Shown here: piece after piece, positions 1 through 64,000 of the stretch
Layout: the number at the start of each line of letters is the position of its first letter
Position numbering within the stretch: the stretch's first letter is position 1
From: Candidatus Doudnabacteria bacterium
GTDB lineage: Bacteria > Patescibacteriota > Doudnabacteria > UBA920
Assembly (NCBI GenBank): GCA_963768175.1
Contig: CAVYGQ010000002.1
Span: forward strand, 80,284-144,283
Direction of reading: 5' to 3'
Length of the DNA: 64,000 nt
Program-made: the position numbers and the translations under genes
The notes under the pieces: generated by a model
What the model was told of the DNA's origin: nothing
Seen by the model: the letters and a program-made list of their open reading frames with translations, nothing else
The model's database searches: none

Positions 1-56
1 AAAAAGCCGAAGCAGAAAAGTTTATTTTAATTAATGAAATTGTCGCAGTAACTTAG

Positions 57-698
57 ATGAATGCACAAAATAAATTAACAACTATCTATATTGTCCGGCA
101 TGGGGAAACACAGGCAAATTTTGATAAGGTAGTAGCCGGACATTTTGACAGCCCGCTCACGCCGGCGGGGGAAAAACAGGCCATGGAGCGCGCGGCAACC
201 CTAAAGCATATCCACTTTGACGCAATTTTTTCTTCCGATTTAATTAGGGCAAAAAGAACGGCTGAACTTATAGCCGCCGACAGAAAATTAGCCACAAATA
301 CTATAAGGCTGATTCGGGAAAGATTTTTTGGGCATTGGGAGGGCAAACCGGAAAAAATATTTCAGGAAGAAAATAAGGAACTGTTTGAACTTAAAAATAA
401 GCTTTTGGAAGAACAGAAAAGAAATTTTAAGTACAGTTATGAATACGAAAGTGACAATGACATTGCCGCGCGTATGTTTTTGTTTTTAAGGGAAATAGCT
501 GTGGTTTTTGCCGGGAAAACCGTATTGGTGGTGTCCCATGGCTCCATAATGCGAGGTATGCTAATGCATTTGGGGTATGCGACTACCGGAGAACTTCCCG
601 CAGGATCTATAGAAAATACAGGTTACGTAGTGTTGGAATCTGACGGGGTAGATTTTTTTATAAAAGAAACCAAGGGTGTAAACAAGCAAACTGCCTGA
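57..698 (+). CDS. histidine phosphatase family protein (phosphoglycerate mutase-like)
   Basis: N-terminal RHGETQAN catalytic motif and C-terminal SHG motif; 213 aa. Confidence 0.8.
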   Translation: MNAQNKLTTIYIVRHGETQANFDKVVAGHFDSPLTPAGEKQAMERAATLKHIHFDAIFSSDLIRAKRTAELIAADRKLATNTIRLIRERFFGHWEGKPEKIFQEENKELFELKNKLLEEQKRNFKYSYEYESDNDIAARMFLFLREIAVVFAGKTVLVVSHGSIMRGMLMHLGYATTGELPAGSIENTGYVVLESDGVDFFIKETKGVNKQTA

Positions 699-829
699 AT
701 TATAAAAAAGGCAATTTTTTATAATTGTAATGACAGTTTTAGAGAAAAAGGATATAATATAGTTAGCAAAATATCATATTTAGTATGATAATTTAGAAAT
801 AAAATTAATTCTTAATTAAAGGATTTTTT

Positions 830-3394
830 ATGGTTGGCAAAAGAGAAGACAAGTTCATTTTGTGGTTTAACGAGATAAGCAAGGCCGATGTCGGTTTAGT
901 AGGCGGTAAGAACGCCAATTTGGGGGAAATGTACCAAAATTTAACCCAGGCGGAAAGTAAAATTTTTCCGGGCGAAAAAATATCCGTGCCTTACGGTTTT
1001 TCCGTAACAGCTGCGGCCTATGCGCATTTTATTAAGGAAAATGTTTTAGACGCCAAAATTCGGCAAGCTCTAGCAGATTTGGACACGCATAATATCAAGC
1101 AGCTGGAAGAGAAGGGGCAAAAAGTCAGGCAATTAATTTTGGAAGCTTCTTTTCCCGCGGATTTGGAAAGCGAAATAAAAACCGCATTTGCGGAGTTGGG
1201 CAAAAAATTAAAATTGTCGGTCCAGGACTTGGACGTGGCGGTCCGTTCGTCCGCCACGGCCGAGGACTTGCCGGACGCCAGTTTTGCGGGCCAGCAGGAA
1301 AGCTACTTAAATATTCGGGGCGATGCGGCGTTACTCCAAGCCATCAAAGAAGCTTTCGCTTCGTTGTTTACCAACCGCGCTATTTCTTACCGCGTGGACC
1401 AGAAGTTTGACCACTTTGCCGTAAAGCTGTCCGTAGCCGTGCAAAAAATGGCCCGTAGTGACCGCGGCGCCAGCGGGGTGATGTTTACCTTAGACACCGA
1501 GAGCGGTTTTAAGGATTTAATATTAATTAACGCGTCCTGGGGGCTGGGGGAATTTGTGGTCAAGGGCGTGGTTACCCCGGACGAGTATAAAGTTTTTAAG
1601 CCCACGCTGAAAAAAGGCTTCAAATCCATTATCAGCAAGCGCTTAGGTAGCAAGGAAAAAAAGCTCATTTATGCCGGCGAGGGTACCAGTCCGACCAAAG
1701 AGGTTCCCGTAGCCAATGCCGACCGTCATAGCTTTACTTTAAATGATGAGCAGATTTTAAAATTAGCCAAATGGGGGGCGATTATTGAAGATCATTATCA
1801 GCGTCCCATGGATATTGAATGGGCTTTTGATGGTATCCAAAAAGAGCTGTTTATAGTGCAAGCCCGGCCGGAAACCGTACAGGCCAGAAAAGACGTAAAG
1901 GTTTTGGAAGAATTCGTCATGCAGGACAAGGAGGGGAAGGTAATTTGCCAGGGCGCGGCTGTGGGTGCGAAAATCGGTTATGGTAAAGCGCACTATATTA
2001 AAGACGCCACGCAGTTGAGCGAATTTAAAAAGGGTGAAATTTTGGTTACAGAAATTACCGATCCGGATCGGGAACCGATTATGAAAATTGCCAGCGCTAT
2101 TGTCACCAACAGCGGCGGCAGGACCAGCCATGCGGCCATTGTCAGTAGGGAACTTGGCATTCCGGCCATTGTCGGGACTGGTAATGCCACCGAAGTCCTA
2201 AAGACCGGCATGGATATTACCGTGTCCTGCGCCGAAGGCGAGCTGGGCAAGGTTTACGAAGGGCTTTTGAAGTTTGAGGTTATTAAAACCGACCTGACCA
2301 ATTTCAAGCCGCCGAAAACTGACATTAAAATGATAGCCGCCGATCCAGAACTGGCTTTTGGCTATTCGTTTTTGCCCCAGCGCGGCGTCGGGCTGGCGCG
2401 GGAAGAGTTTATTATTTCCAACTTTATAAAAATCCACCCCAACGCACTGATAGATTATGAAAAATTGACCGATGCCAAAGTTTCCGCCTCCGCTGCCGAC
2501 TTCGCCAAGGCTACGCCGGACAAGGAAGCCCTAGCGGATGGCCAGCTATTAAAATATAGGACGGAGGCCAAAAAGCAAATTGACGAGTTAACCACGGGAT
2601 ATTCGGACAAGACCGAATATTTTGTGGAAAAACTTTCTTACGGCATCGGCCAGCTGGCGGCGGCGTTTTATCCTTACGACGTTCTGTTGAGGTTTTCCGA
2701 TTTTAAGACCAATGAATACGCTAACCTTATTGGCGGGAAACTTTATGAGCCCCAAGAGGAAAATCCCATGATGGGTTGGCGTGGGGCGAGCCGTTATTAT
2801 GATCCGAAATTTGAAAAAGCTTTTTCTTTGGAAGTGGCCGCGGTAAAGCTGGTGCGCGAAAAAATGGGCCTGTGGAACTTGAGCGTAATGGTGCCGTTTT
2901 GCCGGACGCCGGAAGAAGGCAAAAAGGTAGTAGAGACAATGAAAAAATACGGGCTGACTAACCGCATAGAACCCGAAACCCGCAAGAAAAAGAAAAACGG
3001 CGACTTGGTGGAAGGCGTGGAAGTTTGGGTGATGGCGGAAATCCCTTCCAATATTCTACAGGTGGATGAATTTGCGGAAATTTTTGACGGTTTCTCCATC
3101 GGCTCAAACGACTTGACCCAGCTGACTTTGGGGCTGGACCGCGACAATAAAACTATTGCCCCAATCGGCAACGAAAGGAACAAATCGGTTCATAAACTTA
3201 TTAGCATCCTCATTCCCGAAGCCCACAAGCGCCATCTGAAAGTCGGTATTTGCGGCCAAGGCCCTTCTGACTTCCCGGATTTTGCCGAATTTTTAGTTGA
3301 CCTGGGTATAGATTCTATTTCGCTTAACCCCGACACGGTAATGAAAGCTACGGTGAAGATTAAGGAAGTTGAGGACAAAATAGGCAAGAAATAA
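830..3394 (+). CDS. ppsA: phosphoenolpyruvate synthase (pyruvate, water dikinase)
   Basis: 854 aa; central GGRTSHAAIVSRELGIPAIVG phospho-histidine mobile domain; PEP-utilising C-terminal domain (GICGQ). Confidence 0.9.
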   Translation: MVGKREDKFILWFNEISKADVGLVGGKNANLGEMYQNLTQAESKIFPGEKISVPYGFSVTAAAYAHFIKENVLDAKIRQALADLDTHNIKQLEEKGQKVRQLILEASFPADLESEIKTAFAELGKKLKLSVQDLDVAVRSSATAEDLPDASFAGQQESYLNIRGDAALLQAIKEAFASLFTNRAISYRVDQKFDHFAVKLSVAVQKMARSDRGASGVMFTLDTESGFKDLILINASWGLGEFVVKGVVTPDEYKVFKPTLKKGFKSIISKRLGSKEKKLIYAGEGTSPTKEVPVANADRHSFTLNDEQILKLAKWGAIIEDHYQRPMDIEWAFDGIQKELFIVQARPETVQARKDVKVLEEFVMQDKEGKVICQGAAVGAKIGYGKAHYIKDATQLSEFKKGEILVTEITDPDREPIMKIASAIVTNSGGRTSHAAIVSRELGIPAIVGTGNATEVLKTGMDITVSCAEGELGKVYEGLLKFEVIKTDLTNFKPPKTDIKMIAADPELAFGYSFLPQRGVGLAREEFIISNFIKIHPNALIDYEKLTDAKVSASAADFAKATPDKEALADGQLLKYRTEAKKQIDELTTGYSDKTEYFVEKLSYGIGQLAAAFYPYDVLLRFSDFKTNEYANLIGGKLYEPQEENPMMGWRGASRYYDPKFEKAFSLEVAAVKLVREKMGLWNLSVMVPFCRTPEEGKKVVETMKKYGLTNRIEPETRKKKKNGDLVEGVEVWVMAEIPSNILQVDEFAEIFDGFSIGSNDLTQLTLGLDRDNKTIAPIGNERNKSVHKLISILIPEAHKRHLKVGICGQGPSDFPDFAEFLVDLGIDSISLNPDTVMKATVKIKEVEDKIGKK

Positions 3395-3414
3395 AGAATA
3401 ATTTGAAAAAAATA

Positions 3415-3450
3415 CAAAGAGACTCTTTGCTTTTAGCAAAGAGTTTTTTT
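3415..3450 (+). terminator. rho-independent terminator-like hairpin after ppsA
   Basis: CTCTTTGC-TTTTA-GCAAAGAG stem-loop followed by a T7 run. Confidence 0.55.
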
Positions 3451-3512
3451 GTTGGCATTCGTGCTATAATTAAATCGAGATGTGATAATTTTATTGGAAA
3501 CCAAAAGTAAAC

Positions 3513-4541
3513 ATGTTTTATATAAATTCTTTTTTAGCTTTTGAAGTTTTTGGGTTTATTGCCTTTGCGGCAATTTTGGCCAGGGAAATTTACCAGCGCA
3601 ACAACCTTCGGGTTTTTGAAATAATCAGTTGCGCTGTTTTCGGCATAATTCTGGAAGTAGGTGATATCTATTTGAGCAAGGCATATTCCTATAATTCCGC
3701 GTTTTTGGTAAAAGTAGCCGGGGTGCCTTTGGTCATCGGTTTTGGTTGGGCCGTTATTGTTTATTGCGCTATGTTGCTTAGCGACCAGTATCATATACCG
3801 TGGACATTACGGCCGTTTATGGACGCGCTGACAGCCGTAATCTTGGATTTGGCTGTAGACACGGTTGCCATTAGGTTGGCTTATTGGAAATGGTCCATCC
3901 CCTTAGACCAGGAATTTTACGGAGTGCCCTTAGAAAATTTAATCGGTTGGGCGCTGGTAGTTTTGGCCTTTTCTTTTGTTATCAGGTTTATTAGGACTTT
4001 AAACGTAAAAAGGACTTTAACAAAAATCTTAATGATTTTAAGTCCGGCGATTGCCTATGTTTTGCTTATTATCGGATTGTTTATTTCCCATTTAGTTATT
4101 TTACTGCCGTACCAAATCAACCATTGGCCCGCTAAAATAATATTTAATTCCCATTTGGATTTGGCAGTCCTTTATAGCCCGCAAGTCCAGATTTGGAAAG
4201 CGGCGGTATTTGTTATTTTGCTGGTGGAGCTGGTAAATATTGTGGTTTGGGCTATAGTAAAAAACCGCCGTAAATATCTTTGGCGGTTTGACCTGTTGTC
4301 GTTTATTATTATGTCCAGTATGTACCTGTTCTTTTTTATCGCGACCTTTGCCGCGGGTATCGACCGTCAGGTACCAATTTTGGTGATTATTAGTTTAATC
4401 TCATTTTTCGCGTATTGCCTGCTGCACTTTTTGCCTTACCTTTTGCGTCCCGGTACGGTCTATTTTTTCAAAGACGTGGAGCAGGTTTTAAAGAAAGAGG
4501 AAAAAAAGGTGGAAAAAATTATCCAGGCGGAGTTTAAATAA
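3513..4541 (+). CDS. polytopic integral membrane protein, function unknown
   Basis: 342 aa, about 9 hydrophobic segments, lysine-rich C-terminal tail; no recognisable catalytic motif. Confidence 0.5.
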   Translation: MFYINSFLAFEVFGFIAFAAILAREIYQRNNLRVFEIISCAVFGIILEVGDIYLSKAYSYNSAFLVKVAGVPLVIGFGWAVIVYCAMLLSDQYHIPWTLRPFMDALTAVILDLAVDTVAIRLAYWKWSIPLDQEFYGVPLENLIGWALVVLAFSFVIRFIRTLNVKRTLTKILMILSPAIAYVLLIIGLFISHLVILLPYQINHWPAKIIFNSHLDLAVLYSPQVQIWKAAVFVILLVELVNIVVWAIVKNRRKYLWRFDLLSFIIMSSMYLFFFIATFAAGIDRQVPILVIISLISFFAYCLLHFLPYLLRPGTVYFFKDVEQVLKKEEKKVEKIIQAEFK

Positions 4542-4676
4542 AAGCGTTTTTATGGCGAAAACAGAATCCTCGGCCAAAAGCCGGGGAATTTTTAAAAAGA
4601 TATGAATTGTGGATAACCAATTAGACTTTCTATTTTCTTTCTATTATAATATTTAGGTATTAGGGCTTTCAAAAAT

Positions 4677-6239
4677 ATGCTAACAAAGAAACAAAAACAA
4701 GTCTTGGATTTTATTACGGAATACAGCAAAAAGCACGGTTATGCCCCTTCTTTGGAAGAGATCCAGAGGCATTTTAAACTTGCCTCGGTTTCCACGGCGC
4801 ATTTTCACGTTGCCAAACTTGGGAGCTTGGGTTATTTGCAGAGAGAGGAAGGTAAACCTAGGGCTATCGAATTATACGAATCTGGAAATATGGTTCAAAT
4901 ACCTTTGCTTGGCACAATTGCGGCGGGCGAACCGATAGAAGCTCTTGAGCAAAAAGAAACTATTGCTATTTCCAAAACCAATTTGCCTGGTAGCGGAGAT
5001 TTTTTTGCCTTACGCGTTAAAGGCAATAGCATGATAGATGAAAACATTAACGATGGCGATATGGTCTTAATAAAACATCAAGAGACGGCTAATAATGGTC
5101 AAAAAGTAGTAGCTTTAATAGATAATAATGAAGCGACCTTAAAAAAGTATTATAGAGAAAATGGACACATTAGGCTGCAACCAGCAAATAAATCGCTTTT
5201 TCCTATTATTATCAAAAGAGACAGGGATATAAAAATTCAGGGAGTAGTGTTAGATGTTATACGGGAAGAAAAGTTTATTACTATTCCGTTACTCGAAACT
5301 AAGTCGGAAACCCAAGAGTATAAAAAGTTACCCATAAACGAAATTTTATGCGGTGATTCAATAGAAGAAATGAAAAAAATTCCTGATAGCATAATTGATA
5401 TGACATTTGCTGACCCACCCTTTAATTTAAATAAAAAATACGGCAACTATAAAGACAAAAAAGACGCCGAAGATTATATAAAATGGTGTGAACTTTGGTT
5501 GACTGAAATGGTTAGAATCACAAAACCAACGGGTTCAATTTTGGTGCATAACATTCCAAAGTGGTTGATATATTATGCTAACCATCTCAATAAAATTGCT
5601 TTCTTTAAACACTGGATTGCCTGGGACTCAATGAGCATACCATTGGGGAAAACTTTATTACCTGCTCATTATGGCGTATTGTTTTATACGAAATCCCCCA
5701 AAGGGTTTAAATTTCATGACCTTAGATCACCCCATAAAAAATGTAGGAACTGCGGCAAGATGATCAAAGATTACGGAGGAAAAAAAGACCAGATTAATCC
5801 TTATGGAACTCTTTTAAGCGACGTTTGGACGGACATACACCGGATTAGACATAATACGCGTAGAGATGCCCATCCATGCCAGCTTCCCGAGCCTTTACTG
5901 GAACGTTTGATTTTGATGACAACAGACGAAGGTGACGTAGTCTTGGATCCATTTATTGGTGCCGGGACTACCGCTTTAGCCGCCAAAAGACTTGGACGTA
6001 ACTATATTGGTATTGATATAGACCCAAAATATAAAAAAATTGTCGCCGACAAGCTCAAAAAAGTAAATTATAGGTCAAGTAATGGTTATAAGTACAATGG
6101 AGATCCAATTGAAGTTGCGTCTAAATATTTAAGAAATTTGACAATATCAGAAGACGAAGGAGTACATCCTATAGACAGTCCACAATATTTTGGTAAAAAA
6201 AATCAGAATATTAAAGTTACTAGCGCTACACTTTTTTAA
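4677..6239 (+). CDS. LexA-like repressor (wHTH + S24 peptidase) fused to a beta-class N4/N6 DNA methyltransferase
   Basis: N-terminal LexA DNA-binding fold and linker IPLLGTIAAGEPIEA; peptidase motifs GNSM and KK; then GDSIEE..FADPPFNL (motif IV), zinc-finger insert CRNCG, and C-terminal VLDPFIGAGTTALAAKRLGRNYIGIDID (motif I). One uninterrupted 520-aa ORF. Confidence 0.8.
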   Translation: MLTKKQKQVLDFITEYSKKHGYAPSLEEIQRHFKLASVSTAHFHVAKLGSLGYLQREEGKPRAIELYESGNMVQIPLLGTIAAGEPIEALEQKETIAISKTNLPGSGDFFALRVKGNSMIDENINDGDMVLIKHQETANNGQKVVALIDNNEATLKKYYRENGHIRLQPANKSLFPIIIKRDRDIKIQGVVLDVIREEKFITIPLLETKSETQEYKKLPINEILCGDSIEEMKKIPDSIIDMTFADPPFNLNKKYGNYKDKKDAEDYIKWCELWLTEMVRITKPTGSILVHNIPKWLIYYANHLNKIAFFKHWIAWDSMSIPLGKTLLPAHYGVLFYTKSPKGFKFHDLRSPHKKCRNCGKMIKDYGGKKDQINPYGTLLSDVWTDIHRIRHNTRRDAHPCQLPEPLLERLILMTTDEGDVVLDPFIGAGTTALAAKRLGRNYIGIDIDPKYKKIVADKLKKVNYRSSNGYKYNGDPIEVASKYLRNLTISEDEGVHPIDSPQYFGKKNQNIKVTSATLF

Positions 6240-6906
6240 GATTTTTAGAGGCTTCTTTTATAATCAACTTGTGTTTTTTGATTATCCGTTTTGATCTATA
6301 AATAACAGTTTTATAGAACAACTGTTGGAATTGGTTTATACTATTGATTTGAGATTTTTCTTCAAAGTTTTTTGGCCGTAAATTACCATCTTTTTCTCTA
6401 TATTTTAGTACCCTTCCGCTGTTAAGACTTAGGAATTTATAGAAAGGTTTTATTTCAATATTTAAAACTTCTTTTATTTTATCGTTGAAGTTGTAGGTTA
6501 CAAAAATAAAATAAATATTTTCCCCTCCGAATTTTTTTATTTTCTGTTGCCATTCATTAAGCGTACCCAGGTCATTCTCGCTATTTTTTACCGTAACCCA
6601 TTTGCCCTTTCTGTATTGGCTTTTGTTTCCAGATTTGAATTCTAATGCAAGCGGGGGTTTGGTTTTTAATTCAAAATCAGGAAAATAATTTTTGCTTGGA
6701 GCAACTGCGTAATCTGCTTTACTTTTGATAAAACCCTTTTTTGTGAATATCTTAACTAGAATATCAGTAAGTGGCTCTTCAATGTCAGTGCCAAAAGTGC
6801 GATAGCCAAAAGTTTTAGCGACGATAACTCTTTTGAGATAATTTAATATTGCAGTTCTTGAAAGCAATAAAAGATTAAGCGTCTTTATAGATTTTTTGTT
6901 CGTCAT
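6226..6906 (-). CDS. putative type II restriction endonuclease (PD-(D/E)xK fold)
   Basis: 226 aa; FPDFELK ... ALEFK gives a PD...ExK arrangement; convergent with and overlapping the methyltransferase gene; directly downstream of the C-protein-like gene. Confidence 0.5.
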   Translation of the reverse strand: MTNKKSIKTLNLLLLSRTAILNYLKRVIVAKTFGYRTFGTDIEEPLTDILVKIFTKKGFIKSKADYAVAPSKNYFPDFELKTKPPLALEFKSGNKSQYRKGKWVTVKNSENDLGTLNEWQQKIKKFGGENIYFIFVTYNFNDKIKEVLNIEIKPFYKFLSLNSGRVLKYREKDGNLRPKNFEEKSQINSINQFQQLFYKTVIYRSKRIIKKHKLIIKEASKNLKKV

Positions 6907-6910
6907 ATTA

Positions 6911-7132
6911 TTATTTTAAAAAATACTCTATAGATTTTTTATAAAGTTTCGCGAATTCTTTAAGTTGAATGGCGTCTATTCTTAATTGGCCAGATTCAAC
7001 TTTCGAAATATAGGATTGATTTTTGCCAAGATTTTTAGCAACGCTTAATTGATTTAGCTTTGCTTTAAGCCTGGCTTTCTTAAGTCTTTTAGTAAGACGT
7101 TTATACTCCTCAGAATAAATTGCTTTAAACAT
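6911..7132 (-). CDS. XRE-family HTH protein, controller (C) protein-like
   Basis: 73 aa; QLSVAKNLGKNQSYISKVESG helix-turn-helix; 4-nt gap to the nuclease gene on the same strand. Confidence 0.7.
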   Translation of the reverse strand: MFKAIYSEEYKRLTKRLKKARLKAKLNQLSVAKNLGKNQSYISKVESGQLRIDAIQLKEFAKLYKKSIEYFLK

Positions 7133-7219
7133 ATATAGGTATATTATATTCCAAAATGTAATATTCCAATTTAGAATATTTGTTGAAAAATAAAAACCCC
7201 TTGAAGTAAGGGGATTTTA

Positions 7220-7309
7220 TGGCGGAAGCGGAGGGATTCGAACCCTCGAGCCCTTTGACAGGCTGCGCGCTTTCCAAGCGCGTGCACTAGACCACTATGC
7301 GACGCTTCC
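7220..7309 (-). tRNA. tRNA-Ser (anticodon GGA)
   Basis: Reverse complement folds as a cloverleaf: acceptor GGAAGCG/CGCTTCC, anticodon loop TTGGAAA, long variable arm, T-loop TTCGAAT, encoded CCA; 90 nt. Confidence 0.9.
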
Positions 7310-7468
7310 TTATGGTCAAAACTTTCATCATTTTAACATAAAACCTTAGGTTTTGTCGAGGTTGCGGATATAGTGGAAATCAGGGTAAAATGAAGTTGTG
7401 GAAGTGTAGCGCGCCGATTTATCGGCATCGTCAGATTGCCCATAAATGGGCACACTACAAACTAATTT

Positions 7469-9229
7469 ATGAACGATCCCACACTTCAGGAAATCAAGGA
7501 TCGGCTAAACATCGCCGATGTGATATCAGGCTATATTCCCATAAAAAAAGCGGGCACCAATTTTAAGGCGCTTTGCCCGTTTCACCACGAGAAAACGCCT
7601 TCTTTACAAATTTCTCCGCAAAAGCAGATTTGGCACTGCTTTGGTTGCGGCGAAGGCGGAGATGTTTTTGGTTTTGTCATGAAGTATGAAAATTTGGAGT
7701 TCCGCGAAGCTTTGAAAATTTTGGCGGATAAAGCCGGGGTAAAGTTGCCGACTTACCATCCCGAAAATAAACAGCGGCAGGATGAAAAAGAATTGTTGCT
7801 AAGGATTAATGATTTTGCCGCGCGTTACTATCACGAGTTGCTGGTCGCGGACTTACGCGGAAACCAGGCCTTGCGGTATTTGGAACAACGCGGACTCACG
7901 CGGAAAACAATCGATCAATGGCAGATTGGCTTTGCGCCGGACGACTTTCATGCCCTTGAGCGGGCGCTTATGGCAAAAAAAGTAAACCTTAATGATGCTA
8001 TTAAGGCTGGGGTTATCGCAAAAAATGATCGTGGCGAGATGTATGATCGGTTCCGAGGGAGAGTGACTTTCCCCATTTATAATTATTTCGGCGATACGGT
8101 CGGGTTTTCCGCTCGTATTTTGGCTGACGATGGAAAGTCCGCTAAGTATATTAATTCTCCCGAAACACCCGTTTACAATAAGAGCAGAACTTTATTTGGT
8201 TTGAATTTTGCCAAGGAAGCAATTCGTAAAAAAGATGAAATGGTAATTGTAGAAGGGCAAATGGATTGTATTAGTTTGCACCAGTCGGGTTTTAAAAATG
8301 TGATAGCATCGAGTGGTACGGCATACAACGAAGGCGCAGTTGATTTTACCTCAGCAAGACGTTTGAATAATAATGTCAAAATGTGTTTTGATTCGGATAT
8401 AGCGGGGCAAACGGCATTGAAAAAAACCGGCGAGATGCTTTTAAAACAGGGCTTTCGGGTAAAAGTGATTATACTTAACGGGGTTAAAGACCCGGACGAA
8501 CTTATTAAAAAAAGCCCCGGGCTTTGGGAAAAAGCCGTGTCAGAGGCGGTATGGTTTTTAGACTGGCAAATGGATTTTGCCCAAAAAAAATTCGCCCAAG
8601 ATCCGGTTGAGCAAAAACATTATTTGAGTGAGCAAGTGGTGCCTTTGCTCGGCGCCATAGCCGATCCCTTGGAGCAGGACCACTACGTCCATAAACTTTC
8701 CACTAGATTTTTAATTTCCGAAAAAACCATATTAGACCAGATTAAAAAACAGGCTTTGGGTAAGAAGCCCGAATTGGACAAAGCTGGCCCCAATATTATG
8801 AACGGGAGTTTACTCTTGGAAAAGGAAATTTTGGGAGGCTTAATAGTTTTTCCGGAATTTTTGTCGGATGTTAGGGGTGGATTATTGAAAGAAGAGTTTG
8901 AGAATCCGGAGATTAGGGAGCTCATAAGCATTATTCTGGCGGGTGATAGCAAGGCTGTGGAGTTTGGAAATTCCACATTAGCCAAAGAAGCCCAGTTTAT
9001 GGTAGAATCACAGTTAGATGACTTGGGTGGTAACAGGACGGCTTTAGCTAAGGACCTGCAAAAAGCCTTTGCGATGTTAAAAATCGGGTCAATAAAAAAA
9101 CGCCAACAACAGCTTCAAAATGAAATAAAAAACGCGGAAATAGGTAAAAATAAGGCTAAAATTGAAGAATTGAACAAAGAATTCGCGCAGATTTCTGCGG
9201 AAAGAATTAAGTTCGAAGTTTTATTGTAG
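7469..9229 (+). CDS. dnaG: DNA primase
   Basis: CHC2 zinc finger [30 protein letters not shown]; TOPRIM region EGQMDCISL; 586 aa. Confidence 0.9.
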
Positions 9230-9234
9230 AAATT

Positions 9235-10545
9235 ATGGCCAAGAAGAAGCAAAATAAAAAATTTAAGAAAAAAAACGGCAAGACTGCAAAGCGGGGCATC
9301 CAAAAAAAATTCGGGGAAAAATACGTAAAAGTTTCTGTTGCCAAGCAGAGGATCCAAAAATCGGTATCAAAACCAACGCAGCCCCGTCTTAACCTGGCGA
9401 GGCAGGCGGTTTTACCGTTGCCCGTGCCAGCTTTGGATACCGAAAAGCTTTTGAAAAAGTTGATGGAAAAAGCTGCCGAACGGGGCTTTGTTACCGAAGC
9501 GGAAATTTTGCACGCTCTGCCTTATTTTGAAGACGACATACCGGGCCTTGAAAAAGTTATGGATGCTTTGGAAAAGCGCGGTATAGAAATTGTGGAGCAG
9601 GAAGTGGCCAGCGTTTGGGAGCAGAACAAGGCGCCGGAGATTAAGGCGGACGAAAAGTTAAGCAAAGGAAAAAAGAGAAAACAGGATGACATGGTGGACG
9701 CGTTTGATTTGGGCGATATTTATGACGACTCCATCCAAATGTATTTGCGCGAAATCGGCAAGGTGTCTTTACTTAAAGGGGCCGAAGAAATTGAACTTGC
9801 CAAAAGAATCGGCAAAGGCGACGTGGCCGCGCGCAGGAAATTGACCGAAGCAAACCTTCGTTTGGTGGTTTCCATTGCCAAAAAATATATGGGCCGCAAT
9901 TTAGGGCTGCTTGATTTAATTCAGGAAGGGAATTTGGGCCTGTTCCGCGCCGTAGAAAAATTTGACTGGCGCAAAGGGTACAAATTTTCCACTTACGCCA
10001 CTTGGTGGATCCGCCAAGCCATTACCAGGGCTTTAGCCGACCAATCCCGCACCATCCGGATACCCGTTCATATGGTGGAAACCTTAAATAAATATGCGCA
10101 GGCCGAACGCTCTTTGGTGCAGGATTTGGGACGCGAGCCTTTGCCCGAAGAAATTGCCGCGGAAATGGGCATTGAGGTGGAAAAAGTTTATCATCTTAAA
10201 AAGATTTCCCAGGAAACGGTGTCTATAGATTCCCCGGTAGGGGAAGACGACGGTGAAGATTCGTCACTCGGGGATTTTATTGTGGATGAAGATACGACGA
10301 AGCCAAACGAAGTCGCTGGCAGGCAAATTTTAAAGGAATATGTTGGCAATATTTTGCAGGATTTAGATCCGCGCGAACAAAAAATTCTAAAAATGCGTTT
10401 TGGCTTGGAAGACGGCGTTACCCACACCTTGGAAGAAGTGGGGGAAGAGTTCGGCGTCACCCGCGAACGCATCAGGCAAATAGAAAGCAAAGCCTTGGAG
10501 CGCATCCGGGAACATATTGATATAGATAAGCTTAGAGATTATTAG
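9235..10545 (+). CDS. rpoD: RNA polymerase sigma-70 factor
   Basis: Regions 1.2-4 present (YLREIG, region 2 [10 protein letters not shown], region 4 [20 protein letters not shown]); immediately downstream of dnaG as in the conserved operon. Confidence 0.9.
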
Positions 10546-10568
10546 GAAGAGATATTAATTGTGCAATT

Positions 10569-10600
10569 AAATCCGCCGCTAAACAGGCGGATTTATTATT
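10569..10600 (+). terminator. terminator-like hairpin after rpoD
   Basis: AAATCCGCC-loop-GGCGGATTT followed by an AT-rich run. Confidence 0.5.
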
Positions 10601-11001
10601 GCTATTATTTAAGGATGACTCCCTTCCATGTCAAAATGGCACAAAATCTTTTTTTTGTTTTAATTTTGGAGATTTTGTCAGTTATCCACTTTCTATTCTT
10701 GCCAAATTTTTGGTATAGGGGTAAAATTAAGGCAGAAAGGAAAGTAATAGATGATTAACAGGTTCTGGTTTGCCAGCTAGCTTTTCCAAAGTCGCGAAAA
10801 GCCCTCAAGGCGGCTAAGCCTTAAGCATCTAGCATTAATCTAGAGAAAAAAGAAAATCGCATATGGGAAAAGCCAGTCTGAAATAATCCCCCTTACTCCA
10901 TTTTAGGATAAGGGGGATTATTGTTTGTGTCTTGAATTAATCTCCAAAACAGTCTAAAATAAAAGCAAAACTATTATATAATACATTTCATAATCCAATA
11001 T

Positions 11002-11178
11002 ATGCCAACTCAAACCTACAACAACCGCAATATCCGCAAACTAATGAAAATGGCCGGCAAAAGCCTGGTCGTCAGCTTGCCTATTGAGTTCGTCAAGGAG
11101 CTGAAATGGAAACCCAAGCAAAAGGTGGTTATTGCTAAAAAAGGAAGGCATTTGACTATTAAGGATTGGAAAAAATAA
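11002..11178 (+). CDS. AbrB/MazE (SpoVT-AbrB swapped-hairpin) family small DNA-binding protein
   Basis: 58-aa ORF found by manual reading (below the track threshold): MPTQTYNNRNIRKLMKMAGKSLVVSLPIEFVKELKWKPKQKVVIAKKGRHLTIKDWKK; its stop overlaps the ATG of the next gene (TAATG). Confidence 0.55.
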   Translation: MPTQTYNNRNIRKLMKMAGKSLVVSLPIEFVKELKWKPKQKVVIAKKGRHLTIKDWKK

Positions 11179-13892
11179 TGCCCCTGTCCTGGAACGAAAT
11201 CAAAACCCGCGCTGTTGAATTTTCCAAAGAATGGGAAAATGAGAAGAGCGAAGATGCCGAAGCAAAGTCGTTTTGGGACGGCTTTTTTAATGTATTTGGC
11301 ATGACCCGCAGGCGTTTGGCAAGTTTTGAAGTGCCGGTCGCATTGCGCGACAAAAAGTTCGGCTATATTGACTTGTTTTGGAAGGGTATGTTAATGGTGG
11401 AGCACAAGTCCAAAGGAAAAAATTTGGACAGCGCCCTTGCCCAGGCCAAAGGTTATTTTGAAGGTATTAAGGAAGAGGATTTGCCTCGGTATATTGTTGT
11501 TTCGGACTTTGAAAGAATTAGGTTTTACGATTTGGAAACAGGCAAACATACGGAATTTGAGCTAAAAGATTTGCAAAAACATGTACAGCTGTTCGGATTC
11601 ATCGCTGGCTACCAAAAGCAGGAAATCCGCGAGCAGGATCCGGCCAACATTAAAGCCGCGGAATTAATGGCTGAACTGCACGACAGCATTTCTGAAGTCG
11701 GATATTATGGCCACCAGTTGGAAGTCTTTTTAGTCCGCATCTTGTTTTGTTTGTTTGCCGACGATACGGGAATTTTTTCCATTAAGGAACAGTTTTGGAA
11801 TTACGTAGAATGGAAATCTAAAGAGGACGGCTCGGATATGGGTTCGCTTTTGTCTATGCTTTTTCAAGTCCTAAATACCCCAAACGAAAAAAGACAGAAA
11901 ACTTTGGACGAAGAATTAACAAAATTTCCTTATGTAAACGGCGGCCTGTTTGCCGAAACCTTGCCGGTAGTCTCGTTTAACGGCGCGATGCGTAAAGCTC
12001 TTTTGGAATGTTGTAAATTTGACTGGTCAAATATCAGCCCCGCCATATTCGGCTCTATGTTCCAAGGAGTTATGGACAAAAAAGAGCGCCGGGCTTTGGG
12101 CGCGCATTACACTTCCGAAACCAATATTTTAAAGCTTATTAAGCCTTTATTTTTGGATGGACTTTGGGAAGAGTTTGAAAGCGTCAAACATAATAATCAA
12201 AAATTGCAGATTTTCCAAAAGAAAATCGCCGGTTTAAAATTTTTAGACCCTGCCTGCGGATGCGGCAATTTTTTGGTTATCGCATACCGCGAGCTACGGC
12301 TATTGGAGCTGGAAATTTTGAAGTTGCTTTATGGGCCGGGGAAAACAATCATCAAATTTAATATTCAAACAATTACCCAAGTTAGCCCGGAGCAGTTTTA
12401 TGGCATAGAAATAGGGGAGTTTGCCGGGCGCATAGCCGAAACCGCGATGTGGCTGGTGGATCACCAAATGAATCAACTGGCCAGCCAAGCTTTAGGCCAA
12501 TACTTTGTCCGCTTGCCATTAGATAAAGCGGCCCACATAAAAATTGGCAATGCTCTAACAACGGACTGGAAAGAAATAATCCAGCCTGAGGACTTAAATT
12601 ACATTTTAGGAAATCCTCCATTTATCGGTAAAAAAGAACAAACCAAGGAACAAAAAGCTGAACTGGAACTTATTTTTTCAGATGTCGAAGGCAGCAATGT
12701 GCTTGATTATGTTACATGCTGGTATCACAAAGCAGTTGAGTATATGAAAAATAATACTTTGATTCGGACAGCCTTTGTTTCGACAAATTCAATTACGCAA
12801 GGGGAACAAGTAGGTGTTTTTTGGAACTATTTATTAAAAAATAGTGTTGTGGTTCATTTTGCCCATAGGACTTTTGCATGGGGAAATGAAGCTAGGGGTA
12901 AGGCCGGCGTACATTGCGTAATAATAGGTTTTGGACTATTTGATATTAAAGATAAAAGACTTTTTGAGTACGAAAATGTAAAATCAGAACCACATGCAAC
13001 AAAAGTTTCTAACATAAATCCATATTTAGTCCCAGCTGAAAATATTTTGCTAAATCGTAGAAGTAAGCCATTGTCCCCAAAAACCGCAGAAGTCTCTTAT
13101 GGGAGTATGCCCATAGATGAGGGGCGGCTTATTTTATCAGCCGAACAGAAAGAACATTTGGTAAAAGATGAGCCAAAAGTAAAAAACTTCATTCGTCAGT
13201 ATATGGGCGGGGATGAATTTTTAAACAACATAAATCGTTATTGTTTGTGGCTAGTCGACTGCCCCCCAGAAATTTTAAGGCAAATGCCAAAGGTATTAGA
13301 ACTTGTAGAATCAAATCGTAAATATAGGGAATCAAGCGGGCGAGAAGCAACACGTCGTTTGGCAAAAAAACCAGGACTATTTGGAGAAATAAGACAACCA
13401 GAAAGCAATTATTTGCTCATTCCAAAAGTATCGTCGGAAAACAGAAATTATGTTCCTATAGGCTTTTGCACCCCTGAGATTATTGCGAGCGGAACGGCTT
13501 TAATAGTTGCTTCTGCGGGATTGTATGAGTTTGGAATTTTACAATCCTTAATGCATTTTGCTTGGATGAGTGCTGTCTGCGGAAGACTTGAGAGCCGTTT
13601 TGTTTATTCCGCTGGAATTGTTTACAACAATTTTCCATGGCCGGAAAATCCATCAGCGGACAAAGTTAAAGCTATAGAACAAGCCGCACAAAATGTTTTG
13701 GATGTTAGGTTAAAATATCCAACCAGTTCGCTTGCCGACCTATACGACCCGCTTACAATGCCTGCAGACCTTGTAAAAGCCCATCAAGATTTAGATAAAG
13801 CCGTAGATTCCGCCTATACCCGCAAAACCTTCGCCACCGACGCCGAGCGGTTGGAATTTTTGTTTGAGCTATATAAAAAATATACAAAATAA
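11166..13892 (+). CDS. MmeI-like type IIL restriction-modification enzyme (N-terminal PD-ExK nuclease fused to a gamma-class N6-adenine methyltransferase)
   Basis: About 905 aa; N-terminal IDLFWKGMLMVEHK gives D...ExK as in MmeI; methyltransferase motif I LDPACGCGNFLV and motif IV GNPPFIG; length matches the MmeI family. The real start is probably the ATG at 11178. Confidence 0.75.
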   Translation: MEKIMPLSWNEIKTRAVEFSKEWENEKSEDAEAKSFWDGFFNVFGMTRRRLASFEVPVALRDKKFGYIDLFWKGMLMVEHKSKGKNLDSALAQAKGYFEGIKEEDLPRYIVVSDFERIRFYDLETGKHTEFELKDLQKHVQLFGFIAGYQKQEIREQDPANIKAAELMAELHDSISEVGYYGHQLEVFLVRILFCLFADDTGIFSIKEQFWNYVEWKSKEDGSDMGSLLSMLFQVLNTPNEKRQKTLDEELTKFPYVNGGLFAETLPVVSFNGAMRKALLECCKFDWSNISPAIFGSMFQGVMDKKERRALGAHYTSETNILKLIKPLFLDGLWEEFESVKHNNQKLQIFQKKIAGLKFLDPACGCGNFLVIAYRELRLLELEILKLLYGPGKTIIKFNIQTITQVSPEQFYGIEIGEFAGRIAETAMWLVDHQMNQLASQALGQYFVRLPLDKAAHIKIGNALTTDWKEIIQPEDLNYILGNPPFIGKKEQTKEQKAELELIFSDVEGSNVLDYVTCWYHKAVEYMKNNTLIRTAFVSTNSITQGEQVGVFWNYLLKNSVVVHFAHRTFAWGNEARGKAGVHCVIIGFGLFDIKDKRLFEYENVKSEPHATKVSNINPYLVPAENILLNRRSKPLSPKTAEVSYGSMPIDEGRLILSAEQKEHLVKDEPKVKNFIRQYMGGDEFLNNINRYCLWLVDCPPEILRQMPKVLELVESNRKYRESSGREATRRLAKKPGLFGEIRQPESNYLLIPKVSSENRNYVPIGFCTPEIIASGTALIVASAGLYEFGILQSLMHFAWMSAVCGRLESRFVYSAGIVYNNFPWPENPSADKVKAIEQAAQNVLDVRLKYPTSSLADLYDPLTMPADLVKAHQDLDKAVDSAYTRKTFATDAERLEFLFELYKKYTK

Positions 13893-14060
13893 AAGACCGC
13901 AGCTATTTTGGCCGCGGCCCTTTTAAAGTTTTGATTTCATTTTGGATTTTTAATCTTTTATTCTCTGGTTTTTGGAGAGATTTTGTAAGCGTAAATATAG
14001 CAAGTACTATCATCTCCGCCGCCAGAACCACCCTTTACGCCTTTGTTAAGAAAGTATATC

Positions 14061-14249
14061 TCAATTTGTCTTACTATATCGGTATGTAGGGGAGTGTTCC
14101 AGTATATATTTGGTATAGTTTGGTCGAACTCCATGGCCGTTAATTAGTCTATCGTTTGGGTCGGCTGCTATGCCAATATAGAACTCCGAGTAGTATTGGC
14201 CATTTTTACCCATAAAGCTTTCAAAAGCTTCAATTATTGCTTGGCTCAT
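14061..14249 (-). CDS. small ORF, possibly a frameshifted remnant with a GIY-YIG-like half motif
   Basis: FYIGIAADPNDRLINGH resembles the YIG..R..H half of the GIY-YIG motif. A second overlapping frame (14134..13958) continues, so a frameshift is possible. Confidence 0.25.
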   Translation of the reverse strand: MSQAIIEAFESFMGKNGQYYSEFYIGIAADPNDRLINGHGVRPNYTKYILEHSPTYRYSKTN

Positions 14250-14283
14250 ATTGTTAAAGAACTGTTAATTATTAAGATTTATT

Positions 14284-14439
14284 TTACTTGCCGCGAGCCA
14301 TGAAATCTACTTCAACTTCTTCTTTTATCTTTTTGTGGGCATCAAAGCTCACCGGCTCGCCGTCTTTGGTCCTGAAAGCGACAGTAACAGGTTCTTTAAC
14401 GGCCTTTTCAGCCATAAACTTCACATGATGTTTATGCAT
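14284..14439 (-). CDS. small hypothetical protein (51 aa)
   Basis: Manual ORF MHKHHVKFMAEKAVKEPVTVAFRTKDGEPVSFDAHKKIKEEVEVDFMARGK; no recognisable homology. Confidence 0.25.
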   Translation of the reverse strand: MHKHHVKFMAEKAVKEPVTVAFRTKDGEPVSFDAHKKIKEEVEVDFMARGK

Positions 14440-14593
14440 GGTTTTTTGCTCCTTTCTTAGCAATATTAATAATAAAATTTTGGTTTCGGTCTTTTACGGC
14501 CTCCGCCATATTTATAATTATAAGCGAAATTCTGAAATCCGTCAAGTATTAAGGAGTTATTGCATTTATAAATTAAATATGTTAGCATAAAGT

Positions 14594-15253
14594 ATGCACA
14601 AAATCCAAGAAAAGCTGCTTGAGCTGTCAAAAACTGAAAATTTGGCTAAATTAAGTCTTAGGGATATGGCAAAAGCCATCGGCATGCCTTTAGAATCGCC
14701 TCAAAAAATTAAGCACCATTTATTGCAATTGCAAAAAAAGGGCTTTTTATCTATTGATAGAGCCAAGGGTGTTATGGAAAAGGCGGCATCTACCCCTGGT
14801 TGGGCAAAGGGACTACTTGAAAAATCTGCCAAGCTTTTTTCCATTCCCATTATTGGGATGGCGAACTGCGGGCCGGCAGAAATTTTTGCGGAACAAAATT
14901 TTCAGGGATTTTTAAAAGTTTCCAGTAAATTAATTCACAAATCCAAGCCGGATGGTCTTTATGCAATAAAAACAGACGGCTCGTCTATGAATAGGGCGAT
15001 TATTGGCGACAAAAGTTTAGAGGATGGTGATTATGCCATTGTTGATAGTAAAGATAGAAGCGTCGAGACTAATGATGTCGTTTTGGCAATCATAGACAAC
15101 AAAGCCACGATTAAACGATTTATAGACGATAAGAAAAATGGACAAGTGGTTTTAAAGGCCGACTTTTCATTTGACTACGAGCCAATTTATTTGCACCCCG
15201 ATGACGAATTTTTTATTAATGGCAAAGTTGTTGGGGTAATTAAAAACGGCTAA
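14594..15253 (+). CDS. LexA-like repressor (wHTH + S24 peptidase)
   Basis: 219 aa; N-terminal winged-helix region, linker IPIIGMANCGPAEI, peptidase motifs GSSM and KRF. Confidence 0.8.
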   Translation: MHKIQEKLLELSKTENLAKLSLRDMAKAIGMPLESPQKIKHHLLQLQKKGFLSIDRAKGVMEKAASTPGWAKGLLEKSAKLFSIPIIGMANCGPAEIFAEQNFQGFLKVSSKLIHKSKPDGLYAIKTDGSSMNRAIIGDKSLEDGDYAIVDSKDRSVETNDVVLAIIDNKATIKRFIDDKKNGQVVLKADFSFDYEPIYLHPDDEFFINGKVVGVIKNG

Positions 15254-15261
15254 GAATATTT

Positions 15262-16104
15262 ATGGAAAACAAAATAAGCCAAAAATCTTTAGTATCGTTT
15301 ATTGACGCAAGCGGGACGTTGGGCCCGAATGACAGGTATTTTGGAGTTGGTATGCTTACTGTTGAGTTACCAGGGCCCCTTACTGACAAATTACATCCGG
15401 TTTTCCAAAGAGTTATGGCAATTTCTCAAGCAAACCGAAATCAAGCAATAGAGGCACTTATAAAGGCTGACAGAAAAGACGAAGTTATTACTATGCTCAA
15501 ACAAAGCAAGCGTTTTGAACTGAAATTTGACCGCGTTACCCCAGTAAAATTTGAGCAATACAAAGAAATGATCAGGATTTTTTTAAATTATCCGGGAAAT
15601 CGTTTTGTGACCATGGTTGTAGACCGGCAACATCCCAGTTACGACAAAAACCATTTTAGTTCCACTTGGGAAGCTTATACCAGTTATGTAGCAGTTTTAG
15701 TCGCAAACGAGTTATCCCATCTTCCGAACAAGGAGATGTTTGTGGTATTGGATGAGCTTCCTAAACCTAAAATTATCTTGCAAAGTTTAGAAGAAGTGAT
15801 AATGCAAAAAGTTGATAAGCGATGTGGGGAAAAATATCCCAATGTAAAAATTTGTGAGTTTAAAAATGCAATTAGAATTGAAAGCCATTCTAACTTGCTA
15901 ATGCAACTTTGCGATGTCCTTTTGGGAGCGGTAACGTTTGACTACAAGCAGTCTTCGGGGAAACTTTCTGACAAGCTGCAGAATAGGAAGGAAGAGGTTG
16001 TAAAAATTTTGAGGCAAGGTTTAGCCCAGCCTCGGCTTGATAAGCCATTTAAAGTAGAAACGCCTGTTTACTTTCAAATATGGCATCCGGCATGGCACAA
16101 ATAA
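15262..16104 (+). CDS. DUF3800-like protein
   Basis: 280 aa; N-terminal FIDASG (the DES-type motif of that family) and C-terminal QLCD (the QxxD motif), as I recall them for DUF3800; starts 9 nt after the LexA-like gene. Confidence 0.45.
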   Translation: MENKISQKSLVSFIDASGTLGPNDRYFGVGMLTVELPGPLTDKLHPVFQRVMAISQANRNQAIEALIKADRKDEVITMLKQSKRFELKFDRVTPVKFEQYKEMIRIFLNYPGNRFVTMVVDRQHPSYDKNHFSSTWEAYTSYVAVLVANELSHLPNKEMFVVLDELPKPKIILQSLEEVIMQKVDKRCGEKYPNVKICEFKNAIRIESHSNLLMQLCDVLLGAVTFDYKQSSGKLSDKLQNRKEEVVKILRQGLAQPRLDKPFKVETPVYFQIWHPAWHK

Positions 16105-16144
16105 AAAAAGGGGAGAGCGACAAGTAACCGCGTCCCCTTTACTT
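16105..16144 (+). terminator. terminator-like hairpin
   Basis: AAAGGGGAG ... TCCCCTTT stem with a following T run. Confidence 0.5.
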
Positions 16145-16173
16145 TAAATAAATTTTGAAATCCGGTAGGCCTA

Positions 16174-16845
16174 ATGCCTACATACATAGTGTATAATGTT
16201 CGTTCACCTTTGTCAAGCGCACTAAATTATAAATTGTCCACAAGGCTTAAAACCATGTCCGAAGAAGATAGCCAAAATTTATCCGCAGATATGCCAACTA
16301 ATCCGCTTTCGGAGCCGGTTGATTCAGCTTCTGCGGAAATTCCCGTTACATCTCCATCTGATGATAATGTAAAGCCGGCGGGCGATGCCGCTGATTTGCC
16401 AGCCGATGGCGCGCCTGTAACAATACCAACAAGCCAAGACGGCGCTGCGGTTGAGCCCGCGCCTTTGAATAATAATCAGCCTGATGCAGGCAGTGAGCCG
16501 GCAAGCCTTCCGACCCAGCCTTCAGTAGGGCAAACTTCCCAGCCTACAGCTCCTCAAACTTCACCGGCTTCTTTCGTCGCCTCGCGGTTTGCGGAAGGAA
16601 TGCACAACTGGAAACAGCATTTGCTGGAAGCGCTGGCAAAAAAACAGCAGCGCAAGCAGGAAGAGCAAATTCAGGTTTTGGCTTTGGCCGAAAAGCACAA
16701 CGGCAGCGTTACTAATAAACAAGTTCAAACAGCCTTGCGTTGCACCGAGCTTACCGCTTACAGGTATTTATCGTCTTTGGAAAAGCAAGGCAAGCTTAAA
16801 AGAGTTGGCGGACACAACACGCCGAAGTATGAATTGGTAAAGTAA
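16174..16845 (+). CDS. hypothetical protein with a Pro/Asp-rich N-terminal region and a C-terminal winged-helix DNA-binding domain
   Basis: C-terminal LALAEKHNGSVTNKQVQTALRCTELTAYRYLSSLEKQGKLKRV; the probable true start is the internal Met at about 16255. Confidence 0.45.
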   Translation: MPTYIVYNVRSPLSSALNYKLSTRLKTMSEEDSQNLSADMPTNPLSEPVDSASAEIPVTSPSDDNVKPAGDAADLPADGAPVTIPTSQDGAAVEPAPLNNNQPDAGSEPASLPTQPSVGQTSQPTAPQTSPASFVASRFAEGMHNWKQHLLEALAKKQQRKQEEQIQVLALAEKHNGSVTNKQVQTALRCTELTAYRYLSSLEKQGKLKRVGGHNTPKYELVK

Positions 16846-16867
16846 GGTTATATAATCTATTCTATAA

Positions 16868-16918
16868 TAAAACCGCCTCTTACCCGCTAGTTGGCGGATT
16901 ACTCGGGGGCGGTTTTAT
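16868..16918. terminator. bidirectional terminator-like hairpins between convergent genes
   Basis: AAAACCGCC ... GGCGGTTTT palindrome. Confidence 0.4.
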
Positions 16919-16936
16919 AAATATTGGGCTTGAGTT

Positions 16937-17878
16937 TTAAAAGAATTTGTAACCAATCATCTTATAAACCAGTTTGGCGGCCAGAAAATCAGGATGATGC
17001 AAATTTTTGACGGGAGCAAGCTCCACCACATCCGCGCCCAAGACAGTTTTGGATTTATAGACGGCTTTTAAGATTTCCAAGGTCGGCCACCACAGCAGGC
17101 CGCCGGGTTCGGGAGTGCCGGTGGACGGCATTATGGAAGGGTCAAACGCGTCCAGGTCAAAACTGATAAAAACATTGCGGGTAGGGATGGCGCGGACCAC
17201 GTCAACCGGAGAAAATTTGTCCCAAGCCCAAAAAGTTTTTATTTTGTCGCGATATTTTTTGCGGAAAGCCATTTCGCCGTTTTGGTCGCTGAGGCTGCGG
17301 ACGCCGACCTGTACCAATTTGGCAACGGGATACTTTGACAAGACCTGGCTCATTACCGCGCCGTGGCTGTAGGCCGAGCCGATGTAGTAATCAAGCCGCG
17401 TATCCGAATGTGCGTCAAAATGCAGGACCGTAAAGTTTTTGTATTTTCTGCATAGGCCTTTAACCGTGCCTTGGGTTAAGGAATGCTCCCCGCCCAAAAC
17501 CACCGGAAATTTTTTATCGGCAACAACCTTGCTAACATGCTTTGCCAAGAGTTCAATTGCGGGTTTTTGTTGTTTTGGGATCCTTGGCTCTTTAAGCGTG
17601 GCAATGCCGCAGCGGAAAAAAGGTTTTAATGCCCGCTCGTCCAAAATTTCCATATAGTGGCTGGCGTCAATAATTGCCTTGGGCCCGTTTTTTGTGCCAC
17701 GGCCGTAAGAAACCGTATTTTCCAGGCCAAAAGGAATAACCGCCGCCTTGGCTTTGCCGTAGGGGACTTGGAAACCTTTTCCCTGGTTTATTCCCAAAAA
17801 GCCATTTTTCATTGTTGAAAATTTCATAAATGGTTGTTGCTTATTGCATTGAAAATTTATCAAGGTTAATCTCGGCAT
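16937..17878 (-). CDS. arginase/agmatinase family ureohydrolase
   Basis: FDAHSDTR and [10 protein letters not shown] metal-binding motifs, GGEHS; the true start is probably the internal Met near 17827. Confidence 0.85.
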
Positions 17879-18518
17879 AACTTTTGGCTATCTGGTCCGC
17901 GTCCTTTAGCAATGCCGCGTCGTGAGTGGTGGTTAAGGCAATGCATTTCATGCCCGCATTTTTGGCAGCCATTACCCCGTTGACCGCGTCTTCTATTACC
18001 AAACAATTTTCCGGCGCCTCGCCTAGTTGCCGGGCGGCGTGCAAAAAAATATCTGGCGCGGGTTTGGAAACGTTGTTTACGTCTTTTAAGAAATACACGT
18101 GTCCGCCGAATAGGTCAGTTAAATGCAGCTGGCCGTCGGCAATCCGGAATAATTCCAAAACCGAAGAAGTGGCAATGGCCGTTTTATAGCGGTTCTTAAT
18201 GCCGGCAAAAAAATCCAAAAATCCCGGAACAAAAGCTACCTCGCGGTAATATTTTTTAATTACGGCTAGGCGCCCATCGGCCAGCTCCGCGGTTTTGCCG
18301 CCAAAGCCGTAAAGTTTCTGCATTACCTTAATGCCTTGGTCCAGCGGCTTGCCGGTAAGCAAATGGCGGTATTTTTCCGGCTCGTCCGTGACGCCGTGCT
18401 TGGAAAAAAATTCGCGGTCGCCCTGTTCGTAAAGCGGTTCGGTGTTTATAACTACGCCGTCGGCATCAAAAATAACGGCTTTAAATGGGCGATATTTATC
18501 GGTTATTTTATTAACCAT
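17841..18518 (-). CDS. HAD-IA family hydrolase (beta-phosphoglucomutase-like)
   Basis: [15 protein letters not shown] (DxDG motif I); 225 aa. Confidence 0.8.
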
Positions 18519-18592
18519 ACCTTATTTTAGCAGAAAGCTCGGATTTATGCTATAATTAAAATAGATAGATTTTTTCTTAAATTTTACATTGA

Positions 18593-19693
18593 ATGTTAGC
18601 AGAAATTAGAGACAGTATTATAGGCTGGCTTTATCGCAGTATTTTAAAGCCGGTTTTCTTTTTGTTTGACCCCGAAAGAATCCATGACCGGATGATTTTG
18701 ACGGGTAAAATTTTAGGCAGTAATCCCATAACCCGCGGGTTAACGGGCTTGATGTTTGGCTACCAAAATCCGATGCTGGAGCAGAATCTTGCGGGGATAA
18801 AGTTTAAAAATCCGGTCGGGCTGGCCGCGGGATTTGACAAGGAGGCGCATATAGGGGCAATTTTGCCCGGCGTGGGCTTTGGTTTTGAAGAAGCCGGCTC
18901 GATTACCGCCCTGCCGTTTGAAGGCAACCCGCGTCCGTGGATGTGGCGGCTGCCCGAATATAAGGCATTAAGGGTTAACTATGGCTTAAAGAGTTCCGGC
19001 GCGCCGAATGTCCATAAATTTCTTTTGGGGAAGAAGTTTGATTTTGCCTTGGGCCTCAGCCTGGCCAAAACCAACTCCAAGGCCACGTCCGAGGTGCCGG
19101 CGGGCATTGAGGACTATTTTATCAGCTATAAAATATTTCAGGACATTGGCGATTATTTTACCATTAACATCAGCTGTCCCAATACTTGCGAGGCCAGCCC
19201 GATTTTTGCCCAGCCCGAAAATTTTGATTTGCTTTTAGCCAAGCTTTTTTCCATTTCCAAAAGCAAGCCGGTGTTTGTGAAGCTGTCGCCCGATTTGGAG
19301 GAGGGCCAGCTAACGGGAATTTTGGAAATCGGGAATAAGTATCCGCTGGATGGTTTTATTTGCACCAATTTAACCAAGAATAACGTTTTTAACCATGAAG
19401 GCAATGGCGGGTTTTCCGGTAAGGCCGTGGAGGAGCTGTCCAATCAAATGTTATCAAAGGTTTACAGGTTTTACGGCGGCAAAAAAATTATTATCGGCTG
19501 CGGCGGAGTATTTTCCGCCGAGGATGCCTACAAAAAAATCAAGCTGGGAGCCTCCCTTATTCAATTAATTACCGGAATGATTTACGAGGGTCCGCAGTTA
19601 ATAGGCGAAATTAACAGGGGTTTAGTAAAACTTCTCAAAAAGGACGGTTATAAAAACATTTCCGAAGCGGTTGGTGTGGACATAAAGGCGTAG
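18593..19693 (+). CDS. pyrD: dihydroorotate dehydrogenase (quinone type, family 2)
   Basis: NPVGLAAGFDKEAH, NISCPNT and GCGGVFSAEDAYKKI motifs. Confidence 0.85.
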   Translation: MLAEIRDSIIGWLYRSILKPVFFLFDPERIHDRMILTGKILGSNPITRGLTGLMFGYQNPMLEQNLAGIKFKNPVGLAAGFDKEAHIGAILPGVGFGFEEAGSITALPFEGNPRPWMWRLPEYKALRVNYGLKSSGAPNVHKFLLGKKFDFALGLSLAKTNSKATSEVPAGIEDYFISYKIFQDIGDYFTINISCPNTCEASPIFAQPENFDLLLAKLFSISKSKPVFVKLSPDLEEGQLTGILEIGNKYPLDGFICTNLTKNNVFNHEGNGGFSGKAVEELSNQMLSKVYRFYGGKKIIIGCGGVFSAEDAYKKIKLGASLIQLITGMIYEGPQLIGEINRGLVKLLKKDGYKNISEAVGVDIKA

Positions 19694-19712
19694 TCGTGTT
19701 ATTATTGACAAC

Positions 19713-20516
19713 ATGGAAAATATTATTGAAGTAAAAAATTTGAGTAAGAAATTCGGTGACTTTGTTGCCGTAAATAATATTTCTTTTGAGGTTAAAAAAG
19801 GGGAAATTTTTGCTTTTTTAGGGCCAAACGGCGCGGGGAAGTCCACGACCATAAAAATGCTTACCACTTTGCTTAATCTCACTTCCGGCAGCATAGAGTT
19901 AAACGGTCATAACCCCGTAAAAAATTCCAATGCGGTGCGACATTCGTTTGGCATTGTTTTTCAGGACCCCAGCCTGGATGATGAATTAACGGCCTGGGAA
20001 AACATGGAATTTCACGGCGTGCTTTACGGCGTGGAGAAAAGCTTGCGCCGCAAGAGAATCCAGGAACTAATGAATTTTGTCGAACTTTGGGACAGAAAGG
20101 ACAGCTTGGTTAAAGAGTTTTCCGGCGGCATGAAGCGCCGTTTGGAAATCGCGCGCGGCCTTTTGCACCATCCTAAGGTTTTATTTTTGGATGAGCCGAC
20201 TTTGGGGTTGGATCCTCAAACCCGCAACCACATGTGGACGTATTTGCAGGAGCTGAACAAAAGCGAAGGCATTACCGTATTTTTTACCACGCATTATATG
20301 GAAGAGGCCAGCCGCATTGCCCAGCGCATTGCCATTATTGACCACGGGAAAATTATTGCTACCGGCTCTTCCGAGCAGCTGCAGCAGCAGACCCAGACCG
20401 ATTCTTTGGAAGACGCGTTTTTAAAGCTTACGGGCGACGTGATCCGCGACCAGGATGCCAGCGCCACCGACCGGCTGCGGACGCGCAGGCAGCAGCGGGG
20501 CGGAAATAGGAGATAA
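19713..20516 (+). CDS. ABC transporter ATP-binding protein
   Basis: Walker A GPNGAGKST, signature FSGGMKRRLEIA, Walker B LFLDEPTLGLDP. Confidence 0.9.
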   Translation: MENIIEVKNLSKKFGDFVAVNNISFEVKKGEIFAFLGPNGAGKSTTIKMLTTLLNLTSGSIELNGHNPVKNSNAVRHSFGIVFQDPSLDDELTAWENMEFHGVLYGVEKSLRRKRIQELMNFVELWDRKDSLVKEFSGGMKRRLEIARGLLHHPKVLFLDEPTLGLDPQTRNHMWTYLQELNKSEGITVFFTTHYMEEASRIAQRIAIIDHGKIIATGSSEQLQQQTQTDSLEDAFLKLTGDVIRDQDASATDRLRTRRQQRGGNRR

Positions 20517-20524
20517 AATTCGAA

Positions 20525-20665
20525 ATCCAAATATCGAAATTCGAAACAATATCTAAATTATAAATTAGAAATTCAAAATCTAGGGTTTAGAACATTTAAA
20601 TTTAGATATTGGAATTTGTTTCGTATTTAGTGCTTCGAATTTCGAATTTGATAATTATTTAGTTT
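20525..20665. repeat. AT-rich imperfect palindrome between the ABC ATPase and permease genes
   Basis: CGAAATTCGAAACAATATCTAAATT ... AAATTTAGATATTGGAATTTGTTTCG...TTCGAATTTCGAATTT; about 140 bp with symmetric arms. Confidence 0.4.
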
Positions 20666-20671
20666 TTACTT

Positions 20672-21418
20672 ATGAAGACTATATATATAATGTGGCTTAG
20701 GGAACTTAAGCGCTATTTGCGCTCCCGCTCCAGAATTATAGGCTCGTTGGGGCAGCCGCTGCTTTTTTTGCTGGCTTTGGGCTACGGCCTTGGCGCAACT
20801 TTCCAAAAAGCCGGGGAGGGCAACTATATTAATTTTTTGGCTCCCGGAATTATCGGCATGACCATTATTTTTACTTCCATTTTTTCCGGCATCCAGGTTA
20901 TTTGGGACCGCCAGTTCGGGTTTTTAAAGGAAACCATGGTCGCGCCGGTCTCGCGCTTTAATATTATGATAGGGCGGACTTTGGGCGGGGCAACCATAGC
21001 GACTATCCAGGGGGTCATAGTTTTTTGTCTGGCCTTAATTCCCGGCTTTCGCCCCTATAATTGGGCGCTGGTTTTTCCCGCTATTGTCGTAATGCTTTTG
21101 GTGGGAACCATGTTTACGGCTTTGGGCACGGCCATTGCTTCCCAGCTGGAAGACATGCAGGGTTTCCAGCTGATTATGAATTTTTTGGTCATGCCGCTGT
21201 TCTTTTTGTCCGGCGCGCTGTTTCCGCTTTCGGGCCTGCCGGCGGTTTTAATTGTGATTACCAAGTTTGACCCGCTGTCTTACGGCATAGACGCTTTTAG
21301 GGTGTTGCTTTCCAATTCCGGACATTTTAGTTTAGGCCTTGATATTTCCGTTTTGGCCGTGATTACTCTAATTTTCTTGTCCGTCGGAAGTTATTTGTTT
21401 TCCAAGATACAGATATAG
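20672..21418 (+). CDS. ABC-2 type transporter permease
   Basis: 248 aa; six hydrophobic segments; directly follows the ABC ATPase. Confidence 0.8.
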   Translation: MKTIYIMWLRELKRYLRSRSRIIGSLGQPLLFLLALGYGLGATFQKAGEGNYINFLAPGIIGMTIIFTSIFSGIQVIWDRQFGFLKETMVAPVSRFNIMIGRTLGGATIATIQGVIVFCLALIPGFRPYNWALVFPAIVVMLLVGTMFTALGTAIASQLEDMQGFQLIMNFLVMPLFFLSGALFPLSGLPAVLIVITKFDPLSYGIDAFRVLLSNSGHFSLGLDISVLAVITLIFLSVGSYLFSKIQI

Positions 21419-21506
21419 ATCACAGATACACAGATGAAAACTGATGGCACAGATATAAAACACAAAGCATTCCGAATTACACGGGATGCTTTTTTATTTC
21501 AGGTTT

Positions 21507-21640
21507 ATGTGGCGGTTGCTTGAGGACAGCCCTCTGGCATCAAAACTATGATGTTATAAAAACAATTAATGAATGCTGCGCGATCATCTTTTGAAAGCCG
21601 GATTTGGGCCAGAGGACTGTCCTCAAGCGCGTGACCTTAG
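21507..21640. repeat. long hairpin element with arms TTGAGGACAGCCCTCTGGC / GCCAGAGGACTGTCCTCAAGC
   Basis: About 20-bp inverted arms around a ~67-nt loop; the same arm sequence recurs at 29258-29330. Confidence 0.5.
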
Positions 21641-21689
21641 CCGTACTAAAAAGTTGGAAATTTATCGTTTAAATTGTTATGATTAATGT

Positions 21690-23039
21690 ATGGGAAAGGG
21701 AAAAAAGTTTTATGCGGTTTTAGTCATTGCCGCTTACTTAAGCGCGGGCTTTTATGCGGCGCCGATTTTCGCGCAGGTTTCCGGTAGTTCTTCGGACTCC
21801 GCGGCGGTACAGCAGCAGCTTCAGCAGCAGCTTCAGCAGATAGAAAATCAAATCCAGGGGCTGCAGCAGCAGTTGGCGCAGACGCAGGCGCAAAAAAACA
21901 CTTTGGCCAATAAAATTAAGCAGCTAAAAAAGCAGCAGGCGCTTTTGAATTTGCAGATTCAGGCCACAAACTTGCAGGTCAGCCAGCTGGGCGACCAAAT
22001 TACGGCCACCCAAAATTCCATAACGCAAAACAATGCCCAAGTCCAGAATCTGCAAAACCAGATTGCCGGCGTAATCCAGGCCATAAACCAAAATGACAAT
22101 TACCCGTTTATATATACCGCGCTTAGCCAGCAAAGACTTTCCGATGTTTTTACGGTTTACCAAGACTACGCTCAAGTTTCCCAAGGTTTGAGCTCGCTTA
22201 TAGACCAGCTCAATTCGGCCAATACCCAGCTTGCCCAGCAGCAGCAGGCTTTAGCCGACCAGCAGCAGGGGGCGCAAAATTTACTGTCTATAAAAATTTT
22301 GCAGCAAAATCAGCTGACGGGAAGCGTTAATGACCAAAACATTTTGCTTTCGCAGACCAAAGGCAGGGAGGCGGACTATCAGGCAACCCTTAGTGATACG
22401 CAGGCGCAGGCTGTTGCCATCCGCAGCCGTTTGTATCAGTTGCTCGGCGTATCAACCCAAATTACTTTTGGCCAGGCGGTGCAAATTGCCCAGTGGACAA
22501 AAGGCTCTACCGGTATTGACCCGGCTTTTTTGCTGGCGATTTTAACCCAGGAATCCAATCTTGGGCAGAATGTCGGTACTTGCAACCGGCCCGGGGATCC
22601 GCCAAGTAAAAGTTATAAAGTTGTGATGAATTCCACGCGGGACATTCCGCCGTTTTTGCAAATTACCCAAAGCCTTGGGATGGATCCGGATATTACTCCC
22701 GTGTCGTGCCCCATGAAAGATTCCAAAGGAAACCAAATCGGCTGGGGCGGGGCCATGGGACCGGCGCAGTTCATTCCTTCCACCTGGGTCGGCTATAAAG
22801 ACAAGGTTGCTCAGCTGACCGGCCACAGCCCTGCTAACCCGTGGGACATCCGCGACGCTTTCGCCGCCGCCGCCATAAAACTGACTTCCAATGGGGCCGA
22901 CGGGACTTATCAGGGGGAGTGGAACGCGGCCATGCGCTATTTTTCCGGTTCCACGAATTCCAAGTATAGCTTTTATGGAGACAGTGTTATGCAGACAACG
23001 GCCAAGTATCAGAGCGACATCAGCGCTTTATCCAAGTGA
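21690..23039 (+). CDS. secreted coiled-coil protein with a C-terminal lytic transglycosylase-like domain
   Basis: Signal/TM N-terminus, Gln-rich heptad region, C-terminal LTQESNLGQN ... AMGPAQFIPSTW. Confidence 0.65.
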   Translation: MGKGKKFYAVLVIAAYLSAGFYAAPIFAQVSGSSSDSAAVQQQLQQQLQQIENQIQGLQQQLAQTQAQKNTLANKIKQLKKQQALLNLQIQATNLQVSQLGDQITATQNSITQNNAQVQNLQNQIAGVIQAINQNDNYPFIYTALSQQRLSDVFTVYQDYAQVSQGLSSLIDQLNSANTQLAQQQQALADQQQGAQNLLSIKILQQNQLTGSVNDQNILLSQTKGREADYQATLSDTQAQAVAIRSRLYQLLGVSTQITFGQAVQIAQWTKGSTGIDPAFLLAILTQESNLGQNVGTCNRPGDPPSKSYKVVMNSTRDIPPFLQITQSLGMDPDITPVSCPMKDSKGNQIGWGGAMGPAQFIPSTWVGYKDKVAQLTGHSPANPWDIRDAFAAAAIKLTSNGADGTYQGEWNAAMRYFSGSTNSKYSFYGDSVMQTTAKYQSDISALSK

Positions 23040-23046
23040 GCATGGT

Positions 23047-23085
23047 AAAACAGGGGACACCTCTTCCAGAGGTGTCCCCTGTTTT
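23047..23085. terminator. bidirectional terminator (perfect 18-bp stem)
   Basis: AAAACAGGGGACACCTCT-TCC-AGAGGTGTCCCCTGTTTT between convergent genes. Confidence 0.65.
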
Positions 23086-23094
23086 GGTGATAAA

Positions 23095-24198
23095 TTAGCG
23101 TTGTTTTATGCGGACCCAAACATGCTGCCACCACAGTGAGGCGTGGTCAAAGTAAGGGTGCGAACTTGGCACGTATTGCCAAAGAGCCCAGGCCGCTATC
23201 GCAATAAAGGCCAGCCAGGTCAAAGATCCAAAAAATCCGTGGTGATGGCAGCAGGGCTTTTGGCCTTCTTGGTAAGCGTGCCACCTTGCGGCTTTAATCG
23301 GCCACAGCACAAAGCTTAAGATGCAAAACCAAGCCAGTATGGCAATCCAAAGCGGAATGGAAGCCGGCAGAAGTAACCCAAAAACCATGCCGTGTTTTAT
23401 TATACTAACCAGGCCAAAAAGCCAAATTATTGAAAGTATCGTAATCAGTAATCCCAAAAAAGGCGTGGGAAAGCGGTGATGGTTTTCGGCATAATATTGG
23501 GCTTTGGCCGCCCATTTTTCCTGCCTCATTCTTTCCCTGGTCTGATGGCGATTTTCCCTGGCTTCTTTTCGCCACTTCCTGAATTCACTTCTCCATTTAT
23601 TTCTTTCGTCTTTATCGGAAAATCTAGCATACTCTTCTTTGGCGCGGTTAACCAGATCCTGGGCGGTAAAGGGTTGGCCGAAAGCAGCGGCAAATTCCGC
23701 CGGATTTTTGGCTGACGGCAGGACTATTGCCATAATAATATAAACCACAATCCCGATGCCGTGTGTTATTAAAACCAACAAAACGAACGCGAGCCTGACC
23801 AACGTGACATCCATATTAAAGTAAGCGGCCAATCCCGTGCACACGCCGCTTATCATTGCGCCTTCGCGGATTTTATATAATTTTTTAACAGTCGAAGAGG
23901 TTTTTGGCGCTTCCTGGTTTTGACTACCGGCTGGTTCATCCGTGGTAGCCTGCACCGGACCCATTTCCTTTATAACTTCTTCAACTTCTTTTTCTACAAC
24001 CACTGTCTTACCCGAATTTAAAAACCTGCCGAACTTTTCGCCCAAAGACTGCTCCAAATCGGAAATTATTTCGGTCTTGTCGGGATCTTGGGCAAGTTTT
24101 GTTTCGGCTTCATCCAAATACGCGCGCAGTTTGTTGTAGCCCGGCTCTTCCAGCTGGAAGGCCCGCCCGTGCAAATGTATGGTAATTACTTTGTTCAT
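23095..24198 (-). CDS. PspC domain-containing membrane protein
   Basis: GAMISGVCTGLAAYFNMDVTLVRLAFVLLVL PspC motif; C-terminal membrane domain. Confidence 0.75.
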   Translation of the reverse strand: MNKVITIHLHGRAFQLEEPGYNKLRAYLDEAETKLAQDPDKTEIISDLEQSLGEKFGRFLNSGKTVVVEKEVEEVIKEMGPVQATTDEPAGSQNQEAPKTSSTVKKLYKIREGAMISGVCTGLAAYFNMDVTLVRLAFVLLVLITHGIGIVVYIIMAIVLPSAKNPAEFAAAFGQPFTAQDLVNRAKEEYARFSDKDERNKWRSEFRKWRKEARENRHQTRERMRQEKWAAKAQYYAENHHRFPTPFLGLLITILSIIWLFGLVSIIKHGMVFGLLLPASIPLWIAILAWFCILSFVLWPIKAARWHAYQEGQKPCCHHHGFFGSLTWLAFIAIAAWALWQYVPSSHPYFDHASLWWQHVWVRIKQR

Positions 24199-24551
24199 AG
24201 GGTTGGGTTTTTAATAGTTAAATCTAATCGGTTCCAATAATCAATTAAACTTTTCAACTGCTCCTGCCCTTTGGCCGTGAGACGGTAATATTTGCGCGGC
24301 GGCCCGGCCTCACTTTCCACCCACTCGTATTCTACCGCGCCTTCCCTGCGGAGCCGGCTGAGCAGGGGATACAAAGTTCCTTCCTGGGTGGCAAATTCGG
24401 TTTTACTAAGTTTCTGTAAAATATCCGCCGCGTAAACTTGGGCTTGGCTAATAATTTTTAAAACCACCAGTTCCAGCAGGCCTTTACGGATTGGTCCTAA
24501 TTTTTCTTGGATGTCCATACAATATGCTACCTTTCTATATAAAGGTAGCAT
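24195..24551 (-). CDS. PadR family transcriptional regulator
   Basis: LLELVVLKII ... GTLYPLLSRLRREGAVEYEW winged-helix PadR signature; overlaps the start of the PspC gene. Confidence 0.85.
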   Translation of the reverse strand: MLPLYRKVAYCMDIQEKLGPIRKGLLELVVLKIISQAQVYAADILQKLSKTEFATQEGTLYPLLSRLRREGAVEYEWVESEAGPPRKYYRLTAKGQEQLKSLIDYWNRLDLTIKNPTL

Positions 24552-24644
24552 ATCATAAAAATGTAGTCAAGTATTAATTCCGTTAGCTATGTGGATATTA
24601 AAAAACCTCTTATAAATATAAGAAATTTTTCTATCTAAACTGGC

Positions 24645-25886
24645 TTAAATTTGGTTTGGAATTTGGGATTTTTTATTTTTTATTATTTGCCATGCTCCAA
24701 TACCGGCCGCTATTAAAGCGGCAACCCCACCTACCACCAAGCCCCACCTGGGGCCTGCGTGCTCGCCGATAAAGCCGATAATCGGCCCGCCAATGGGGGT
24801 GGAGCCTAAAAACGCCATAGTCCATAAAGACATAACCCGGCCGCGCATGCTGGGCTCGCTTTCCAATTGCAGGGTTGTATTTCCGATTGACGTGAAGTTT
24901 ATGGAGAAAAATCCGACAAGCATCAGGGCCGCCAGGGCCAGGGTAAAGGAAGGCGCAATGGCGGCTAAAAGCATAGTAGCGCCAAACAGCCAAGCCGCGT
25001 TGACCAGCATACCGGGTTTGATTTTTTTCCGGCTGGCGGTATAAAGGCCGCCGGCTATGGAGCCAAGCCCCATGGCAACGGTCAAGGCGGCGTAAGTGCC
25101 CGCATTGCCGTGAAAGGTAAACTGGGCGACCAGCGGCAAAATTATGTTGAATTCATAAGTCAGGGTGCCGATTATGGCCATCATCAGCAAAGTTTCCCGT
25201 AAAATTTTATTGGATTTAATATAGCGGAAGCCTTCCGTAAGCTGGCCTTTTTTACGTTCGGCCATTGGAGCCGGGTTAAGTTGTTCGGCGGTCATCATAA
25301 ACAGGGCAAATAGCACGGCAATAAAAGACAGGGCATTGATAAAAAAACACGGCGCTAACCCCAAACCGGCAATAATTCCGCCGCCAATAGCCGGACCGAT
25401 GACACGGGCCAGATTTACCTGAGTGGAATTTAAGGAGATAGCGTTTTGCAGGCTGTCCTTGCCCACCATTTCAAAAATAAAAGTTTGGCGGGTGGGGTTG
25501 TCTATGGTATTAACAGAGCCGAGCAATACGGCCAAAACATAAACCATCCATAATTGGACGCTTGCCGTAGCTACCAAAATTCCCAAAATTAGTGCCAAAA
25601 TTGCCGAAGCGCTTTGGGTAAAGTATAAAAGTTTGCGTTTGTTAAATAAGTCGGCGACAATGCCGCCAAACGGGGCAAAAAATAGCATCGGCAAAAATTG
25701 CGCGGCGGTAATAAGCCCCAGCTGGGTGCCGGAATTGGTCATTTTTAAAACCAGCCAGGTTTGCCCAATGGTCTGCATCCAGGTGCCGCATAAAGAAACC
25801 GCTTGGCCAAAAAAATACAGGCGATAATTGCGGATTTTTAGGGAGGCAAAAGTTTGATGGCCGATTTTTTTTATTTTATGGTGCAT
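24645..25886 (-). CDS. MFS transporter
   Basis: 413 aa, 12 predicted TM segments, GxxxDxxxKRK-like loop motif. Confidence 0.8.
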   Translation of the reverse strand: MHHKIKKIGHQTFASLKIRNYRLYFFGQAVSLCGTWMQTIGQTWLVLKMTNSGTQLGLITAAQFLPMLFFAPFGGIVADLFNKRKLLYFTQSASAILALILGILVATASVQLWMVYVLAVLLGSVNTIDNPTRQTFIFEMVGKDSLQNAISLNSTQVNLARVIGPAIGGGIIAGLGLAPCFFINALSFIAVLFALFMMTAEQLNPAPMAERKKGQLTEGFRYIKSNKILRETLLMMAIIGTLTYEFNIILPLVAQFTFHGNAGTYAALTVAMGLGSIAGGLYTASRKKIKPGMLVNAAWLFGATMLLAAIAPSFTLALAALMLVGFFSINFTSIGNTTLQLESEPSMRGRVMSLWTMAFLGSTPIGGPIIGFIGEHAGPRWGLVVGGVAALIAAGIGAWQIIKNKKSQIPNQI

Positions 25887-26077
25887 GGTTTATTTTAAAA
25901 TATCCCAAAATTTATATTTTGGATATGTGCTCATTTTATTTTAACGCAAAAACTAAAAAACTTCAATAAGCACGGGGTTGATTTTTTGCAGATAAAAAGC
26001 TATAATTAAGGTAATTAAATTTTATTTAAAAGGTCTTAAGGCAACCTTTAAAATTAATTTTTTAGTTTGTCAATAAT

Positions 26078-26479
26078 ATGTTAAAAGGATTTAAGGATTT
26101 TATTTTGCGCGGCAACGTGGTGGATTTGGCCGTAGGCGTGGTTATGGGCGCGGCTTTCGGCACGGTAGTTGCCGCCATTGTCAAAGATCTGTTAACTCCG
26201 CTGGTCGGAGCCATAGCCAAGGTCCCGAATTTTTCCAATTTGGCGTTTACCATAAACGGCAGCAAGTTTATGTACGGCGATTTTGTTAACGCGCTAATCG
26301 CGTTTTTGCTGGTCGCGGTTTCGGTGTATTTTTTTGTGGTGCTGCCCGTTAACACTTTAATGGCCAAGGTCAAAAGAAATCCGCCGAGCGATCCGACCAC
26401 AAAAAAGTGCCCGCAGTGTCTAAGTGAAATCCCCATTGGCGCCAAGCGCTGCGCTTTTTGTTCCCAGCCGCTTATTTAA
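26078..26479 (+). CDS. mscL: large-conductance mechanosensitive channel with a C-terminal zinc-ribbon tail
   Basis: MLKGFKDFILRGNVVDLAVGVVMGAAFG MscL N-terminus; C-terminal KKCPQCLSEIPIGAKRCAFCSQ. Confidence 0.85.
   Translation: MLKGFKDFILRGNVVDLAVGVVMGAAFGTVVAAIVKDLLTPLVGAIAKVPNFSNLAFTINGSKFMYGDFVNALIAFLLVAVSVYFFVVLPVNTLMAKVKRNPPSDPTTKKCPQCLSEIPIGAKRCAFCSQPLI
26390..26463. repeat. 74-bp direct repeat copy 1 (inside the mscL 3' end)
   Basis: 73/74 identical to 29156-29229. Confidence 0.9.
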
Positions 26480-26541
26480 AAGAACTATAAAAAGCACCCC
26501 GGTAAATATAGAGGCGCTTTTTAAATGCTTAATGAGGTTTC

Positions 26542-27216
26542 CTACTCGTTTGAATAGACTGCAAAAGCTAAACTGGTCTCTGCCATATAGAAGTCGTTTG
26601 CGTATTTTTGGTAATCACTCGCTGCGCATTCCCCCTGCAAAATAACCAGCAAATTATTTTGCCCTTTATAGCCGTAATATCGGGAAATGTAATCCGCACC
26701 ATCATCGCCTTTGTATTGAATTATTGCGTCTAAAGCATTGACGTTTTGGGAAGATATAACCCGTTGGTTTAAAATTTTTAAACTTTTTGAATCATAGGTT
26801 TGATGGATTAAATTATCCATCATTTGAGCGGGGGTCTGGCCGTTATCCATCGGGGTTACGGCAATGTAAATGCGCGGTGCTGGCTCTTGCCCCGGGCCTT
26901 TAAAATATCCAATCTGTTCAACTTCTCCCGCTTTGGGCAAGTGGTCGCCCGTTTGGTTTACGGCGTGCCAGTCTTTATTGAGGAATATTGTAAAGTGGAA
27001 TTCTCTTAGGGGCGACAAATCATCGTTGTAACTTAGGTAATGCTGGGTTGCATAATCTTGCGGGATGTCTAATGTGAGAGGGTATTGTTCTTGGTTCATA
27101 TTTTGATTTTGGTTGTTTTGTGAAGGTTGTGATAGCGAAGATGTATTTGAGGCGGATTTATTACACCCCGCCCCCATAATAAAAATCAATGGAAGTGTTA
27201 AAAGTATTTTTTTCAT
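26542..27216 (-). CDS. lipoprotein, function unknown
   Basis: MKKILLTLPLIFIMGAGC lipobox; Gln/Asn-rich linker. Confidence 0.5.
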   Translation of the reverse strand: MKKILLTLPLIFIMGAGCNKSASNTSSLSQPSQNNQNQNMNQEQYPLTLDIPQDYATQHYLSYNDDLSPLREFHFTIFLNKDWHAVNQTGDHLPKAGEVEQIGYFKGPGQEPAPRIYIAVTPMDNGQTPAQMMDNLIHQTYDSKSLKILNQRVISSQNVNALDAIIQYKGDDGADYISRYYGYKGQNNLLVILQGECAASDYQKYANDFYMAETSLAFAVYSNE

Positions 27217-27374
27217 TTGGTTGTAATTTAACCACCTTGCTTATATTATATAATTTTCGTGATAAATATGCAAAATTATTTGGGGATAACATAAAATGAT
27301 TTTACGGGAAAAGGTGTTATAATAAGCTTAAATAAGATTATTTATAACAAGAAATAAATAATAATGGGAAAAAG

Positions 27375-27905
27375 ATGATCTCTTATTTCATCCCATTTTT
27401 AGCAGTTGTAGTCTTTATTTTGGTAATTTTCATTATAAGGCGCCATTACATTGCTAAAGCGGAAAGAATTAAGTCAGCCCCGTTTAATCTACCCGCAGTT
27501 ATTCCCGATGAAGGGGTAGAAGTTCCTATCTATGCAGCCGGTGGGACCTTAAAAAATACCGGACTTTTAGGGTATTCTTCAAATAATATTTCAGTCAAAT
27601 TAAAACTTTTCCCTGATTATATAAATTATAAAGTAACCACAACCAGCAAAAAAAATTATGGGAATATTGAACAAGTAAACGTCATTAAAATTGATGGGGC
27701 ATATAAAGGGCTTTCTTTTTTCCCTAGGTTATTGACCGGTATGCCTTATGATGAAGCCATATTACTGACATTTAATAATGATATTCGCGGGTTAAGCTTT
27801 TATCCATATTCGCAAGACATTACTATAAAGCTTCTGCAATTTTTTAGGCAAAAAGGCGTGCGCTTATCTGATGCGGCTAATAGCTTGGTTGAGAATGCCA
27901 AGTAG
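27375..27905 (+). CDS. hypothetical membrane-anchored protein
   Basis: 176 aa with one N-terminal TM segment. Confidence 0.4.
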   Translation: MISYFIPFLAVVVFILVIFIIRRHYIAKAERIKSAPFNLPAVIPDEGVEVPIYAAGGTLKNTGLLGYSSNNISVKLKLFPDYINYKVTTTSKKNYGNIEQVNVIKIDGAYKGLSFFPRLLTGMPYDEAILLTFNNDIRGLSFYPYSQDITIKLLQFFRQKGVRLSDAANSLVENAK

Positions 27906-27956
27906 GGGTATAATGAATTTGCAAGGTAGTAAAAAAACAATATAAAAAACTAAAAA

Positions 27957-28802
27957 TTGATTAATTTTATGCTAAAAAACATTTTTTATATTAGCCTTGC
28001 CATAGCTATTGCTGATATAATCGCATTCTTTTATTTTACTTCCCGGTCCTATCAGCTCAGTCACACACAATGGTTTGCGGGTTTTTCAGAGACCATTACT
28101 ACCTTGGGTATACTTGGCGTGTTGTTATTGTGGTGGATTGTTTATTTTATTTTAACCAAGGATTTTGCCGGCATCTGGGTATCGTTGATTTTGTTGTTGA
28201 TCGTAGGAGGCTACTTCGTTAACTATCAGTTACAGACCAGCGCACAAAAAAATCAGGAAAAAACCGACAAATTAGCCTGGTTGGCTAAAGCGGAAAATAA
28301 GGAATATGTTTCAGATAAACTTGGTATTTCTTTTAAGTATATTTCTGAAAGTGAGTTTGGTGGAAAGGTAAGCATTCGGGAAGATGGGGATGTTATTACG
28401 GTTACTTCAGAAAAAGGCCAATATGATGGCGGAGCCTTAAAAGTTTTTACCAAGGACGCCAAAACTAGCTTATTTGATTATTTGCAAATAAAATATGGCA
28501 AACTTTACCCAAATTGCCGTTTTAGCCAGTTTGTTACGGATAATTTGAATGGTTGGACACCACATTTCCCAGAGAATTATTCCATTGTGGTAATGTATAG
28601 AAAAATATCGGAAGATGATTGTCCTAAGATTGGCGTTGAAGTGGAACACCAAACAAGCATTCAAAATTATTTTATTTTGGACAACAATCACCCTGCCAAA
28701 TATATATTTCTGTCGCTGCCTGATTATCCAATAGAGGCCTATAAACCAAAAAGTGAACAGGATTTCCCGCCAAAATGGTTTGAGACTATTGTTTTTAAAT
28801 AA
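27957..28802 (+). CDS. hypothetical membrane protein
   Basis: 281 aa, three N-terminal TM segments plus a soluble domain. Confidence 0.4.
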   Translation: MINFMLKNIFYISLAIAIADIIAFFYFTSRSYQLSHTQWFAGFSETITTLGILGVLLLWWIVYFILTKDFAGIWVSLILLLIVGGYFVNYQLQTSAQKNQEKTDKLAWLAKAENKEYVSDKLGISFKYISESEFGGKVSIREDGDVITVTSEKGQYDGGALKVFTKDAKTSLFDYLQIKYGKLYPNCRFSQFVTDNLNGWTPHFPENYSIVVMYRKISEDDCPKIGVEVEHQTSIQNYFILDNNHPAKYIFLSLPDYPIEAYKPKSEQDFPPKWFETIVFK

Positions 28803-28816
28803 TTTTTAATAATCCA

Positions 28817-29041
28817 ATGAAAAAGATATTATTGTTTTCCAGCATTAGCGCGGTTGTGGTGTTTGCTGTCAGCTATGTTATTTTTTACCGTTCTTTGCTT
28901 TTACAGCAGCCTAAAAATGGCGTTTTTCCGGAAAATTTTACCTCTAATCCGCCGTCATCCGCTTGGCTTCCGGCGTTGCCGTATGCAATAGTTGTTTTTA
29001 TACTAGTTTTTTTGATTATGTGGTTGTTAAGCCGTAAATAA
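28817..29041 (+). CDS. small membrane protein
   Basis: 74 aa, two TM segments. Confidence 0.3.
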   Translation: MKKILLFSSISAVVVFAVSYVIFYRSLLLQQPKNGVFPENFTSNPPSSAWLPALPYAIVVFILVFLIMWLLSRK

Positions 29042-29149
29042 AATATATGGACAAAGCGGCTGATAGCAGTATTTGGAATGCGTTTGTCGCAAGCATAAAA
29101 ATAAAATAAAAGATGGCAGTAATTTTTATGGGATTTTAAAGAGTCAACT

Positions 29150-29248
29150 ATGGCTGATCCGGCCACAAAAAAGTGCCCGCAGTGTCTAAGTGAAATCCCC
29201 ATTGGCGCCAAGCGCTGCGCTTTTTGTTCGCAACAATTAACCGTATAA
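29150..29248 (+). CDS. orphan zinc-ribbon peptide (32 aa) duplicating the mscL tail
   Basis: MADPATKKCPQCLSEIPIGAKRCAFCSQQLTV; lies on the second copy of the 74-bp repeat. Confidence 0.35.
   Translation: MADPATKKCPQCLSEIPIGAKRCAFCSQQLTV
29156..29229. repeat. 74-bp direct repeat copy 2
   Basis: Near-identical to 26390-26463. Confidence 0.9.
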
Positions 29249-29257
29249 TGTATAATT

Positions 29258-29330
29258 AGAGCAGCGAGTTGAGGACAGTCCTCTGGTTTCAATAGCGCTT
29301 CGTATTAGAGGACTGCCCTCAACCATATTT
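29258..29330. repeat. hairpin element of the TTGAGGACAG family
   Basis: GTTGAGGACAGTCCTCTGG-loop-AGAGGACTGCCCTCAAC. Confidence 0.5.
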
Positions 29331-29410
29331 TATTTACCCCGTTAGAAGTTCAAACATTTAAATAAGAAGTTTCTAAAGAGGAAATAAAATTCTAAAATTA
29401 ATTTAAAAAT

Positions 29411-29656
29411 ATGAATACTTTCAACGGGGTGAGCAAACAAAAAAGCTTAGTCATTTTAGGAGCAGTTTTGGGTATTGTATTTTTTATCATCGGTTTTATT
29501 TACGCCACGCATCCGGCAGGCAGCTTGCCGACATTTTTTCCGGGCTATTCCATTGCGGCAACCGACATCCACACCAAACACAGCATCGCCGCCTTCATTG
29601 CCGGAGTCGCCTGTTTTATTTTTGCCTGGTTTAAAAGCGGCCCGAAGAAAAGTTAA
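29411..29656 (+). CDS. small membrane protein
   Basis: 81 aa, two TM segments. Confidence 0.4.
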   Translation: MNTFNGVSKQKSLVILGAVLGIVFFIIGFIYATHPAGSLPTFFPGYSIAATDIHTKHSIAAFIAGVACFIFAWFKSGPKKS

Positions 29657-29734
29657 ATATATAGAAAAATAACCCTGTTTCTGTTTCTTGCTAGAGGCGG
29701 GGTTATTTTTGGTGTATATATGGTCTTATTGAAA

Positions 29735-30376
29735 TTATACTCCCAGATCCCTTGTCCTGCTGGGGTGTTGCATCTTTCTTAATGCTTTAGCCTCAATCTG
29801 TCTTATTCTCTCTGTACTTACATCAAAATCTTCGGCAACCTCTTTTAAAGTGTGTTCCTTTTCATAGGGAGGCAAGCCATGACGCATTCTTAATATTTTT
29901 TCTTCACGCGGTTTTAGAGTTTTTAGTGCCCTATCAAGCTTTTGTGCTAACTCCTGTCTTTCCGCTAATAAGTGGGGGTTAGACGCGGGGGAGGGATCAA
30001 TAGTTTCGTCGGCTTCTTTGAGTGTTACATAATCTTTTTCAGGAATTTTGAAAGGATTTTTAGCTTTGCTTCTATAGTGCCTTGAAATCCAGTTTAACAC
30101 CTGCCCTTTTAGATATTCAGCAACATAACTTTCTATTTGATTGTCTGCCAGGCTAAAGTCAATATTTGGGTTTCTAAGTAAAGCCAAAAAGACGTTTTGA
30201 ACCAAATCTTCCGCGAGCTCCGGTCTGTCGGTTTCTATGGGAGGTACTTTTTTAAGCAATAATAAAGTAGTGGCAAACTTAATATATTGTGCTCGTTTTC
30301 TTTCAAACAAGGCTCCAAGTTGCCTTTCGTATTCATTATTAATTTTTTCTTGACCTCCCGATAGTATTTCGTCCAT
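29735..30376 (-). CDS. sigma-70 family RNA polymerase sigma factor (short alternative sigma)
   Basis: Region 4 [36 protein letters not shown] closely parallels rpoD region 4. Confidence 0.65.
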
Positions 30377-30397
30377 AAAGATAGATTTAAAATTAAA

Positions 30398-31258
30398 TTA
30401 TCTAAAATATAAAATAATTGAATAAACTACCCCCGCGGCCGCGCAATAAACGGCAAAGGGGGTTAGTTTGTTTGTGTGGAAAAATTTAACCAAAAATTTT
30501 ACCGAAAAATAAGCGGCTACGGCGGCGGCGACTGCGCCGGCCAGGGACGGGCCGATTAAATAATAATTTTGGGGCTTAAAAAAATCCGGCAGGCTTAGCG
30601 CCGCGGCCGCGCCGATAATCGGCGTGGCTAACAAGAAGCTGAACCTGGCGGCGTCTTCGTTGGACAGGCCGACTAACAGGGATCCGGCCATAGTGGAACC
30701 GGAGCGCGAGAGGCCGGGGATTAGCGCCAATATTTGGCTAAGGCCCACCTTTATGGCCTGCCACCAGGAAAGTTTGGCAATCTTGTTGTAAGACTGTTGG
30801 CCGTTGTTGTTTTCCGGCGCTTTTTTCCTTAAGATTTCCGCGCCGTAAAGTATGACGCCGTTGACTATCAAAAAAAGCGCCGCGATTTTAGGGGAAGCAA
30901 ATAGGTTTTGCAAACTTTCTTTAAAAAGTAAGCCCAAGATTCCGGCAGGGATTGTACCCACCACCAACAGCCAGCCGACTTTGGCCCAGGCATCATCATT
31001 TTTAATTTGCCTTTGCGCCAAGGAGCGTCCCAGACCTTTTATAATATTCATCCAATCCTTCCAAAAAAACACAAACAGCACCAACGCGGTGGCCAAATGC
31101 GTAGCTACTAAGAAGGTCAAAAAGAAGGGGTCGTTTTGGTTGATGTTCCAGCCAACCAATTTGGGAAGGATAACGCTGTGCCCAAGGCTGGAAATAGGGA
31201 ATAGTTCGGAAATGCCTTGTACAAGACCGATAATTATTGCCTGCAGGTAAGTAATCAT
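30398..31258 (-). CDS. uppP: undecaprenyl-diphosphate phosphatase
   Basis: MITYLQAIIIGLVQGISELFPISSLGHSVI and GLSRSGSTMAG BacA motifs. Confidence 0.9.
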   Translation of the reverse strand: MITYLQAIIIGLVQGISELFPISSLGHSVILPKLVGWNINQNDPFFLTFLVATHLATALVLFVFFWKDWMNIIKGLGRSLAQRQIKNDDAWAKVGWLLVVGTIPAGILGLLFKESLQNLFASPKIAALFLIVNGVILYGAEILRKKAPENNNGQQSYNKIAKLSWWQAIKVGLSQILALIPGLSRSGSTMAGSLLVGLSNEDAARFSFLLATPIIGAAAALSLPDFFKPQNYYLIGPSLAGAVAAAVAAYFSVKFLVKFFHTNKLTPFAVYCAAAGVVYSIILYFR

Positions 31259-31326
31259 ACAGATATAATAGCAAAAAGTTGTAATTAAGGCGATTTTTTA
31301 CATCAGGTCATATATTTATAGCTTTG

Positions 31327-31425
31327 TTATGCTGTCATTGCGAGCCCCGAGTGCAGCCGAGGGGCGTGGCAATCTATTTTCTGATTTGGTAAGATTGCTT
31401 CGTCGGATGCACTCCTCGCAATGAC
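31327..31425. repeat. palindromic element of the GTCATTGCGAG...GAGTGCA family
   Basis: TGTCATTGCGAGCCCCGAGTGCAGCCGAGG ... CGTCGGATGCACTCCTCGCAATGACA inverted arms. Confidence 0.5.
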
Positions 31426-31650
31426 ATATAATTAACAACCCATAGTTCTACCGTGAGGAGCTTGAATAAGGGCTTGAAATTGGTTCTGATTTTTCCTAAA
31501 ATAATATCAGGACTTCCGCACTTGAAGACTGTCTTCTGGAAAAGGAAGATTAATGCTTAATTGAATAAAACAACATCATAAGTAATGGAATAAAGATGCG
31601 CCTGCATCCCAGAAGGCAGTCTTCAAGGAAGAGGCGCGCACTAAACATAT

Positions 31651-32613
31651 ATGATAAAAAAAGCCGTGCCATTTTTAATAATAGTTTTGCTGGTGGCGGC
31701 CTCAGATGCCGGCACGATATTTTGGTACCAAAAACAAAGTTTAAAACAGCGGCAAACCGAAGCCGCCGAAGTAACCGCTTTGCAAAAACAGATTTCCGGA
31801 TTGCAGAATCAATTAACTACGCTGGATAAACAAAACGCCGCGGCCGCACTGTCAGCCCAGGAAGAGGCTAACCGTCAGGTTGTCCAGCAAAAATCCCAGC
31901 AGGATTTGGTTACCGCCGCCGTGGCCAAGGCCGCGCCGGCCGTGGTTTCCATAATTATTTCCAAAGATGTGCCCCAATACCAGGTAGTCTACCAAAACCC
32001 TTTTGGCGATGACCCGTTTTTCCAAAACTTTGGCATCCAAGTTCCTGAATACGTGCCCACCGGACAAACCCAGTCCCAGGAAGTGGGCGCCGGCAGCGGT
32101 TATCTTATTGCCTCCGACGGCTACATTATTACCAACAAGCACGTGGTGGCCGATACCTCGGCCAGCTATACGGTACTGCTGCAGAACGGCAAACAGCAGA
32201 CCGCGAAGGTTGTTTATAAAGACCCGAATAATGATTTGGCCATAATAAAAATCAGCGGCAGCAATTATTCCGTAATTAATTTTGACAACTCCAATAATTT
32301 ACAGCTCGGGGATACCGTAATTGCCATTGGCAACGCCCTGGGGCAATATAACAATTCCGTTTCTTTGGGGGTGATATCTGGCCTCAACCGGACTATTCAG
32401 GCAACAAGCGAAGACGGTAGCGCGGAAACCTTGACCGGCGTAATCCAGACCGACGCGGCCATTAATCCGGGCAACAGCGGCGGGCCGCTCTTGGACTTAA
32501 ACGGCAATGCCGTAGGCATTAACGTGGCCACGGTGCAGGGGTCAAACAATATCAGCTTTTCCATTCCTTCCAATATGGTGAAAAGCATTATTAAGAGCGC
32601 GATAAACAGATAA
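31651..32613 (+). CDS. trypsin-like serine protease (S1C/DegP-like, without PDZ domain)
   Basis: Catalytic-triad context TNKHVV, D, GNSGGPLLD; N-terminal TM segment plus coiled coil. Confidence 0.8.
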   Translation: MIKKAVPFLIIVLLVAASDAGTIFWYQKQSLKQRQTEAAEVTALQKQISGLQNQLTTLDKQNAAAALSAQEEANRQVVQQKSQQDLVTAAVAKAAPAVVSIIISKDVPQYQVVYQNPFGDDPFFQNFGIQVPEYVPTGQTQSQEVGAGSGYLIASDGYIITNKHVVADTSASYTVLLQNGKQQTAKVVYKDPNNDLAIIKISGSNYSVINFDNSNNLQLGDTVIAIGNALGQYNNSVSLGVISGLNRTIQATSEDGSAETLTGVIQTDAAINPGNSGGPLLDLNGNAVGINVATVQGSNNISFSIPSNMVKSIIKSAINR

Positions 32614-32770
32614 AATAGGATTGATAAAAAACTAAATAATCAGTTACTTGCCCTAAGATTCATAATCATTTTGGCCGGTTGACTGTCTTATTTAACAATT
32701 TTTGTCTTAAGGTGTAAAATAGAGGCAAGTAAAAAAGAGATAAAGGTCGAAATAAAAACCATCAAAATAT

Positions 32771-33151
32771 ATGAATTATTCATGGCAAAAGGGGCTGCTT
32801 TATGGCCTTGGCATCTGGGTGGTCATGTTCGTGATTGTCTCGATATTCGTGGGTTTTAAAGTTTACGACAACCAGGTTAGCAAAGTCATTATCATAATCC
32901 TCAGCGGCGTGGTAACATACTTTTTTGTGCGTTATGCCAAACCGAAAGATTTAACGGTTGGATTATGGTATGGTTTAAGTTGGGTTGTCGTCGGCATGGC
33001 GCTGGATTTTTTAGTGACCATCAGGTTCAGCCCGAACATCTTTAAAAGCAAAAGCCTATGGGCCGGCTACGTGGTAGTATTTTTGGTAGCTTGGTTTGGT
33101 CAAAAGTTGCTTAAGTCACAGACCCCAGCACCGCCCGCCCAAAATCTATAA
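32771..33151 (+). CDS. hypothetical membrane protein
   Basis: 126 aa, four TM segments. Confidence 0.4.
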   Translation: MNYSWQKGLLYGLGIWVVMFVIVSIFVGFKVYDNQVSKVIIIILSGVVTYFFVRYAKPKDLTVGLWYGLSWVVVGMALDFLVTIRFSPNIFKSKSLWAGYVVVFLVAWFGQKLLKSQTPAPPAQNL

Positions 33152-33274
33152 TGGAATAAATAAAATTGTCCTAGCTGGTTCTCATTTGGCTTGGTTAGTA
33201 TTTTTGTATTTTAAGAACCTGTCAGAGTCCAGACAGGTTCAAATGTTTTAGGCGAGCACAAAAAAATCGCCTCT

Positions 33275-33294
33275 AGCCGAGGGTTGATAAAAAT
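33275..33294. repeat. left copy of a perfect 20-bp inverted repeat flanking the tRNA-Asn locus
   Basis: AGCCGAGGGTTGATAAAAAT; its exact reverse complement lies at 33677-33696. Confidence 0.9.
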
Positions 33295-33310
33295 TAATTA
33301 TTTATCCACA

Positions 33311-33341
33311 AAAAAAGCGCACCAATTTGATGCGCTTTTTT
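33311..33341 (-). terminator. rho-independent terminator immediately 3' of the tRNA-Asn gene
   Basis: AAAAAAGCGCA-loop-TGCGCTTTTTTT abutting the encoded CCA. Confidence 0.7.
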
Positions 33342-33628
33342 TGGCTCGGGAGGTGGGATTCGAACCCACGACCCATCGGTTACACTTATCCCGATATTTC
33401 TATCAGGGGTGGACTATATCTTTACCTTAGCCACAAGAGTAGCTTTAGATACCCCGGTATCTAGTCTCTACGGCGCTCCTCCGCATTTGCAGAGGTTCCC
33501 ACGGTATTAGCGTATTAATCAAATGATTAAATTAGCCTTCACCGTTATCCCGGAGAGTTCATCCCAAAGTTTCCTTTGGGAGCTGCGTTATTCCACAGCC
33601 GATTGCTCTACCGCTGAGCTACTCCCGA
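33342..33628 (-). tRNA. tRNA-Asn (anticodon GUU) interrupted by a group I intron
   Basis: The exons (33595-33628 + 33595 5' exon to 33628; 3' exon 33342-33382) give a perfect 76-nt cloverleaf: acceptor TCGGGAG/CTCCCGA, D-arm with G18G19, anticodon stem ATCGG/CCGAT, loop CUGU|UAA, T-loop TTCGAAT, discriminator G, CCA. Confidence 0.75.
33383..33594 (-). ncRNA. group I self-splicing intron (212 nt) in the tRNA-Asn anticodon loop, between nt 35 and 36
   Basis: 5' exon ends in U and pairs as GCUGU with the intron guide GCAGC (U.G at the splice site); P7 strands AGAGACUAGA and AAGAUAUAGUCC; P9 hairpin CCCUGAUA-GAAA-UAUCGGG; terminal G before the 3' exon. Confidence 0.75.
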
Positions 33629-33676
33629 ACAAAAATAGATATTTAATTATCTTTTGATATTTTAGCAGTTAATCCT

Positions 33677-33696
33677 ATTTTTATCAACCCTCGGCT
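33677..33696. repeat. right copy of the 20-bp inverted repeat
   Basis: ATTTTTATCAACCCTCGGCT. Confidence 0.9.
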
Positions 33697-33975
33697 GGGT
33701 TAGCAACAAAGATGGTCATTGTGCTGCATAATATTTAAAGGCCATTTTTGTGAAGTGATTATTTCCGGGAAAAGTGCTAAAATTAAGACAGTTTTATCCT
33801 TTAAGAGTCCTATGACGATAACAGAATTAAAAACGAAGTGGCAAAAAGAAAAAGCCTCTTATACCAAACAAGAGGTTGGCTCTGGCGTTCAAAAATTTGT
33901 TAAGGATATGACAGGTACCCCAAATTCTAGACACTTAGTCTGAGGTATAATAAGGCTAGAAAGGAATCTAACTTT

Positions 33976-34242
33976 ATGCCCAAAGGCAAATACAAAGTCA
34001 GTCCGGAAGTTAAAACTCAAATTCTAAAACGAATTAAGGAAGAAGGTGTCAGCGTCACCCAGGCGGCCGAGGAGCACGGCCTGTCCACCCAAACCATTTA
34101 CGGCTGGATAGCCAAAGGGGTTACAGCTCCGCCGTCCGTGCTTGAACTCTCCCGCCTGAAGCGGGAAAATCAAACCCTCCACGAGATTATCGGCCGGCTG
34201 ACAGTCAAACTGTCATTGGCGGAAAAAAAGGACATTGGTTGA
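33976..34242 (+). CDS. IS3-family transposase OrfA (HTH)
   Basis: 88 aa; helix-turn-helix VSVTQAAEEHGLSTQTIYGW and a leucine-zipper-like C-terminus. Confidence 0.8.
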   Translation: MPKGKYKVSPEVKTQILKRIKEEGVSVTQAAEEHGLSTQTIYGWIAKGVTAPPSVLELSRLKRENQTLHEIIGRLTVKLSLAEKKDIG

Positions 34243-35074
34243 AGACCTGTCCGCCGCTATGCACCTTGAAAATCCGACTAAGACCGAGTTGGCCAGGAGC
34301 TTGGGAGTCAGCAGAGCCAGTCTGTATTACGAACCTACCCTGCCGCAAAAAGACTGGCTCCTTAAAATCCGCATTGAACAAACCCTGCATGACCACCCCA
34401 GCTACGGCCACAAACGGCTGGCTCCGGCGCTACATGTTAACAAGAAAAGAATCCGGCGCACCATGAGGCTGTTTGGTATTAAGCCTTACCGCAGGACAGG
34501 CAGAAAGCTAAGAAAAGCAAGGGATTTGGGACAAATTTCCGCTCCTTACCAAAACTGGCTGATGCTGATTCCGTTTCCAGAAGAGCCGGGAATTGTCTGG
34601 GTCAGTGACTTTACCTACATATCATTCCACGGCCGGTTTGTTTACCTGGCGACGATAATAGATTTATTCACCAGGGAGGTTGTCGGCTGGTCAGTCTGGA
34701 CCGCGCATAGCAGCCAGCTAGTTCTACTGGCTTTAATTGACGCACTGGAAAAACATCCGGCGGCCAAATATCTCCATTCCGACCAGGGGCAAGAATACAA
34801 ATCCCGAACCTACTGTAGGCTGGCCGAACAGGCCGGTATTACAATTTCCATGAGCCACAAATCATCACCGTGGGAGAACGGCTACCAAGAATCCTTTTAT
34901 GGCAAGCTCAAGACTGACTTAGGTGATCCGGGGAGGTTTAAGACCTTGGGAGAGCTAACGGCCGAAATTTACCTCCTCATCTACAGCTACAACCACGACA
35001 GAATCCATACATCATTAAAAATGCCGCCGTCAGCATTTGCCGACCGGCAGCGGAATCAAGTATCATTAACTTAA
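34235..35074 (+). CDS. IS3-family transposase OrfB (DDE integrase core)
   Basis: rve-type core HSDQGQEYKS ... SPWENGYQESFYGKLK; -1 frame relative to orfA. Confidence 0.8.
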   Translation: MVEDLSAAMHLENPTKTELARSLGVSRASLYYEPTLPQKDWLLKIRIEQTLHDHPSYGHKRLAPALHVNKKRIRRTMRLFGIKPYRRTGRKLRKARDLGQISAPYQNWLMLIPFPEEPGIVWVSDFTYISFHGRFVYLATIIDLFTREVVGWSVWTAHSSQLVLLALIDALEKHPAAKYLHSDQGQEYKSRTYCRLAEQAGITISMSHKSSPWENGYQESFYGKLKTDLGDPGRFKTLGELTAEIYLLIYSYNHDRIHTSLKMPPSAFADRQRNQVSLT

Positions 35075-35124
35075 CCTTAAAAAACCGCAGAGAAGGTGCC
35101 TAAAGAAATGGGTACCTTACAAAC

Positions 35125-35334
35125 TTGCATATTAAGGGTGCATCTGCCCAAAATGTGGACGAGGATTTTAATCAAGCCGCAAAATTTTTAATGATGGCTA
35201 TTGATATGTTCAGAAATGAAAAAAGTCACACCTCAGATGCTAAAATAGATGACCCTATTCGTGCTTATCAATATTTAACCATAAGCAGTCTTGCGCTTTC
35301 TTTACTTGAAAATTCAGAGATTAACTCTAAATAG
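35125..35334 (+). CDS. hypothetical protein
   Basis: 69-aa ORF between the IS3 element and the first array repeat. Confidence 0.3.
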   Translation: MHIKGASAQNVDEDFNQAAKFLMMAIDMFRNEKSHTSDAKIDDPIRAYQYLTISSLALSLLENSEINSK

Positions 35335-35354
35335 TAATTGTAAAAAATAAACAA

Positions 35355-35518
35355 ACTAAATCCGCCCCTGTGTAAGGTCAGGAATGTAAATATACCCTTT
35401 ATTTTCCATAATCCTGATTTTGACTTGATAAACTAGGGTGAGCCAACAAAAATCACTCTTAAGTAAGGGTGATTTTTTGTAGGGAGCGTGGACGGTTAGA
35501 ACTGAAATGGTGTATAAT
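35355..35518 (+). repeat. array repeat R1
   Basis: CTAAATCCGCCCCTGTGTAAGGTCAGGAAT ... GAGCCAACAAAA, hairpin ATCACTCTT/AAGGGTGAT with a T run, then GTAGGGAGCGTGGACGGTTAGAAC ... GGTGTATAAT. Confidence 0.85.
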
Positions 35519-35571
35519 GCATATATAATCCTTGAAAAGTCACTACACTTAGTCAACCCAATTATAAAAAT

Positions 35572-35727
35572 ATGGTAAAAGGAAATTTTATTGGTGCGGC
35601 GATTGTTGCAATAATCTACACGGTCTATATTGCATGGCATCCCCTTCCATCCCGCTTACAAACAGCTTTAGTATTAGTGGTTCTCAATGCGTTAACCATT
35701 GTGTTGTTGTCTTTCGCATTCAAATAG
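35572..35727 (+). CDS. small membrane protein (51 aa), copy 1
   Basis: MVKGNFIGAAIVAIIYTVYIAWHPLPSRLQTALVLVVLNALTIVLLSFAFK; about 94% nt identity to 41476-41634. Confidence 0.45.
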   Translation: MVKGNFIGAAIVAIIYTVYIAWHPLPSRLQTALVLVVLNALTIVLLSFAFK

Positions 35728-35730
35728 GAT

Positions 35731-36173
35731 ATGAAAAAAATTCATCTAAAAGCTACCTGGATTATCAAAGCCCCTCGTGAAAAAATTTTTAGGATAATGA
35801 GTGATTTTGAAAATTTTCCCAGTTATTTTCCTGCCGTGGCTCAATCATTGCGCGTTATCAAAAGAAACGGCAATAATCTTACAATAGAAGCTAAAGTAAA
35901 AACATTTGGCCGTACTTTTCCAGTAAATATGGAAACCCAACTTCGTCCGCCGTTTGGGTATGTTTCAAACAATATAAGCGGTATTGGCTCTCGGGCCACG
36001 AAGAATTTTTAATGGAAGAAGTTCCGGAAGGTACAAGAATTAACTATGTTTATGAGGTTGATTTTAAAAATCCATTCCTCCGCGTTTTTGGCAAAATTTT
36101 AATAGGCTGGTATGCGATGCGTTTTTGGGAACATGCAGTTATAGATAAACTGAAAGAAATGTTAGAAAAATAA
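35731..36173 (+). pseudogene. frameshifted SRPBCC (polyketide cyclase/START-like) protein
   Basis: The N-terminal 93 aa (KAPREKIFRIMSDFENFPSYFP) stop at 36012; the C-terminal part (HEEFLMEEVPEGTRINYVYEV...) continues in another frame; total span is not a multiple of 3. Confidence 0.5.
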
Positions 36174-36184
36174 ATCCGTTTTTG

Positions 36185-36316
36185 TGAGGTTGGGTATGTT
36201 GATGTAGCCAGTCTGAGCCATAATTACAGTTCTAACATTGTTCACAGTGCCGAGCCAACAAAAAAACATCAGTATTTACTGGTGTTTTTTGTTACAGGAA
36301 GTGGGACGGTCGAACC
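36185..36316 (+). repeat. array repeat R2
   Basis: GTTCTAACATTGTTCACAGTGCCGAGCCAACAAAA, hairpin, GTTACAGGAAGTGGGACGGTCGAACC (degenerate box). Confidence 0.8.
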
Positions 36317-36378
36317 TAAATATTGGAATTACAGACTTACTTTGACAACTACGTTCTTTTAAGATAATATATGAATAT

Positions 36379-36702
36379 ATGTTCATATATCAACGTTGTG
36401 ATTGCAAAGAATGCAAAATAACCAAAGATTTCCCTGACAGCCGAGTAGAACCGGTAGCGGGCTTATTAAAGTTGGTTTCTGTGCCATCCCGGCTTAATAT
36501 TTTGTTGCTTTTAAAACAGTCGCCCCATTGCGTCTGCGATATTATGACCCATACTAGATTGTCCCAGACGCTTATTTCCCATCATTTATCGGATCTTATG
36601 AAGGCTGGCCTGATAGACAGTAAAAAAGACGGTAAGTTCATTGAATATAACTTAACCGCAAAAGGCAGAAAGGTTGTTGCTAATTTAGTTAAACTATTTT
36701 AA
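36379..36702 (+). CDS. ArsR/SmtB family metalloregulator
   Basis: LNILLLLKQSPHCVCDIMTHTRLSQTLISHHLSDLMKAGLI HTH with a CVCD metal site; Cys-rich N-terminal extension. Confidence 0.8.
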   Translation: MFIYQRCDCKECKITKDFPDSRVEPVAGLLKLVSVPSRLNILLLLKQSPHCVCDIMTHTRLSQTLISHHLSDLMKAGLIDSKKDGKFIEYNLTAKGRKVVANLVKLF

Positions 36703-36725
36703 GCAATTAGTTTGTTTAAAAATAT

Positions 36726-36971
36726 ATGAAAATTCAAGTTTTGGGTTCGGGCTGCCCGACCTGCAAAAAACTTTTTGAAATAACCAAAACTGCCGTAAAA
36801 GACATAGGTATAACCGACGAGGTGGAATACGTTACCGATATACAACAGATTTTAAATATGGGGCTAATGTCCAGCCCAGTTTTGGCAATTAACGGCAAAC
36901 CAGCACTGGTCGGCTTTGTGCCTGACGTAGAAGAAATCAAAAAGGCCATCCTAAAGACGGCTTTAAAATAA
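36726..36971 (+). CDS. thioredoxin-fold protein with a CPTC redox motif
   Basis: 81 aa; MKIQVLGSGCPTCKKLFE. Confidence 0.7.
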   Translation: MKIQVLGSGCPTCKKLFEITKTAVKDIGITDEVEYVTDIQQILNMGLMSSPVLAINGKPALVGFVPDVEEIKKAILKTALK

Positions 36972-36975
36972 CAAT

Positions 36976-37944
36976 ATGAACATTTTTGCACCTGTCCAGT
37001 GGCTGGCTGATTGGCTGACCTATTCAATGTTTAAACTTTTGCCTGACAGTATGGCTGGCAAGGCGATAGATTTTTTTATTTTTGACACGGCCAAGATATT
37101 TATCCTGCTGGCCGTTATTGTATTTGCGGTATCGGTAATCCGATCTTTCCTGCCACCTGAAAAAATAAGAACGATTTTATCCCATAAAAATAAATACGCA
37201 GGAAATGTTATCGCTTCCGTGCTGGGCATTATTACGCCTTTTTGTTCCTGTTCAGCCATTCCTTTATTTTTGGGTTTTGTGCAGGCAGGCGTGCCGTTGG
37301 GGACGACTTTTTCGTTTTTGGTGGCTTCCCCGATGATAAATGAGGTGGCTTTGGTGTTGCTGTTCGGGTTGTTTGGCTGGAGAATTGCCTTGATTTACAT
37401 TTTTAGCGGCCTTGTTATTGCCATCCTTTCGGGTATTGTTATCGGTAGCTTAAAATCTGAAAGTTTAGTTGAACCGTTCGTATTCCAAAATGCCATAAAC
37501 TCTAATGTTGTCCTGCCTGAAATGTCTTGGCGACAGCGGGTGGCTTACGCCAAAGACTACACGCTGGATATTTTGAAAAGGGTTTGGCCTTACATTATTA
37601 TCGGCATTGGCGTTGGAGCTGCAATACACGGCTATGTTCCCACGGACTTTTTAGTAAAATACGCTGGCGGCAACAAATGGTATGGCGTGCCTTTAGCGGT
37701 TTTAATTGGCATACCCCTTTACTCTAATGCCGCAGGAATAATTCTGCTGGTTAGCGTTCTAACTGAAAAAGGCGTCAGTATGGGAACGACTCTGGCGTTT
37801 ATGATGTCTGTAACAGCCCTGTCTTTGCCGGAGTTTATGATTTTGAAAAAAGTAATGAAGTTAAGGCTGATACTAATTTTTGCTGGCGTTGTCGGTTTAG
37901 GGATTATAATTACAGGTTATTTATTCAATATTTTGTTATCTTAA
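36976..37944 (+). CDS. ArsP-like permease (COG0701 family)
   Basis: TPFCSCS motif characteristic of organoarsenical permeases; 8-10 TM segments; co-directional with the ArsR and CPTC-protein genes. Confidence 0.65.
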   Translation: MNIFAPVQWLADWLTYSMFKLLPDSMAGKAIDFFIFDTAKIFILLAVIVFAVSVIRSFLPPEKIRTILSHKNKYAGNVIASVLGIITPFCSCSAIPLFLGFVQAGVPLGTTFSFLVASPMINEVALVLLFGLFGWRIALIYIFSGLVIAILSGIVIGSLKSESLVEPFVFQNAINSNVVLPEMSWRQRVAYAKDYTLDILKRVWPYIIIGIGVGAAIHGYVPTDFLVKYAGGNKWYGVPLAVLIGIPLYSNAAGIILLVSVLTEKGVSMGTTLAFMMSVTALSLPEFMILKKVMKLRLILIFAGVVGLGIIITGYLFNILLS

Positions 37945-38124
37945 GCTGGCTTCGGATGCGCAATAAATATCCAGCCATTCTCAACAAACCACGTTCTAAC
38001 CTCGACGCACAGGTCGGGGCAGGCAGCACCGCGGTGTTGAGCTAACAAAAATTACCCTTATTTAAGGGTAATTTTTGTATACCTATTTTGAAGAATATTT
38101 CCAAAGTTTAAAAAGGTGTATAAT
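37945..38124 (+). repeat. array repeat R3
   Basis: TTATGCGCAATAAATATCCAGCC ... GTTCTAACC ... GAGCTAACAAAA, hairpin TTACCCTTA/TAAGGGTAA, ... GGTGTATAAT. Confidence 0.8.
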
Positions 38125-38171
38125 TAAGGCGAATAAAGTGGACGATCGGAAATAAACATAAAACTAAATAT

Positions 38172-39803
38172 ATGAAATGCGCAAAGTGTAACCGCAGGCT
38201 TGGTATAGGGGCTGAATTTTGCACCAACTGCGGCACGGCAGTCCCGCCGGCTCCCGCGGGGCAAAAGAAAAAAAGTTGGATTAATTTTTTTATTTGGCTG
38301 GGGATGATTGTTTTGCTGACGCCAACCTTATATTATTTCGCTACCCATGGCTCAAATGCGACACGCTACACCGCTCAAGAAAATTTATGGGGTTCGTTGG
38401 CAGTCGCCTTCCTTGCCGCCAGCTTACTTTATTTGATTTATCGCCTAATCTATCACCTGGTTAAATTCACCATCCGCCGGCCGGTGTGGGGCTCAATTCT
38501 TATTGTGATGTTTGTAGTGTGGCCGGCTGTGGGTGGTTTTTTCTATTTGCAAGGCGGTTATCTAAAAACTCAGTTTCAAACAGCGGTAGCCGGTATTCAG
38601 CAGCAATTAGACCAGACGGCAGATGCCAAACTGGCTGGGGATTTATTGGCGGCCAAAAAGCCGGTAGCAGGAATGACAATCGATAATGTTCAAAATCAGG
38701 CAGCACAAGCAGCCAAAAATCTGGCAGCGTTAAAAGTGCCGGATTCGCTGAAAAACTACCAGGCTGTGGCCATCATCTGGTCTTTGCAAGTTGCCAGTAC
38801 TCAGACTGCCGATTGGAAGGGTTTAACGAATCAACCTGCTGATTTTCCATTGGCACTAAACCAGGCCGATGCCAGCAGTACTTTTGCCGCCAGCTTGCAA
38901 ATTATTGATAATCTCAAAAAAGACGGGGCTGATGCCATTAGTAAAAAAGACCGTGTTGCCATGCGGACCGTGGCAGCCAAACTATTGATCCAAGAGCACT
39001 GGCTGAATGCTGTCCTGCATTCAAACACCAACAGCACCGCGCTTAACTTTGCCCTTCCGGCTTTTGCCGATACAGGCTTACAGCCGGTGCCGGACGTGAA
39101 AGGTGTAAATGTAACCTGCTCGGTCTGCGATTATCCGGATGCTTACAAAGTTCACTGGACGGATAGCTTAAGAAAGCTGTACGGCTGCGATACGGCGTGC
39201 CATCCTAAAATTAGAGTCTTACAGACAGGAGGAGGCGGGCAGCAGCAAGTGCAAACTCAGAATCAATCTCAAGCCAGCCAACCAACTGCAAACAATCCTG
39301 CTACTGACAATGAGCTACAATATGCGACTGCTTTAACATCGTATACCTACGCCAATGTGCCTACATATACGATATGCATGGGCTATAACGGCACCGCAAC
39401 CCGGACCAGCGGCACCAACGGCTACTGTTTGCAGGACGCTGTGCAATCCACCAATGAAATTGCCGCTTCGGCCATCGGCTTTTCGGAAAGCACGAAATCT
39501 TTGACAGTCAATCAATGGGATAACGAATATCAACAAATCGATTTAGCCCTGCAGCCGCCGGCCAACGAAACTGGCGCCGCGCCCAGCAAGCCCGCCATCA
39601 CGAACGGGCACACAGAAGGCGGCATGGGCACGGTTTCTAATGGATCCAAAGATAGACCGATACTAAATCCTAATTGCAATCCTTTTGAAGAAGATTGCGA
39701 TCCTTACAGTGCACCAATCAATAACACCCCTTCACCGGGTATAGATTGTGGCGATAACGCACCTCCCTCTGATATTCCTTGCAACCTTCGGCATCTTCCG
39801 TAG
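38172..39803 (+). CDS. membrane protein with an N-terminal zinc ribbon and a large extracytoplasmic domain
   Basis: CAKCNRRLGIGAEFCTNCG, then TM segments, then a roughly 400-aa Gln/Ala/Thr-rich domain. Confidence 0.4.
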   Translation: MKCAKCNRRLGIGAEFCTNCGTAVPPAPAGQKKKSWINFFIWLGMIVLLTPTLYYFATHGSNATRYTAQENLWGSLAVAFLAASLLYLIYRLIYHLVKFTIRRPVWGSILIVMFVVWPAVGGFFYLQGGYLKTQFQTAVAGIQQQLDQTADAKLAGDLLAAKKPVAGMTIDNVQNQAAQAAKNLAALKVPDSLKNYQAVAIIWSLQVASTQTADWKGLTNQPADFPLALNQADASSTFAASLQIIDNLKKDGADAISKKDRVAMRTVAAKLLIQEHWLNAVLHSNTNSTALNFALPAFADTGLQPVPDVKGVNVTCSVCDYPDAYKVHWTDSLRKLYGCDTACHPKIRVLQTGGGGQQQVQTQNQSQASQPTANNPATDNELQYATALTSYTYANVPTYTICMGYNGTATRTSGTNGYCLQDAVQSTNEIAASAIGFSESTKSLTVNQWDNEYQQIDLALQPPANETGAAPSKPAITNGHTEGGMGTVSNGSKDRPILNPNCNPFEEDCDPYSAPINNTPSPGIDCGDNAPPSDIPCNLRHLP

Positions 39804-39954
39804 AAAAATAGCCAAATAAATTTTCAAGATGTTTTTTAGCAATTGAAATCCGGAAAACCATCGGTTCCAGATTTTTGCTTACCCGCGTGGAATTTAAATC
39901 AAAATCAAATATAAAAATCGTCGGCGGCTGAGCAGTTCAGCCGCCGTCTGGGCA

Positions 39955-40290
39955 CTACGCATGGTTATTCCAGTCACTGGAGTCGTAACTTGGTGATCGC
40001 CCGCTTGAAGTACCTCCTATCGCCACGCCTTTGTGATATGTTGTCCCGCCTCCGCTGGAACCACCAGTACTCTTTTTGTCCTCTTTGCCACAAAAAGGCA
40101 GGAAAAGGAGTGCAAATGGCAGCGCGAGGATTCGGCTGACAAGCGGAGTGATGGCGAAAAGCCCGGCTATTACCAAGTACCCCAGGAAGGTGTACTTGCC
40201 AGTGATCGCCAGCACCAAAATGCTCAGTAGGTACAGCCAGTGCGAGAAACATTGGGCTTTCCGATAAACTTTGCGTAACCTTTGGTTCAT
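39955..40290 (-). CDS. hypothetical membrane protein (the only minus-strand gene in the array)
   Basis: 111 aa, two TM segments, Gly/Ser-rich tail. Confidence 0.4.
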   Translation of the reverse strand: MNQRLRKVYRKAQCFSHWLYLLSILVLAITGKYTFLGYLVIAGLFAITPLVSRILALPFALLFLPFCGKEDKKSTGGSSGGGTTYHKGVAIGGTSSGRSPSYDSSDWNNHA

Positions 40291-40469
40291 AAATCCCTCC
40301 TCTTTGGGATTGTAATATTATACTCCTTTGCTCTTACCTGTAAAGAAGGAAATATAAGCAAGCCCTTATTTATATGTTTAAAAAATCGTTCAAAATTCCC
40401 ATGACCCAAGTGTCTAGCGCAAGGCTCCAAAAAACCCCGGGGATTTGTCCAAAGGGGCGACCGCAATCC

Positions 40470-40592
40470 AGCCGCTGAGCCAACAAAAATCACTCTTGAG
40501 TAAGGGTGGTTTTTTGTAGGGAACGTAGATGGTTAGAACTTTAAAATATTGCCAGACACTTGACAGACATATCTTATATGATATACTATAAT
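40470..40592 (+). repeat. array repeat R4 carrying the toxin-gene promoter
   Basis: GAGCCAACAAAAATCACTCTTGAGTAAGGGTGGTTTTTTGTAGGGAACGTAGATGGTTAGAAC, then TTGACA-16-TATACT. Confidence 0.8.
40559..40592 (+). promoter_or_regulatory. sigma-70-like promoter for the toxin-antitoxin operon
   Basis: TTGACA (40559-40564), 16-nt spacer, TATACT/TATAAT. Confidence 0.5.
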
Positions 40593-40601
40593 AAAAGCCT
40601 T

Positions 40602-40967
40602 ATGGACGAGTATAAAGTTAAATTTTTTTCCGACCCTGTAACCGGCAAAATTCCCGTCCGTCAATATTTAGATAATCTATCGGACAAGGAACGGGCGAAG
40701 GTTTTAAAGTATATTGAATTTTTGAGGCAGTACAAAGGCGTGTTGGATGAGCCATATACCAAGCATATTCGCGACAAGATTAGGGAATTACGCATAGATT
40801 TCAGTACTAATAGGCACCGTATTTTCTTTTTTACTTTTGTCGGGAAAAACATTATCCTGCTTCATGCTTTTCTTAAGAAGACCTCTAAAACTCCAGGGTC
40901 AGAAATCAGCAAAGCCCTAAGCAATTATCATAAAGTTATCAATAACCCAAAAACCTATGAAAACTAG
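40602..40967 (+). CDS. RelE/ParE-superfamily toxin (HigB / phage Gp49-like)
   Basis: About 121 aa from the Met at 40602; RIFFFTFVGKNIILLHAFLKKTSKTP core; toxin upstream of an HTH antitoxin as in HigBA. Confidence 0.6.
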   Translation: MDEYKVKFFSDPVTGKIPVRQYLDNLSDKERAKVLKYIEFLRQYKGVLDEPYTKHIRDKIRELRIDFSTNRHRIFFFTFVGKNIILLHAFLKKTSKTPGSEISKALSNYHKVINNPKTYEN

Positions 40968-41256
40968 CAAAAACCTTAAAAACAATATTAGTTTCCAGTC
41001 TTACCTAAACAACCAGCTCAAAAATCCGCAGATAAAGAAACGTTATGACCAAGTTGGTAAGCAGCTAGAAGTGGCCTATCAAATTGTCCAATTGCGGAAG
41101 ATGCGCGGCATATCCCAATTGGAGCTGGCAAAAAGACTGGGTACAACTCAAAGCAACATTGCTCGGATTGAAGCCGGACAACAAAATTTTACCACTTTAA
41201 CCTTGCAAAAAATCGCAAAAATATTCAAGCGCGATTTGAACATTGAGTTTGTTTAG
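40957..41256 (+). CDS. XRE-family HTH antitoxin (HigA-like)
   Basis: LRKMRGISQLELAKRLGTTQSNIARIEAG; overlaps the toxin gene by 11 nt. Confidence 0.7.
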   Translation: MKTSKNLKNNISFQSYLNNQLKNPQIKKRYDQVGKQLEVAYQIVQLRKMRGISQLELAKRLGTTQSNIARIEAGQQNFTTLTLQKIAKIFKRDLNIEFV

Positions 41257-41261
41257 AAAAT

Positions 41262-41430
41262 AACCAACCTAAATCCGTCCCTGTGTGAGGTCAGGAATAT
41301 AGATATTCCCTTGAAATTCAACTATCTTGGTTCTAACGTTCTTCACAGTGCCGAGCCAACTAAAATCCCCCAAATCCTTGGGGGGTTTTAGTATACGAAC
41401 TAGACGCTCGGAACCGAAAGGGCGTATAAT
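41262..41430 (+). repeat. array repeat R5
   Basis: CTAAATCCGTCCCTGTGTGAGGTCAGGAAT ... GGTTCTAACGTTCTTCACAGTGCCGAGCCAAC, hairpin CCCCCAA/TTGGGGGG, ... GGCGTATAAT. Confidence 0.85.
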
Positions 41431-41475
41431 AAAAATACGCAAAGGTCGTTAACAAAAATCTAATTGAAATAAAAT

Positions 41476-41634
41476 ATGGTAAAAGGAAATTTTATTGGTG
41501 CGGCGATTGTCGCAATAATCTACACGGTCTATATTGCATGGAAGCCTCTTCCAACGCGCTTACAAACAGCTTTAGTATTAGTGGTTCTCAATGCGTTAAC
41601 CATTGTGTTGTTGTCTTTCGCATTCAAAAGATAA
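41476..41634 (+). CDS. small membrane protein (52 aa), copy 2
   Basis: MVKGNFIGAAIVAIIYTVYIAWKPLPTRLQTALVLVVLNALTIVLLSFAFKR. Confidence 0.45.
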   Translation: MVKGNFIGAAIVAIIYTVYIAWKPLPTRLQTALVLVVLNALTIVLLSFAFKR

Positions 41635-41647
41635 AAAAATCTTCAAT

Positions 41648-41944
41648 ATGTGGCAATTATATACATTTAGCTTTTTAGCAGGTCTGTTTGCGGCAAACGG
41701 AACCCCGCATTTTATTAAGGGTGTCATGGGACAAAAGCATCAAACCCCATTCGGCAAGCCTTCGTCGGCCGTAGTTAATGTCTGCTGGGGTTGGATTAAC
41801 TTTGTTGTAGCCGTTATTTTTTTTCACTTCGGCCATGTGCACACTCATGAGAATAGAGCATTTGCGATGTTGGCCGTAGGAGCACTACTGATGAGCTTGC
41901 TTTTGGCTACGGTCTGGTCAAAGCATCCAGAATATAATAAGTGA
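41648..41944 (+). CDS. hypothetical membrane protein
   Basis: 98 aa from the Met at 41648; three TM segments. Confidence 0.4.
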   Translation: MWQLYTFSFLAGLFAANGTPHFIKGVMGQKHQTPFGKPSSAVVNVCWGWINFVVAVIFFHFGHVHTHENRAFAMLAVGALLMSLLLATVWSKHPEYNK

Positions 41945-41969
41945 CTTTGTCTCTTAACCATAGACGGTT

Positions 41970-42548
41970 TTGTATAATGATCCCATGTACGACTACGGCT
42001 ATGTCATCATCGCAAGTTGGTTGGTCCTTATGGCGGTGTGGGTGCTAGGCGCCTTTACCGCCAAACGCGACGTTTCAAGCAGCAGAAGCTCTGTTCTTTG
42101 GCTCTGGCGGCTCCTTTTGTTGGGGCTCTTGATTTTTGCTCTGCGAAATCCGTATGACGATGCGTCCGTCCTAAAGCGAGCATTCTTTAATTTTGGCCCC
42201 GCACTCAACTGGGTTGGCGCATTTTTAACCGTTATCGGAATCACGTTTGCGATCTGGGCGCGGTACCGCTTGGGACGCAACTGGGGCTCACGTCAGAAAG
42301 AAGATCCCGTGTTGGTGACCAGCGGCCCCTACGCATATGTCCGCCATCCGATTTATACCGGCGCTACTTTCGCGCTTTTCGGCAGTGCATTGACCGGAAG
42401 CATTGTGGCCGTTGTGCTGTTTATTATAAGCATTATCTTTTGTCTGCGCCGCATCGACAAAGAAGAGCGCGTGATGCTCAGCCTTTTCCCCGGGCAATAT
42501 CCGGCCTATCAAGCGCGTACCAAGCGGCTCATACCGCTCGTGTGGTAA
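41970..42548 (+). CDS. isoprenylcysteine carboxyl methyltransferase (ICMT) family membrane methyltransferase
   Basis: YAYVRHPIYTGATFALFG (RHPxY..G) and C-terminal EERVMLSLFPGQYPAY motifs. Confidence 0.75.
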   Translation: MYNDPMYDYGYVIIASWLVLMAVWVLGAFTAKRDVSSSRSSVLWLWRLLLLGLLIFALRNPYDDASVLKRAFFNFGPALNWVGAFLTVIGITFAIWARYRLGRNWGSRQKEDPVLVTSGPYAYVRHPIYTGATFALFGSALTGSIVAVVLFIISIIFCLRRIDKEERVMLSLFPGQYPAYQARTKRLIPLVW

Positions 42549-42569
42549 TCATACCGGACGGAGCGCTTC

Positions 42570-42826
42570 TTCTTTATGCGCAATAAATATCCAGCCGTTC
42601 TCCACAAACCATGTTCTAACCCCGACGCAAGGTCGGGGCAAGCAGCGTCCGCAGCATTGAGCCATTCGACCCATTCGGCTTTCGCTCAGGGTCGCCCCGA
42701 GGGAACTCGAGGGGCGACAAGCTCATGGCCTGCGGCCAACAAAAGTCGCCCATATTTGTGGGCGATTTTTGTATAGGGAAGTGGGACGATTAGAACTGAA
42801 AAGGTATTTTTGAGTGTGATATAATT
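42570..42826 (+). repeat. array repeat R6 (extended)
   Basis: TTATGCGCAATAAATATCCAGCC ... GTTCTAACCCCGACG ... 59-bp block GAGCCATTCG...GAGGGGCGA ... GGCCAACAAAA, hairpin GTCGCCCA/TGGGCGAT, GTATAGGGAAGTGGGACGATTAGAAC ... TATAAT. Confidence 0.85.
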
Positions 42827-42836
42827 AAGTTACCTT

Positions 42837-43718
42837 ATGAAAATAAAAGGAATCGAAAAATTCAGAGAAAAAGTTCCAATGCTACGAGGCAAGAAGTTAT
42901 TTTTGTTGCCTTTGTACGCATTTTCTGTCTTGTCTCTTAGCCTTTTGGTGCTGATAGGATTTGATTCACTACCGGGTATGGCTAAGCTAAACGGCATCAA
43001 TTCTATTTTATTTTCCCTGTTTCCTCTCATTGGAGAAGTAATTATCTGTACTGTTGGACTCATTCTGGTTTACCAGATGTGGTTTCGGAAAAATCGGCTA
43101 AAAGCCAAATATGGTCCGCTCTCTTATCAACATATCTTCCTTGTGGGCTTTGCCGGTGTTTCTTGCTTGCTCTCTTTATCAATTAATCTGTTTGTTCATT
43201 ATTGGTCGTTCTCGTCATTATTTTGGATAAATTCACCGCTTAAATTTCTCACAATTCCGCTAGAAGAATATTTTTACACTTTAGGAGTAATGATATTTTG
43301 GGTAAAAATAGCTCTTTCAGTTTTTTTCTCGATTTTGGGGATTGCGATGATGCTTCGGGCTCTACAAACATTCGGATTTGATTATATGACAGTGCTTTAT
43401 CTTTATTTTCCCGAAGAAAGCAAAATACAGAATCACAAAATTTATTCTACTCTTAGGCACCCTACGTACGCAGGGGCTCTGCTAATAGGTTTAGGCGGGA
43501 TGTTCTCCACGCTTACCTTATATTCGGTCATCTTTTTTGTTGTTTACCTATTAGCTTTTTATATTCACATACATTTCGTAGAAGAGAAAGAACTTATTGT
43601 GCGGTTCGGGCCATCGTATCAAGAATACATGAATAAAGTACCAGCCTTTTTTGTCAATCTCAATAAACTGGGAGTTCTTTTGGGTTTCCTGCTAGGAAGG
43701 TCTGATAACAATTTTTAA
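42837..43718 (+). CDS. polytopic membrane protein with a C-terminal ICMT-like (RHPxY) domain
   Basis: YSTLRHPTYAGALLIGLGG and EEKELIVRFGPSYQEYMNKVPAF. Confidence 0.55.
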   Translation: MKIKGIEKFREKVPMLRGKKLFLLPLYAFSVLSLSLLVLIGFDSLPGMAKLNGINSILFSLFPLIGEVIICTVGLILVYQMWFRKNRLKAKYGPLSYQHIFLVGFAGVSCLLSLSINLFVHYWSFSSLFWINSPLKFLTIPLEEYFYTLGVMIFWVKIALSVFFSILGIAMMLRALQTFGFDYMTVLYLYFPEESKIQNHKIYSTLRHPTYAGALLIGLGGMFSTLTLYSVIFFVVYLLAFYIHIHFVEEKELIVRFGPSYQEYMNKVPAFFVNLNKLGVLLGFLLGRSDNNF

Positions 43719-43724
43719 CATCGT

Positions 43725-43905
43725 TCCGTAGGATTTATATCGGGGATATAAATCTCTCCGGTTTCCGTAATTTTGGTTCTAACGTTATCTACGATGCCGA
43801 GCCATTCGACCCATTCGGCTTTCGCTCAGGGTCGCCCCGAGGGAACTCGAGGGGCGATTTTTATATAGGGAGGTGTAAAGGTTAGAACTGAAAATGGTGT
43901 ATAAT
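43725..43905 (+). repeat. array repeat R7
   Basis: GGTTCTAACGTTATCTACGATGCCGAGCCATTCG ... identical 59-bp block ... ATATAGGGAGGTGTAAAGGTTAGAACTGAAAATGGTGTATAAT. Confidence 0.85.
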
Positions 43906-43949
43906 GATTAAAAGGTCGGCTTTGTTTAATTACTATTTAATATAAACAA

Positions 43950-44330
43950 ATGAACGCCTCAATTACTATTGTTCAGTTTTTAGGAATTCTTTTCGCCGGT
44001 ATAGGTATATCAGTTGTTATTGACAAAAAGAACATATCTGCCGCCATTAGAGAGATAACTAAAAATCAAGGTACGTTATGGATGTGGGGTTTTCTTACCT
44101 TAACCATTGGCGCTGTCTTTCTTGTGCTGAATCACACTTGGACACCCCGTTTACCATTAGTCGTGACCATCGTTGGCTGGCTAACTTTGATAAAGGGGCT
44201 TTATATTCTCATCTTCCCAAACTCCGCCGTTTCAATGTACGAAAAGTGCAATAAAGACAGCATATTTATTCCTTGCGGAATCATTGCTTTCATTTTAGGC
44301 TTAGTTTTGCTTTACCTGGGATTTATGTAA
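43950..44330 (+). CDS. membrane protein (126 aa), paralog A
   Basis: Four TM segments; same length and topology as 47661-48041. Confidence 0.45.
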   Translation: MNASITIVQFLGILFAGIGISVVIDKKNISAAIREITKNQGTLWMWGFLTLTIGAVFLVLNHTWTPRLPLVVTIVGWLTLIKGLYILIFPNSAVSMYEKCNKDSIFIPCGIIAFILGLVLLYLGFM

Positions 44331-44339
44331 TACTGCGCG

Positions 44340-44423
44340 GCGGTCGTTGTCAATGATGGTGAGCCAACAAAATCCTCAATGTTTATTGAGGATTTTTGTA
44401 TAGGGAGGTGGGATGGTAGAACC
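44340..44423 (+). repeat. array repeat R8
   Basis: GAGCCAACAAAATCCTCAATGTTTATTGAGGATTTTTGTATAGGGAGGTGGGATGGTAGAACC. Confidence 0.85.
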
Positions 44424-44538
44424 TAAAACGATGGCAAGTGGCGGGTTGGTATAAAAATTGCTATTATAGAAACGAGGGATTAATCAAAATAAACGCGCAA
44501 CTCTTAAAGGTACGAGGATGAACCACTAAAATTATATT

Positions 44539-44928
44539 ATGGCGTATCAGAATAAAAAAATCCTGGTGGTGGAAGACGATGATTTGCTCAGAAGAATCAT
44601 CACCAATCAGTTATCCGCAAACTATACAATTATATCCGCCGCTGATGGCGAGGAAGCCCTGCAACAGACAGAAAGCCAAAGGCCGGACATTATAGTCTTG
44701 GATTTGCTGTTGCCTAAGTTGGATGGCTTTGGTTTTTTGGAGAAATTGCGGAATTCTCCCGACCCAGTATTAGCAAAAACAGTGGTCTTGGTGGTCAGCA
44801 ATTTATCAGATCCCAAAAATATAGAGAGGGCAAGCCAATACAAGGTGTTAGAGTATTATATTAAATCAGATCTTCAACTTGGCATTTTACTAAATAGGGT
44901 TAACCGATATTTTGCCCAAGGCACATAA
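44539..44928 (+). CDS. stand-alone response-regulator receiver (CheY-like) domain protein
   Basis: KILVVEDDDLLRR ... DIIVLDLLLPKLDG ... VVLVVSNLSD. Confidence 0.85.
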   Translation: MAYQNKKILVVEDDDLLRRIITNQLSANYTIISAADGEEALQQTESQRPDIIVLDLLLPKLDGFGFLEKLRNSPDPVLAKTVVLVVSNLSDPKNIERASQYKVLEYYIKSDLQLGILLNRVNRYFAQGT

Positions 44929-45125
44929 ATAGCCAAAAGCGCTTCTTCTTTTTTATGCGCAATAAATATCCGGCCATTCTTCATAAGCTACATTTAAATA
45001 GCGTCCGCAGCGTTGAGCTAAAAACCCCATTGAAAGATAGTGTTTTTTGTTATCATATAAATAAAAAAATTTGATTGATTTTTTGACGCATTATTAAATA
45101 TGTATTAAAATTATATTGCAATAAT

Positions 45126-46091
45126 ATGTTGCGAGACCCGGTAAAAAAAGCCGGTTTTAGCTATCCACTGCCAGTCAGCGTCGGTTTAGCGCTGCTGTTT
45201 TTATTTGTAATCTTAATCCCCAAATCTTTTGCTGGCATTAGCGATTGCTCGGCCGGCTACGAATTCCAGCGGATGAGCGGGGTAGGTTGCGTACAAAAAA
45301 ATTGCGCTTTGGTTCCCAATGCCCATTATAGTTACGAAGGGTATTGCATTTGCGGCTCGGCAGGCAGTATTAATGAAAATCCAAACGACCCAAATAAAAG
45401 ATGCACCTTACCTCACGATAATGCGGCTTGTCCCGATTGCGTTTATGCTTGTGTCCACAATAATGAAGACTGCCCAAGCCAAAAGCCTGCCGGGCAACAG
45501 TCAACAACCCAACCGTCGGCTCAGGAACAGGAAAGGATAATAAACGCGCTTAGCCAGTCTCCGTTCGGCAGCCCGAATAAAACCAAAGTAGTGACAGCCG
45601 GCATCAGTTGGGAAGCAATAACAAGCATTGTTAAAAGGGGGTTTGGGGCAATTATGGCCGGAACGGGATGGGTGCTGGACAAAACTACCGGCTACCAAAT
45701 TATACAAGATAAGGGGAATACGGATTCCGGTTGGGCGGGAATGGTGGTTGCTCCCAATGGAGATTATGTGAATGTCAAGATATTTGAAGGCAGGCTGGAA
45801 TTAAGCTGGGAAAAAGGCGTAGCCGCCGAATTTAATCTTATTTCCGTAAAAGGCCGGCCAGGCAGCCATAGTTTTATTGACGGATTTTCCATCGGTATTG
45901 GGCCGGGGGCGGTGAATAAAGACGAAGGCGATCATGAAATTCCGGGCACTCCTATTTCGCCCAATATTAATTTTGGGAATATCAGAGATTATTTCGGTGA
46001 AAAATGGGACAGCGTAAAAAATTGGTGGCACGAAAATGCCCCCTGGCCTCTGGGCGGGGTTAATACACCTAACATTGGCGGTGGGCAATAA
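45126..46091 (+). CDS. secreted Cys-rich protein, function unknown
   Basis: N-terminal signal/TM segment; about 14 Cys within the first 110 residues. Confidence 0.4.
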   Translation: MLRDPVKKAGFSYPLPVSVGLALLFLFVILIPKSFAGISDCSAGYEFQRMSGVGCVQKNCALVPNAHYSYEGYCICGSAGSINENPNDPNKRCTLPHDNAACPDCVYACVHNNEDCPSQKPAGQQSTTQPSAQEQERIINALSQSPFGSPNKTKVVTAGISWEAITSIVKRGFGAIMAGTGWVLDKTTGYQIIQDKGNTDSGWAGMVVAPNGDYVNVKIFEGRLELSWEKGVAAEFNLISVKGRPGSHSFIDGFSIGIGPGAVNKDEGDHEIPGTPISPNINFGNIRDYFGEKWDSVKNWWHENAPWPLGGVNTPNIGGGQ

Positions 46092-46097
46092 AAAATT

Positions 46098-46517
46098 ATG
46101 CCTTATATTATTTTCTTGCTAATTTATTTACTGGCAGCCTATCTAGTTTTTCTTATTGCTAAAAAACTAAACGACAAATTAGCCGTCTTTGCCTGGTTCC
46201 CGTTTCTAAGCGACTACTTAATTACCCGTTTGGCGCGCAAACCAGCTTATTGGTGGATTTTAATGTACATCCCGATACTGAATATTTATTATGACTATGT
46301 TCTTTGGCGGGAAATTTTTAAAAGATTTAATCGTAATTCTTTATATGCGGTTTTAATGTTGATACCAGTAATTAATTGGGTAGGCTTATTGCTGCTTGCC
46401 TGTGTTTTTAAGAATACAGAAGTTAAGGCAGTACCAATAGAAGAAAAGAAAGGGGAAGAGAAAAAAGCAGAGGAAAAAAAAGATGAAAAAATGGAGATGC
46501 CAGAGGGAAAAAATTGA
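46098..46517 (+). CDS. membrane protein with a Lys/Glu-rich C-terminus
   Basis: 139 aa, three TM segments, EEKKGEEKKAEEKKDEK tail. Confidence 0.4.
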   Translation: MPYIIFLLIYLLAAYLVFLIAKKLNDKLAVFAWFPFLSDYLITRLARKPAYWWILMYIPILNIYYDYVLWREIFKRFNRNSLYAVLMLIPVINWVGLLLLACVFKNTEVKAVPIEEKKGEEKKAEEKKDEKMEMPEGKN

Positions 46518-46619
46518 AATGAAGCAGCAAATTTCCTAGAACTCTCGGTAAATAACCACAGATTTTTTTATCCATGTTAAAAAGGGGCAAGCGTCAACCT
46601 TGGCTTTGCCTTGGACAAA

Positions 46620-46714
46620 ACGGGTCGTTCAGCAGCCATAGCCAACAAAAGTCGCCCATATTTGTGGGCGATTTTTGTATCTTACTATGCGGTTTTGAGC
46701 TTGTTTGATATAAT
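46620..46714 (+). repeat. array repeat R9
   Basis: AGCCAACAAAAGTCGCCCATATTTGTGGGCGATTTTTGTAT (hairpin identical to R6) ... GATATAAT. Confidence 0.75.
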
Positions 46715-46755
46715 TATAGTGCTATAAAATAATAAGTTTTTAAGGAAACAAAAAT

Positions 46756-46971
46756 ATGAAATCGATAAAAGGATTGGAAAAGCATCGCTGGTTTATTTGG
46801 ACCATAGTTGGCATAATGGTAATTTTAGGCGGTTTAACCATTTATGTTTACTATGTCGTGCAAACGAATGACTGGGGGACTTCGGGAACTATGATCCGTC
46901 AAGGGCTGAAAACACAAAAACTTCAGCGCATGCTAAAAAATTCTCAAACTTCCCATTTGAAACAATACTGA
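46756..46971 (+). CDS. small membrane protein
   Basis: 71 aa, one TM segment. Confidence 0.3.
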   Translation: MKSIKGLEKHRWFIWTIVGIMVILGGLTIYVYYVVQTNDWGTSGTMIRQGLKTQKLQRMLKNSQTSHLKQY

Positions 46972-47111
46972 AGCCGGGGATCGAAGTTGATTTTAAGGTC
47001 AATGTGCGGGCGGGAATAAAAATTAAAACTATTTTATTTCATTTATTTGCAGTTCAATTACTTATAGTTTGCGGCTGAGTTTTTGTTTTAATTTAATTAT
47101 TTTTTAATGAA

Positions 47112-47615
47112 ATGAGGAAGCAAAACCACAAAGGTTTTACCTTAATTGAGTTGTTAGTAGTAATTGCCATTATCGGTCTTTTGGCGTCGGTAGTTCTGTT
47201 GGCGTTAAATGGCGCGCGGGCCAAAGCCAGGGACGCAAAAAGAGTCGCGGATATGAACCAGCTGCTTAAAGCTTTTGAATTATATTATAATGATTATAAC
47301 AGCTATCCCACCACCACACCATCGGGCAGTTTAAGCAGCAGCAGCATTCCTTCCTTAATGGTGCCAAATTATATGAGCACCATGCCCAAGACGGTAAACC
47401 CTGCCGACGGCAATTGTAGCAGTACGGCAAACGTTAACGGGTCCAACGATTATTATATGTACGCCAACAGCAATGGTACGGCACAGCAGGCCGTAACCAG
47501 CACCTACATAATAACTTTTTGTTTGGGCAGTCAGGTTGGAGCCTGGGGCCGGGTTCCCATACACTTACATCAGGCGGATTTCAGTAAATGGGCAATCGGA
47601 CCTGAAAGCGTATAA
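47112..47615 (+). CDS. type IV pilin / pseudopilin (prepilin-type N-terminal cleavage/methylation domain)
   Basis: KGFTLIELLVVIAIIGLLASVVL class III signal peptide. Confidence 0.8.
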   Translation: MRKQNHKGFTLIELLVVIAIIGLLASVVLLALNGARAKARDAKRVADMNQLLKAFELYYNDYNSYPTTTPSGSLSSSSIPSLMVPNYMSTMPKTVNPADGNCSSTANVNGSNDYYMYANSNGTAQQAVTSTYIITFCLGSQVGAWGRVPIHLHQADFSKWAIGPESV

Positions 47616-47660
47616 TTTTATTGATAAAAAAGGTCGAGGAAACAAAAGGACACAATTTTT

Positions 47661-48041
47661 ATGGACGCTTCAATTGTTTTGGCAAAAATTAGCGGCATAA
47701 TGTGCCTGCTAGTCGGCTTGACGGCGCTTAACAAAAAATACATCGCCGCGATAATCGATGAGCTGGAAAGCAGCAAGGCGCTATTTTGGTTTATCGGCTT
47801 TGTCGCGGCTTTAATCGGCGCCGTAATCCTGGCGCTTTACAGCGCATGGGGTTTTAACTGGCGGGTCTTGATAACTATCCTTGGATGGCTGTCTCTGCTC
47901 AAAGGGATAGCGATCACGCTTTTTCCGGATTCCCTGATGTCTTTTTATAAAAAGTTTAAAGCCAGCGGCATTATATTATTTAGCGGCGTTATTGCCATCA
48001 TCTTCGGCGTTATTTTGCTCTATAAGGCTTTTATTGCATAG
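47661..48041 (+). CDS. membrane protein (126 aa), paralog B
   Basis: Same architecture as 43950-44330 (LTLIKGLYILIFPNS vs LSLLKGIAITLFPDS). Confidence 0.45.
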   Translation: MDASIVLAKISGIMCLLVGLTALNKKYIAAIIDELESSKALFWFIGFVAALIGAVILALYSAWGFNWRVLITILGWLSLLKGIAITLFPDSLMSFYKKFKASGIILFSGVIAIIFGVILLYKAFIA

Positions 48042-48049
48042 CCACAGAG

Positions 48050-48159
48050 GCACGAACGTTGTTTAGTTGTTAAAAGCCCGAGCCTGCAAAATCCCCGATA
48101 GTTCGAGGGATTTTATTGTATAGAAACTTGATGACTTCGAAACTTGAAAGGTGTATAAT
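48050..48159 (+). repeat. array repeat R10 (last, degenerate)
   Basis: GAACGTTG ... GCCCGAGCCTGCAAAATCCCCGATAGTTCGAGGGATTTT ... GACTTCGAAACTTGAAAGGTGTATAAT. Confidence 0.7.
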
Positions 48160-48242
48160 AAATATACCTAAATAGGGCTTATATTAATAATGGTAAAAAT
48201 TTCAAGCTGACGGTTTTTAAGCCTTAAAAAAAGTTAACGCGT

Positions 48243-50114
48243 GTGGCTTTGGCTGCGCAAAAGAAAAAACAATACAAACAAAACATGTTTAAGGCAGTAG
48301 GAATAAGTCATAGTGGGCGAGGGATAGTTTTGTATTTTTCCGAACAGGGCTCCCAAAAAGGGCGGGCGTTTATAGCCGTAAGCAAAGACGGCAGGTCTTT
48401 TAGTTCGCCCCAGGCTTCCCTGACTGTTCGCCCGGCTGTCGGCCAAAAAATTACGGATGGCATTTATGATTCCGTCCGGGTAACTTCCTCAGGCAGCCAG
48501 CAAAATATTACTTTTCTCAAAACGAACCAAAAAGGCAGTTACCTGTACCAGGCCAACGCCAAAAAATTTGATTATTGGAGCAAGGCTAGGTCAATTAAAG
48601 GAATTTCAGAGCCTGCGGTTGTGGTGGCGCCGGCAACAAACCGGCAGACAATGTTTTTTGGCCGCCACAACATTTTTTTGGCTACGGCCGGCCCTCGCGG
48701 CGTCTGGAAAATCTCGCCAAAGCCGCTGCTAGAGCCGCGCCAGAATTATTTTGACAACAGCGCGTTAGCGGTCGGACAGGCCAGAACGGTAGAGCAAGGG
48801 ATGTTATTGACTTATTACGCGCGGTACAGCGACAGTAACCATAAAGGGTTAATTACCGTCGGCGCCGCGCTTTTTGACAAGCAAAGTCCGGAAAAACTTT
48901 TATGGCGCAGCGACTACCCGTTGTGGCAACAACCTAAGGGGTACAGGAGCCGGCATATGGAGCCAGTTGGAGAAATAGATGTTAACGGGCAGTCTTTGCT
49001 TTTTTGCCAAAGCGAAAATGGCGACATTTTTTCCGTCGTCCTTCCCCTGTGGAATTGTTTTGTCCGCGCGGCGCAGGCCAGAAAGCGCCTGCCACACCTG
49101 GAGCGGTCGCCCAAGAATCCCGTCTTGAGCCCCAAGCTGGAGCACGACTGGGAGTCCAAGGCTGCCTTTAACCCGGCCGCTTTTTACGCGCGCGGCCGCG
49201 TGCACTTAATTTACCGTGCTATTGGCGACCGGGATATTTCCACTTTTGGTTACGCTTCCAGCGCCGACGGCGTGCATTTTGACGAGCGGCTGGACTACCC
49301 TATTTACGGGCCGCGTAAACATTTTGAAGGGACCGGCTTAAAAAAACCCGAGCACCCCAGCCATTTTGCCTCCGGCGGCACCGGCATCGGCGGTTGCGAA
49401 GATCCGCGCATCTCCCTGATTGACAATGTTTTATACATGACCTATGTGGCCTTTGACGGCCAAAACCCGCCGCGCGTGGCTTTAACCACCATCTCTCTGG
49501 AAGATTTTTTGAGCCACCGCTGGAATTGGACCGAGCCGGTGCTTATTTCTCCGTATATTCCCGGGGAAGGCAACAAAAATTGCTGCATCCTGCCGGAAAA
49601 AATCAACGGCCAGTACGTTGTGTTCCACCGTATTTGGCCGGATATTTTAATTGATTACGTTGATGATTTAAACTTTGACGGAAAGAACAAATTTTTAAGC
49701 AGGTCGGGTCATGCCAAAATAAAACCGCGGAAGATGCATTGGGATTCGCGCAAAATCGGTGTCGGCGCCACGCCGGTTAGGACCGACGCCGGCTGGCTGC
49801 TGATTTATCAGGCGGTGGGCAACCAGGACAGCGCCAAATACAAAATTGGAGCTATGCTGCTGGATTTGCACGACCCGGCCAAGGTGGTGGCCAGAGCCCA
49901 TGTGCCGGTGCTGGAACCGGAAGCTTGGTACGAAAACGAAGGCTGGAAATACGGCGTAGTTTATCCGTGCGGGGCGGCAGTGGTGGGCGATGACCTGTTT
50001 GTCTATTATGGCGGGGCCGACATGTATAGCTGCGTGGCCAAAGCCAGCTTGCCCGACTTTTTAACCCATTTATTAACTCATCAGCCGGCCACCTTGGCGC
50101 AGGTGGCAATATAG
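48243..50114 (+). CDS. glycoside hydrolase family 130-like protein (partial domain plus one full domain)
   Basis: NPVLSPKLEHDWESKAAFNPAA..LIYRAIG..FGYASSADGVHF..GGCEDPRISLIDNVLYMTYVAFDG hallmarks; the N-terminal half resembles a GH130 C-terminal portion. Confidence 0.7.
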   Translation: MALAAQKKKQYKQNMFKAVGISHSGRGIVLYFSEQGSQKGRAFIAVSKDGRSFSSPQASLTVRPAVGQKITDGIYDSVRVTSSGSQQNITFLKTNQKGSYLYQANAKKFDYWSKARSIKGISEPAVVVAPATNRQTMFFGRHNIFLATAGPRGVWKISPKPLLEPRQNYFDNSALAVGQARTVEQGMLLTYYARYSDSNHKGLITVGAALFDKQSPEKLLWRSDYPLWQQPKGYRSRHMEPVGEIDVNGQSLLFCQSENGDIFSVVLPLWNCFVRAAQARKRLPHLERSPKNPVLSPKLEHDWESKAAFNPAAFYARGRVHLIYRAIGDRDISTFGYASSADGVHFDERLDYPIYGPRKHFEGTGLKKPEHPSHFASGGTGIGGCEDPRISLIDNVLYMTYVAFDGQNPPRVALTTISLEDFLSHRWNWTEPVLISPYIPGEGNKNCCILPEKINGQYVVFHRIWPDILIDYVDDLNFDGKNKFLSRSGHAKIKPRKMHWDSRKIGVGATPVRTDAGWLLIYQAVGNQDSAKYKIGAMLLDLHDPAKVVARAHVPVLEPEAWYENEGWKYGVVYPCGAAVVGDDLFVYYGGADMYSCVAKASLPDFLTHLLTHQPATLAQVAI

Positions 50115-50123
50115 ATTATAGCT

Positions 50124-52016
50124 ATGGATATTCAACGGGCAAAAGAGAACCCCATTTTAAAAGGCAGCCCTGAATATCCGTGGGAAGCGGCGGGCGCTTT
50201 TAACGGCTCGGTGGTTTTTGACGGTGCGAAGTACCATATGGTCTATCGCGCCTTATCTAACGAACAGGATTGCCACGGCGTGGATATACAGGTTTCGTCT
50301 ATCGGCTATGCCCAAAGCGTTGACGGCATAAATTTCACAAACCACCGGCAACTCATACAGCCATCCGAGGAATGGGAAAAGTACGGCTGCGAGGATCCGC
50401 GCATGACCAAAGTGGGTGATACTTTTTTTATTTTCTATACCGCCCTGTCTGAATACCCTTTTAACAAAAACGGCATAAAAGTCGCGGTAGCAACAACCAA
50501 AGATTTAAACAACATTACGGAAAAGCACCCGGTTACGCCGTTTAACGCCAAAGCCATGGCCTTGTTCCCGGAAAAAATCAATGGCCAGTACGCGGCGTTG
50601 CTGTCGGTTAATACCGATAATCCGCCGGCGCGGATTTGTCTGGCGCTGTTTAACGGGCAGGAAGACATCTGGTCCGCCCCTTTTTGGAGGCAATGGTACG
50701 ATGATTTGGAAGACCATGTGCTGTTCGTCCGCCGCAACGACCATGACCACGTGGAAGTCGGCGCGCCGCCGGTTAAAACCTCCGAAGGCTGGCTGGCCGT
50801 ATTTTCTTACATCAGAGATTATTTTACCCCGCCCGCAACTTTTGGCATTGAGGCGGTTTTGCTTAAAGCGGACAATCCGTTCCGGATAATCGGCAGGACG
50901 GTAGAGCCGATACTGCAGCCGGAAGCCGATTACGAGCGAAACGGCAATGTGGCCAATATCGTCTTTCCCACCGGCGCTGTTGTGGATAAAAATCAACTGG
51001 CTGTTTATTACGGGGCCGCCGACACCACGACCTGCTTAGCTAAACTGCCGCTTTATCCGCTTTTGGAAACTATGGTGAGCAACGGACCGCCCACTATCCG
51101 TCTGCGGCGGTCAAGCCATAACCCTATACTCTCGCCCATACAAAACCACAGTTGGGAGGCTAAAGCCGTTTTTAACCCGGCGGCCTGGTACGGCGGCAAA
51201 AAAGTGCATTTGCTTTATCGCGCCCAAGGCTGTAGCAATACTTCGGTTTTTGGTTACGCCGCCAGCTACGACGGTCTGTCGCTGTCGGAACGCCTGCCGG
51301 AGCCGGTTTATGTGCCACGGGAAGAGTTTGAACAAAAATTGGTACTAGGCGGTAATTCCGGCTGTGAAGATCCGCGCTTAACGCAAATCGGCGACACCCT
51401 GTATATGTGCTATACGGCTTATGACGGCAAAAATCCTCCACGCGTGGCCTTAGCTTCCATTTTAGTGGAAGATTTTTTGTCTAAACGGTGGAACTGGACA
51501 GCGGCAAAGCTGATTTCTCCTCCCGGCCAGGATGACAAAGATTCCGCGCTCTTCCCCAAAAAAATCAAGAACCAATACGCGATTTTGCACCGTTTGGGGC
51601 AGGGCATTTGCCTGGACTTTTGCAATAATTTGGATTTTGGCGAAAGCCATTGGCTTGGAGGCAAACATTTGATGAATCCGCGGGACGAAAGCTGGGACAG
51701 CGTGCGCATTGGCATCGCCGCTCCGCCGATAGAAACCAAGTCCGGCTGGCTGTTGTTGTATCACGGCATTTCTCATCATGTCAAATATCGTTTGGGCGCG
51801 GCTTTGTTGGATTTAAAAGACCCGACCCGTGTGCTGGCCCGAACCGATGAGCCGATTTTGGAGCCGGAACTGCCTTATGAAAAATTCGGCGAGGTGCCGC
51901 AAGTCGTGTTCCCCTGCGGCGCCGTAGTGGTTGATGACACCTTATTTGTTTATTACGGCGCCGCCGATACAGTTGTCGGCGCCGCCCATATTAAACTTAA
52001 GGAGATATTGGGATAA
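50124..52016 (+). CDS. tandem double GH130-like domain protein
   Basis: Two repeats of the NP(I/V)L..P..WE..AAFN..YR..G...GYA.S.DG...GCEDPR...Y..YTA.DG pattern; 630 aa. Confidence 0.75.
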   Translation: MDIQRAKENPILKGSPEYPWEAAGAFNGSVVFDGAKYHMVYRALSNEQDCHGVDIQVSSIGYAQSVDGINFTNHRQLIQPSEEWEKYGCEDPRMTKVGDTFFIFYTALSEYPFNKNGIKVAVATTKDLNNITEKHPVTPFNAKAMALFPEKINGQYAALLSVNTDNPPARICLALFNGQEDIWSAPFWRQWYDDLEDHVLFVRRNDHDHVEVGAPPVKTSEGWLAVFSYIRDYFTPPATFGIEAVLLKADNPFRIIGRTVEPILQPEADYERNGNVANIVFPTGAVVDKNQLAVYYGAADTTTCLAKLPLYPLLETMVSNGPPTIRLRRSSHNPILSPIQNHSWEAKAVFNPAAWYGGKKVHLLYRAQGCSNTSVFGYAASYDGLSLSERLPEPVYVPREEFEQKLVLGGNSGCEDPRLTQIGDTLYMCYTAYDGKNPPRVALASILVEDFLSKRWNWTAAKLISPPGQDDKDSALFPKKIKNQYAILHRLGQGICLDFCNNLDFGESHWLGGKHLMNPRDESWDSVRIGIAAPPIETKSGWLLLYHGISHHVKYRLGAALLDLKDPTRVLARTDEPILEPELPYEKFGEVPQVVFPCGAVVVDDTLFVYYGAADTVVGAAHIKLKEILG

Positions 52017-52132
52017 TTTAGTGAATATAATTTTTTTAACCGGGGCAAAAACCGACTTTTTTCTGGGGCTGGTTTAAAATCCGCGGCGTGATATAATTTA
52101 ATAAGGGGCTTTGATAATTAAAATACAATTTT

Positions 52133-52531
52133 ATGAGGGGATTTAGCGCGAATATTGAAAAAGACACTTTGGAAAACAGCAATTTCCGCAAGGTGCTTTA
52201 TACCGCAAAACACAGCCAACTGGTGCTGATGTGTTTAAAACCGAAAGAAGAAATCGGTATGGAAGTCCATAAAGATAATGACCAATTTTTTCGGTTTGAA
52301 CAGGGGCAGGGGAAATGCATTATTGACGGCAATGAATACCCGGTTGTCGACGGCTCGGCTATTATAGTCCCGGCCGGAGCGCAGCATAATGTGGTTAATA
52401 CTTCCAAAACGCAGGAGCTGAAGCTATATACTATTTATGCCCCGGCGCACCATAAAGATAAAATAGTGCGGACGACCAAGGAGCAAGCCGAAGCAAACGA
52501 AGAAGAGTTTGACGGTGTTACAACGGAATAA
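52133..52531 (+). CDS. cupin domain protein
   Basis: GMEVHKDNDQFFRFEQG ... VPAGAQHNVVN conserved cupin motifs. Confidence 0.7.
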   Translation: MRGFSANIEKDTLENSNFRKVLYTAKHSQLVLMCLKPKEEIGMEVHKDNDQFFRFEQGQGKCIIDGNEYPVVDGSAIIVPAGAQHNVVNTSKTQELKLYTIYAPAHHKDKIVRTTKEQAEANEEEFDGVTTE

Positions 52532-52684
52532 ATTATTTAAGACTTGACTTTCTGGTTTAGCCTTTTGTATAATGTGCGTACCCCCGGCGTTTTAGACGTG
52601 GGGCCGGCAAAGATAAAGGGAAGTTTTTAAATTTGCTGTTTTTATAGCACATTTTGTTTTACGTACAAGATTAACATAACAAAT

Positions 52685-53188
52685 ATGCTGCCAGCCCCTA
52701 TTCCCCCCAACGAAAAAGAGCGGTTAGCCGCCGTTTTGGAGTTGAAAATTTTAAATACCAAGCGCGAAGAACGATTTGACCGCATTACTAAAATGGTTTT
52801 AGAGCGGTTTAATGTCCCCATTTCCACCATATCCATATTGGATGCCGACCGCGAATGGTATAAATCTTGCCAGGGCCTTGATGCCAAAGAAGGGCCGCGG
52901 TCAACATCTTTTTGCGGGCATATCATTTCACAAAATTATATTTTTGTGATAGAAGATACCCTGCTTGACCCGCGCTTTGCCGACAACCCACAAGTTACCG
53001 GCAAGCCATATGTGCGTTTTTATGCGGGCATGGCGTTGCGCAACAAAAAAAACGATCTGACAGTCGGAGTGCTTTGTTTAAAAGATACCAAGCCCCGAAA
53101 GTTTAGCAAACAGGATATACTGGATTTAAAAAAATTAGCCGAACTCGCGGAAGAGGAATTAAATAAGCCGCAGGCATCTAAGTCTTAG
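52685..53188 (+). CDS. GAF domain protein
   Basis: 167 aa; SFCGHIISQNYIFVIEDTLLDPRFADNPQVTG ... RFYAGMAL. Confidence 0.7.
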   Translation: MLPAPIPPNEKERLAAVLELKILNTKREERFDRITKMVLERFNVPISTISILDADREWYKSCQGLDAKEGPRSTSFCGHIISQNYIFVIEDTLLDPRFADNPQVTGKPYVRFYAGMALRNKKNDLTVGVLCLKDTKPRKFSKQDILDLKKLAELAEEELNKPQASKS

Positions 53189-53215
53189 TCTTAAACAAAA
53201 AAAGGACTTACGACT

Positions 53216-53322
53216 TTACTATTTTGATTCCATTCCGAGGAGTGCATCCGACGAGAAATCTGTTAGAATAAGTTGCGTTGTTTATAGATTTCTCCTCCTC
53301 GGCTGCACTCGTCGTCGAAATG
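53216..53322. repeat. palindromic element of the GAGTGCA family
   Basis: GATTCCATTCCGAGGAGTGCATCCGACGAGAAATC ... GATTTCTCCTCCTCGGCTGCACTCGTCGTCGAAATGGAATC. Confidence 0.55.
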
Positions 53323-53363
53323 GAATCAAGCGCCCAAGTTTTAAAAAATTAATACTTAAATTT

Positions 53364-53942
53364 ATGGAAACCATAATCGACAAAACCAAAACCGCTTTGG
53401 TGGTAATTGACTTGCAAAAAGGCATCGCCTCCATGCCCACTCAGCCGCATGAAGCCAAAACCGTTATTGCCAATGCCGCCAAACTGGCGCAGGCTTTTAG
53501 GAAAAACCAAATGCCGGTATTTTTGGTTAGGGTTTCAACATCAGTGGACGGCAAAGACCGTTTGGCGCCGATTGTTGACGGCGAAAACGCGTGGGGCAAC
53601 CGCCAGATGCCGGCTGATTGGAGTGAAATAGTTCTCGAGCTGGGGCTGGAAGCAACCGACTTCATCGTCACCAAAAAACAGTGGGGAGCTTTTTACGGCA
53701 CGGAACTGGATTTGCAGCTGCGCCGCAGGAAAATAGATACCATCGTTTTATGCGGCATTGCCACCAACATTGGGGTGGAGAGTACCGCGCGTTTTGCCTT
53801 TGAATATGGCTATCAGCAGATTTTTGTGGAAGACGCCATGTCCAGCCGCAGCGCGGAAGAACACAATTTTACCGTAAAAAACACCTTTTCCCGAATGGGG
53901 CGGGTACGTAAGACGGAAGATGTTTTGGCAAGTCTAAAGTAA
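53364..53942 (+). CDS. isochorismatase-family cysteine hydrolase
   Basis: TALVVIDLQKG, VFLVRV, IVLCGIATNIGVEST (catalytic Cys context). Confidence 0.75.
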   Translation: METIIDKTKTALVVIDLQKGIASMPTQPHEAKTVIANAAKLAQAFRKNQMPVFLVRVSTSVDGKDRLAPIVDGENAWGNRQMPADWSEIVLELGLEATDFIVTKKQWGAFYGTELDLQLRRRKIDTIVLCGIATNIGVESTARFAFEYGYQQIFVEDAMSSRSAEEHNFTVKNTFSRMGRVRKTEDVLASLK

Positions 53943-53984
53943 AATTTTAAGCTTTAACAAAAATCCATCTTAAAGATGTGGTTT

Positions 53985-54779
53985 TTATTTCCCCAAAACA
54001 GTTTGTTCGGCGATTTGGCGGAGGATTTTGGCGGTAGGAGGATCGAGAGTTAGGGGAGAGGCATTGGCGACTGATTTATTAAACAGGGTAACGTAAAACA
54101 CGCAAGCGGCTAAGTAGGTGCCTGCGGTTGAAGGATGCCTATCGTCTTGGTAAAGCTGAATTTCGGGATGGGTTTGTCTTACTACTTGCCAGGCTTCGCC
54201 AACCGGCGCCAACAGAGCGCCGGTTTTTTGTACCATTTCGTAGTAAGATTTAGACAGCTGGTTTTGCATCGCCGTGTAATTGCACAAGGTCGGGGAGTAA
54301 GTGCAATACTGCGGGTCGCCGTCTTTGTATCCCCAGGTTTCAAAGAACACGGTCTTGGTGGTGGAGCCCAGGGGATGAACTAGGCTGTCCAATTGCAGCG
54401 CATAGGGTATTACTTCATTATTGACGCGGGAATCCTGGAGCGCGGGCATTTCGCTTTGCTCTTGCAAGACCACAAAATTCCAAGGTTGGGATTTTATTTT
54501 ACTCAAAGCTGTTTGGTCGGTAGTGTCCTGTTTTAGCGTGTAACTGCCCGGGTCGTAGGCGTCGTATTTAACACTATCGTCCAGCGATTGGGCAATATCG
54601 GCAATTGTTTTAGGCAAATCGTTGACAGACGTTAAACTGTTGCCAAGAAATAGGACGCTAATGGTTGAGCCTTTTGATTTGGGCACGCCATATTTCGCGT
54701 AAACTAAAATCCCGCCGATCAATATTATCAGCACGGCGATAAAAACAGTATGTCGTGTGGGTTTGCTTTTGATTTCCAT
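53985..54779 (-). CDS. hypothetical secreted/membrane-anchored protein, SGNH-hydrolase-like
   Basis: N-terminal TM segment; VLFLGNSLT near the N-terminus. Confidence 0.35.
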   Translation of the reverse strand: MEIKSKPTRHTVFIAVLIILIGGILVYAKYGVPKSKGSTISVLFLGNSLTSVNDLPKTIADIAQSLDDSVKYDAYDPGSYTLKQDTTDQTALSKIKSQPWNFVVLQEQSEMPALQDSRVNNEVIPYALQLDSLVHPLGSTTKTVFFETWGYKDGDPQYCTYSPTLCNYTAMQNQLSKSYYEMVQKTGALLAPVGEAWQVVRQTHPEIQLYQDDRHPSTAGTYLAACVFYVTLFNKSVANASPLTLDPPTAKILRQIAEQTVLGK

Positions 54780-56179
54780 TATAAGCTAGCCAATTTGGCA
54801 GCCAAGCCGATATAATTTTCCGGCGTAAATTTTTTCAATTCTTTTTTGACTTTTGCCGAGACATCAAGTCCGTCAATAAATTTGTGGATATCGGCTAAAG
54901 TAACCTGTTTGCCGCGGGTGAGTTCTTTTAATTGCTCGTAGGGTATTGCTACGCCCTCGCGCCGCAGGACGGTTTGAATGGCTTCGGCAACCACTTCGGG
55001 ATGACTTTGTAAATCGGCGATAATTTTAATTTTATTTATTGAAATTTTAGAGAGGCCTTTGAGCAAATATTCGTAGGCAATCAGGCAGTGGCCAAGCGCT
55101 GTGCCGAAATTCCGTTCTACCGTGGAGTCGGATAAATCTCTTTGCAGGCGGGAAATGGGAAGTTTGCGGGAAAAGAATTCAAACAGCGCGTTGGCGAGTC
55201 CTAAGTTGCCTTCGCTGTTTTCAAATTTAATCGGGTTAATCTTGTGCGGCATGGTACTGCTGCCAACCGTACCTCCTGGGGATTTTTGTGCAACCCATTC
55301 ATCGCTAATGTACCGCCACATATCCTGATTAAAGCCGATTAAAATAGTGTTGATGTGGCGCAGGCAGTCAAAAATTTGGACTTCATTGTCATGGGGATCA
55401 ATTTGGGTTGTAAATAAATTAGGTTCTAGGTTTAAGGTTCTAGGTTTTAGGCTAGAGTGGTTATTAAGGCTGCCGACGAAATTTTTGCTGAATTTTACCC
55501 AATCTACTTTGGGATAAGCGGCAATATGTGCGTTATAATTGCCGCTGGCTCCGTTGAGTTTAACGGATATTTTAATGTTTTTGAGAATACTCGTCTGTTT
55601 GCTTAAGCGTACGGCAAAAATTTTAAACTCCTTGCCAAAGGTGGTCGGGGAAGCAGGTTGGCCATGGGTGCGCGCCAACATTGGAAGGTTTTTGTATTTT
55701 TTAGCCAAGCTTTCCAAAGCCTTGCGCACTTTGTTAAGCTCGGGAAGAATAATTTGTCCTAAGGCGTCGCTGAGCATCATTCCGCGGGCTAAGGTATTGG
55801 TGTCGTAGGAAGTCAGGGCAAAATGGATATATTCCAAAATATCTTTAAGTGAAGTGCCGCCCAATTTGTCTTTCATAAAATATTCCACGGCTTTGACGTC
55901 ATGGTCGGTAGCCTTGATGTTTTTGTAACCTTTGGTTTCAATATCGGAAATAATTTGCGCGTCCTTTTGAAAAAGTTTATAAAGATTTCGAATTTTGACG
56001 ATTTCGGCGTTTTTGAGTTTTCGCAGTTTCAAACCCTTGGTTTGTGAAAGCGCGATTAAATATTCGCCTTCCACAATTAAACGGTAGCGCATAAGGGCTT
56101 GTTCGCTGAAGTATTTAGCCAGGGGTTCCGCGGTTTTGCGGTAGCGGCCGTCAATGGGGGAAATGGAATTTAAAGGCAT
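54779..56179 (-). CDS. purB: adenylosuccinate lyase
   Basis: 466 aa; fumarate-lyase family signature region (GSSTMPHKINP). Confidence 0.9.
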   Translation of the reverse strand: MPLNSISPIDGRYRKTAEPLAKYFSEQALMRYRLIVEGEYLIALSQTKGLKLRKLKNAEIVKIRNLYKLFQKDAQIISDIETKGYKNIKATDHDVKAVEYFMKDKLGGTSLKDILEYIHFALTSYDTNTLARGMMLSDALGQIILPELNKVRKALESLAKKYKNLPMLARTHGQPASPTTFGKEFKIFAVRLSKQTSILKNIKISVKLNGASGNYNAHIAAYPKVDWVKFSKNFVGSLNNHSSLKPRTLNLEPNLFTTQIDPHDNEVQIFDCLRHINTILIGFNQDMWRYISDEWVAQKSPGGTVGSSTMPHKINPIKFENSEGNLGLANALFEFFSRKLPISRLQRDLSDSTVERNFGTALGHCLIAYEYLLKGLSKISINKIKIIADLQSHPEVVAEAIQTVLRREGVAIPYEQLKELTRGKQVTLADIHKFIDGLDVSAKVKKELKKFTPENYIGLAAKLASL

Positions 56180-56184
56180 AGGTT

Positions 56185-57198
56185 TTAGGTCTTAGGTTTT
56201 AGTAAATAAGCTGATAAATTTTTTTCAATCCTCTCCGCGATCGGTGTTTGTAAGTCTGTTTCAAACTTCTGGCCGGTGATTTGTTCAAATATCTGGATGT
56301 ATCTGCTTGATAATTCCGCGACCATATCTGCCGGAGCAGGGGGCAAGACTTTATCTTCGTAGGGATTACTGTGTTCTTTAAACCACAATCTTAAAAATTC
56401 TTTGTCAAAGTTTTGGGGCTCCAACCCGGCGTCTATTCTGGCTTGATAACTGTCCGCTTGCCAATATCTGGAGGAGTCCGGTGTGTGGACTTCGTCGATC
56501 AGCATTAATTTACCGTTATTATCAAGCCCGAATTCGTATTTAGTGTCTACCAAAATCAGCCCGCGGCTTAAAGCAATCTTTTGGCCGCGCTTAAATAATT
56601 TAATGGCGGTATCGGCAAGTTGTTTCCACAACTCTTTCGGCAGGATTTTTTCTTCAATAATCTGTTTGGAGTTAAGCGGCCTGTCGTGTTCATCCGATTT
56701 GGTAGTAGGGGTTAGCACCGGTTTTTTCAGCTTTTGGTTTTTTTTCATGCCGTCGGGCAGGGTAAAATCCCCAAAATCCCTTTGGCCTTTTTGGTAAAGC
56801 GTCCAAAGGCTGGTGCCGGTCACGCCGGTAATATAGCCTCTTACTACCATTTCTATGGGTATTACCGAGCATTTTTTTACCACCACCACGTTGGGGTCGG
56901 GCGAGCCGATAATATGGTTTTGGATAATGTTTTTGGTTTGACCAAACCAAAATTTGCTGGTCTGGGTTAATACTTGGCCTTTAAAGGGGATAAGCGCCAA
57001 GTTGCGGTCAAACGCTGAATACCTGTCCGTCGACACCAAAATAATTTTGTCCGGCTGGGTATAAATATCCCGCACTTTTCCCTGGCGCCTTAGGCCTAAG
57101 TTGATGTTTTTTCCGCCGGAGGCGGATCCGCCTTTGGCGGAAAAATCGGTCTTTTCCAAAACACGGGTTAAGTTTTGCTGGATTGTTTGTTTGTCCAT
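56185..57198 (-). CDS. purC: phosphoribosylaminoimidazole-succinocarboxamide synthase (SAICAR synthetase)
   Basis: 337 aa long-form PurC; GKVRDIY and LILVDTKYEFG motifs. Confidence 0.85.
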   Translation of the reverse strand: MDKQTIQQNLTRVLEKTDFSAKGGSASGGKNINLGLRRQGKVRDIYTQPDKIILVSTDRYSAFDRNLALIPFKGQVLTQTSKFWFGQTKNIIQNHIIGSPDPNVVVVKKCSVIPIEMVVRGYITGVTGTSLWTLYQKGQRDFGDFTLPDGMKKNQKLKKPVLTPTTKSDEHDRPLNSKQIIEEKILPKELWKQLADTAIKLFKRGQKIALSRGLILVDTKYEFGLDNNGKLMLIDEVHTPDSSRYWQADSYQARIDAGLEPQNFDKEFLRLWFKEHSNPYEDKVLPPAPADMVAELSSRYIQIFEQITGQKFETDLQTPIAERIEKNLSAYLLKPKT

Positions 57199-57211
57199 AA
57201 ATAATTAATAA

Positions 57212-58249
57212 TTATTCCCAAGCTAATTTATTTTTAAATTCAACCAGCTTATTACCAGCTTTTATTGTGCCAACGGGGTAAGCCTTTACGCCGGATTTTT
57301 GCAAATGGTTAATTACGGATTGGACAAAATCTTTTTTTACGACAGCGGTTATGCCAACTCCCATATTAAAAGTTTTTAGCATATCGACATCTTCAAGTCG
57401 GCCGAATTTTTTTAAAATTTTAAAAATAGGCAAGATTATAATTTTACTAAGATCTATTTGGGCGTTTAGTTTTTGAGGTAAAATCCTGTCCAAATTTTCC
57501 TTAATGCCCCCTCCGGTAATATGTGCCAAGCCGGTTAGTCCAGGTTTGCCAAAAAGTCCTTTAAGACTATTGTAGTAACAGCGATGAGGAGTAAGGATGG
57601 TTTTTAGAAAGCTTTGTCCATTTATTTTTGAGTTTAAAATTTTAGGCCGCTCCTTCATAATTTTTCTCACCAACGAGTAGCCGTTGGTGTGAAGACCACT
57701 GGAAGCCAAGGCCAAGACGATATCGCCGGATTTGATTCTGGAACCGTCAATAATGTCCCCTTTTTCCACTACCCCGATTATACTGGCACTCAAAATGTAA
57801 GTTCCGGCTTCCACCACTCCGGGCTGTTCCGAGGTTTCGCCGCCGGTTAAGACGCATCCGTTTTGTTTGCAGGCTTGGGCTAATGAAGAAACGATTTTCA
57901 CCACAATTTTCTTTTCCATTTTCCCGCAAACAATGCAATCCTGTACGGACAGCGGTGTGGCACCCATAACAATAGCATCGTTAATCAGATGTCCTATAAG
58001 GTCATAGCAGATGGTTTGAACGCTGTTATTCTGTAAAGCCAATTTTTGTTTTGTTCCCGGCTCCTCGGTTTTAAATACTAAGACCGGATGTCTATATCCG
58101 GGAAAACGGCCGTCAAACAGCGTGGCAAACGCGCCTACCTTATTTAGTACCTTGGAATTGTTAGTTTTTAGCGCTTTTGCCATTTGGCGTTTGCTATCGT
58201 TGGCAACGTCAATGTTTACCCCAGATGTTTTGTAAGATAACTTTACCAT
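57212..58249 (-). CDS. purM: phosphoribosylformylglycinamidine cyclo-ligase (AIR synthase)
   Basis: GLAHITGGG and PurM N/C-terminal domains. Confidence 0.9.
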   Translation of the reverse strand: MVKLSYKTSGVNIDVANDSKRQMAKALKTNNSKVLNKVGAFATLFDGRFPGYRHPVLVFKTEEPGTKQKLALQNNSVQTICYDLIGHLINDAIVMGATPLSVQDCIVCGKMEKKIVVKIVSSLAQACKQNGCVLTGGETSEQPGVVEAGTYILSASIIGVVEKGDIIDGSRIKSGDIVLALASSGLHTNGYSLVRKIMKERPKILNSKINGQSFLKTILTPHRCYYNSLKGLFGKPGLTGLAHITGGGIKENLDRILPQKLNAQIDLSKIIILPIFKILKKFGRLEDVDMLKTFNMGVGITAVVKKDFVQSVINHLQKSGVKAYPVGTIKAGNKLVEFKNKLAWE

Positions 58250-58762
58250 CTATTTGCTCTTTAAATATTTTTTATACCCTTGCTTTTTTAACTTTTTGGC
58301 CTTGGTATTTATGGAACTTGCTAAGGCTCTTTTGTAGTTAGATAATTTTTTAGCCAAGCTTCCATCAGTCGTCGCTAAAATTTGTACTGCTAAAAGCCCC
58401 GCGTTTTTCGCGCCGTCAATTGCCATGGTGGCTACTGGAACGCCGGGAGGCATTTGGAGCGTGGATAAAAATGCGTCTAAGCCGTTAAGTTTCCAGTTTA
58501 TCGGTACGCCAATAATGGGTAAAGTAGTATTTGCTGCCATCGCGCCTGCCAAATGCGCGGCGCCGCCGGCGCTGGCGATTATTACTTTTAGCCCGCGGCC
58601 AATAGCTGTTGTAGCGTATTCGTGTGCTTGCTTTGGCGTGCGGTGGGCAGAGCAAACGGTTATTTCAAAAGGCACGCCGAATTTTTCCAAAACCTTGGCC
58701 GCTTCCTGCATTACCGGAAGGTCGCTGTCGCTGCCCATTATAATTCCGACTTTTGGGTTCAT
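58250..58762 (-). CDS. purE: 5-(carboxyamino)imidazole ribonucleotide mutase
   Basis: VGIIMGSDSDLPVM and IIASAGGAAHL motifs. Confidence 0.9.
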   Translation of the reverse strand: MNPKVGIIMGSDSDLPVMQEAAKVLEKFGVPFEITVCSAHRTPKQAHEYATTAIGRGLKVIIASAGGAAHLAGAMAANTTLPIIGVPINWKLNGLDAFLSTLQMPPGVPVATMAIDGAKNAGLLAVQILATTDGSLAKKLSNYKRALASSINTKAKKLKKQGYKKYLKSK

Positions 58763-58783
58763 AAATATAATCTTAATTAATTT

Positions 58784-58993
58784 TTAAATTGGATCATCCA
58801 TATAATCTTGCGTATCTTCTTCCTCACCTTTTCCTATACCGGTAATAGGTTCATGTGGAGGTGGAAATTTAGGGAGTTCTCCATGAGGTTTTTTTGGCGG
58901 AAGAGGCCTGAATTGAGGTTCTCCCCTAAGGTTTTGTTGTATTGTTTCTTTCATAATTTTAAGGTTAGTTATTTCTAATCTTAATTTTAGCAT
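58784..58993 (-). CDS. small hypothetical Pro-rich protein
   Basis: 69-aa ORF between purE and the HAD gene; no recognisable motif. Confidence 0.25.
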   Translation of the reverse strand: MLKLRLEITNLKIMKETIQQNLRGEPQFRPLPPKKPHGELPKFPPPHEPITGIGKGEEEDTQDYMDDPI

Positions 58994-59006
58994 AAACCCA
59001 TATAAG

Positions 59007-59705
59007 TTAGGAATTGAGTTTTTTAATAATCCTAATCAAATCTTTTATATTATTGATTAAAAAGTCAGAATGGTGTTTTTTGAGGCGGGCGATGCTGTTC
59101 CAGCCGCCAGCCAGAGCAACGGTATGGTAACCAAATTGTTTGCCTATTTCGATTTCTTCTTCCGTATCACCCACAGAAATTATCTCAGATGGTTTTAATT
59201 TATTTTTTTTGGCGTAATTTTTGAGCTTGTCGGCCTTACTTCTGTTATGTAGGTGCGATCGGTCGCCCTCCATTCTGGCTAAGGTTGTCGCAAAATACTT
59301 TTTTATTTTAAGTCTTATGAGATGCTTGTTTATGTCAAAAATAGTGTGATTACTATATATAATACTTACAATAGATTGCCCCTCTAGCCATTCCAAAGTT
59401 GTTTTTACTCCGCCACGGGTACGACAGTGTTTGGCTTGTATTTCGTAGTTTGAATGAAAGATCCGATTAATTTTAGTAAAATTTTTATTAAAAAATTTAA
59501 TATCAAATCCAGCCTTAAGCCAATAATTTTTTACAGGGATTTCAAAAGTTTTTTGAAAATGTGCTAAGCTTATAGGTCTTAGTTTGAACTTAACCAACGT
59601 TAAGCTATTGGCTCTGATATTGGCATTAGTATCAGCGAGGATTGTTCCGTTCCAGTCAAAGGCGATTAATTTTATTGCCATAAAATTTTCTTTTTCCGGC
59701 GTCAT
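59007..59705 (-). CDS. HAD-family hydrolase
   Basis: IAFDWNGTIL motif I and GDTEEEIEIG motif IV region. Confidence 0.7.
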   Translation of the reverse strand: MTPEKENFMAIKLIAFDWNGTILADTNANIRANSLTLVKFKLRPISLAHFQKTFEIPVKNYWLKAGFDIKFFNKNFTKINRIFHSNYEIQAKHCRTRGGVKTTLEWLEGQSIVSIIYSNHTIFDINKHLIRLKIKKYFATTLARMEGDRSHLHNRSKADKLKNYAKKNKLKPSEIISVGDTEEEIEIGKQFGYHTVALAGGWNSIARLKKHHSDFLINNIKDLIRIIKKLNS

Positions 59706-59795
59706 TCTGAGCCCGAATGCATCTGAGGGCGAAGAATCTTTTCAACTTTGATGGGATCCTTCGCTCGATGAACTCGCTCAGGATGACGCCACAGT
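59690..59795. repeat. palindromic element GTCATTCTGAGC...GCTCAGGATGAC
   Basis: Inverted arms around GATCCTTCGCTCGA; related to the 31327 and 53216 elements. Confidence 0.5.
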
Positions 59796-61193
59796 GGTAA
59801 GTGATTGCTGCCCGATGTCGGTGCGGTAGTGTAAGCCGTCAAAATTTATCAGTTTTATCGCGGCGTAGGCTTTGTTTAAGGCGGATTGCAAATCATCGGC
59901 AACTGCCGTAACTCCCAGGACGCGGCCGCCGTTGGTGATAACCCCTCCTCGCCCCCCCTCTGCAAGGGGGGGAACGGAAGGAGAAAAGGCTGTACCAGCG
60001 TGGAAAATTATTATGTCATCCAGCTTTTCCGCTTCCTCTATCCCTGTGATAATTTTGCCTTTTTCGTATTTGCCGGGATAGCCGCCGCTTGATAAAACAA
60101 TGCAGCAGGCGTACTGTTTGGACCATTCAATTTTAACATCTGCTAATTTACCGCCTATACAAGCTTCCAAAATATCCAGCAAATCGGTCTTTAAAAGGCG
60201 CATATAGCTTTGCGTTTCCGGGTCGCCAAAGCGGGAGTTGAATTCTATAACCTTAGGGCCGTCTTTGGTCATCATCAGCCCCGGATAAAGTAAGCCCACA
60301 AACGGCAAACCCAGGTTTTTTAATCTTTCCAGCGCCGGTTTTACAATTTTTGACGAGACCTCGTCCATTATTGCTTCGCTAACCCACGGCACCGGGGCAA
60401 TGGTGCCCATACCACCCGTGTTTGGGCCTAAGCCTCCATCGAAAATCGGTTTATGGTCTTGGGACGAGGGCAGTAATTGGAAATCATTCCCGTCGGAAAA
60501 AGCGTGGATGGAAAATTCTTGTCCTTGCAAAAACTCTTCTACAACAACTTCGTTTCCGGCATCGCCAAAAATTTTATTAACCATCACGTCCTGCAAGAAT
60601 TTTTTAGCTTCATCCAAAGTTTTACAAACGCTCACGCCCTTGCCTAAAGCCAGACCGGAGGCTTTGATGACGATTTTTCTTTCTTTTCCTCCCCCTTCAG
60701 GGGGGAGGCTAGGTGGGGGTGAAGCAGGACTTGTCGTGTTCCACCCTCCCCCAGCCCCTCCCGTCAAGGGAGGGGAAAGATAATAGGATTCTATATATTG
60801 CAAAGCCTTTTCATAGTCCGCAAACGTCTTGAATTCTGCAGTTGGGATGTTATTTTTTTGCATTAGCTCTTTGGCAAAAGCCTTGCTGGCTTCTATTTGC
60901 GCGGCCTGCTTGTTCGGGCCCCAAATTTTAAGCCCGCGTTTTTGAAATTCATCCACAGCCCCCAAAGCCAAAGCATCATCCGGGCCGACAACGGTTAAAT
61001 CTATCTGATTTTTTTCAGCCCAATCGGCCAAAGCTAAAACATCGTTTGCGCCAATCGCAACATTTTCCCCAAGCTGTGCGGTGCCCGCATTGCCCGGCGC
61101 GGTATAAATTTTGCCCACGCGAGGAGACTGTTTAAGCTTCCATGCCAAAGCGTGTTCGCGCCCGCCACTGCCGATTATAAGTAAATTGACCAT
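59778..61193 (-). CDS. purD: phosphoribosylamine-glycine ligase carrying in-frame low-complexity insertions
   Basis: MVNLLIIGSGGREHALAWK N-terminus, ATP-grasp core; extra segments SPPLTGGAGGGWNTTSPASPPPSLPPEGGGK and SVPPLAEGGRGG are not in canonical PurD. Confidence 0.9.
   Translation of the reverse strand: MVNLLIIGSGGREHALAWKLKQSPRVGKIYTAPGNAGTAQLGENVAIGANDVLALADWAEKNQIDLTVVGPDDALALGAVDEFQKRGLKIWGPNKQAAQIEASKAFAKELMQKNNIPTAEFKTFADYEKALQYIESYYLSPPLTGGAGGGWNTTSPASPPPSLPPEGGGKERKIVIKASGLALGKGVSVCKTLDEAKKFLQDVMVNKIFGDAGNEVVVEEFLQGQEFSIHAFSDGNDFQLLPSSQDHKPIFDGGLGPNTGGMGTIAPVPWVSEAIMDEVSSKIVKPALERLKNLGLPFVGLLYPGLMMTKDGPKVIEFNSRFGDPETQSYMRLLKTDLLDILEACIGGKLADVKIEWSKQYACCIVLSSGGYPGKYEKGKIITGIEEAEKLDDIIIFHAGTAFSPSVPPLAEGGRGGVITNGGRVLGVTAVADDLQSALNKAYAAIKLINFDGLHYRTDIGQQSLTTVASS
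59944..59980. repeat. GC-rich palindrome inside purD (encodes PPLAEGG on the minus strand)
   Basis: CCCCCCC-TCTGCAA-GGGGGGG. Confidence 0.8.
60688..60775. repeat. cluster of GC-rich palindromes inside purD
   Basis: CCTCCCCC-TTCA-GGGGGGAGG and CCCCTCCC-GTCAA-GGGAGGGG, in frame. Confidence 0.8.
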
Positions 61194-61256
61194 AAAGTTT
61201 AGTTAAATTTCCGCCAGAGGCGGATCCGCCTACGGCGGAAAATAAAATTGACAAAA

Positions 61257-61604
61257 TTATAGAAACAACGCGGCGACAAAACCTAAAATGCCAAAAATCA
61301 AGCCAATAAAAGCTCCCTTAGTCGGCGTTTGGCCGCCGACGAAATAAGCCATAAACGGTTCTATAATCAAAATGGAAGTAATGGATATTACGCTGACTAT
61401 CCAAATATTTTTAAAGTTTTTTAGGCCAAGCATGTAACCGGCGAGCAGGAAGATGCCGGAAATTAAGATCATCGGCCAGATCCTAAAAAAGACCCTGGCA
61501 AAAGATTCGGCATGTGTATGGTAATATCGGGCGCCAAAAATTTCGGCGTAAATGCCGGCGAGCTCACCGATAATTATGATTGTCGCGGCTAAAAATTTGT
61601 TCAT
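61257..61604 (-). CDS. hypothetical membrane protein
   Basis: 115 aa, four TM segments; inside the pur operon. Confidence 0.4.
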   Translation of the reverse strand: MNKFLAATIIIIGELAGIYAEIFGARYYHTHAESFARVFFRIWPMILISGIFLLAGYMLGLKNFKNIWIVSVISITSILIIEPFMAYFVGGQTPTKGAFIGLIFGILGFVAALFL

Positions 61605-61644
61605 ATTTTAAGTCACATTATTTAACGACCGTTAAATAATGTGA

Positions 61645-62244
61645 TTATGTTGTTGTCAATTTTTGGAGTACTTCCACATAAAGCTGATTTTCTTTGGCTT
61701 TGAGCCTGGCATACAGAGAATCAACGTTATCGCTTGCCTGGATTTTTTCAAACACCCGTCCCAGCACCGGGCCAAAGTCAAAGTTTAGAGTTAAAAAGTG
61801 GATGGAGGAGCCGGCATATGCGGCTTTTTGGTTTAAAAAATTTGCTATTGCTTTTTCGGTCAGCATCCCTTTGTTCCACAAACCATCGGTGTTGTCAGGA
61901 TTTTTTACAATGCCATCAACCGTATTCGGAATAAGGCCTGGGTGTAGGTTTAAAATTTTATTGGGGAAAGCCAAAATAACCTCGTCTAAAATGATTTGTT
62001 TCCAGCCGGCCAGGCAAATGTAATCGGGCTGTAATTTTTTAAGTAACGGCAACAATTCTTCCTTGCGCGGGCAGATTTGAATCGGTAAATTATGTTTTTT
62101 GGCGCGCTCCAAACCTAAGGCGTCGGCTTTGTCGGAAATTACGGCCGCGATTTTGGCTTTAATTTTACTTTGGGCAATTCCATCAATAATTGCCTGCAGG
62201 TTGGTGCCGGTGCCGGCGTTGGAAATAAGGACGACGAGGTTCAT
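61645..62244 (-). CDS. purN: phosphoribosylglycinamide formyltransferase
   Basis: MNLVVLISNAGTGTNLQAIID ... NLHPGLIP formyltransferase motifs. Confidence 0.85.
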   Translation of the reverse strand: MNLVVLISNAGTGTNLQAIIDGIAQSKIKAKIAAVISDKADALGLERAKKHNLPIQICPRKEELLPLLKKLQPDYICLAGWKQIILDEVILAFPNKILNLHPGLIPNTVDGIVKNPDNTDGLWNKGMLTEKAIANFLNQKAAYAGSSIHFLTLNFDFGPVLGRVFEKIQASDNVDSLYARLKAKENQLYVEVLQKLTTT

Positions 62245-62355
62245 AAAGTTAATGACAAAAATTAAATAAATGACAAAATTGACAAAAATGAATGCAGTTA
62301 TTTTTGTTCATTTCCGTCCGCCTCGGCTCGCGCCGGGCGAGACGGGTCGTTTTTT

Positions 62356-63840
62356 TCATCCTTGTTCACTTTTCTGGTATACCGGCTCTTTAACATCCGC
62401 TTGTTTTTCTTTTAAGTCTATCGGGTAATGTCCGGTAAAGCAGGAAGTGCAGAAAAGTTCTTCCGAGAGTCCGGTAGATTTTATTAAACCTTTGAGCGAT
62501 AAAAAGCAGAGTGAGGTGGCACCTAAAAACTGCCGAATTTCTTCCACGGTTTTATGCGAAGCAATCAGCTTTTCCTGTTTAGGTGTGTCTATGCCGTAAA
62601 AGTCGGGAAACTTTACCGGCGGTGAGCTGATAAGCATGTGAACTTCTGTGCAGCCGGCCTCAAACAACATTTTTACCAATTGGCGGGAAGTGGTGCCGCG
62701 GACAATGGAGTCGTCCATGACAATAACTTTTTTGCCCTTTAAAACTTCGGTCAAGGGAGTAAGTTTTAATTTTACCCCCAGGTCGCGGCTGTGCTGTTCG
62801 GGCTGGATGAATGTCCTATGGATGTAACGGTTTTTTACCAAGGCCATTTCCATTGGGATAGCGGAAACGCTGCTGTAACCGCTGGCCACCGGGTAGGCGG
62901 TTTCCGGGACCGGAACCACAATATCGGCATTTTTAGGGTATTCTTTAAACAGCTGGATGCCAAAGTTTTTGCGGACTTCGTAAATTGACTTGCCTAAAAT
63001 GTTGCTGTCGGGGCGAGCAAAGTAAACAAATTCAAAAATATCCACTTTAGTTTTGCTCGGCTCAATTTGTACGGACTCAACGCCGTTTTTGGTAACAATT
63101 ACCATTTCACCGGGATTGACTTCGCGCACAAAGTCCGCGCCGACGGTATGGAAGGCGCAGGATTCGGAGGCAAAAACTATGGCGTCGCCGTTAACCCCGT
63201 TAGAAGTCTGATGCGCTTGCGCATCAGCAGTCCCGACTTCTGGTCGGGACTGACTTCTAATGGGGTAAATCTTCCCCATACACAGGGGCCTGATGCCAAA
63301 AGTGTCGCGCACCGCCACCAAGGTATCTTTGGTTAAAATTGTCAGACAAAAAGCGCCAGTAAACAGCGGATAGCTTTTTACTACGGCGTCTTTAATTGAC
63401 AGTCCGTGTTCCAGATAGTAGCCTAAGGTTTTGGCCATAAGCTCGGAGTCCGAGCAGTCGTTGGTGGGAATGTCTTTTGCTTCCAAGAATTCTTTAAGCA
63501 GCCTTACCGAGGGCAGGTTGCCGTTGTGGGCCAAAGCCAACTGGTTGTCAATTACTACGGGTTGGGCGTGTTTAATGTTTGAACCTTCGGAGGTGGAATA
63601 ACGGTTATGACCAATGGCTATATGGCCTTTTAAATTTTGGATGGTTTCTTCATTATAGACATGGGTAACCAAACCCATATTTTTATAGCAATCTATGTGG
63701 TTGCCGTCGGCCGTGGCAATGCCGCTGCTTTCTTGGCCGCGGTGCTGGAGCGCGAACAAACCGTAAAACGTCAGGCGGCTGACGTCCAAATTTTTGCCGT
63801 AGATGCCGAAGACGCCGCATTTTTCTCCGAGATTTTCCAT
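62356..63840 (-). CDS. purF: amidophosphoribosyltransferase carrying an in-frame insertion
   Basis: MCGVFGIYG N-terminal nucleophile, PRTase domain; about 20 extra residues (SQSRPEVGTADAQAHQTSNGVNG) relative to canonical PurF. Confidence 0.9.
   Translation of the reverse strand: MENLGEKCGVFGIYGKNLDVSRLTFYGLFALQHRGQESSGIATADGNHIDCYKNMGLVTHVYNEETIQNLKGHIAIGHNRYSTSEGSNIKHAQPVVIDNQLALAHNGNLPSVRLLKEFLEAKDIPTNDCSDSELMAKTLGYYLEHGLSIKDAVVKSYPLFTGAFCLTILTKDTLVAVRDTFGIRPLCMGKIYPIRSQSRPEVGTADAQAHQTSNGVNGDAIVFASESCAFHTVGADFVREVNPGEMVIVTKNGVESVQIEPSKTKVDIFEFVYFARPDSNILGKSIYEVRKNFGIQLFKEYPKNADIVVPVPETAYPVASGYSSVSAIPMEMALVKNRYIHRTFIQPEQHSRDLGVKLKLTPLTEVLKGKKVIVMDDSIVRGTTSRQLVKMLFEAGCTEVHMLISSPPVKFPDFYGIDTPKQEKLIASHKTVEEIRQFLGATSLCFLSLKGLIKSTGLSEELFCTSCFTGHYPIDLKEKQADVKEPVYQKSEQG
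63201..63259. repeat. nested palindrome (cloverleaf-like) inside purF
   Basis: TAGAAGTC[CTGATGCGC-TTG-GCGCATCAG][CAGTCCCGAC-TTCTG-GTCGGGACTG]GACTTCTA. Confidence 0.8.
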
Positions 63841-64000
63841 AAATTCTTTTTACGAGGTACGAAACTAAAATTTATATATGATTTAAGTCCGGGTCGCCTT
63901 GTTCAGCGGCTTCATTCCACCCCTTTTCCCACTTAGTGATCTGTTCTGGGGCTAGTCCCGGAGGTTTTTCTGAAAACTCAACACCTCTTTTGAAAGCATC

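Follow-up and report, generated by a model that had tools for sequence, protein, structure and literature searches.

What joins the small genes that lie between an IS3 element and the GH130 genes of this Doudnabacteria contig? In the window, the whole 64-kb stretch of DNA analysed, these 13 kb look like a series of small gene cassettes, each self-contained, with a conserved module at every joint; the whole resembles a gene-swapping platform of an undescribed, integron-like type. The repeat array described in a sequence-only reading was recovered by three routes: a repeat scan, motif searches and a covariance model built on the unit core. The model found 10 full-length copies in the window, all on the plus strand and spanning 35433-48151 (matches at 35433, 36245, 38032, 40470, 41346, 42726, 43792, 44354, 46632 and 48073). 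Every match lies in an intergenic gap of 35335-48242, and the other ~51 kb of the window had no full-length match. The combined left/hairpin/right pattern had 4 matches in the window versus 0.00 expected from shuffles. Each junction in the array carries one unit, the sole terminator there. The composition of the array is that of the flanks.

The cargo had been annotated correctly, including the duplicated small genes. The gene read as frameshifted is intact in a near-identical Logan contig, a 1-nt indel apart. The cargo and the neighbouring insertion sequence are:

35572-48041, plus strand: cargo, ~11 cassettes of 1-3 genes each (Pfam, gene calls), including a 51-aa protein with SRPBCC; ArsR, Thioredoxin_3 and ArsP; a 543-aa zinc-ribbon membrane protein with the one minus-strand gene of the array (39955-40290); a Gp49/HTH toxin-antitoxin pair; a 52-aa protein, a DUF7144-like protein and PEMT/ICMT; a second PEMT/ICMT; a 126-aa protein; REC; a 321-aa protein with DUF5684; and a 71-aa protein, a pilin and a 126-aa paralogue.
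33909-35117, plus strand: IS3-family insertion sequence, ends approximate (rve, rve_3 and HTH_21 domains), with ORFs at 33976-34242 and 34235-35074.

The IS3 element apparently sits inside the first gene of the array. The ORF at 35125-35334 matches the Hypoth_Ymh C-terminus with 23.8 bits, slightly under the Pfam cut-off of 25. The same IS is found at different positions in the relatives L015 and L025.

A unit has up to four parts: a left arm, a central hairpin, a right arm and, in many units, an extended -10 box. Scores in bits are from the covariance model.

35355-35518, plus strand: unit 1, 78.0 bits; type-A left arm without the 8-mer, GAGCCA at 35440, terminator 35446-35481, right arm 35479-35502 (GTAGGGAGCGTGGACGGTTAGAAC), TGTATAAT ending at 35518.
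36174-36317, plus strand: unit 2, 71.1 bits; the left arm is of type A and has GTTCTAAC at 36229 and GCCGAGCCA at 36249-36257; the terminator occupies 36258-36291 and the right arm, with the end GGTCGAAC, 36291-36315.
37956-38124, plus strand: unit 3, 48.7 bits and repeat scan; type-B left arm (ATGCGCAATAAATATCC...GTTCTAAC at 37993) with a hairpin insert of 24 nt; GAGCTA lies at 38039, the terminator spans 38045-38078, the right arm is absent and TGTATAAT ends at 38124.
40430-40592, plus strand: unit 4, 76.2 bits and promoter scan; short left arm and GAGCCA at 40477; the terminator occupies 40483-40518, and TTGACA-N16-TATACT follows the right arm (40516-40539).
41272-41430, plus strand: unit 5, 72.4 bits; type-A left arm with GTTCTAAC at 41330 and GCCGAGCCA at 41350-41358, terminator 41359-41392, variant right arm with the end CTCGGAACC, CGTATAAT ending at 41430.
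42576-42825, plus strand: unit 6, composite, 79.4 bits and repeat scan; the left arm is of type B, with GTTCTAAC at 42613; next come a 59-bp block at 42659-42717 that recurs in unit 7 and a second core, whose terminator occupies 42739-42772 and whose right arm spans 42771-42796; TATAAT lies at 42820.
43730-43905, plus strand: unit 7, 28 bits; type-A left arm with GGTTCTAAC at 43775 and GCCGAGCCA at 43796-43804, the terminator lies within the 59-bp block, the right arm GGGAGGTGTAAAGGTTAGAAC spans 43868-43888 and TGTATAAT ends at 43905.
44354-44430, plus strand: unit 8, 75.5 bits and repeat scan; the left arm is minimal (GAGCCA at 44361); the terminator spans 44367-44399, the right arm 44398-44422.
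44955-45050, plus strand: partial eleventh unit, from the repeat scan, with only a hairpin-level covariance match; the left arm is of type B and lacks the 8-mer, GAGCTA lies at 45015, the hairpin is weak and the right arm absent.
46585-46714, plus strand: unit 9, 38.9 bits and repeat scan; type-C left arm, TAGCCA at 46639, right arm absent, GATATAAT ending at 46714.
48060-48159, plus strand: unit 10, 52.8 bits and repeat scan; the left arm is degenerate (CCCGAGCCT), the terminator spans 48088-48114 and the right arm is a variant with the end CTTCGAAAC; TGTATAAT ends at 48159.

On the right, the array ends with unit 10, and from ~48175 the conserved region upstream of GH130 follows. The repeat scan reproduced the exact 59-bp duplicate in units 6 and 7 (42659-42717 = 43799-43857) and the identical hairpin of units 6 and 9 (42735-42774 = 46641-46680). 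The 8-mers GTTCTAAC and GTTAGAAC are reverse complements, as had been claimed, and both are near-canonical in just two to three units (IG7, IG6 with ATTAGAAC and IG2 with GGTCGAAC). Right arms are frequently degenerate or absent.

The origin of the arms leads to the nearby tRNA gene:

33342-33628, minus strand: tRNA-Asn (GTT) with encoded CCA; ARAGORN calls the spliced sequence tRNA-Asn.
33275-33696, no strand: 422-bp segment around tRNA-Asn with a perfect 20-nt inverted repeat at its borders (33275-33294 / 33677-33696).

The claimed gene is real, as indicated by ARAGORN and an intron-less orthologue in the relative L014. Its anticodon loop holds a 212-nt group I intron (Rfam RF00028, E 7.9e-9; its 45 bits fall short of the gathering score, 50), because of which ARAGORN missed the unspliced gene. 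Homology to L014 stops at the outer edge of the right inverted-repeat copy, where the array side starts. Left arms resemble the tRNA-Asn 3' end in sense (shuffle p 0.004-0.02). Right arms resemble it in antisense; their reverse complements gave shuffle p 0.0005-0.005 against the tRNA 3' half, and the right arm of unit 8 is identical in 12/12 positions (GGGAGGTGGGAT, p 0.0005). The similarity of tRNA-Ser and tRNA-Lys to the arms was not comparable in the shuffle test. The proposed similarity is specific to tRNA-Asn. The unit model also matched the tRNA 3' end plus terminator, with its left half on the minus strand (21.4 bits) and its right half on the plus strand (15 bits). This region is apparently the source of both arms. 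The left flank carries the sense copy ...GGTTC...GCCGAGCCA and the right flank the antisense copy GGGAGGTGGGA..TAGAAC, so the ancestral site resembles a tRNA-Asn 3' end made palindromic. Compared with the tRNA, the arm consensus contains a conserved insertion of 3 nt, and this insertion recurs in other genomes.

Three readings had been offered for the units. The description and the tRNA-Asn link hold; no reading fits as stated. Att scars of serial integration at the tRNA-Asn 3' end are contradicted by the location of the array on the 5' side of the tRNA, an orientation shared with L014. Direct att scars cannot explain a sense and an antisense copy in each unit. Fresh scars were rejected as well: the arms are a diverged family with its own consensus and the 3-nt insertion and would not rebuild the tRNA.

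The centre of the unit is well supported as a Rho-independent terminator of the upstream cassette. In 26 copies of the hairpin, 93.8% of cells pair, compared to 75.7% in shuffled and 51-56% in slid alignments, and 10 of 13 pairs have compensatory changes. A second pairing check used 14 hand-picked copies. G-U pairs make the plus-strand fold 3.5-6.5 kcal/mol more stable in 7/10 units; this placement on the coding strand resembles that in an RNA terminator. The fold of the tRNA-Asn gene's own terminator favours the tRNA's own strand. The TATAAT box predicted ~10 nt past the right arm is present in about four units; in others, the box is farther away or different. By its consensus match, the extended -10 at the end of many modules is a putative promoter for the next cassette.

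These functions recall the third earlier reading, a spreading terminator-promoter module, of which the terminator stands and the tRNA origin is plausible. The unit itself would be mobile, a palindromic MITE/REP/Correia-like element that arose from the tRNA-Asn 3' end and spread into the intergenic gaps of an accessory gene cluster already in place. Its arms would be the imperfect inverted repeats of ~17 nt (GTTCTAAC-GTyCyyCAC) around a 90-115-bp core with internal hairpin. Solo and partial copies, near-identical hairpin blocks in several contexts and the Correia-like supply of terminator and promoter agree with this. We consider it unlikely. Spread of the unit alone is contradicted by its restriction to arrays: copies are absent from the 51 kb of flanking chromosome and from the 10-20-kb loci of unit-free relatives. 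No target-site duplications were seen, each junction has exactly one unit, and conservation reaches ~60 nt to the left of the supposed inverted repeat. Copies from different genomes can match better than copies within one (IG5 versus L002, 94%, the identity of the unit 5 left arm to L002 1117-1197). The relatives lack the cargo genes themselves. The array restriction of the units and the lack of the flanking genes in relatives suggest that cassettes move, not merely units.

These relatives were found via the neighbouring GH130 gene (product 77-82% identical). All four contigs (L014, L015, L016 and L025) have the locus without the array. Modules occur in other Doudnabacteria MAGs and metagenome contigs (L002, L003, L005, L007, L009, L010, L012, L019 and L020), where similarity to the window is almost confined to the modules and the cargo is unrelated. 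One hairpin family combines with different left arms, and a right arm may be present or absent. From GAGCCA rightwards, the sequences of L009u1 and L010 agree completely, but their left arms differ. The right arm, promoter, 5'UTR and gene of unit 7 are conserved together in L020. GGTTCTAAC-N15-GCCGAGCCA is strongly conserved across genomes at fixed spacing; a search for RNA structure in it detected none. Tyrosine and serine recombinase genes are absent from the 64-kb window and from readable array-bearing contigs.

Such mosaics might arise without dedicated machinery. After DNA uptake, ordinary gene conversion or homologous recombination would swap the cassettes. The modules would be spacers with a conserved regulatory role (terminator plus promoter) in a hypervariable island and would act as homology handles of 80-190 bp. 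Mosaic breakpoints at the edges of conserved blocks in two different positions, the lack of a recombinase, the uniform composition and competence-type pilin genes speak for this explanation, which we judge rather doubtful. It leaves unexplained how unrelated genes first gained the same tRNA-derived arms and why the fixed-spacing motif is so conserved. Many conserved blocks are short for RecA-dependent exchange.

The remaining earlier reading was a true integron-type system, a CALIN with units as attC sites folding into single-stranded hairpins and an IntI-like integrase elsewhere. The architecture agrees: co-oriented small cassettes with one site each, variable cargo with a toxin-antitoxin pair and small unknown genes typical of integrons, site subtypes common to several genomes, AAC/GTT triplets of the outer 8-mers in attC orientation and no integrase nearby, as in CALINs (PMC4889954). 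The attC definition does not. The array has no strict RYYYAAC...GTTRRRY pair, and the 18 x 13-nt stretch from the outer 8-mers to the hairpin is non-complementary. Against a constant left 8-mer (GTTCTAAC), the right one takes several forms (GGTCGAAC, CTCGGAAC, GTCGGAAC), so the pairing is not maintained. Single-strand DNA folds gave modest z-scores of -1.1 to -3.8 (minus strand -1.1 to -3.1). Canonical attC was rejected, with uncompensated variation of the outer 8-mers, a hairpin acting as an RNA terminator and cassettes bringing their own putative promoters. Integrons are absent from very small genomes (PMC4889954). This explanation is quite improbable.

We prefer, with a probability of roughly 45%, a flexible cassette island in a Patescibacteria chromosome, with recombination sites of tRNA-Asn origin as its junction modules and a recombinase acting on them in trans. 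Each cassette, with its one to three genes, would form a transcription unit of its own. The arms would be the sites at which cassettes are inserted, exchanged and shuffled. The enzyme may be one of the site-specific recombinases that target tRNA genes; its own gene would lie elsewhere in the genome, and it would act as on integron cassettes in a CALIN. Homologous exchange between conserved modules could increase the mosaicism. In L014, a large serine recombinase and a Prim-Pol gene abut the tRNA-Asn 3' end; a tRNA-Asn-targeting recombinase thus circulates in the lineage. A copy of the L014-type serine recombinase did not turn up on a length-matched contig. Near-identical assemblies (L001, L026) showed no cassette presence/absence polymorphism. 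Junctions map to two places, after GAGCCA and after TTTTTGTA/GAAC, not to one crossover point, so gene conversion fits as well as site-specific exchange.

In weighing the preferred island, array restriction, terminator, tRNA-Asn origin, shared modules with different cargo, array-less relatives, module shuffling and the L014 enzyme were counted for it. The missing recombinase and polymorphism, the two junction places, degenerate right arms and the 5'-side location were counted against it.

Several known systems share traits with this locus. Correia/NEMIS, ERIC and REP-type elements are likewise intergenic, ~100 bp long, with inverted-repeat ends, an internal hairpin and terminator and promoter activity, but they are dispersed genome-wide beside resident genes, whereas the units here are array-confined and join accessory genes. 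The pdif (XerC/D) modules of Acinetobacter plasmids are small, integrase-less and often toxin-antitoxin pairs, bordered by short recombination sites for a recombinase in trans, and the folded attP of CTX phage consists of two inverted copies of the host target. An 11-6-11 dif-like site was not recognised in the units; GGAATGTAAAyATA resembles a XerD arm over 8-9 nt only.

Tycheposon islands of Prochlorococcus (bioRxiv 10.1101/2020.12.28.424599) and ICE/CIME accretion also place a flexible island beside a tRNA, in a streamlined genome, with partial tRNA-like repeats between cargo blocks; a recombinase-plus-primase element occupies the same tRNA in L014. Here, however, the island is on the 5' side although the repeats copy the 3' half. 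They belong to a conserved family that has diverged and carries the 3-nt insertion, they come in sense/antisense pairs and they also form arrays away from a detectable tRNA (L003, L009), and cassettes of 0.4-2 kb carry no integrase or replication genes. Compared to CALINs (Cury et al. 2016, PMC4889954), the units differ in R boxes, L boxes and whole-site hairpin, centre on an RNA terminator, have arms from a tRNA 3' end and offer every cassette a promoter-like box, in a CPR host with a ~1 Mb genome, a size class without reported integrons. Both share localised, co-oriented small cassettes, each followed by a conserved, imperfectly palindromic site, cargo mostly of unknown function, an integrase that is not nearby and site subtypes that occur in several genomes.

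Housekeeping genes flank the array region on both sides (purine synthesis, DnaG, sigma-70, BacA), and the window has a G+C content of 43%. A repeat scan and the printed intergenic sequences placed one repeat unit at almost every boundary of a gene or short operon in 35335–48242; the gaps 39804–39954 and 46972–47111 are free of units. All but one of the 22 array genes lie on the plus strand (21/22). The features discussed are the following:

4677–6239, 11166–13892 and 14594–15253: fusion of a LexA DNA-binding/S24 peptidase with an N6/N4 DNA methylase, an enzyme of MmeI-type restriction-modification, and a second gene of LexA-like type with a DUF3800 gene after it
33275–33294 and 33677–33696: perfect 20-nt inverted repeat
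33342–33628, minus strand: tRNA-Asn(GTT) gene with a 212-nt group I intron in the anticodon loop
33719–33943 and 35125–35334: Hypoth_Ymh-like gene, apparently split by the IS3 element
~33909–35117: IS3-family element
35433–48151, plus strand: ten full-length repeat units
35567–35724 and 41471–41628: duplicated 158-bp segment
35731–36173: SRPBCC (Polyketide_cyc) gene
44955–45050: eleventh, partial repeat unit
48243–52016: tandem pair of GH130 genes

Each unit consists of a left arm, an A run, a hairpin, a T run, a right arm and often TGAAAnGG-TGTATAAT. The left arm ends in GGTTCTAAC-N15-GCCGAGCCA(AC) and the right arm is GTA(TA)GGGAGGTGGGACGGTTAGAAC. A covariance model built from 14 unit cores found the ten full-length copies; outside 35433–48151, it gave only generic hairpin-level matches in the window. 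The combined left/hairpin/right pattern had four matches, against 0.00 in shuffles. The array-restricted family of junction modules is real. The exact duplications described in the sequence-only reading (a 59-bp block in its units R6 and R7, a hairpin block in R6 and R9) were recovered by the repeat scan, and its cargo annotation was upheld by Pfam and gene calls. The SRPBCC gene, which it had called frameshifted, is so in the window and intact in L001 (103–480), a Logan contig 99.98% identical to the window. The two differ by a single 1-nt indel, which stems from misassembly or else from variation in the population. L001 also breaks at both copies of the 158-bp segment. These copies carry a 51/52-aa membrane-protein ORF, share 96% identity and have edges tight around the ORF; their 5'UTRs are unrelated.

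The central hairpin is the intrinsic terminator of the upstream cargo gene. In an alignment of 26 units from nine sources, which was fitted to the covariance model, 93.8% of the stem cells were paired, compared with 75.7% in column shuffles and 51–56% with the partners slid. Compensatory change was present in 10 of the 13 stem pairs, and the observed pairing values were reached by none of 500 shuffles. When 14 units were aligned independently with MAFFT, 90.1% of the cells were paired and 8/13 pairs had compensatory change. Because about 9% of the stem cells are G-U pairs, the RNA fold of the plus strand is 3.5–6.5 kcal/mol more stable than that of the minus strand in seven of the ten window units. 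The terminator of the tRNA-Asn gene is also more stable on the strand of the tRNA. A run of 4–7 T lies directly 3' of the hairpin, and together with the G-U strand asymmetry forms the terminator signature. The units thereby combine the features of a Rho-independent terminator: a G+C-containing stem-loop, a U run and covariation on the transcribed strand. By consensus match, a promoter-like sequence (TGTATAAT or TTGACA-N16-18-TAnnnT) is located 5' of most cassettes.

The modules recur with different cargo in other Doudnabacteria. A genome scan with the unit pattern matched two Candidatus Doudnabacteria MAGs, a metagenome scan yielded five further contigs with units, and close homologues of one cassette gene led to two more. 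The pattern was not found in viral contigs, and the units had no family match in Rfam at gathering and E-value thresholds. Contig L003 has at least six units among eight co-oriented small genes, including RibD_C, ArsR with AHSA1 and a CxxCxxCC protein; contig L002 has four units among ArsR, DUF6496, OmdA and others. In BLAST comparisons of array-bearing loci with the window, similarity was almost confined to the units. L002 and the window share one left arm at 94% identity, next to unrelated genes. The array is accessory: none is present 5' of GH130 in four relatives linked by this gene (L014, L015, L016 and L025; product 77–82% identical). Homologues of a 126-aa cassette gene on the long contigs L017, L018, L021, L022 and L024 are located outside arrays, with no units around them. 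L018 encodes a tyrosine recombinase, also with no units around it. Between near-identical assemblies no polymorphism of cassette order was found; the order is identical in L001 and L026.

Other mobile or variable features were seen in the relatives. The cargo of ArsR with AHSA1/SRPBCC and RibD_C occurs in two settings, with junction units in L003 (622–4074) and with short unit-free spacers downstream of GH130 in L025 (5103–9266). The IS3-family element, 85–94% identical, is located at different positions in the window, L015 (3212–4130) and L025 (1–31). In L015 (9981–19492), the GH130 genes are present as inverted duplicates that are broken up around pieces of DDE_3/HTH transposase.

The units are shuffled in a modular way. 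Four kinds of left arm accompany the hairpin ATCACTCTTrAGTAAGGGTGAT (in window units 1 and 4 and contigs L009 and L010), with the right arm present or absent, and the hairpin family GTCGCCCATATTTGTGGGCGAT is shared by units 6 and 9, L002 and L019. From GAGCCA rightwards, through hairpin, promoter and gene, L009 matches L010 exactly; their left arms differ. The window and contig L020 have kept the right arm, promoter, 5'UTR and the 126-aa gene together and differ 3' of the stop codon. These combinations place the breakpoints in clusters, directly after GAGCCA and after TTTTTGTA or GAAC. Homologous exchange between conserved spacers is a rival explanation, which we regard as unlikely.

The tRNA-Asn gene near the array escaped detection by ARAGORN and by Rfam at the gathering threshold because the group I intron (RF00028, 45 bits, E 8e-9, below gathering level) splits its anticodon loop. 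Spliced in silico, it is a normal tRNA-Asn(GTT). The gene is encoded on the minus strand and the array lies at higher coordinates, so the 5' side of the tRNA faces the array. An intron-less tRNA-Asn is located ~2 kb from GH130 in L014, in the same orientation as in the window. Homology between the window and L014 in the tRNA 5' flank ends at 33695/33696, precisely where the right copy of the 20-nt inverted repeat has its outer edge. This repeat encloses the tRNA-Asn and its terminator in a segment of 422 bp, which may be invertible or transposed. An inversion of the segment that brought the tRNA 3' end beside the array remains speculative, since L014 has the present orientation too. In L014, the tRNA is separated from an 18-nt duplicate of its 5' end by a 365-bp insert with a GIY-YIG ORF. 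On the 3' side of its tRNA-Asn, L014 carries an integrative element (885–8430) with a large serine recombinase and Prim-Pol/PriCT_1/AAA_25. The recombinase ORF (6295–8013) overlaps the 3' end of the tRNA gene, which marks tRNA-Asn as a recombinase target in this lineage.

The likeness of the arms to this tRNA, noticed in the sequence-only reading, survived alignment with shuffle statistics (p 0.0005–0.02). Reverse-complemented right arms of six units, some of them from three other contigs, matched the 28-nt 3' half of tRNA-Asn with p 0.0005–0.005, and left arms matched it via CCGAGCCA with p 0.004–0.02. The 3' halves of tRNA-Ser and tRNA-Lys resembled neither arm. On the sense strand of the tRNA, CCGAGCCA-A run-hairpin-T run aligned with the left half of the unit model (21.4 bits); on the opposite strand, hairpin-T run-GGCTC-GGGAGGTGGGA aligned with its right half (15 bits). 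These matches on two strands describe the unit as a tRNA-Asn 3' end with a palindromic terminator and a tRNA end on both sides. The alignments indicate a specific relationship of the arms to the 3' end of tRNA-Asn. The site would have arisen when the tRNA end was palindromised, possibly by inverted duplication about the hairpin. Relative to the tRNA, the right-arm consensus contains a 3-nt insertion and reads GTA(TA) where the tRNA has TGGCTC; L002, L003 and L020 share this derived form. As judged from these differences, the arms would not be fresh tRNA copies, and the derived form could not rebuild the tRNA.

For the long type-A left arm, a structured RNA was rejected. RNAalifold gave -0.95 kcal/mol and eight single folds had z values of -1.2 to +0.8; all that remains is a short pairing between invariant bases, TGGTTC/GAGCCA. 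The conservation of GGTTCTAAC-N15-GCCGAGCCA at fixed spacing is accordingly at the level of sequence, a pattern that a protein-binding site would show.

We infer, at slightly less than even odds (roughly 0.45), that the arms serve as recombination sites for a recombinase acting in trans. Tyrosine and serine recombinase domains (PF00589, PF00239) were absent from the window in a scan of ~75 ORFs, which left out just a few short ones; the one transposase or recombinase seen was the IS3 rve transposase. Pfam scans of ORFs in the readable parts of the arrays of L002, L003, L009 and L012 gave no tyrosine or serine recombinase. Among the best 120 matches of the L014 large serine recombinase, none was on a contig with the length of an array-bearing one (192667, 12724, 8083, 7125 or 5062). 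A wider proposal, put forward tentatively and with the odds well against it, is an integron analogue of Doudnabacteria (CPR) independent of IntI/attC. Its site would be the palindromised tRNA-Asn 3' end with a terminator, its enzyme a tRNA-targeting tyrosine or large serine recombinase encoded elsewhere, and its cassettes complete transcription units exchanged between episymbionts with tiny genomes.

Genomes of CPR/Patescibacteria are ~1 Mb in size, and little is understood of the ways in which these bacteria gain and reshuffle accessory genes. To our knowledge, integrons have not been described in this group. In the searchable literature, no paper linking attC sites or cassette arrays to CPR/Patescibacteria was found, and nothing comparable for CPR bacteria. 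The origin of the attC site is itself an open question. If the arms are recombination sites, they would provide a concrete, testable case of a cassette recombination site originating from a tRNA 3' end and a terminator, and would indicate a mechanism by which streamlined episymbionts gain and lose genes. In a minimal reading, the modules are compact, portable terminator-promoter insulators that mark flexible islands in Doudnabacteria MAGs.

Several known kinds of element share single traits with the units. A mobile terminator-promoter element, also considered in the sequence-only reading, would account for the terminator, the promoter-like box and the imperfect inverted repeats of 8–17 nt. MITE, REP and Correia-like elements are dispersed, whereas the units are array-restricted in the window, and inspection by eye of three units (intergenic regions IG2, IG6 and IG7) revealed no target-site duplication; such an element is unlikely. 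A dispersed MITE was rejected on these two observations and because the cargo itself is absent from relatives. Five further candidates were rejected by eye: a dif/Xer site in GGAATGTAAAyATACC (8–9 nt resemble a XerD arm, with no matching XerC arm), REP/RAYT (GTAG on the wrong side of the palindrome), a LexA (Cheo) box (GTTC-N4-GTTC is a direct, not an inverted, repeat), a DNA uptake sequence (motifs not genome-wide) and an RSS-like CACAGTG...ACAAAAA (wrong spacer).

A simple series of integration scars at this tRNA, another earlier suggestion, was not borne out. Att scars repeat, in direct orientation, the part of the tRNA gene between the crossover and the 3' end. The arms of the units are specifically similar to the tRNA-Asn 3' half, but they are diverged, by the 3-nt insertion and GTA(TA) for TGGCTC, and both orientations are present within one unit. 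A tRNA-integrated island lies on the 3' side of an intact tRNA with an integrase at its edge, whereas the array lies on the 5' side, with no integrase in the window.

The attC site is defined by inverse core sites, R'' RYYYAAC and R' GTTRRRY, 57–141 bp apart. The whole site folds into an imperfect hairpin with extrahelical bases, in which a short unpaired spacer separates L''/L' boxes from the adjacent R boxes. No strict RYYYAAC...GTTRRRY pair was present in the array on either strand. The sites observed are instead the 8-mers GTTCTAAC and GTTAGAAC, one pyrimidine or purine longer than R boxes, and both are near-canonical in only 2–3 of the 11 units. The stretches between 8-mers and hairpin, 18 nt on the left and 13 nt on the right, are not complementary, and the right 8-mer drifts without compensating change in the left one. 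DNA folds of the units had z values of -1.1 to -3.8, with the terminator as the main contributor. Rfam has no attC family and gave no match within 33000–48600. Unlike a complete integron, the array has no adjoining IntI tyrosine recombinase. Its cassettes are co-oriented, as in integrons; integron cassettes are mostly promoterless, whereas most of these have promoter-like boxes by consensus. The integron-like reading in its canonical attC form is contradicted by these differences, and a true attC/IntI system is improbable. Outside the definition of either, the system with arms as putative recombination sites functions in the manner of an integron cassette array or CALIN and is reminiscent of tycheposon-type tRNA-anchored islands.

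Follow-up and report, generated by a model that had tools for sequence, protein, structure and literature searches.

GC clusters in yeast mitochondrial genes are hairpin-forming repeats that lie within essential coding sequence and are translated with it. The mitochondrial genes of Nematomorpha likewise contain long perfect coding palindromes, located in conserved parts of the proteins (PMC6649704). Rickettsia palindromic elements (RPEs) form families inserted in frame in unrelated housekeeping genes, where they add a peptide at a tolerated position, and intergenic copies are also found (PMC10969869; PMC3733652). They are about 100–150 bp long, are confined to Rickettsia, and some of them end in CGTC (PMC3733652). 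Intragenic REPs (GTAG- or CGTC-tagged) are stem-loops, often arranged as inverted dimers and coding for 20–30 residues; different REPs may occupy the same gene site in related species, and RAYT genes are flanked by GTAG REPs, in a survey that did not cover Patescibacteria (Di Nocera et al. 2013, PMC3733652). REPINs consist of two inverted REPs with conserved arms and a variable spacer, which form a long hairpin (Bertels & Rainey 2011, PMC3116915; PMC3337134). Their RAYT transposase is encoded by a single-copy, REP-flanked gene, and REPINs are described as extragenic and usually genome- or genus-specific (PMC3116915; PMC3337134). Finally, MITEs fusing in frame with host ORFs have been described, e.g. 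the QMITEs of Coxiella (PMC5896051) and intragenic ERIC.

The DNA analyzed in this study (referred to as the window; 64 kb in total length) carries in-frame hairpin inserts within purD, purF and purC. It is probable (we estimate about 75%) that these are copies of several short, non-autonomous hairpin repeat families of REP/REPIN-like and MITE-like type, abundant in a Doudnabacteria-like lineage. This reading is directly supported by the insertion status of the segments, preservation of the reading frame, the existence of multi-copy families both within genes and between them, turnover among close relatives, and location in loops.

As in the case of RPEs, palindromic insertion occurs in frame at tolerated gene positions. 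However, the units found here are 21–99 nt long, GC-rich in a 43% GC genome, devoid of a CGTC tag and derived from a Patescibacteria lineage, and several unrelated families occupy the same loops. The likeness to RPEs, proposed in the first-pass annotation, is one of behaviour; membership of that family is not claimed, since the host is Patescibacteria-like. REP/REPIN-type or MITE-like hairpin elements provide a closer mechanistic frame. Many-copy short palindromes arranged as inverted doublets are common to REPs, REPINs and the elements described here, but the predominantly extragenic location of the former does not apply to the window, where the C/G-run and purF-type elements are intragenic. 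Unlike intragenic REPs, only one family is GTAG-tagged (7406–7458 and PurD site 1 of relatives L004 and L007), and no GTAG or CGTC ends were found on the purD, purF and purC inserts of the window. In contrast to REPINs, the elements appear to be read through as protein, and one arm sequence, for which no cognate RAYT was identified, is exact across many phyla. Terminal inverted repeats, non-autonomy and in-frame fusion with host genes are shared with MITEs, but the elements are much shorter than typical MITEs, and neither a target-site duplication nor a parent IS was found for those of purF type. Embedded, translated hairpin repeats are also a feature of the yeast and Nematomorpha systems; these, however, are organellar, and the inserts differ from the Nematomorpha palindromes in being dispersed, multi-family and placed in loops.

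The purD gene (59778..61193, minus strand; 471 aa; PDB phmmer E = 1e-117 versus PurD structures), whose homologs are named phosphoribosylamine--glycine ligase, has two insert sites. It contains three perfect 8-bp C-run/G-run hairpins: CCCCCCCT/CTGCA/AGGGGGGG (59952–59972), CCTCCCCC/TTCAG/GGGGGAGG (60688–60708) and CCCCTCCC/GTCAA/GGGAGGGG (60755–60775). These correspond to the three palindromes listed in the first-pass annotation, and translation of the minus strand reproduced the peptides PPLAEGG, PPEGGG and PPLTGG assigned to them. The start of the first had to be moved from 59944 to 59952, and the hairpins at 60688 and 60755 are arms of one 99-nt element. Hairpins with a perfect 8-bp stem of at least 80% GC were counted in purD and in dinucleotide-preserving shuffles of this gene (n = 500). 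Three were observed compared to 0.012 expected per shuffle, and 0/500 shuffles reached three. Six hairpins of the same class (0.3 expected) are present in the whole window, half of them in purD. Alignment with solved structures revealed additional residues at positions ~137–171 and ~403–414 of PurD and ~191–214 of PurF, in agreement with the earlier claim that the palindromes lie in segments missing from the canonical enzymes. When the insertion points were placed on an AlphaFold2 model, the PurD inserts were located in coil between secondary-structure elements, the site-1 stretch being modeled as coil with very low confidence (pLDDT 33–47).

The site-1 element (60683..60785, minus strand; 99-nt in-frame insert, aa 137–169; YYLSPPLTGGAGGGWNTTSPASPPPSLPPEGGG) has a REPIN-like architecture, in which a variable spacer separates two inverted arms. 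The left arm, composed of hairpin 60755–60775 and a G-rich tail (GGGAGGGGCTGGGGGAGGGTGG, coding strand), is followed by the 20-nt spacer and by the right arm with hairpin 60688–60708. Nucleotide-level homologs are present at this site in L001 and L003; the element is missing in L005, L006 and many other PurD, and in L004 and L007 the site is occupied by an in-frame doublet of a GTAG-tagged REP family. Among 118 homologs, at least seven distinct element families were distinguished at this site, with a patchy distribution over the tree. Halves of the purD element were also found in purQ and purM of L001, as well as in intergenic DNA of L004. An exact match to its core 22-mer was detected at ~105 loci in species-representative genomes of many phyla, and the bipartite architecture recurs in ~105 loci of other phyla; one 22-mer copy lies in frame in the IleRS gene of Ca. 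Doudnabacteria RIFCSPHIGHO2_01_FULL_46_14. The site-3 insert (59949..59981, minus strand; 33 nt, PSVPPLAEGGR) contains hairpin 59952–59972. It is missing in L003, L005 and L006, while in L004 and L007 its stem and loop are identical, with an extra nested hairpin in L004.

The purF gene (62356..63840, minus strand; amidophosphoribosyltransferase of 494 aa; PDB phmmer E = 6e-116 versus B. subtilis PurF) contains one insert (63193..63267, minus strand; 75 nt, YPIRSQSRPEVGTADAQAHQTSNGV), in which two inner hairpins sit within an outer stem, TACCCCATTAGAAGTC...GACTTCTAACGGGGT; the fold is a three-way junction (z = −11; −30.2 kcal/mol as DNA). The nested palindrome reported earlier in an extra segment of this gene is indeed present, but it spans ~63192–63266, and the insert comprises 25 residues rather than ~20. 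The 75 nt are missing in L004, whose PurF is 90% identical, as well as in L001, L007 and the nearest database relatives at 87–90% identity. In L003 and L006 this site is occupied by a related element whose outer stem, ACCCCGTTAAAT...ATTTAACGGGGT, was found in at least 120 copies in low-GC metagenome contigs. In-frame copies of this type occur in genes encoding an RsmI-like methylase, a class-V aminotransferase, UvrC, enolase, YchF, RecG and a radical-SAM protein, while 92/115 copies of the metagenome sample lack long ORFs on both flanks. The terminal inverted repeats have 12-nt arms and conserved TTY/RAA flanks. Direct repeats at the junctions were not clearly more frequent than expected by chance at any boundary tested, and no parent IS was found for the family. 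The variant present in the window has no second full copy in the compared data, only a 15-nt end match at 29336.

The purC gene (56185..57198, minus strand; SAICAR synthetase of 337 aa; Pfam SAICAR_synt, E = 8e-73) contains a 36-nt in-frame insert (57103..57138, minus strand; AKGGSASGGKNI; folding z = −5.3), which was not listed in the first-pass annotation. It is part of a double hairpin, TCCGCC-N3-GGCGGA repeated twice (57108–57145). The 12 inserted residues, preceded by the conserved PurC N-terminus, are missing in four relatives, three of them at 80–86% identity. An intergenic twin (TCCGCC-AGA-GGCGGA TCCGCC-TAC-GGCGGA; 61207..61242; z = −4.7) is located 4 kb from the purC element, between purD and a small membrane-protein gene, and shows 94% identity over 35 nt to positions 57109–57143.

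Comparison with relatives at 80–90% protein identity revealed that the inserts are either missing or swapped for other hairpin elements in the same loops; for example, both purD inserts are missing in PurD of L005 (~81% identical). Across seven syntenic pur operons, hairpin folding (z mostly −3 to −8) was seen for most lineage-specific indels of at least 8 residues, whereas ordinary indels have z near 0. The ORFs of the pur genes are uninterrupted in every locus, even though dozens of inserts are present. The element families were also found in other genes, intergenic DNA and other genomes, and orthologs that share a segment share its palindromic structure as well. The proposal of in-frame palindromic insertions is thus borne out: close orthologs lack the segments, the frame is kept, the hairpins fold and the families are multi-copy. 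Neither of the two refuting scenarios named in the first-pass annotation applies.

The arms of the elements are 92–97% identical between orthologs whose synonymous sites are saturated. Identity in the purD core amounts to 68–77% (45–55% at third codon positions), compared to 34–35/36 for the site-1 left arm (third positions 12/12) and 28/30 for the site-3 hairpin (third positions 10/10); the spacer between the site-1 arms is saturated (9/20). Conservation so far above that of host synonymous sites counts against a purely neutral passenger. It is possible, though doubtful, that the arms are actively maintained at the nucleotide level in essential genes, via a conserved factor that recognizes them or via site-specific homing or gene conversion that re-seeds the loops. 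Should homing or gene conversion be involved, the enzyme loops would be hypervariable cassettes in which at least seven element families are swapped.

An alternative explanation, compatible with a mobile origin but having only a small chance of being correct, is that the hairpins are not tolerated junk but functional nucleic-acid elements under selection, e.g. mRNA or DNA structures causing ribosome or polymerase pausing, G-quadruplex/hairpin switches or protein-binding sites. Besides the conserved arms and third positions flanking a saturated spacer in purD, this would be consistent with the length of exactly 99 nt of all three site-1 elements, a compensatory double change affecting one of the inner stems of the purF element in L003 and L006 (CCCGCC/GGCGGG versus TTCGCC/GGCGAA) and the exactness over many phyla of the 22-mer, whose four G-tracts fit a G-quadruplex motif. 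However, at each site there are close relatives without the insert, unrelated families substitute for each other within a single loop, and repeated re-insertion or gene conversion involving other copies could also account for arm conservation. Moreover, the elements have no Rfam family match and no terminator-like context on the coding strand.

Strong hairpins within coding sequence are a feature of known bypass elements (T4 gene 60, mitochondrial byp), which raises the question of whether the inserts are cut out of the mRNA or skipped over during translation. This has very little chance of being the case. Each insert in every intact pur gene is stop-free and a multiple of three in length; the untranslated gap of bypass systems, with its matching take-off and landing codons and a stop, was not found, nor does any in-frame stop follow a take-off codon. 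The in-frame bias anticipated for such elements was observed for copies of the purF-type family in genes: 17/17 read-through copies fall into a single length class (core length 1 mod 3), in contrast to the 92 extragenic copies, which are evenly spread over the length classes (23/37/32; Fisher p = 1.4e-6). Skipped elements would show no such length filter, and this contrast argues for translation of the intragenic copies, with selection acting as the filter, as far as can be judged from sequence.

It is scarcely credible that the segments are ordinary lineage-specific Pro/Gly loops, whose palindromy stems from complementary CCN/GGN codons or local template-switch mutation with no mobile element involved. 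Pro-Pro...Gly-Gly peptides must indeed give C-run/G-run DNA, and the purF element ends on its right in AACGGGGT, which is similar to the empty-site flank AACGGGGAT. Nevertheless, complementarity extends to wobble positions and non-Pro/Gly codons, neither the purF nor the purC element is rich in Pro/Gly, the shuffles yielded far fewer hairpins than the three of purD, and the nucleotide sequences recur in other frames, genes, intergenic DNA and phyla. The plain loop reading is largely refuted by these multi-copy families. Although repeats may mislead assemblers, the probability of an assembly or chimerism artefact is negligible, as the site-3 insert is 100% identical in P0084 (an independent Logan assembly), the operons of L001 (ENA) and L002 (JGI) are identical, inserts included, and many assemblies have orthologous inserts at matching codon positions, with frames intact.

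Under the preferred reading of mobile hairpin repeats, copies would land in many places, but survival in essential genes would be limited to those that lie in a permissive surface loop, have a length divisible by three and introduce no stop in the host frame. C-run/G-run stems leave no room for stop codons; their codons specify Pro, Gly, Ser, Ala, Arg and Glu, and the resulting peptides would form disordered, flexible loops compatible with enzyme function. On sequence grounds, translation of the inserts is the likely outcome. Movement may proceed as single-stranded hairpins through a HUH/Y1 (RAYT-like) transposase. The pur operons of L001, L003 and L004 contain RAYT-like Y1 transposase genes flanked by GTAG-tagged REPs, the proteins scoring 69–75 bits against NCBIfam REP_Tyr_transpos, just below the curated cut-off of 80 bits. 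No transposase gene was found in the 64-kb window, nor any enzyme linked to the C-run/G-run or purF-type family, both of which are devoid of GTAG and CGTC tags.

Intragenic REPs and RPEs have already been described; the essential purine-synthesis genes purD, purF and purC add a case of the same kind, at high density, from a new phylum. In-frame invasion of housekeeping genes by hairpin repeats, for which Rickettsia and a few REP-rich bacteria are the best-known hosts, is thus also frequent in a small-genome lineage of the candidate phyla radiation. Many of the lineage-specific insertions and unusual Pro/Gly-rich stretches in proteins of this lineage are explained by such inserts. Homology searches, domain annotation and structure prediction can all be led astray by them, and they provide natural markers of insertion-tolerant enzyme loops. 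The contrast in length class between intragenic and extragenic copies offers a simple, sequence-only test of translation for such elements, while the arm conservation and the cross-phylum 22-mer provide leads on how REP-like sequences are maintained.

Two further repeats were identified in the window. An inverted-repeat element in the purD-HAD spacer (59698..59790; arms GGCGTCATTCTGAGC and GCTCAGGATGACGCC) codes, through its right arm, for the last codons and stop of purD (..VASS*); the ASS* tail is also found in P0002, P0023 and P0094, and a partial copy of the element in L007. An intergenic GTAG...CTAC-tagged REP doublet (7406..7458), adjoining a tRNA gene (7223–7309), represents the family that also supplies the PurD site-1 insert of L004 and L007 and the repeats surrounding the RAYT-like genes of the relatives.

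A minus-strand operon for purine biosynthesis occupies the right end of the window (GC content of the window 43%) and comprises purF (62356-63840), purN (61645-62244), a small membrane-protein gene (61257-61604), purD (59778-61193), a HAD hydrolase gene, purE, purM, purC (56185-57198) and purB. Database annotation assigns the best relatives of PurD and PurF to Candidatus Doudnabacteria or Patescibacteria. All three C-run/G-run palindromes that the first-pass annotation described in purD are present (59952-59972, 60688-60708 and 60755-60775). Perfect 8-bp GC-rich hairpins occurred at 0.012 per dinucleotide-preserving shuffle of purD, compared with three observed in this gene, which contains half of the six found in the whole 64 kb. 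The palindromic structure reported for purF was also borne out, with a predicted three-way-junction fold (z = -11). When the coding strand was scanned for terminators, the hairpins of purD and purF showed no terminator-like context, and Rfam at its gathering threshold matched a tRNA alone; the miRNA-precursor matches obtained on a long hairpin at E <= 1 were dismissed as meaningless.

Codon alignments with syntenic pur operons of relatives (seven loci, L001-L007) gave clean insert boundaries. In purD, a 99-nt insert at site 1 (within 60683-60785) is missing in L005 and L006, and a 33-nt insert at site 3 (59949-59981) is missing in L003, L005 and L006. The purF insert (75 nt) is missing in L001, L007 and L004 (protein 90% identical), as well as in the nearest database relatives (87-90% identity). 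A 36-nt in-frame insert, AKGGSASGGKNI, is located in purC downstream of the conserved N-terminus and is missing in four relatives. In alignments with solved structures, residues about 137-171 and about 403-414 of PurD and about 191-214 of PurF have no counterpart. The structural location suggested for checking was examined in an AlphaFold2 model of PurD (mean pLDDT 84.8), in which both inserts form coil: site 1 between helix 127-139 and strand 174-178 (pLDDT 33-47), and site 3 with two strands on either side. If translated, the inserts would give the predicted junction peptides IESYYLSPPLTGG, GKIYPIRSQ and TDFSAKGGSA.

Comparison across homologs indicates that the window inserts are repeat elements and not private loops. 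In the relatives, too, all PurD inserts fold into GC-rich hairpins, and most lineage-specific indels of at least 8 residues in ten pur genes of the seven loci fold at z -3 to -8, whereas ordinary indels in the same comparison have z values near 0. Among 118 PurD homologs, the same three or four loops are either empty or filled by different inserts, with at least seven sequence families scattered over the tree at site 1; in more distant Patescibacteria (60-67% identity) the loops are mostly empty. Of the three purD palindromes, the two at site 1 proved to be arms of a single element; the first-pass annotation had not listed the purC insert. The site-1 element consists of a left arm (CCCCTCCC-loop-GGGAGGGG-CTGGGGGAGGGTGG), a 20-nt spacer and, in inverted orientation, a right arm (ACCCCCACCTAGCCTCCCCC-loop-GGGGGAGG). 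It is also found at site 1 of L001 and L003, where the spacers are unrelated, and halves of it occur within the L001 genes purQ and purM and in an intergenic position in L004.

The 22-mer GGGAGGGGCTGGGGGAGGGTGG was found as an exact match in 105 stretches of species-representative genomes, with hosts including Planctomycetota, Chloroflexota, Geobacter, Rhodocyclaceae, Alphaproteobacteria and Nitrospirota, and the two-armed architecture is often the same at these loci. Together with the preceding CCCCTCCC hairpin it recurs unchanged in many phyla and has multiple copies in single MAGs (e.g. Planctomycetaceae LejiaC_61_11 and Geobacter UBA9976), often placed after an apparent stop codon (..TAAGC..). 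A 1026-aa ORF of Ca. Doudnabacteria RIFCSPHIGHO2_01_FULL_46_14 (locus L073, 2537-5617), encoding a putative isoleucyl-tRNA synthetase, reads the element in frame and contains three further P/G-rich segments of similar look. An open-frame test of genic versus extragenic 22-mer copies in GC-rich phyla was uninformative at 60-70% GC.

The purC double hairpin has an intergenic twin (94% identical) at 61207-61242. The element at the purF site of L003 and L006 shares its architecture with the window purF element and has a similar outer stem; low-GC metagenome contigs contain the stem of the L003 and L006 element, ACCCCGTTAAAT...ATTTAACGGGGT, at least 120 times, in most cases around two small hairpins.

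Reading frame was analyzed in 115 distinct copies of this purF-type family. Seventeen copies lie within long ORFs that read through them in frame, and the core length of every one is 1 mod 3, whereas the 92 copies without long ORFs on both flanks are distributed 23/37/32 among the length classes (Fisher p = 1.4e-6). The host ORFs of the in-frame copies include those of an RsmI-like methylase, class-V aminotransferase, UvrC, enolase, YchF, RecG and a radical-SAM enzyme. Moreover, all pur genes are intact in all fetched loci, dozens of inserts notwithstanding. The frame pattern and the intact genes are as predicted by purifying selection on translated inserts; splicing-out or bypass of the elements would not be expected to produce them.

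In-frame palindromic inserts are a hallmark of Rickettsia palindromic elements (RPEs; PMC10969869), and GTAG- and CGTC-tagged REPs encoding 20-30 residues were found by Di Nocera et al. inside genes of several species, where the same gene site in related species may hold different REPs (PMC3733652). REP doublets in inverted orientation, separated by variable spacers, are termed REPINs (PMC3116915). The window inserts behave like all three. The likeness to RPEs proposed from the first reading is supported by the repeat families and the clean, in-frame insertions; it is a likeness in behavior, with no claim of RPE-family membership, and, unlike the tagged REPs, the window's own purD, purF and purC inserts carry neither a GTAG nor a CGTC tag. 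Such inserts being known already, the window case is a further instance, in a CPR/Patescibacteria lineage, for which a literature search on in-frame hairpin-repeat inserts returned no relevant paper. It is worth following for its insert density, for the way many families use the same loops and for how well the arms are conserved.

GTAG REPs are known to flank RAYT genes (PMC3733652). The pur operons of three relatives contain a gene for a 137-residue HUH/Y1 transposase (RAYT-like) at differing positions, in either the purC-purB or the purN-purD interval (L001 15568-15981, L003 9728-10138, L004 9561-9974). The proteins score 69-75 bits against the NCBIfam REP-associated tyrosine transposase (cut-off 80). 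REPs of a family tagged GTAG...CTAC flank these genes, and the in-frame insert at PurD site 1 in L004 and L007 is a doublet of the same family. One such tagged doublet is also present in the window (7406-7458), intergenic and adjoining a tRNA gene (7223-7309). Tblastn with the RAYT-like proteins revealed no Y1 transposase gene in the 64-kb window and, in the 105 22-mer loci, a single weak match (L034), a gene flanked by different repeats. Since neither a tag nor a linked enzyme was found for the C-run/G-run and purF-type families, nor target-site duplications around the latter, we infer only by analogy that the window's own inserts may be mobilized RAYT-style.

Scanning every ORF of the window for additional hairpin inserts or GC spikes placed hairpin inserts in pur genes only. 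Outside purC, purD and purF, judged from the window sequence alone, no C/G-run-like insert was recognized and the matches were mostly conserved-looking motifs (e.g. VRSSATAED and DPFIGAGTT). Local hopping out of a REP/RAYT locus within the pur operon would be consistent with this restriction.

The element arms are far more conserved than their host gene. The purD core of the window is 68-77% identical to those of L001, L003, L004 and L007 (45-55% at third codon positions), compared with 34-35/36 identical positions in the site-1 left arm (third positions 12/12; P about 1e-4) and 28/30 in the site-3 hairpin (third positions 10/10). The spacer between the site-1 arms is saturated, and each of the three site-1 elements measures exactly 99 nt. 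Arm identity amid diverged third positions, together with this constant length, indicates that the arms are being kept; selection acting on their structure, gene conversion involving other copies or recurrent site-specific insertion could be the cause. In the conserved 22-mer, four G-tracts separated by 1-2-nt loops make up a canonical G-quadruplex motif on the purD sense strand, and GGGAGGGGCUGGGGGAGGGUGG is a candidate G-quadruplex or hairpin former.

Several other repeats were observed. An inverted-repeat element of ~93 nt (59698-59790; arms GGCGTCATTCTGAGC and GCTCAGGATGACGCC) lies in the purD-HAD spacer, its right arm supplying the last codons and stop codon of purD (..VASS*); the ASS* tail also ends the PurD homologs P0002, P0023 and P0094, and L007 has a partial copy of the element (16533-16574). 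A perfect, AT-rich hairpin of 16 bp (61611-61646) is placed between purN and the gene for the small membrane protein; L007 has a 94% identical copy at the equivalent position (9957-9993). In L006, purN is called as a 344-aa product with a PDDEXK_3 domain (8894-9928), and a second PDDEXK_3 gene lies inside the pur operon (12040-12444). A 15-nt intergenic sequence, ACCCCGTTAGAAGTT (29336-29350), directly after a strong hairpin (29271-29320), is a near match to the purF element's terminal arm. Finally, an exact 50-nt repeat, TCGACCCATTCGGCTTTCGCTCAGGGTCGCCCCGAGGGAACTCGAGGGGC, occupies two intergenic places (42666-42715 and 43806-43855), and two near-identical terminator-like hairpins, AAAAGTCGCCCATATTTGTGGGCGATTTTTGT, are located at 42726-42775 and 46631-46680.
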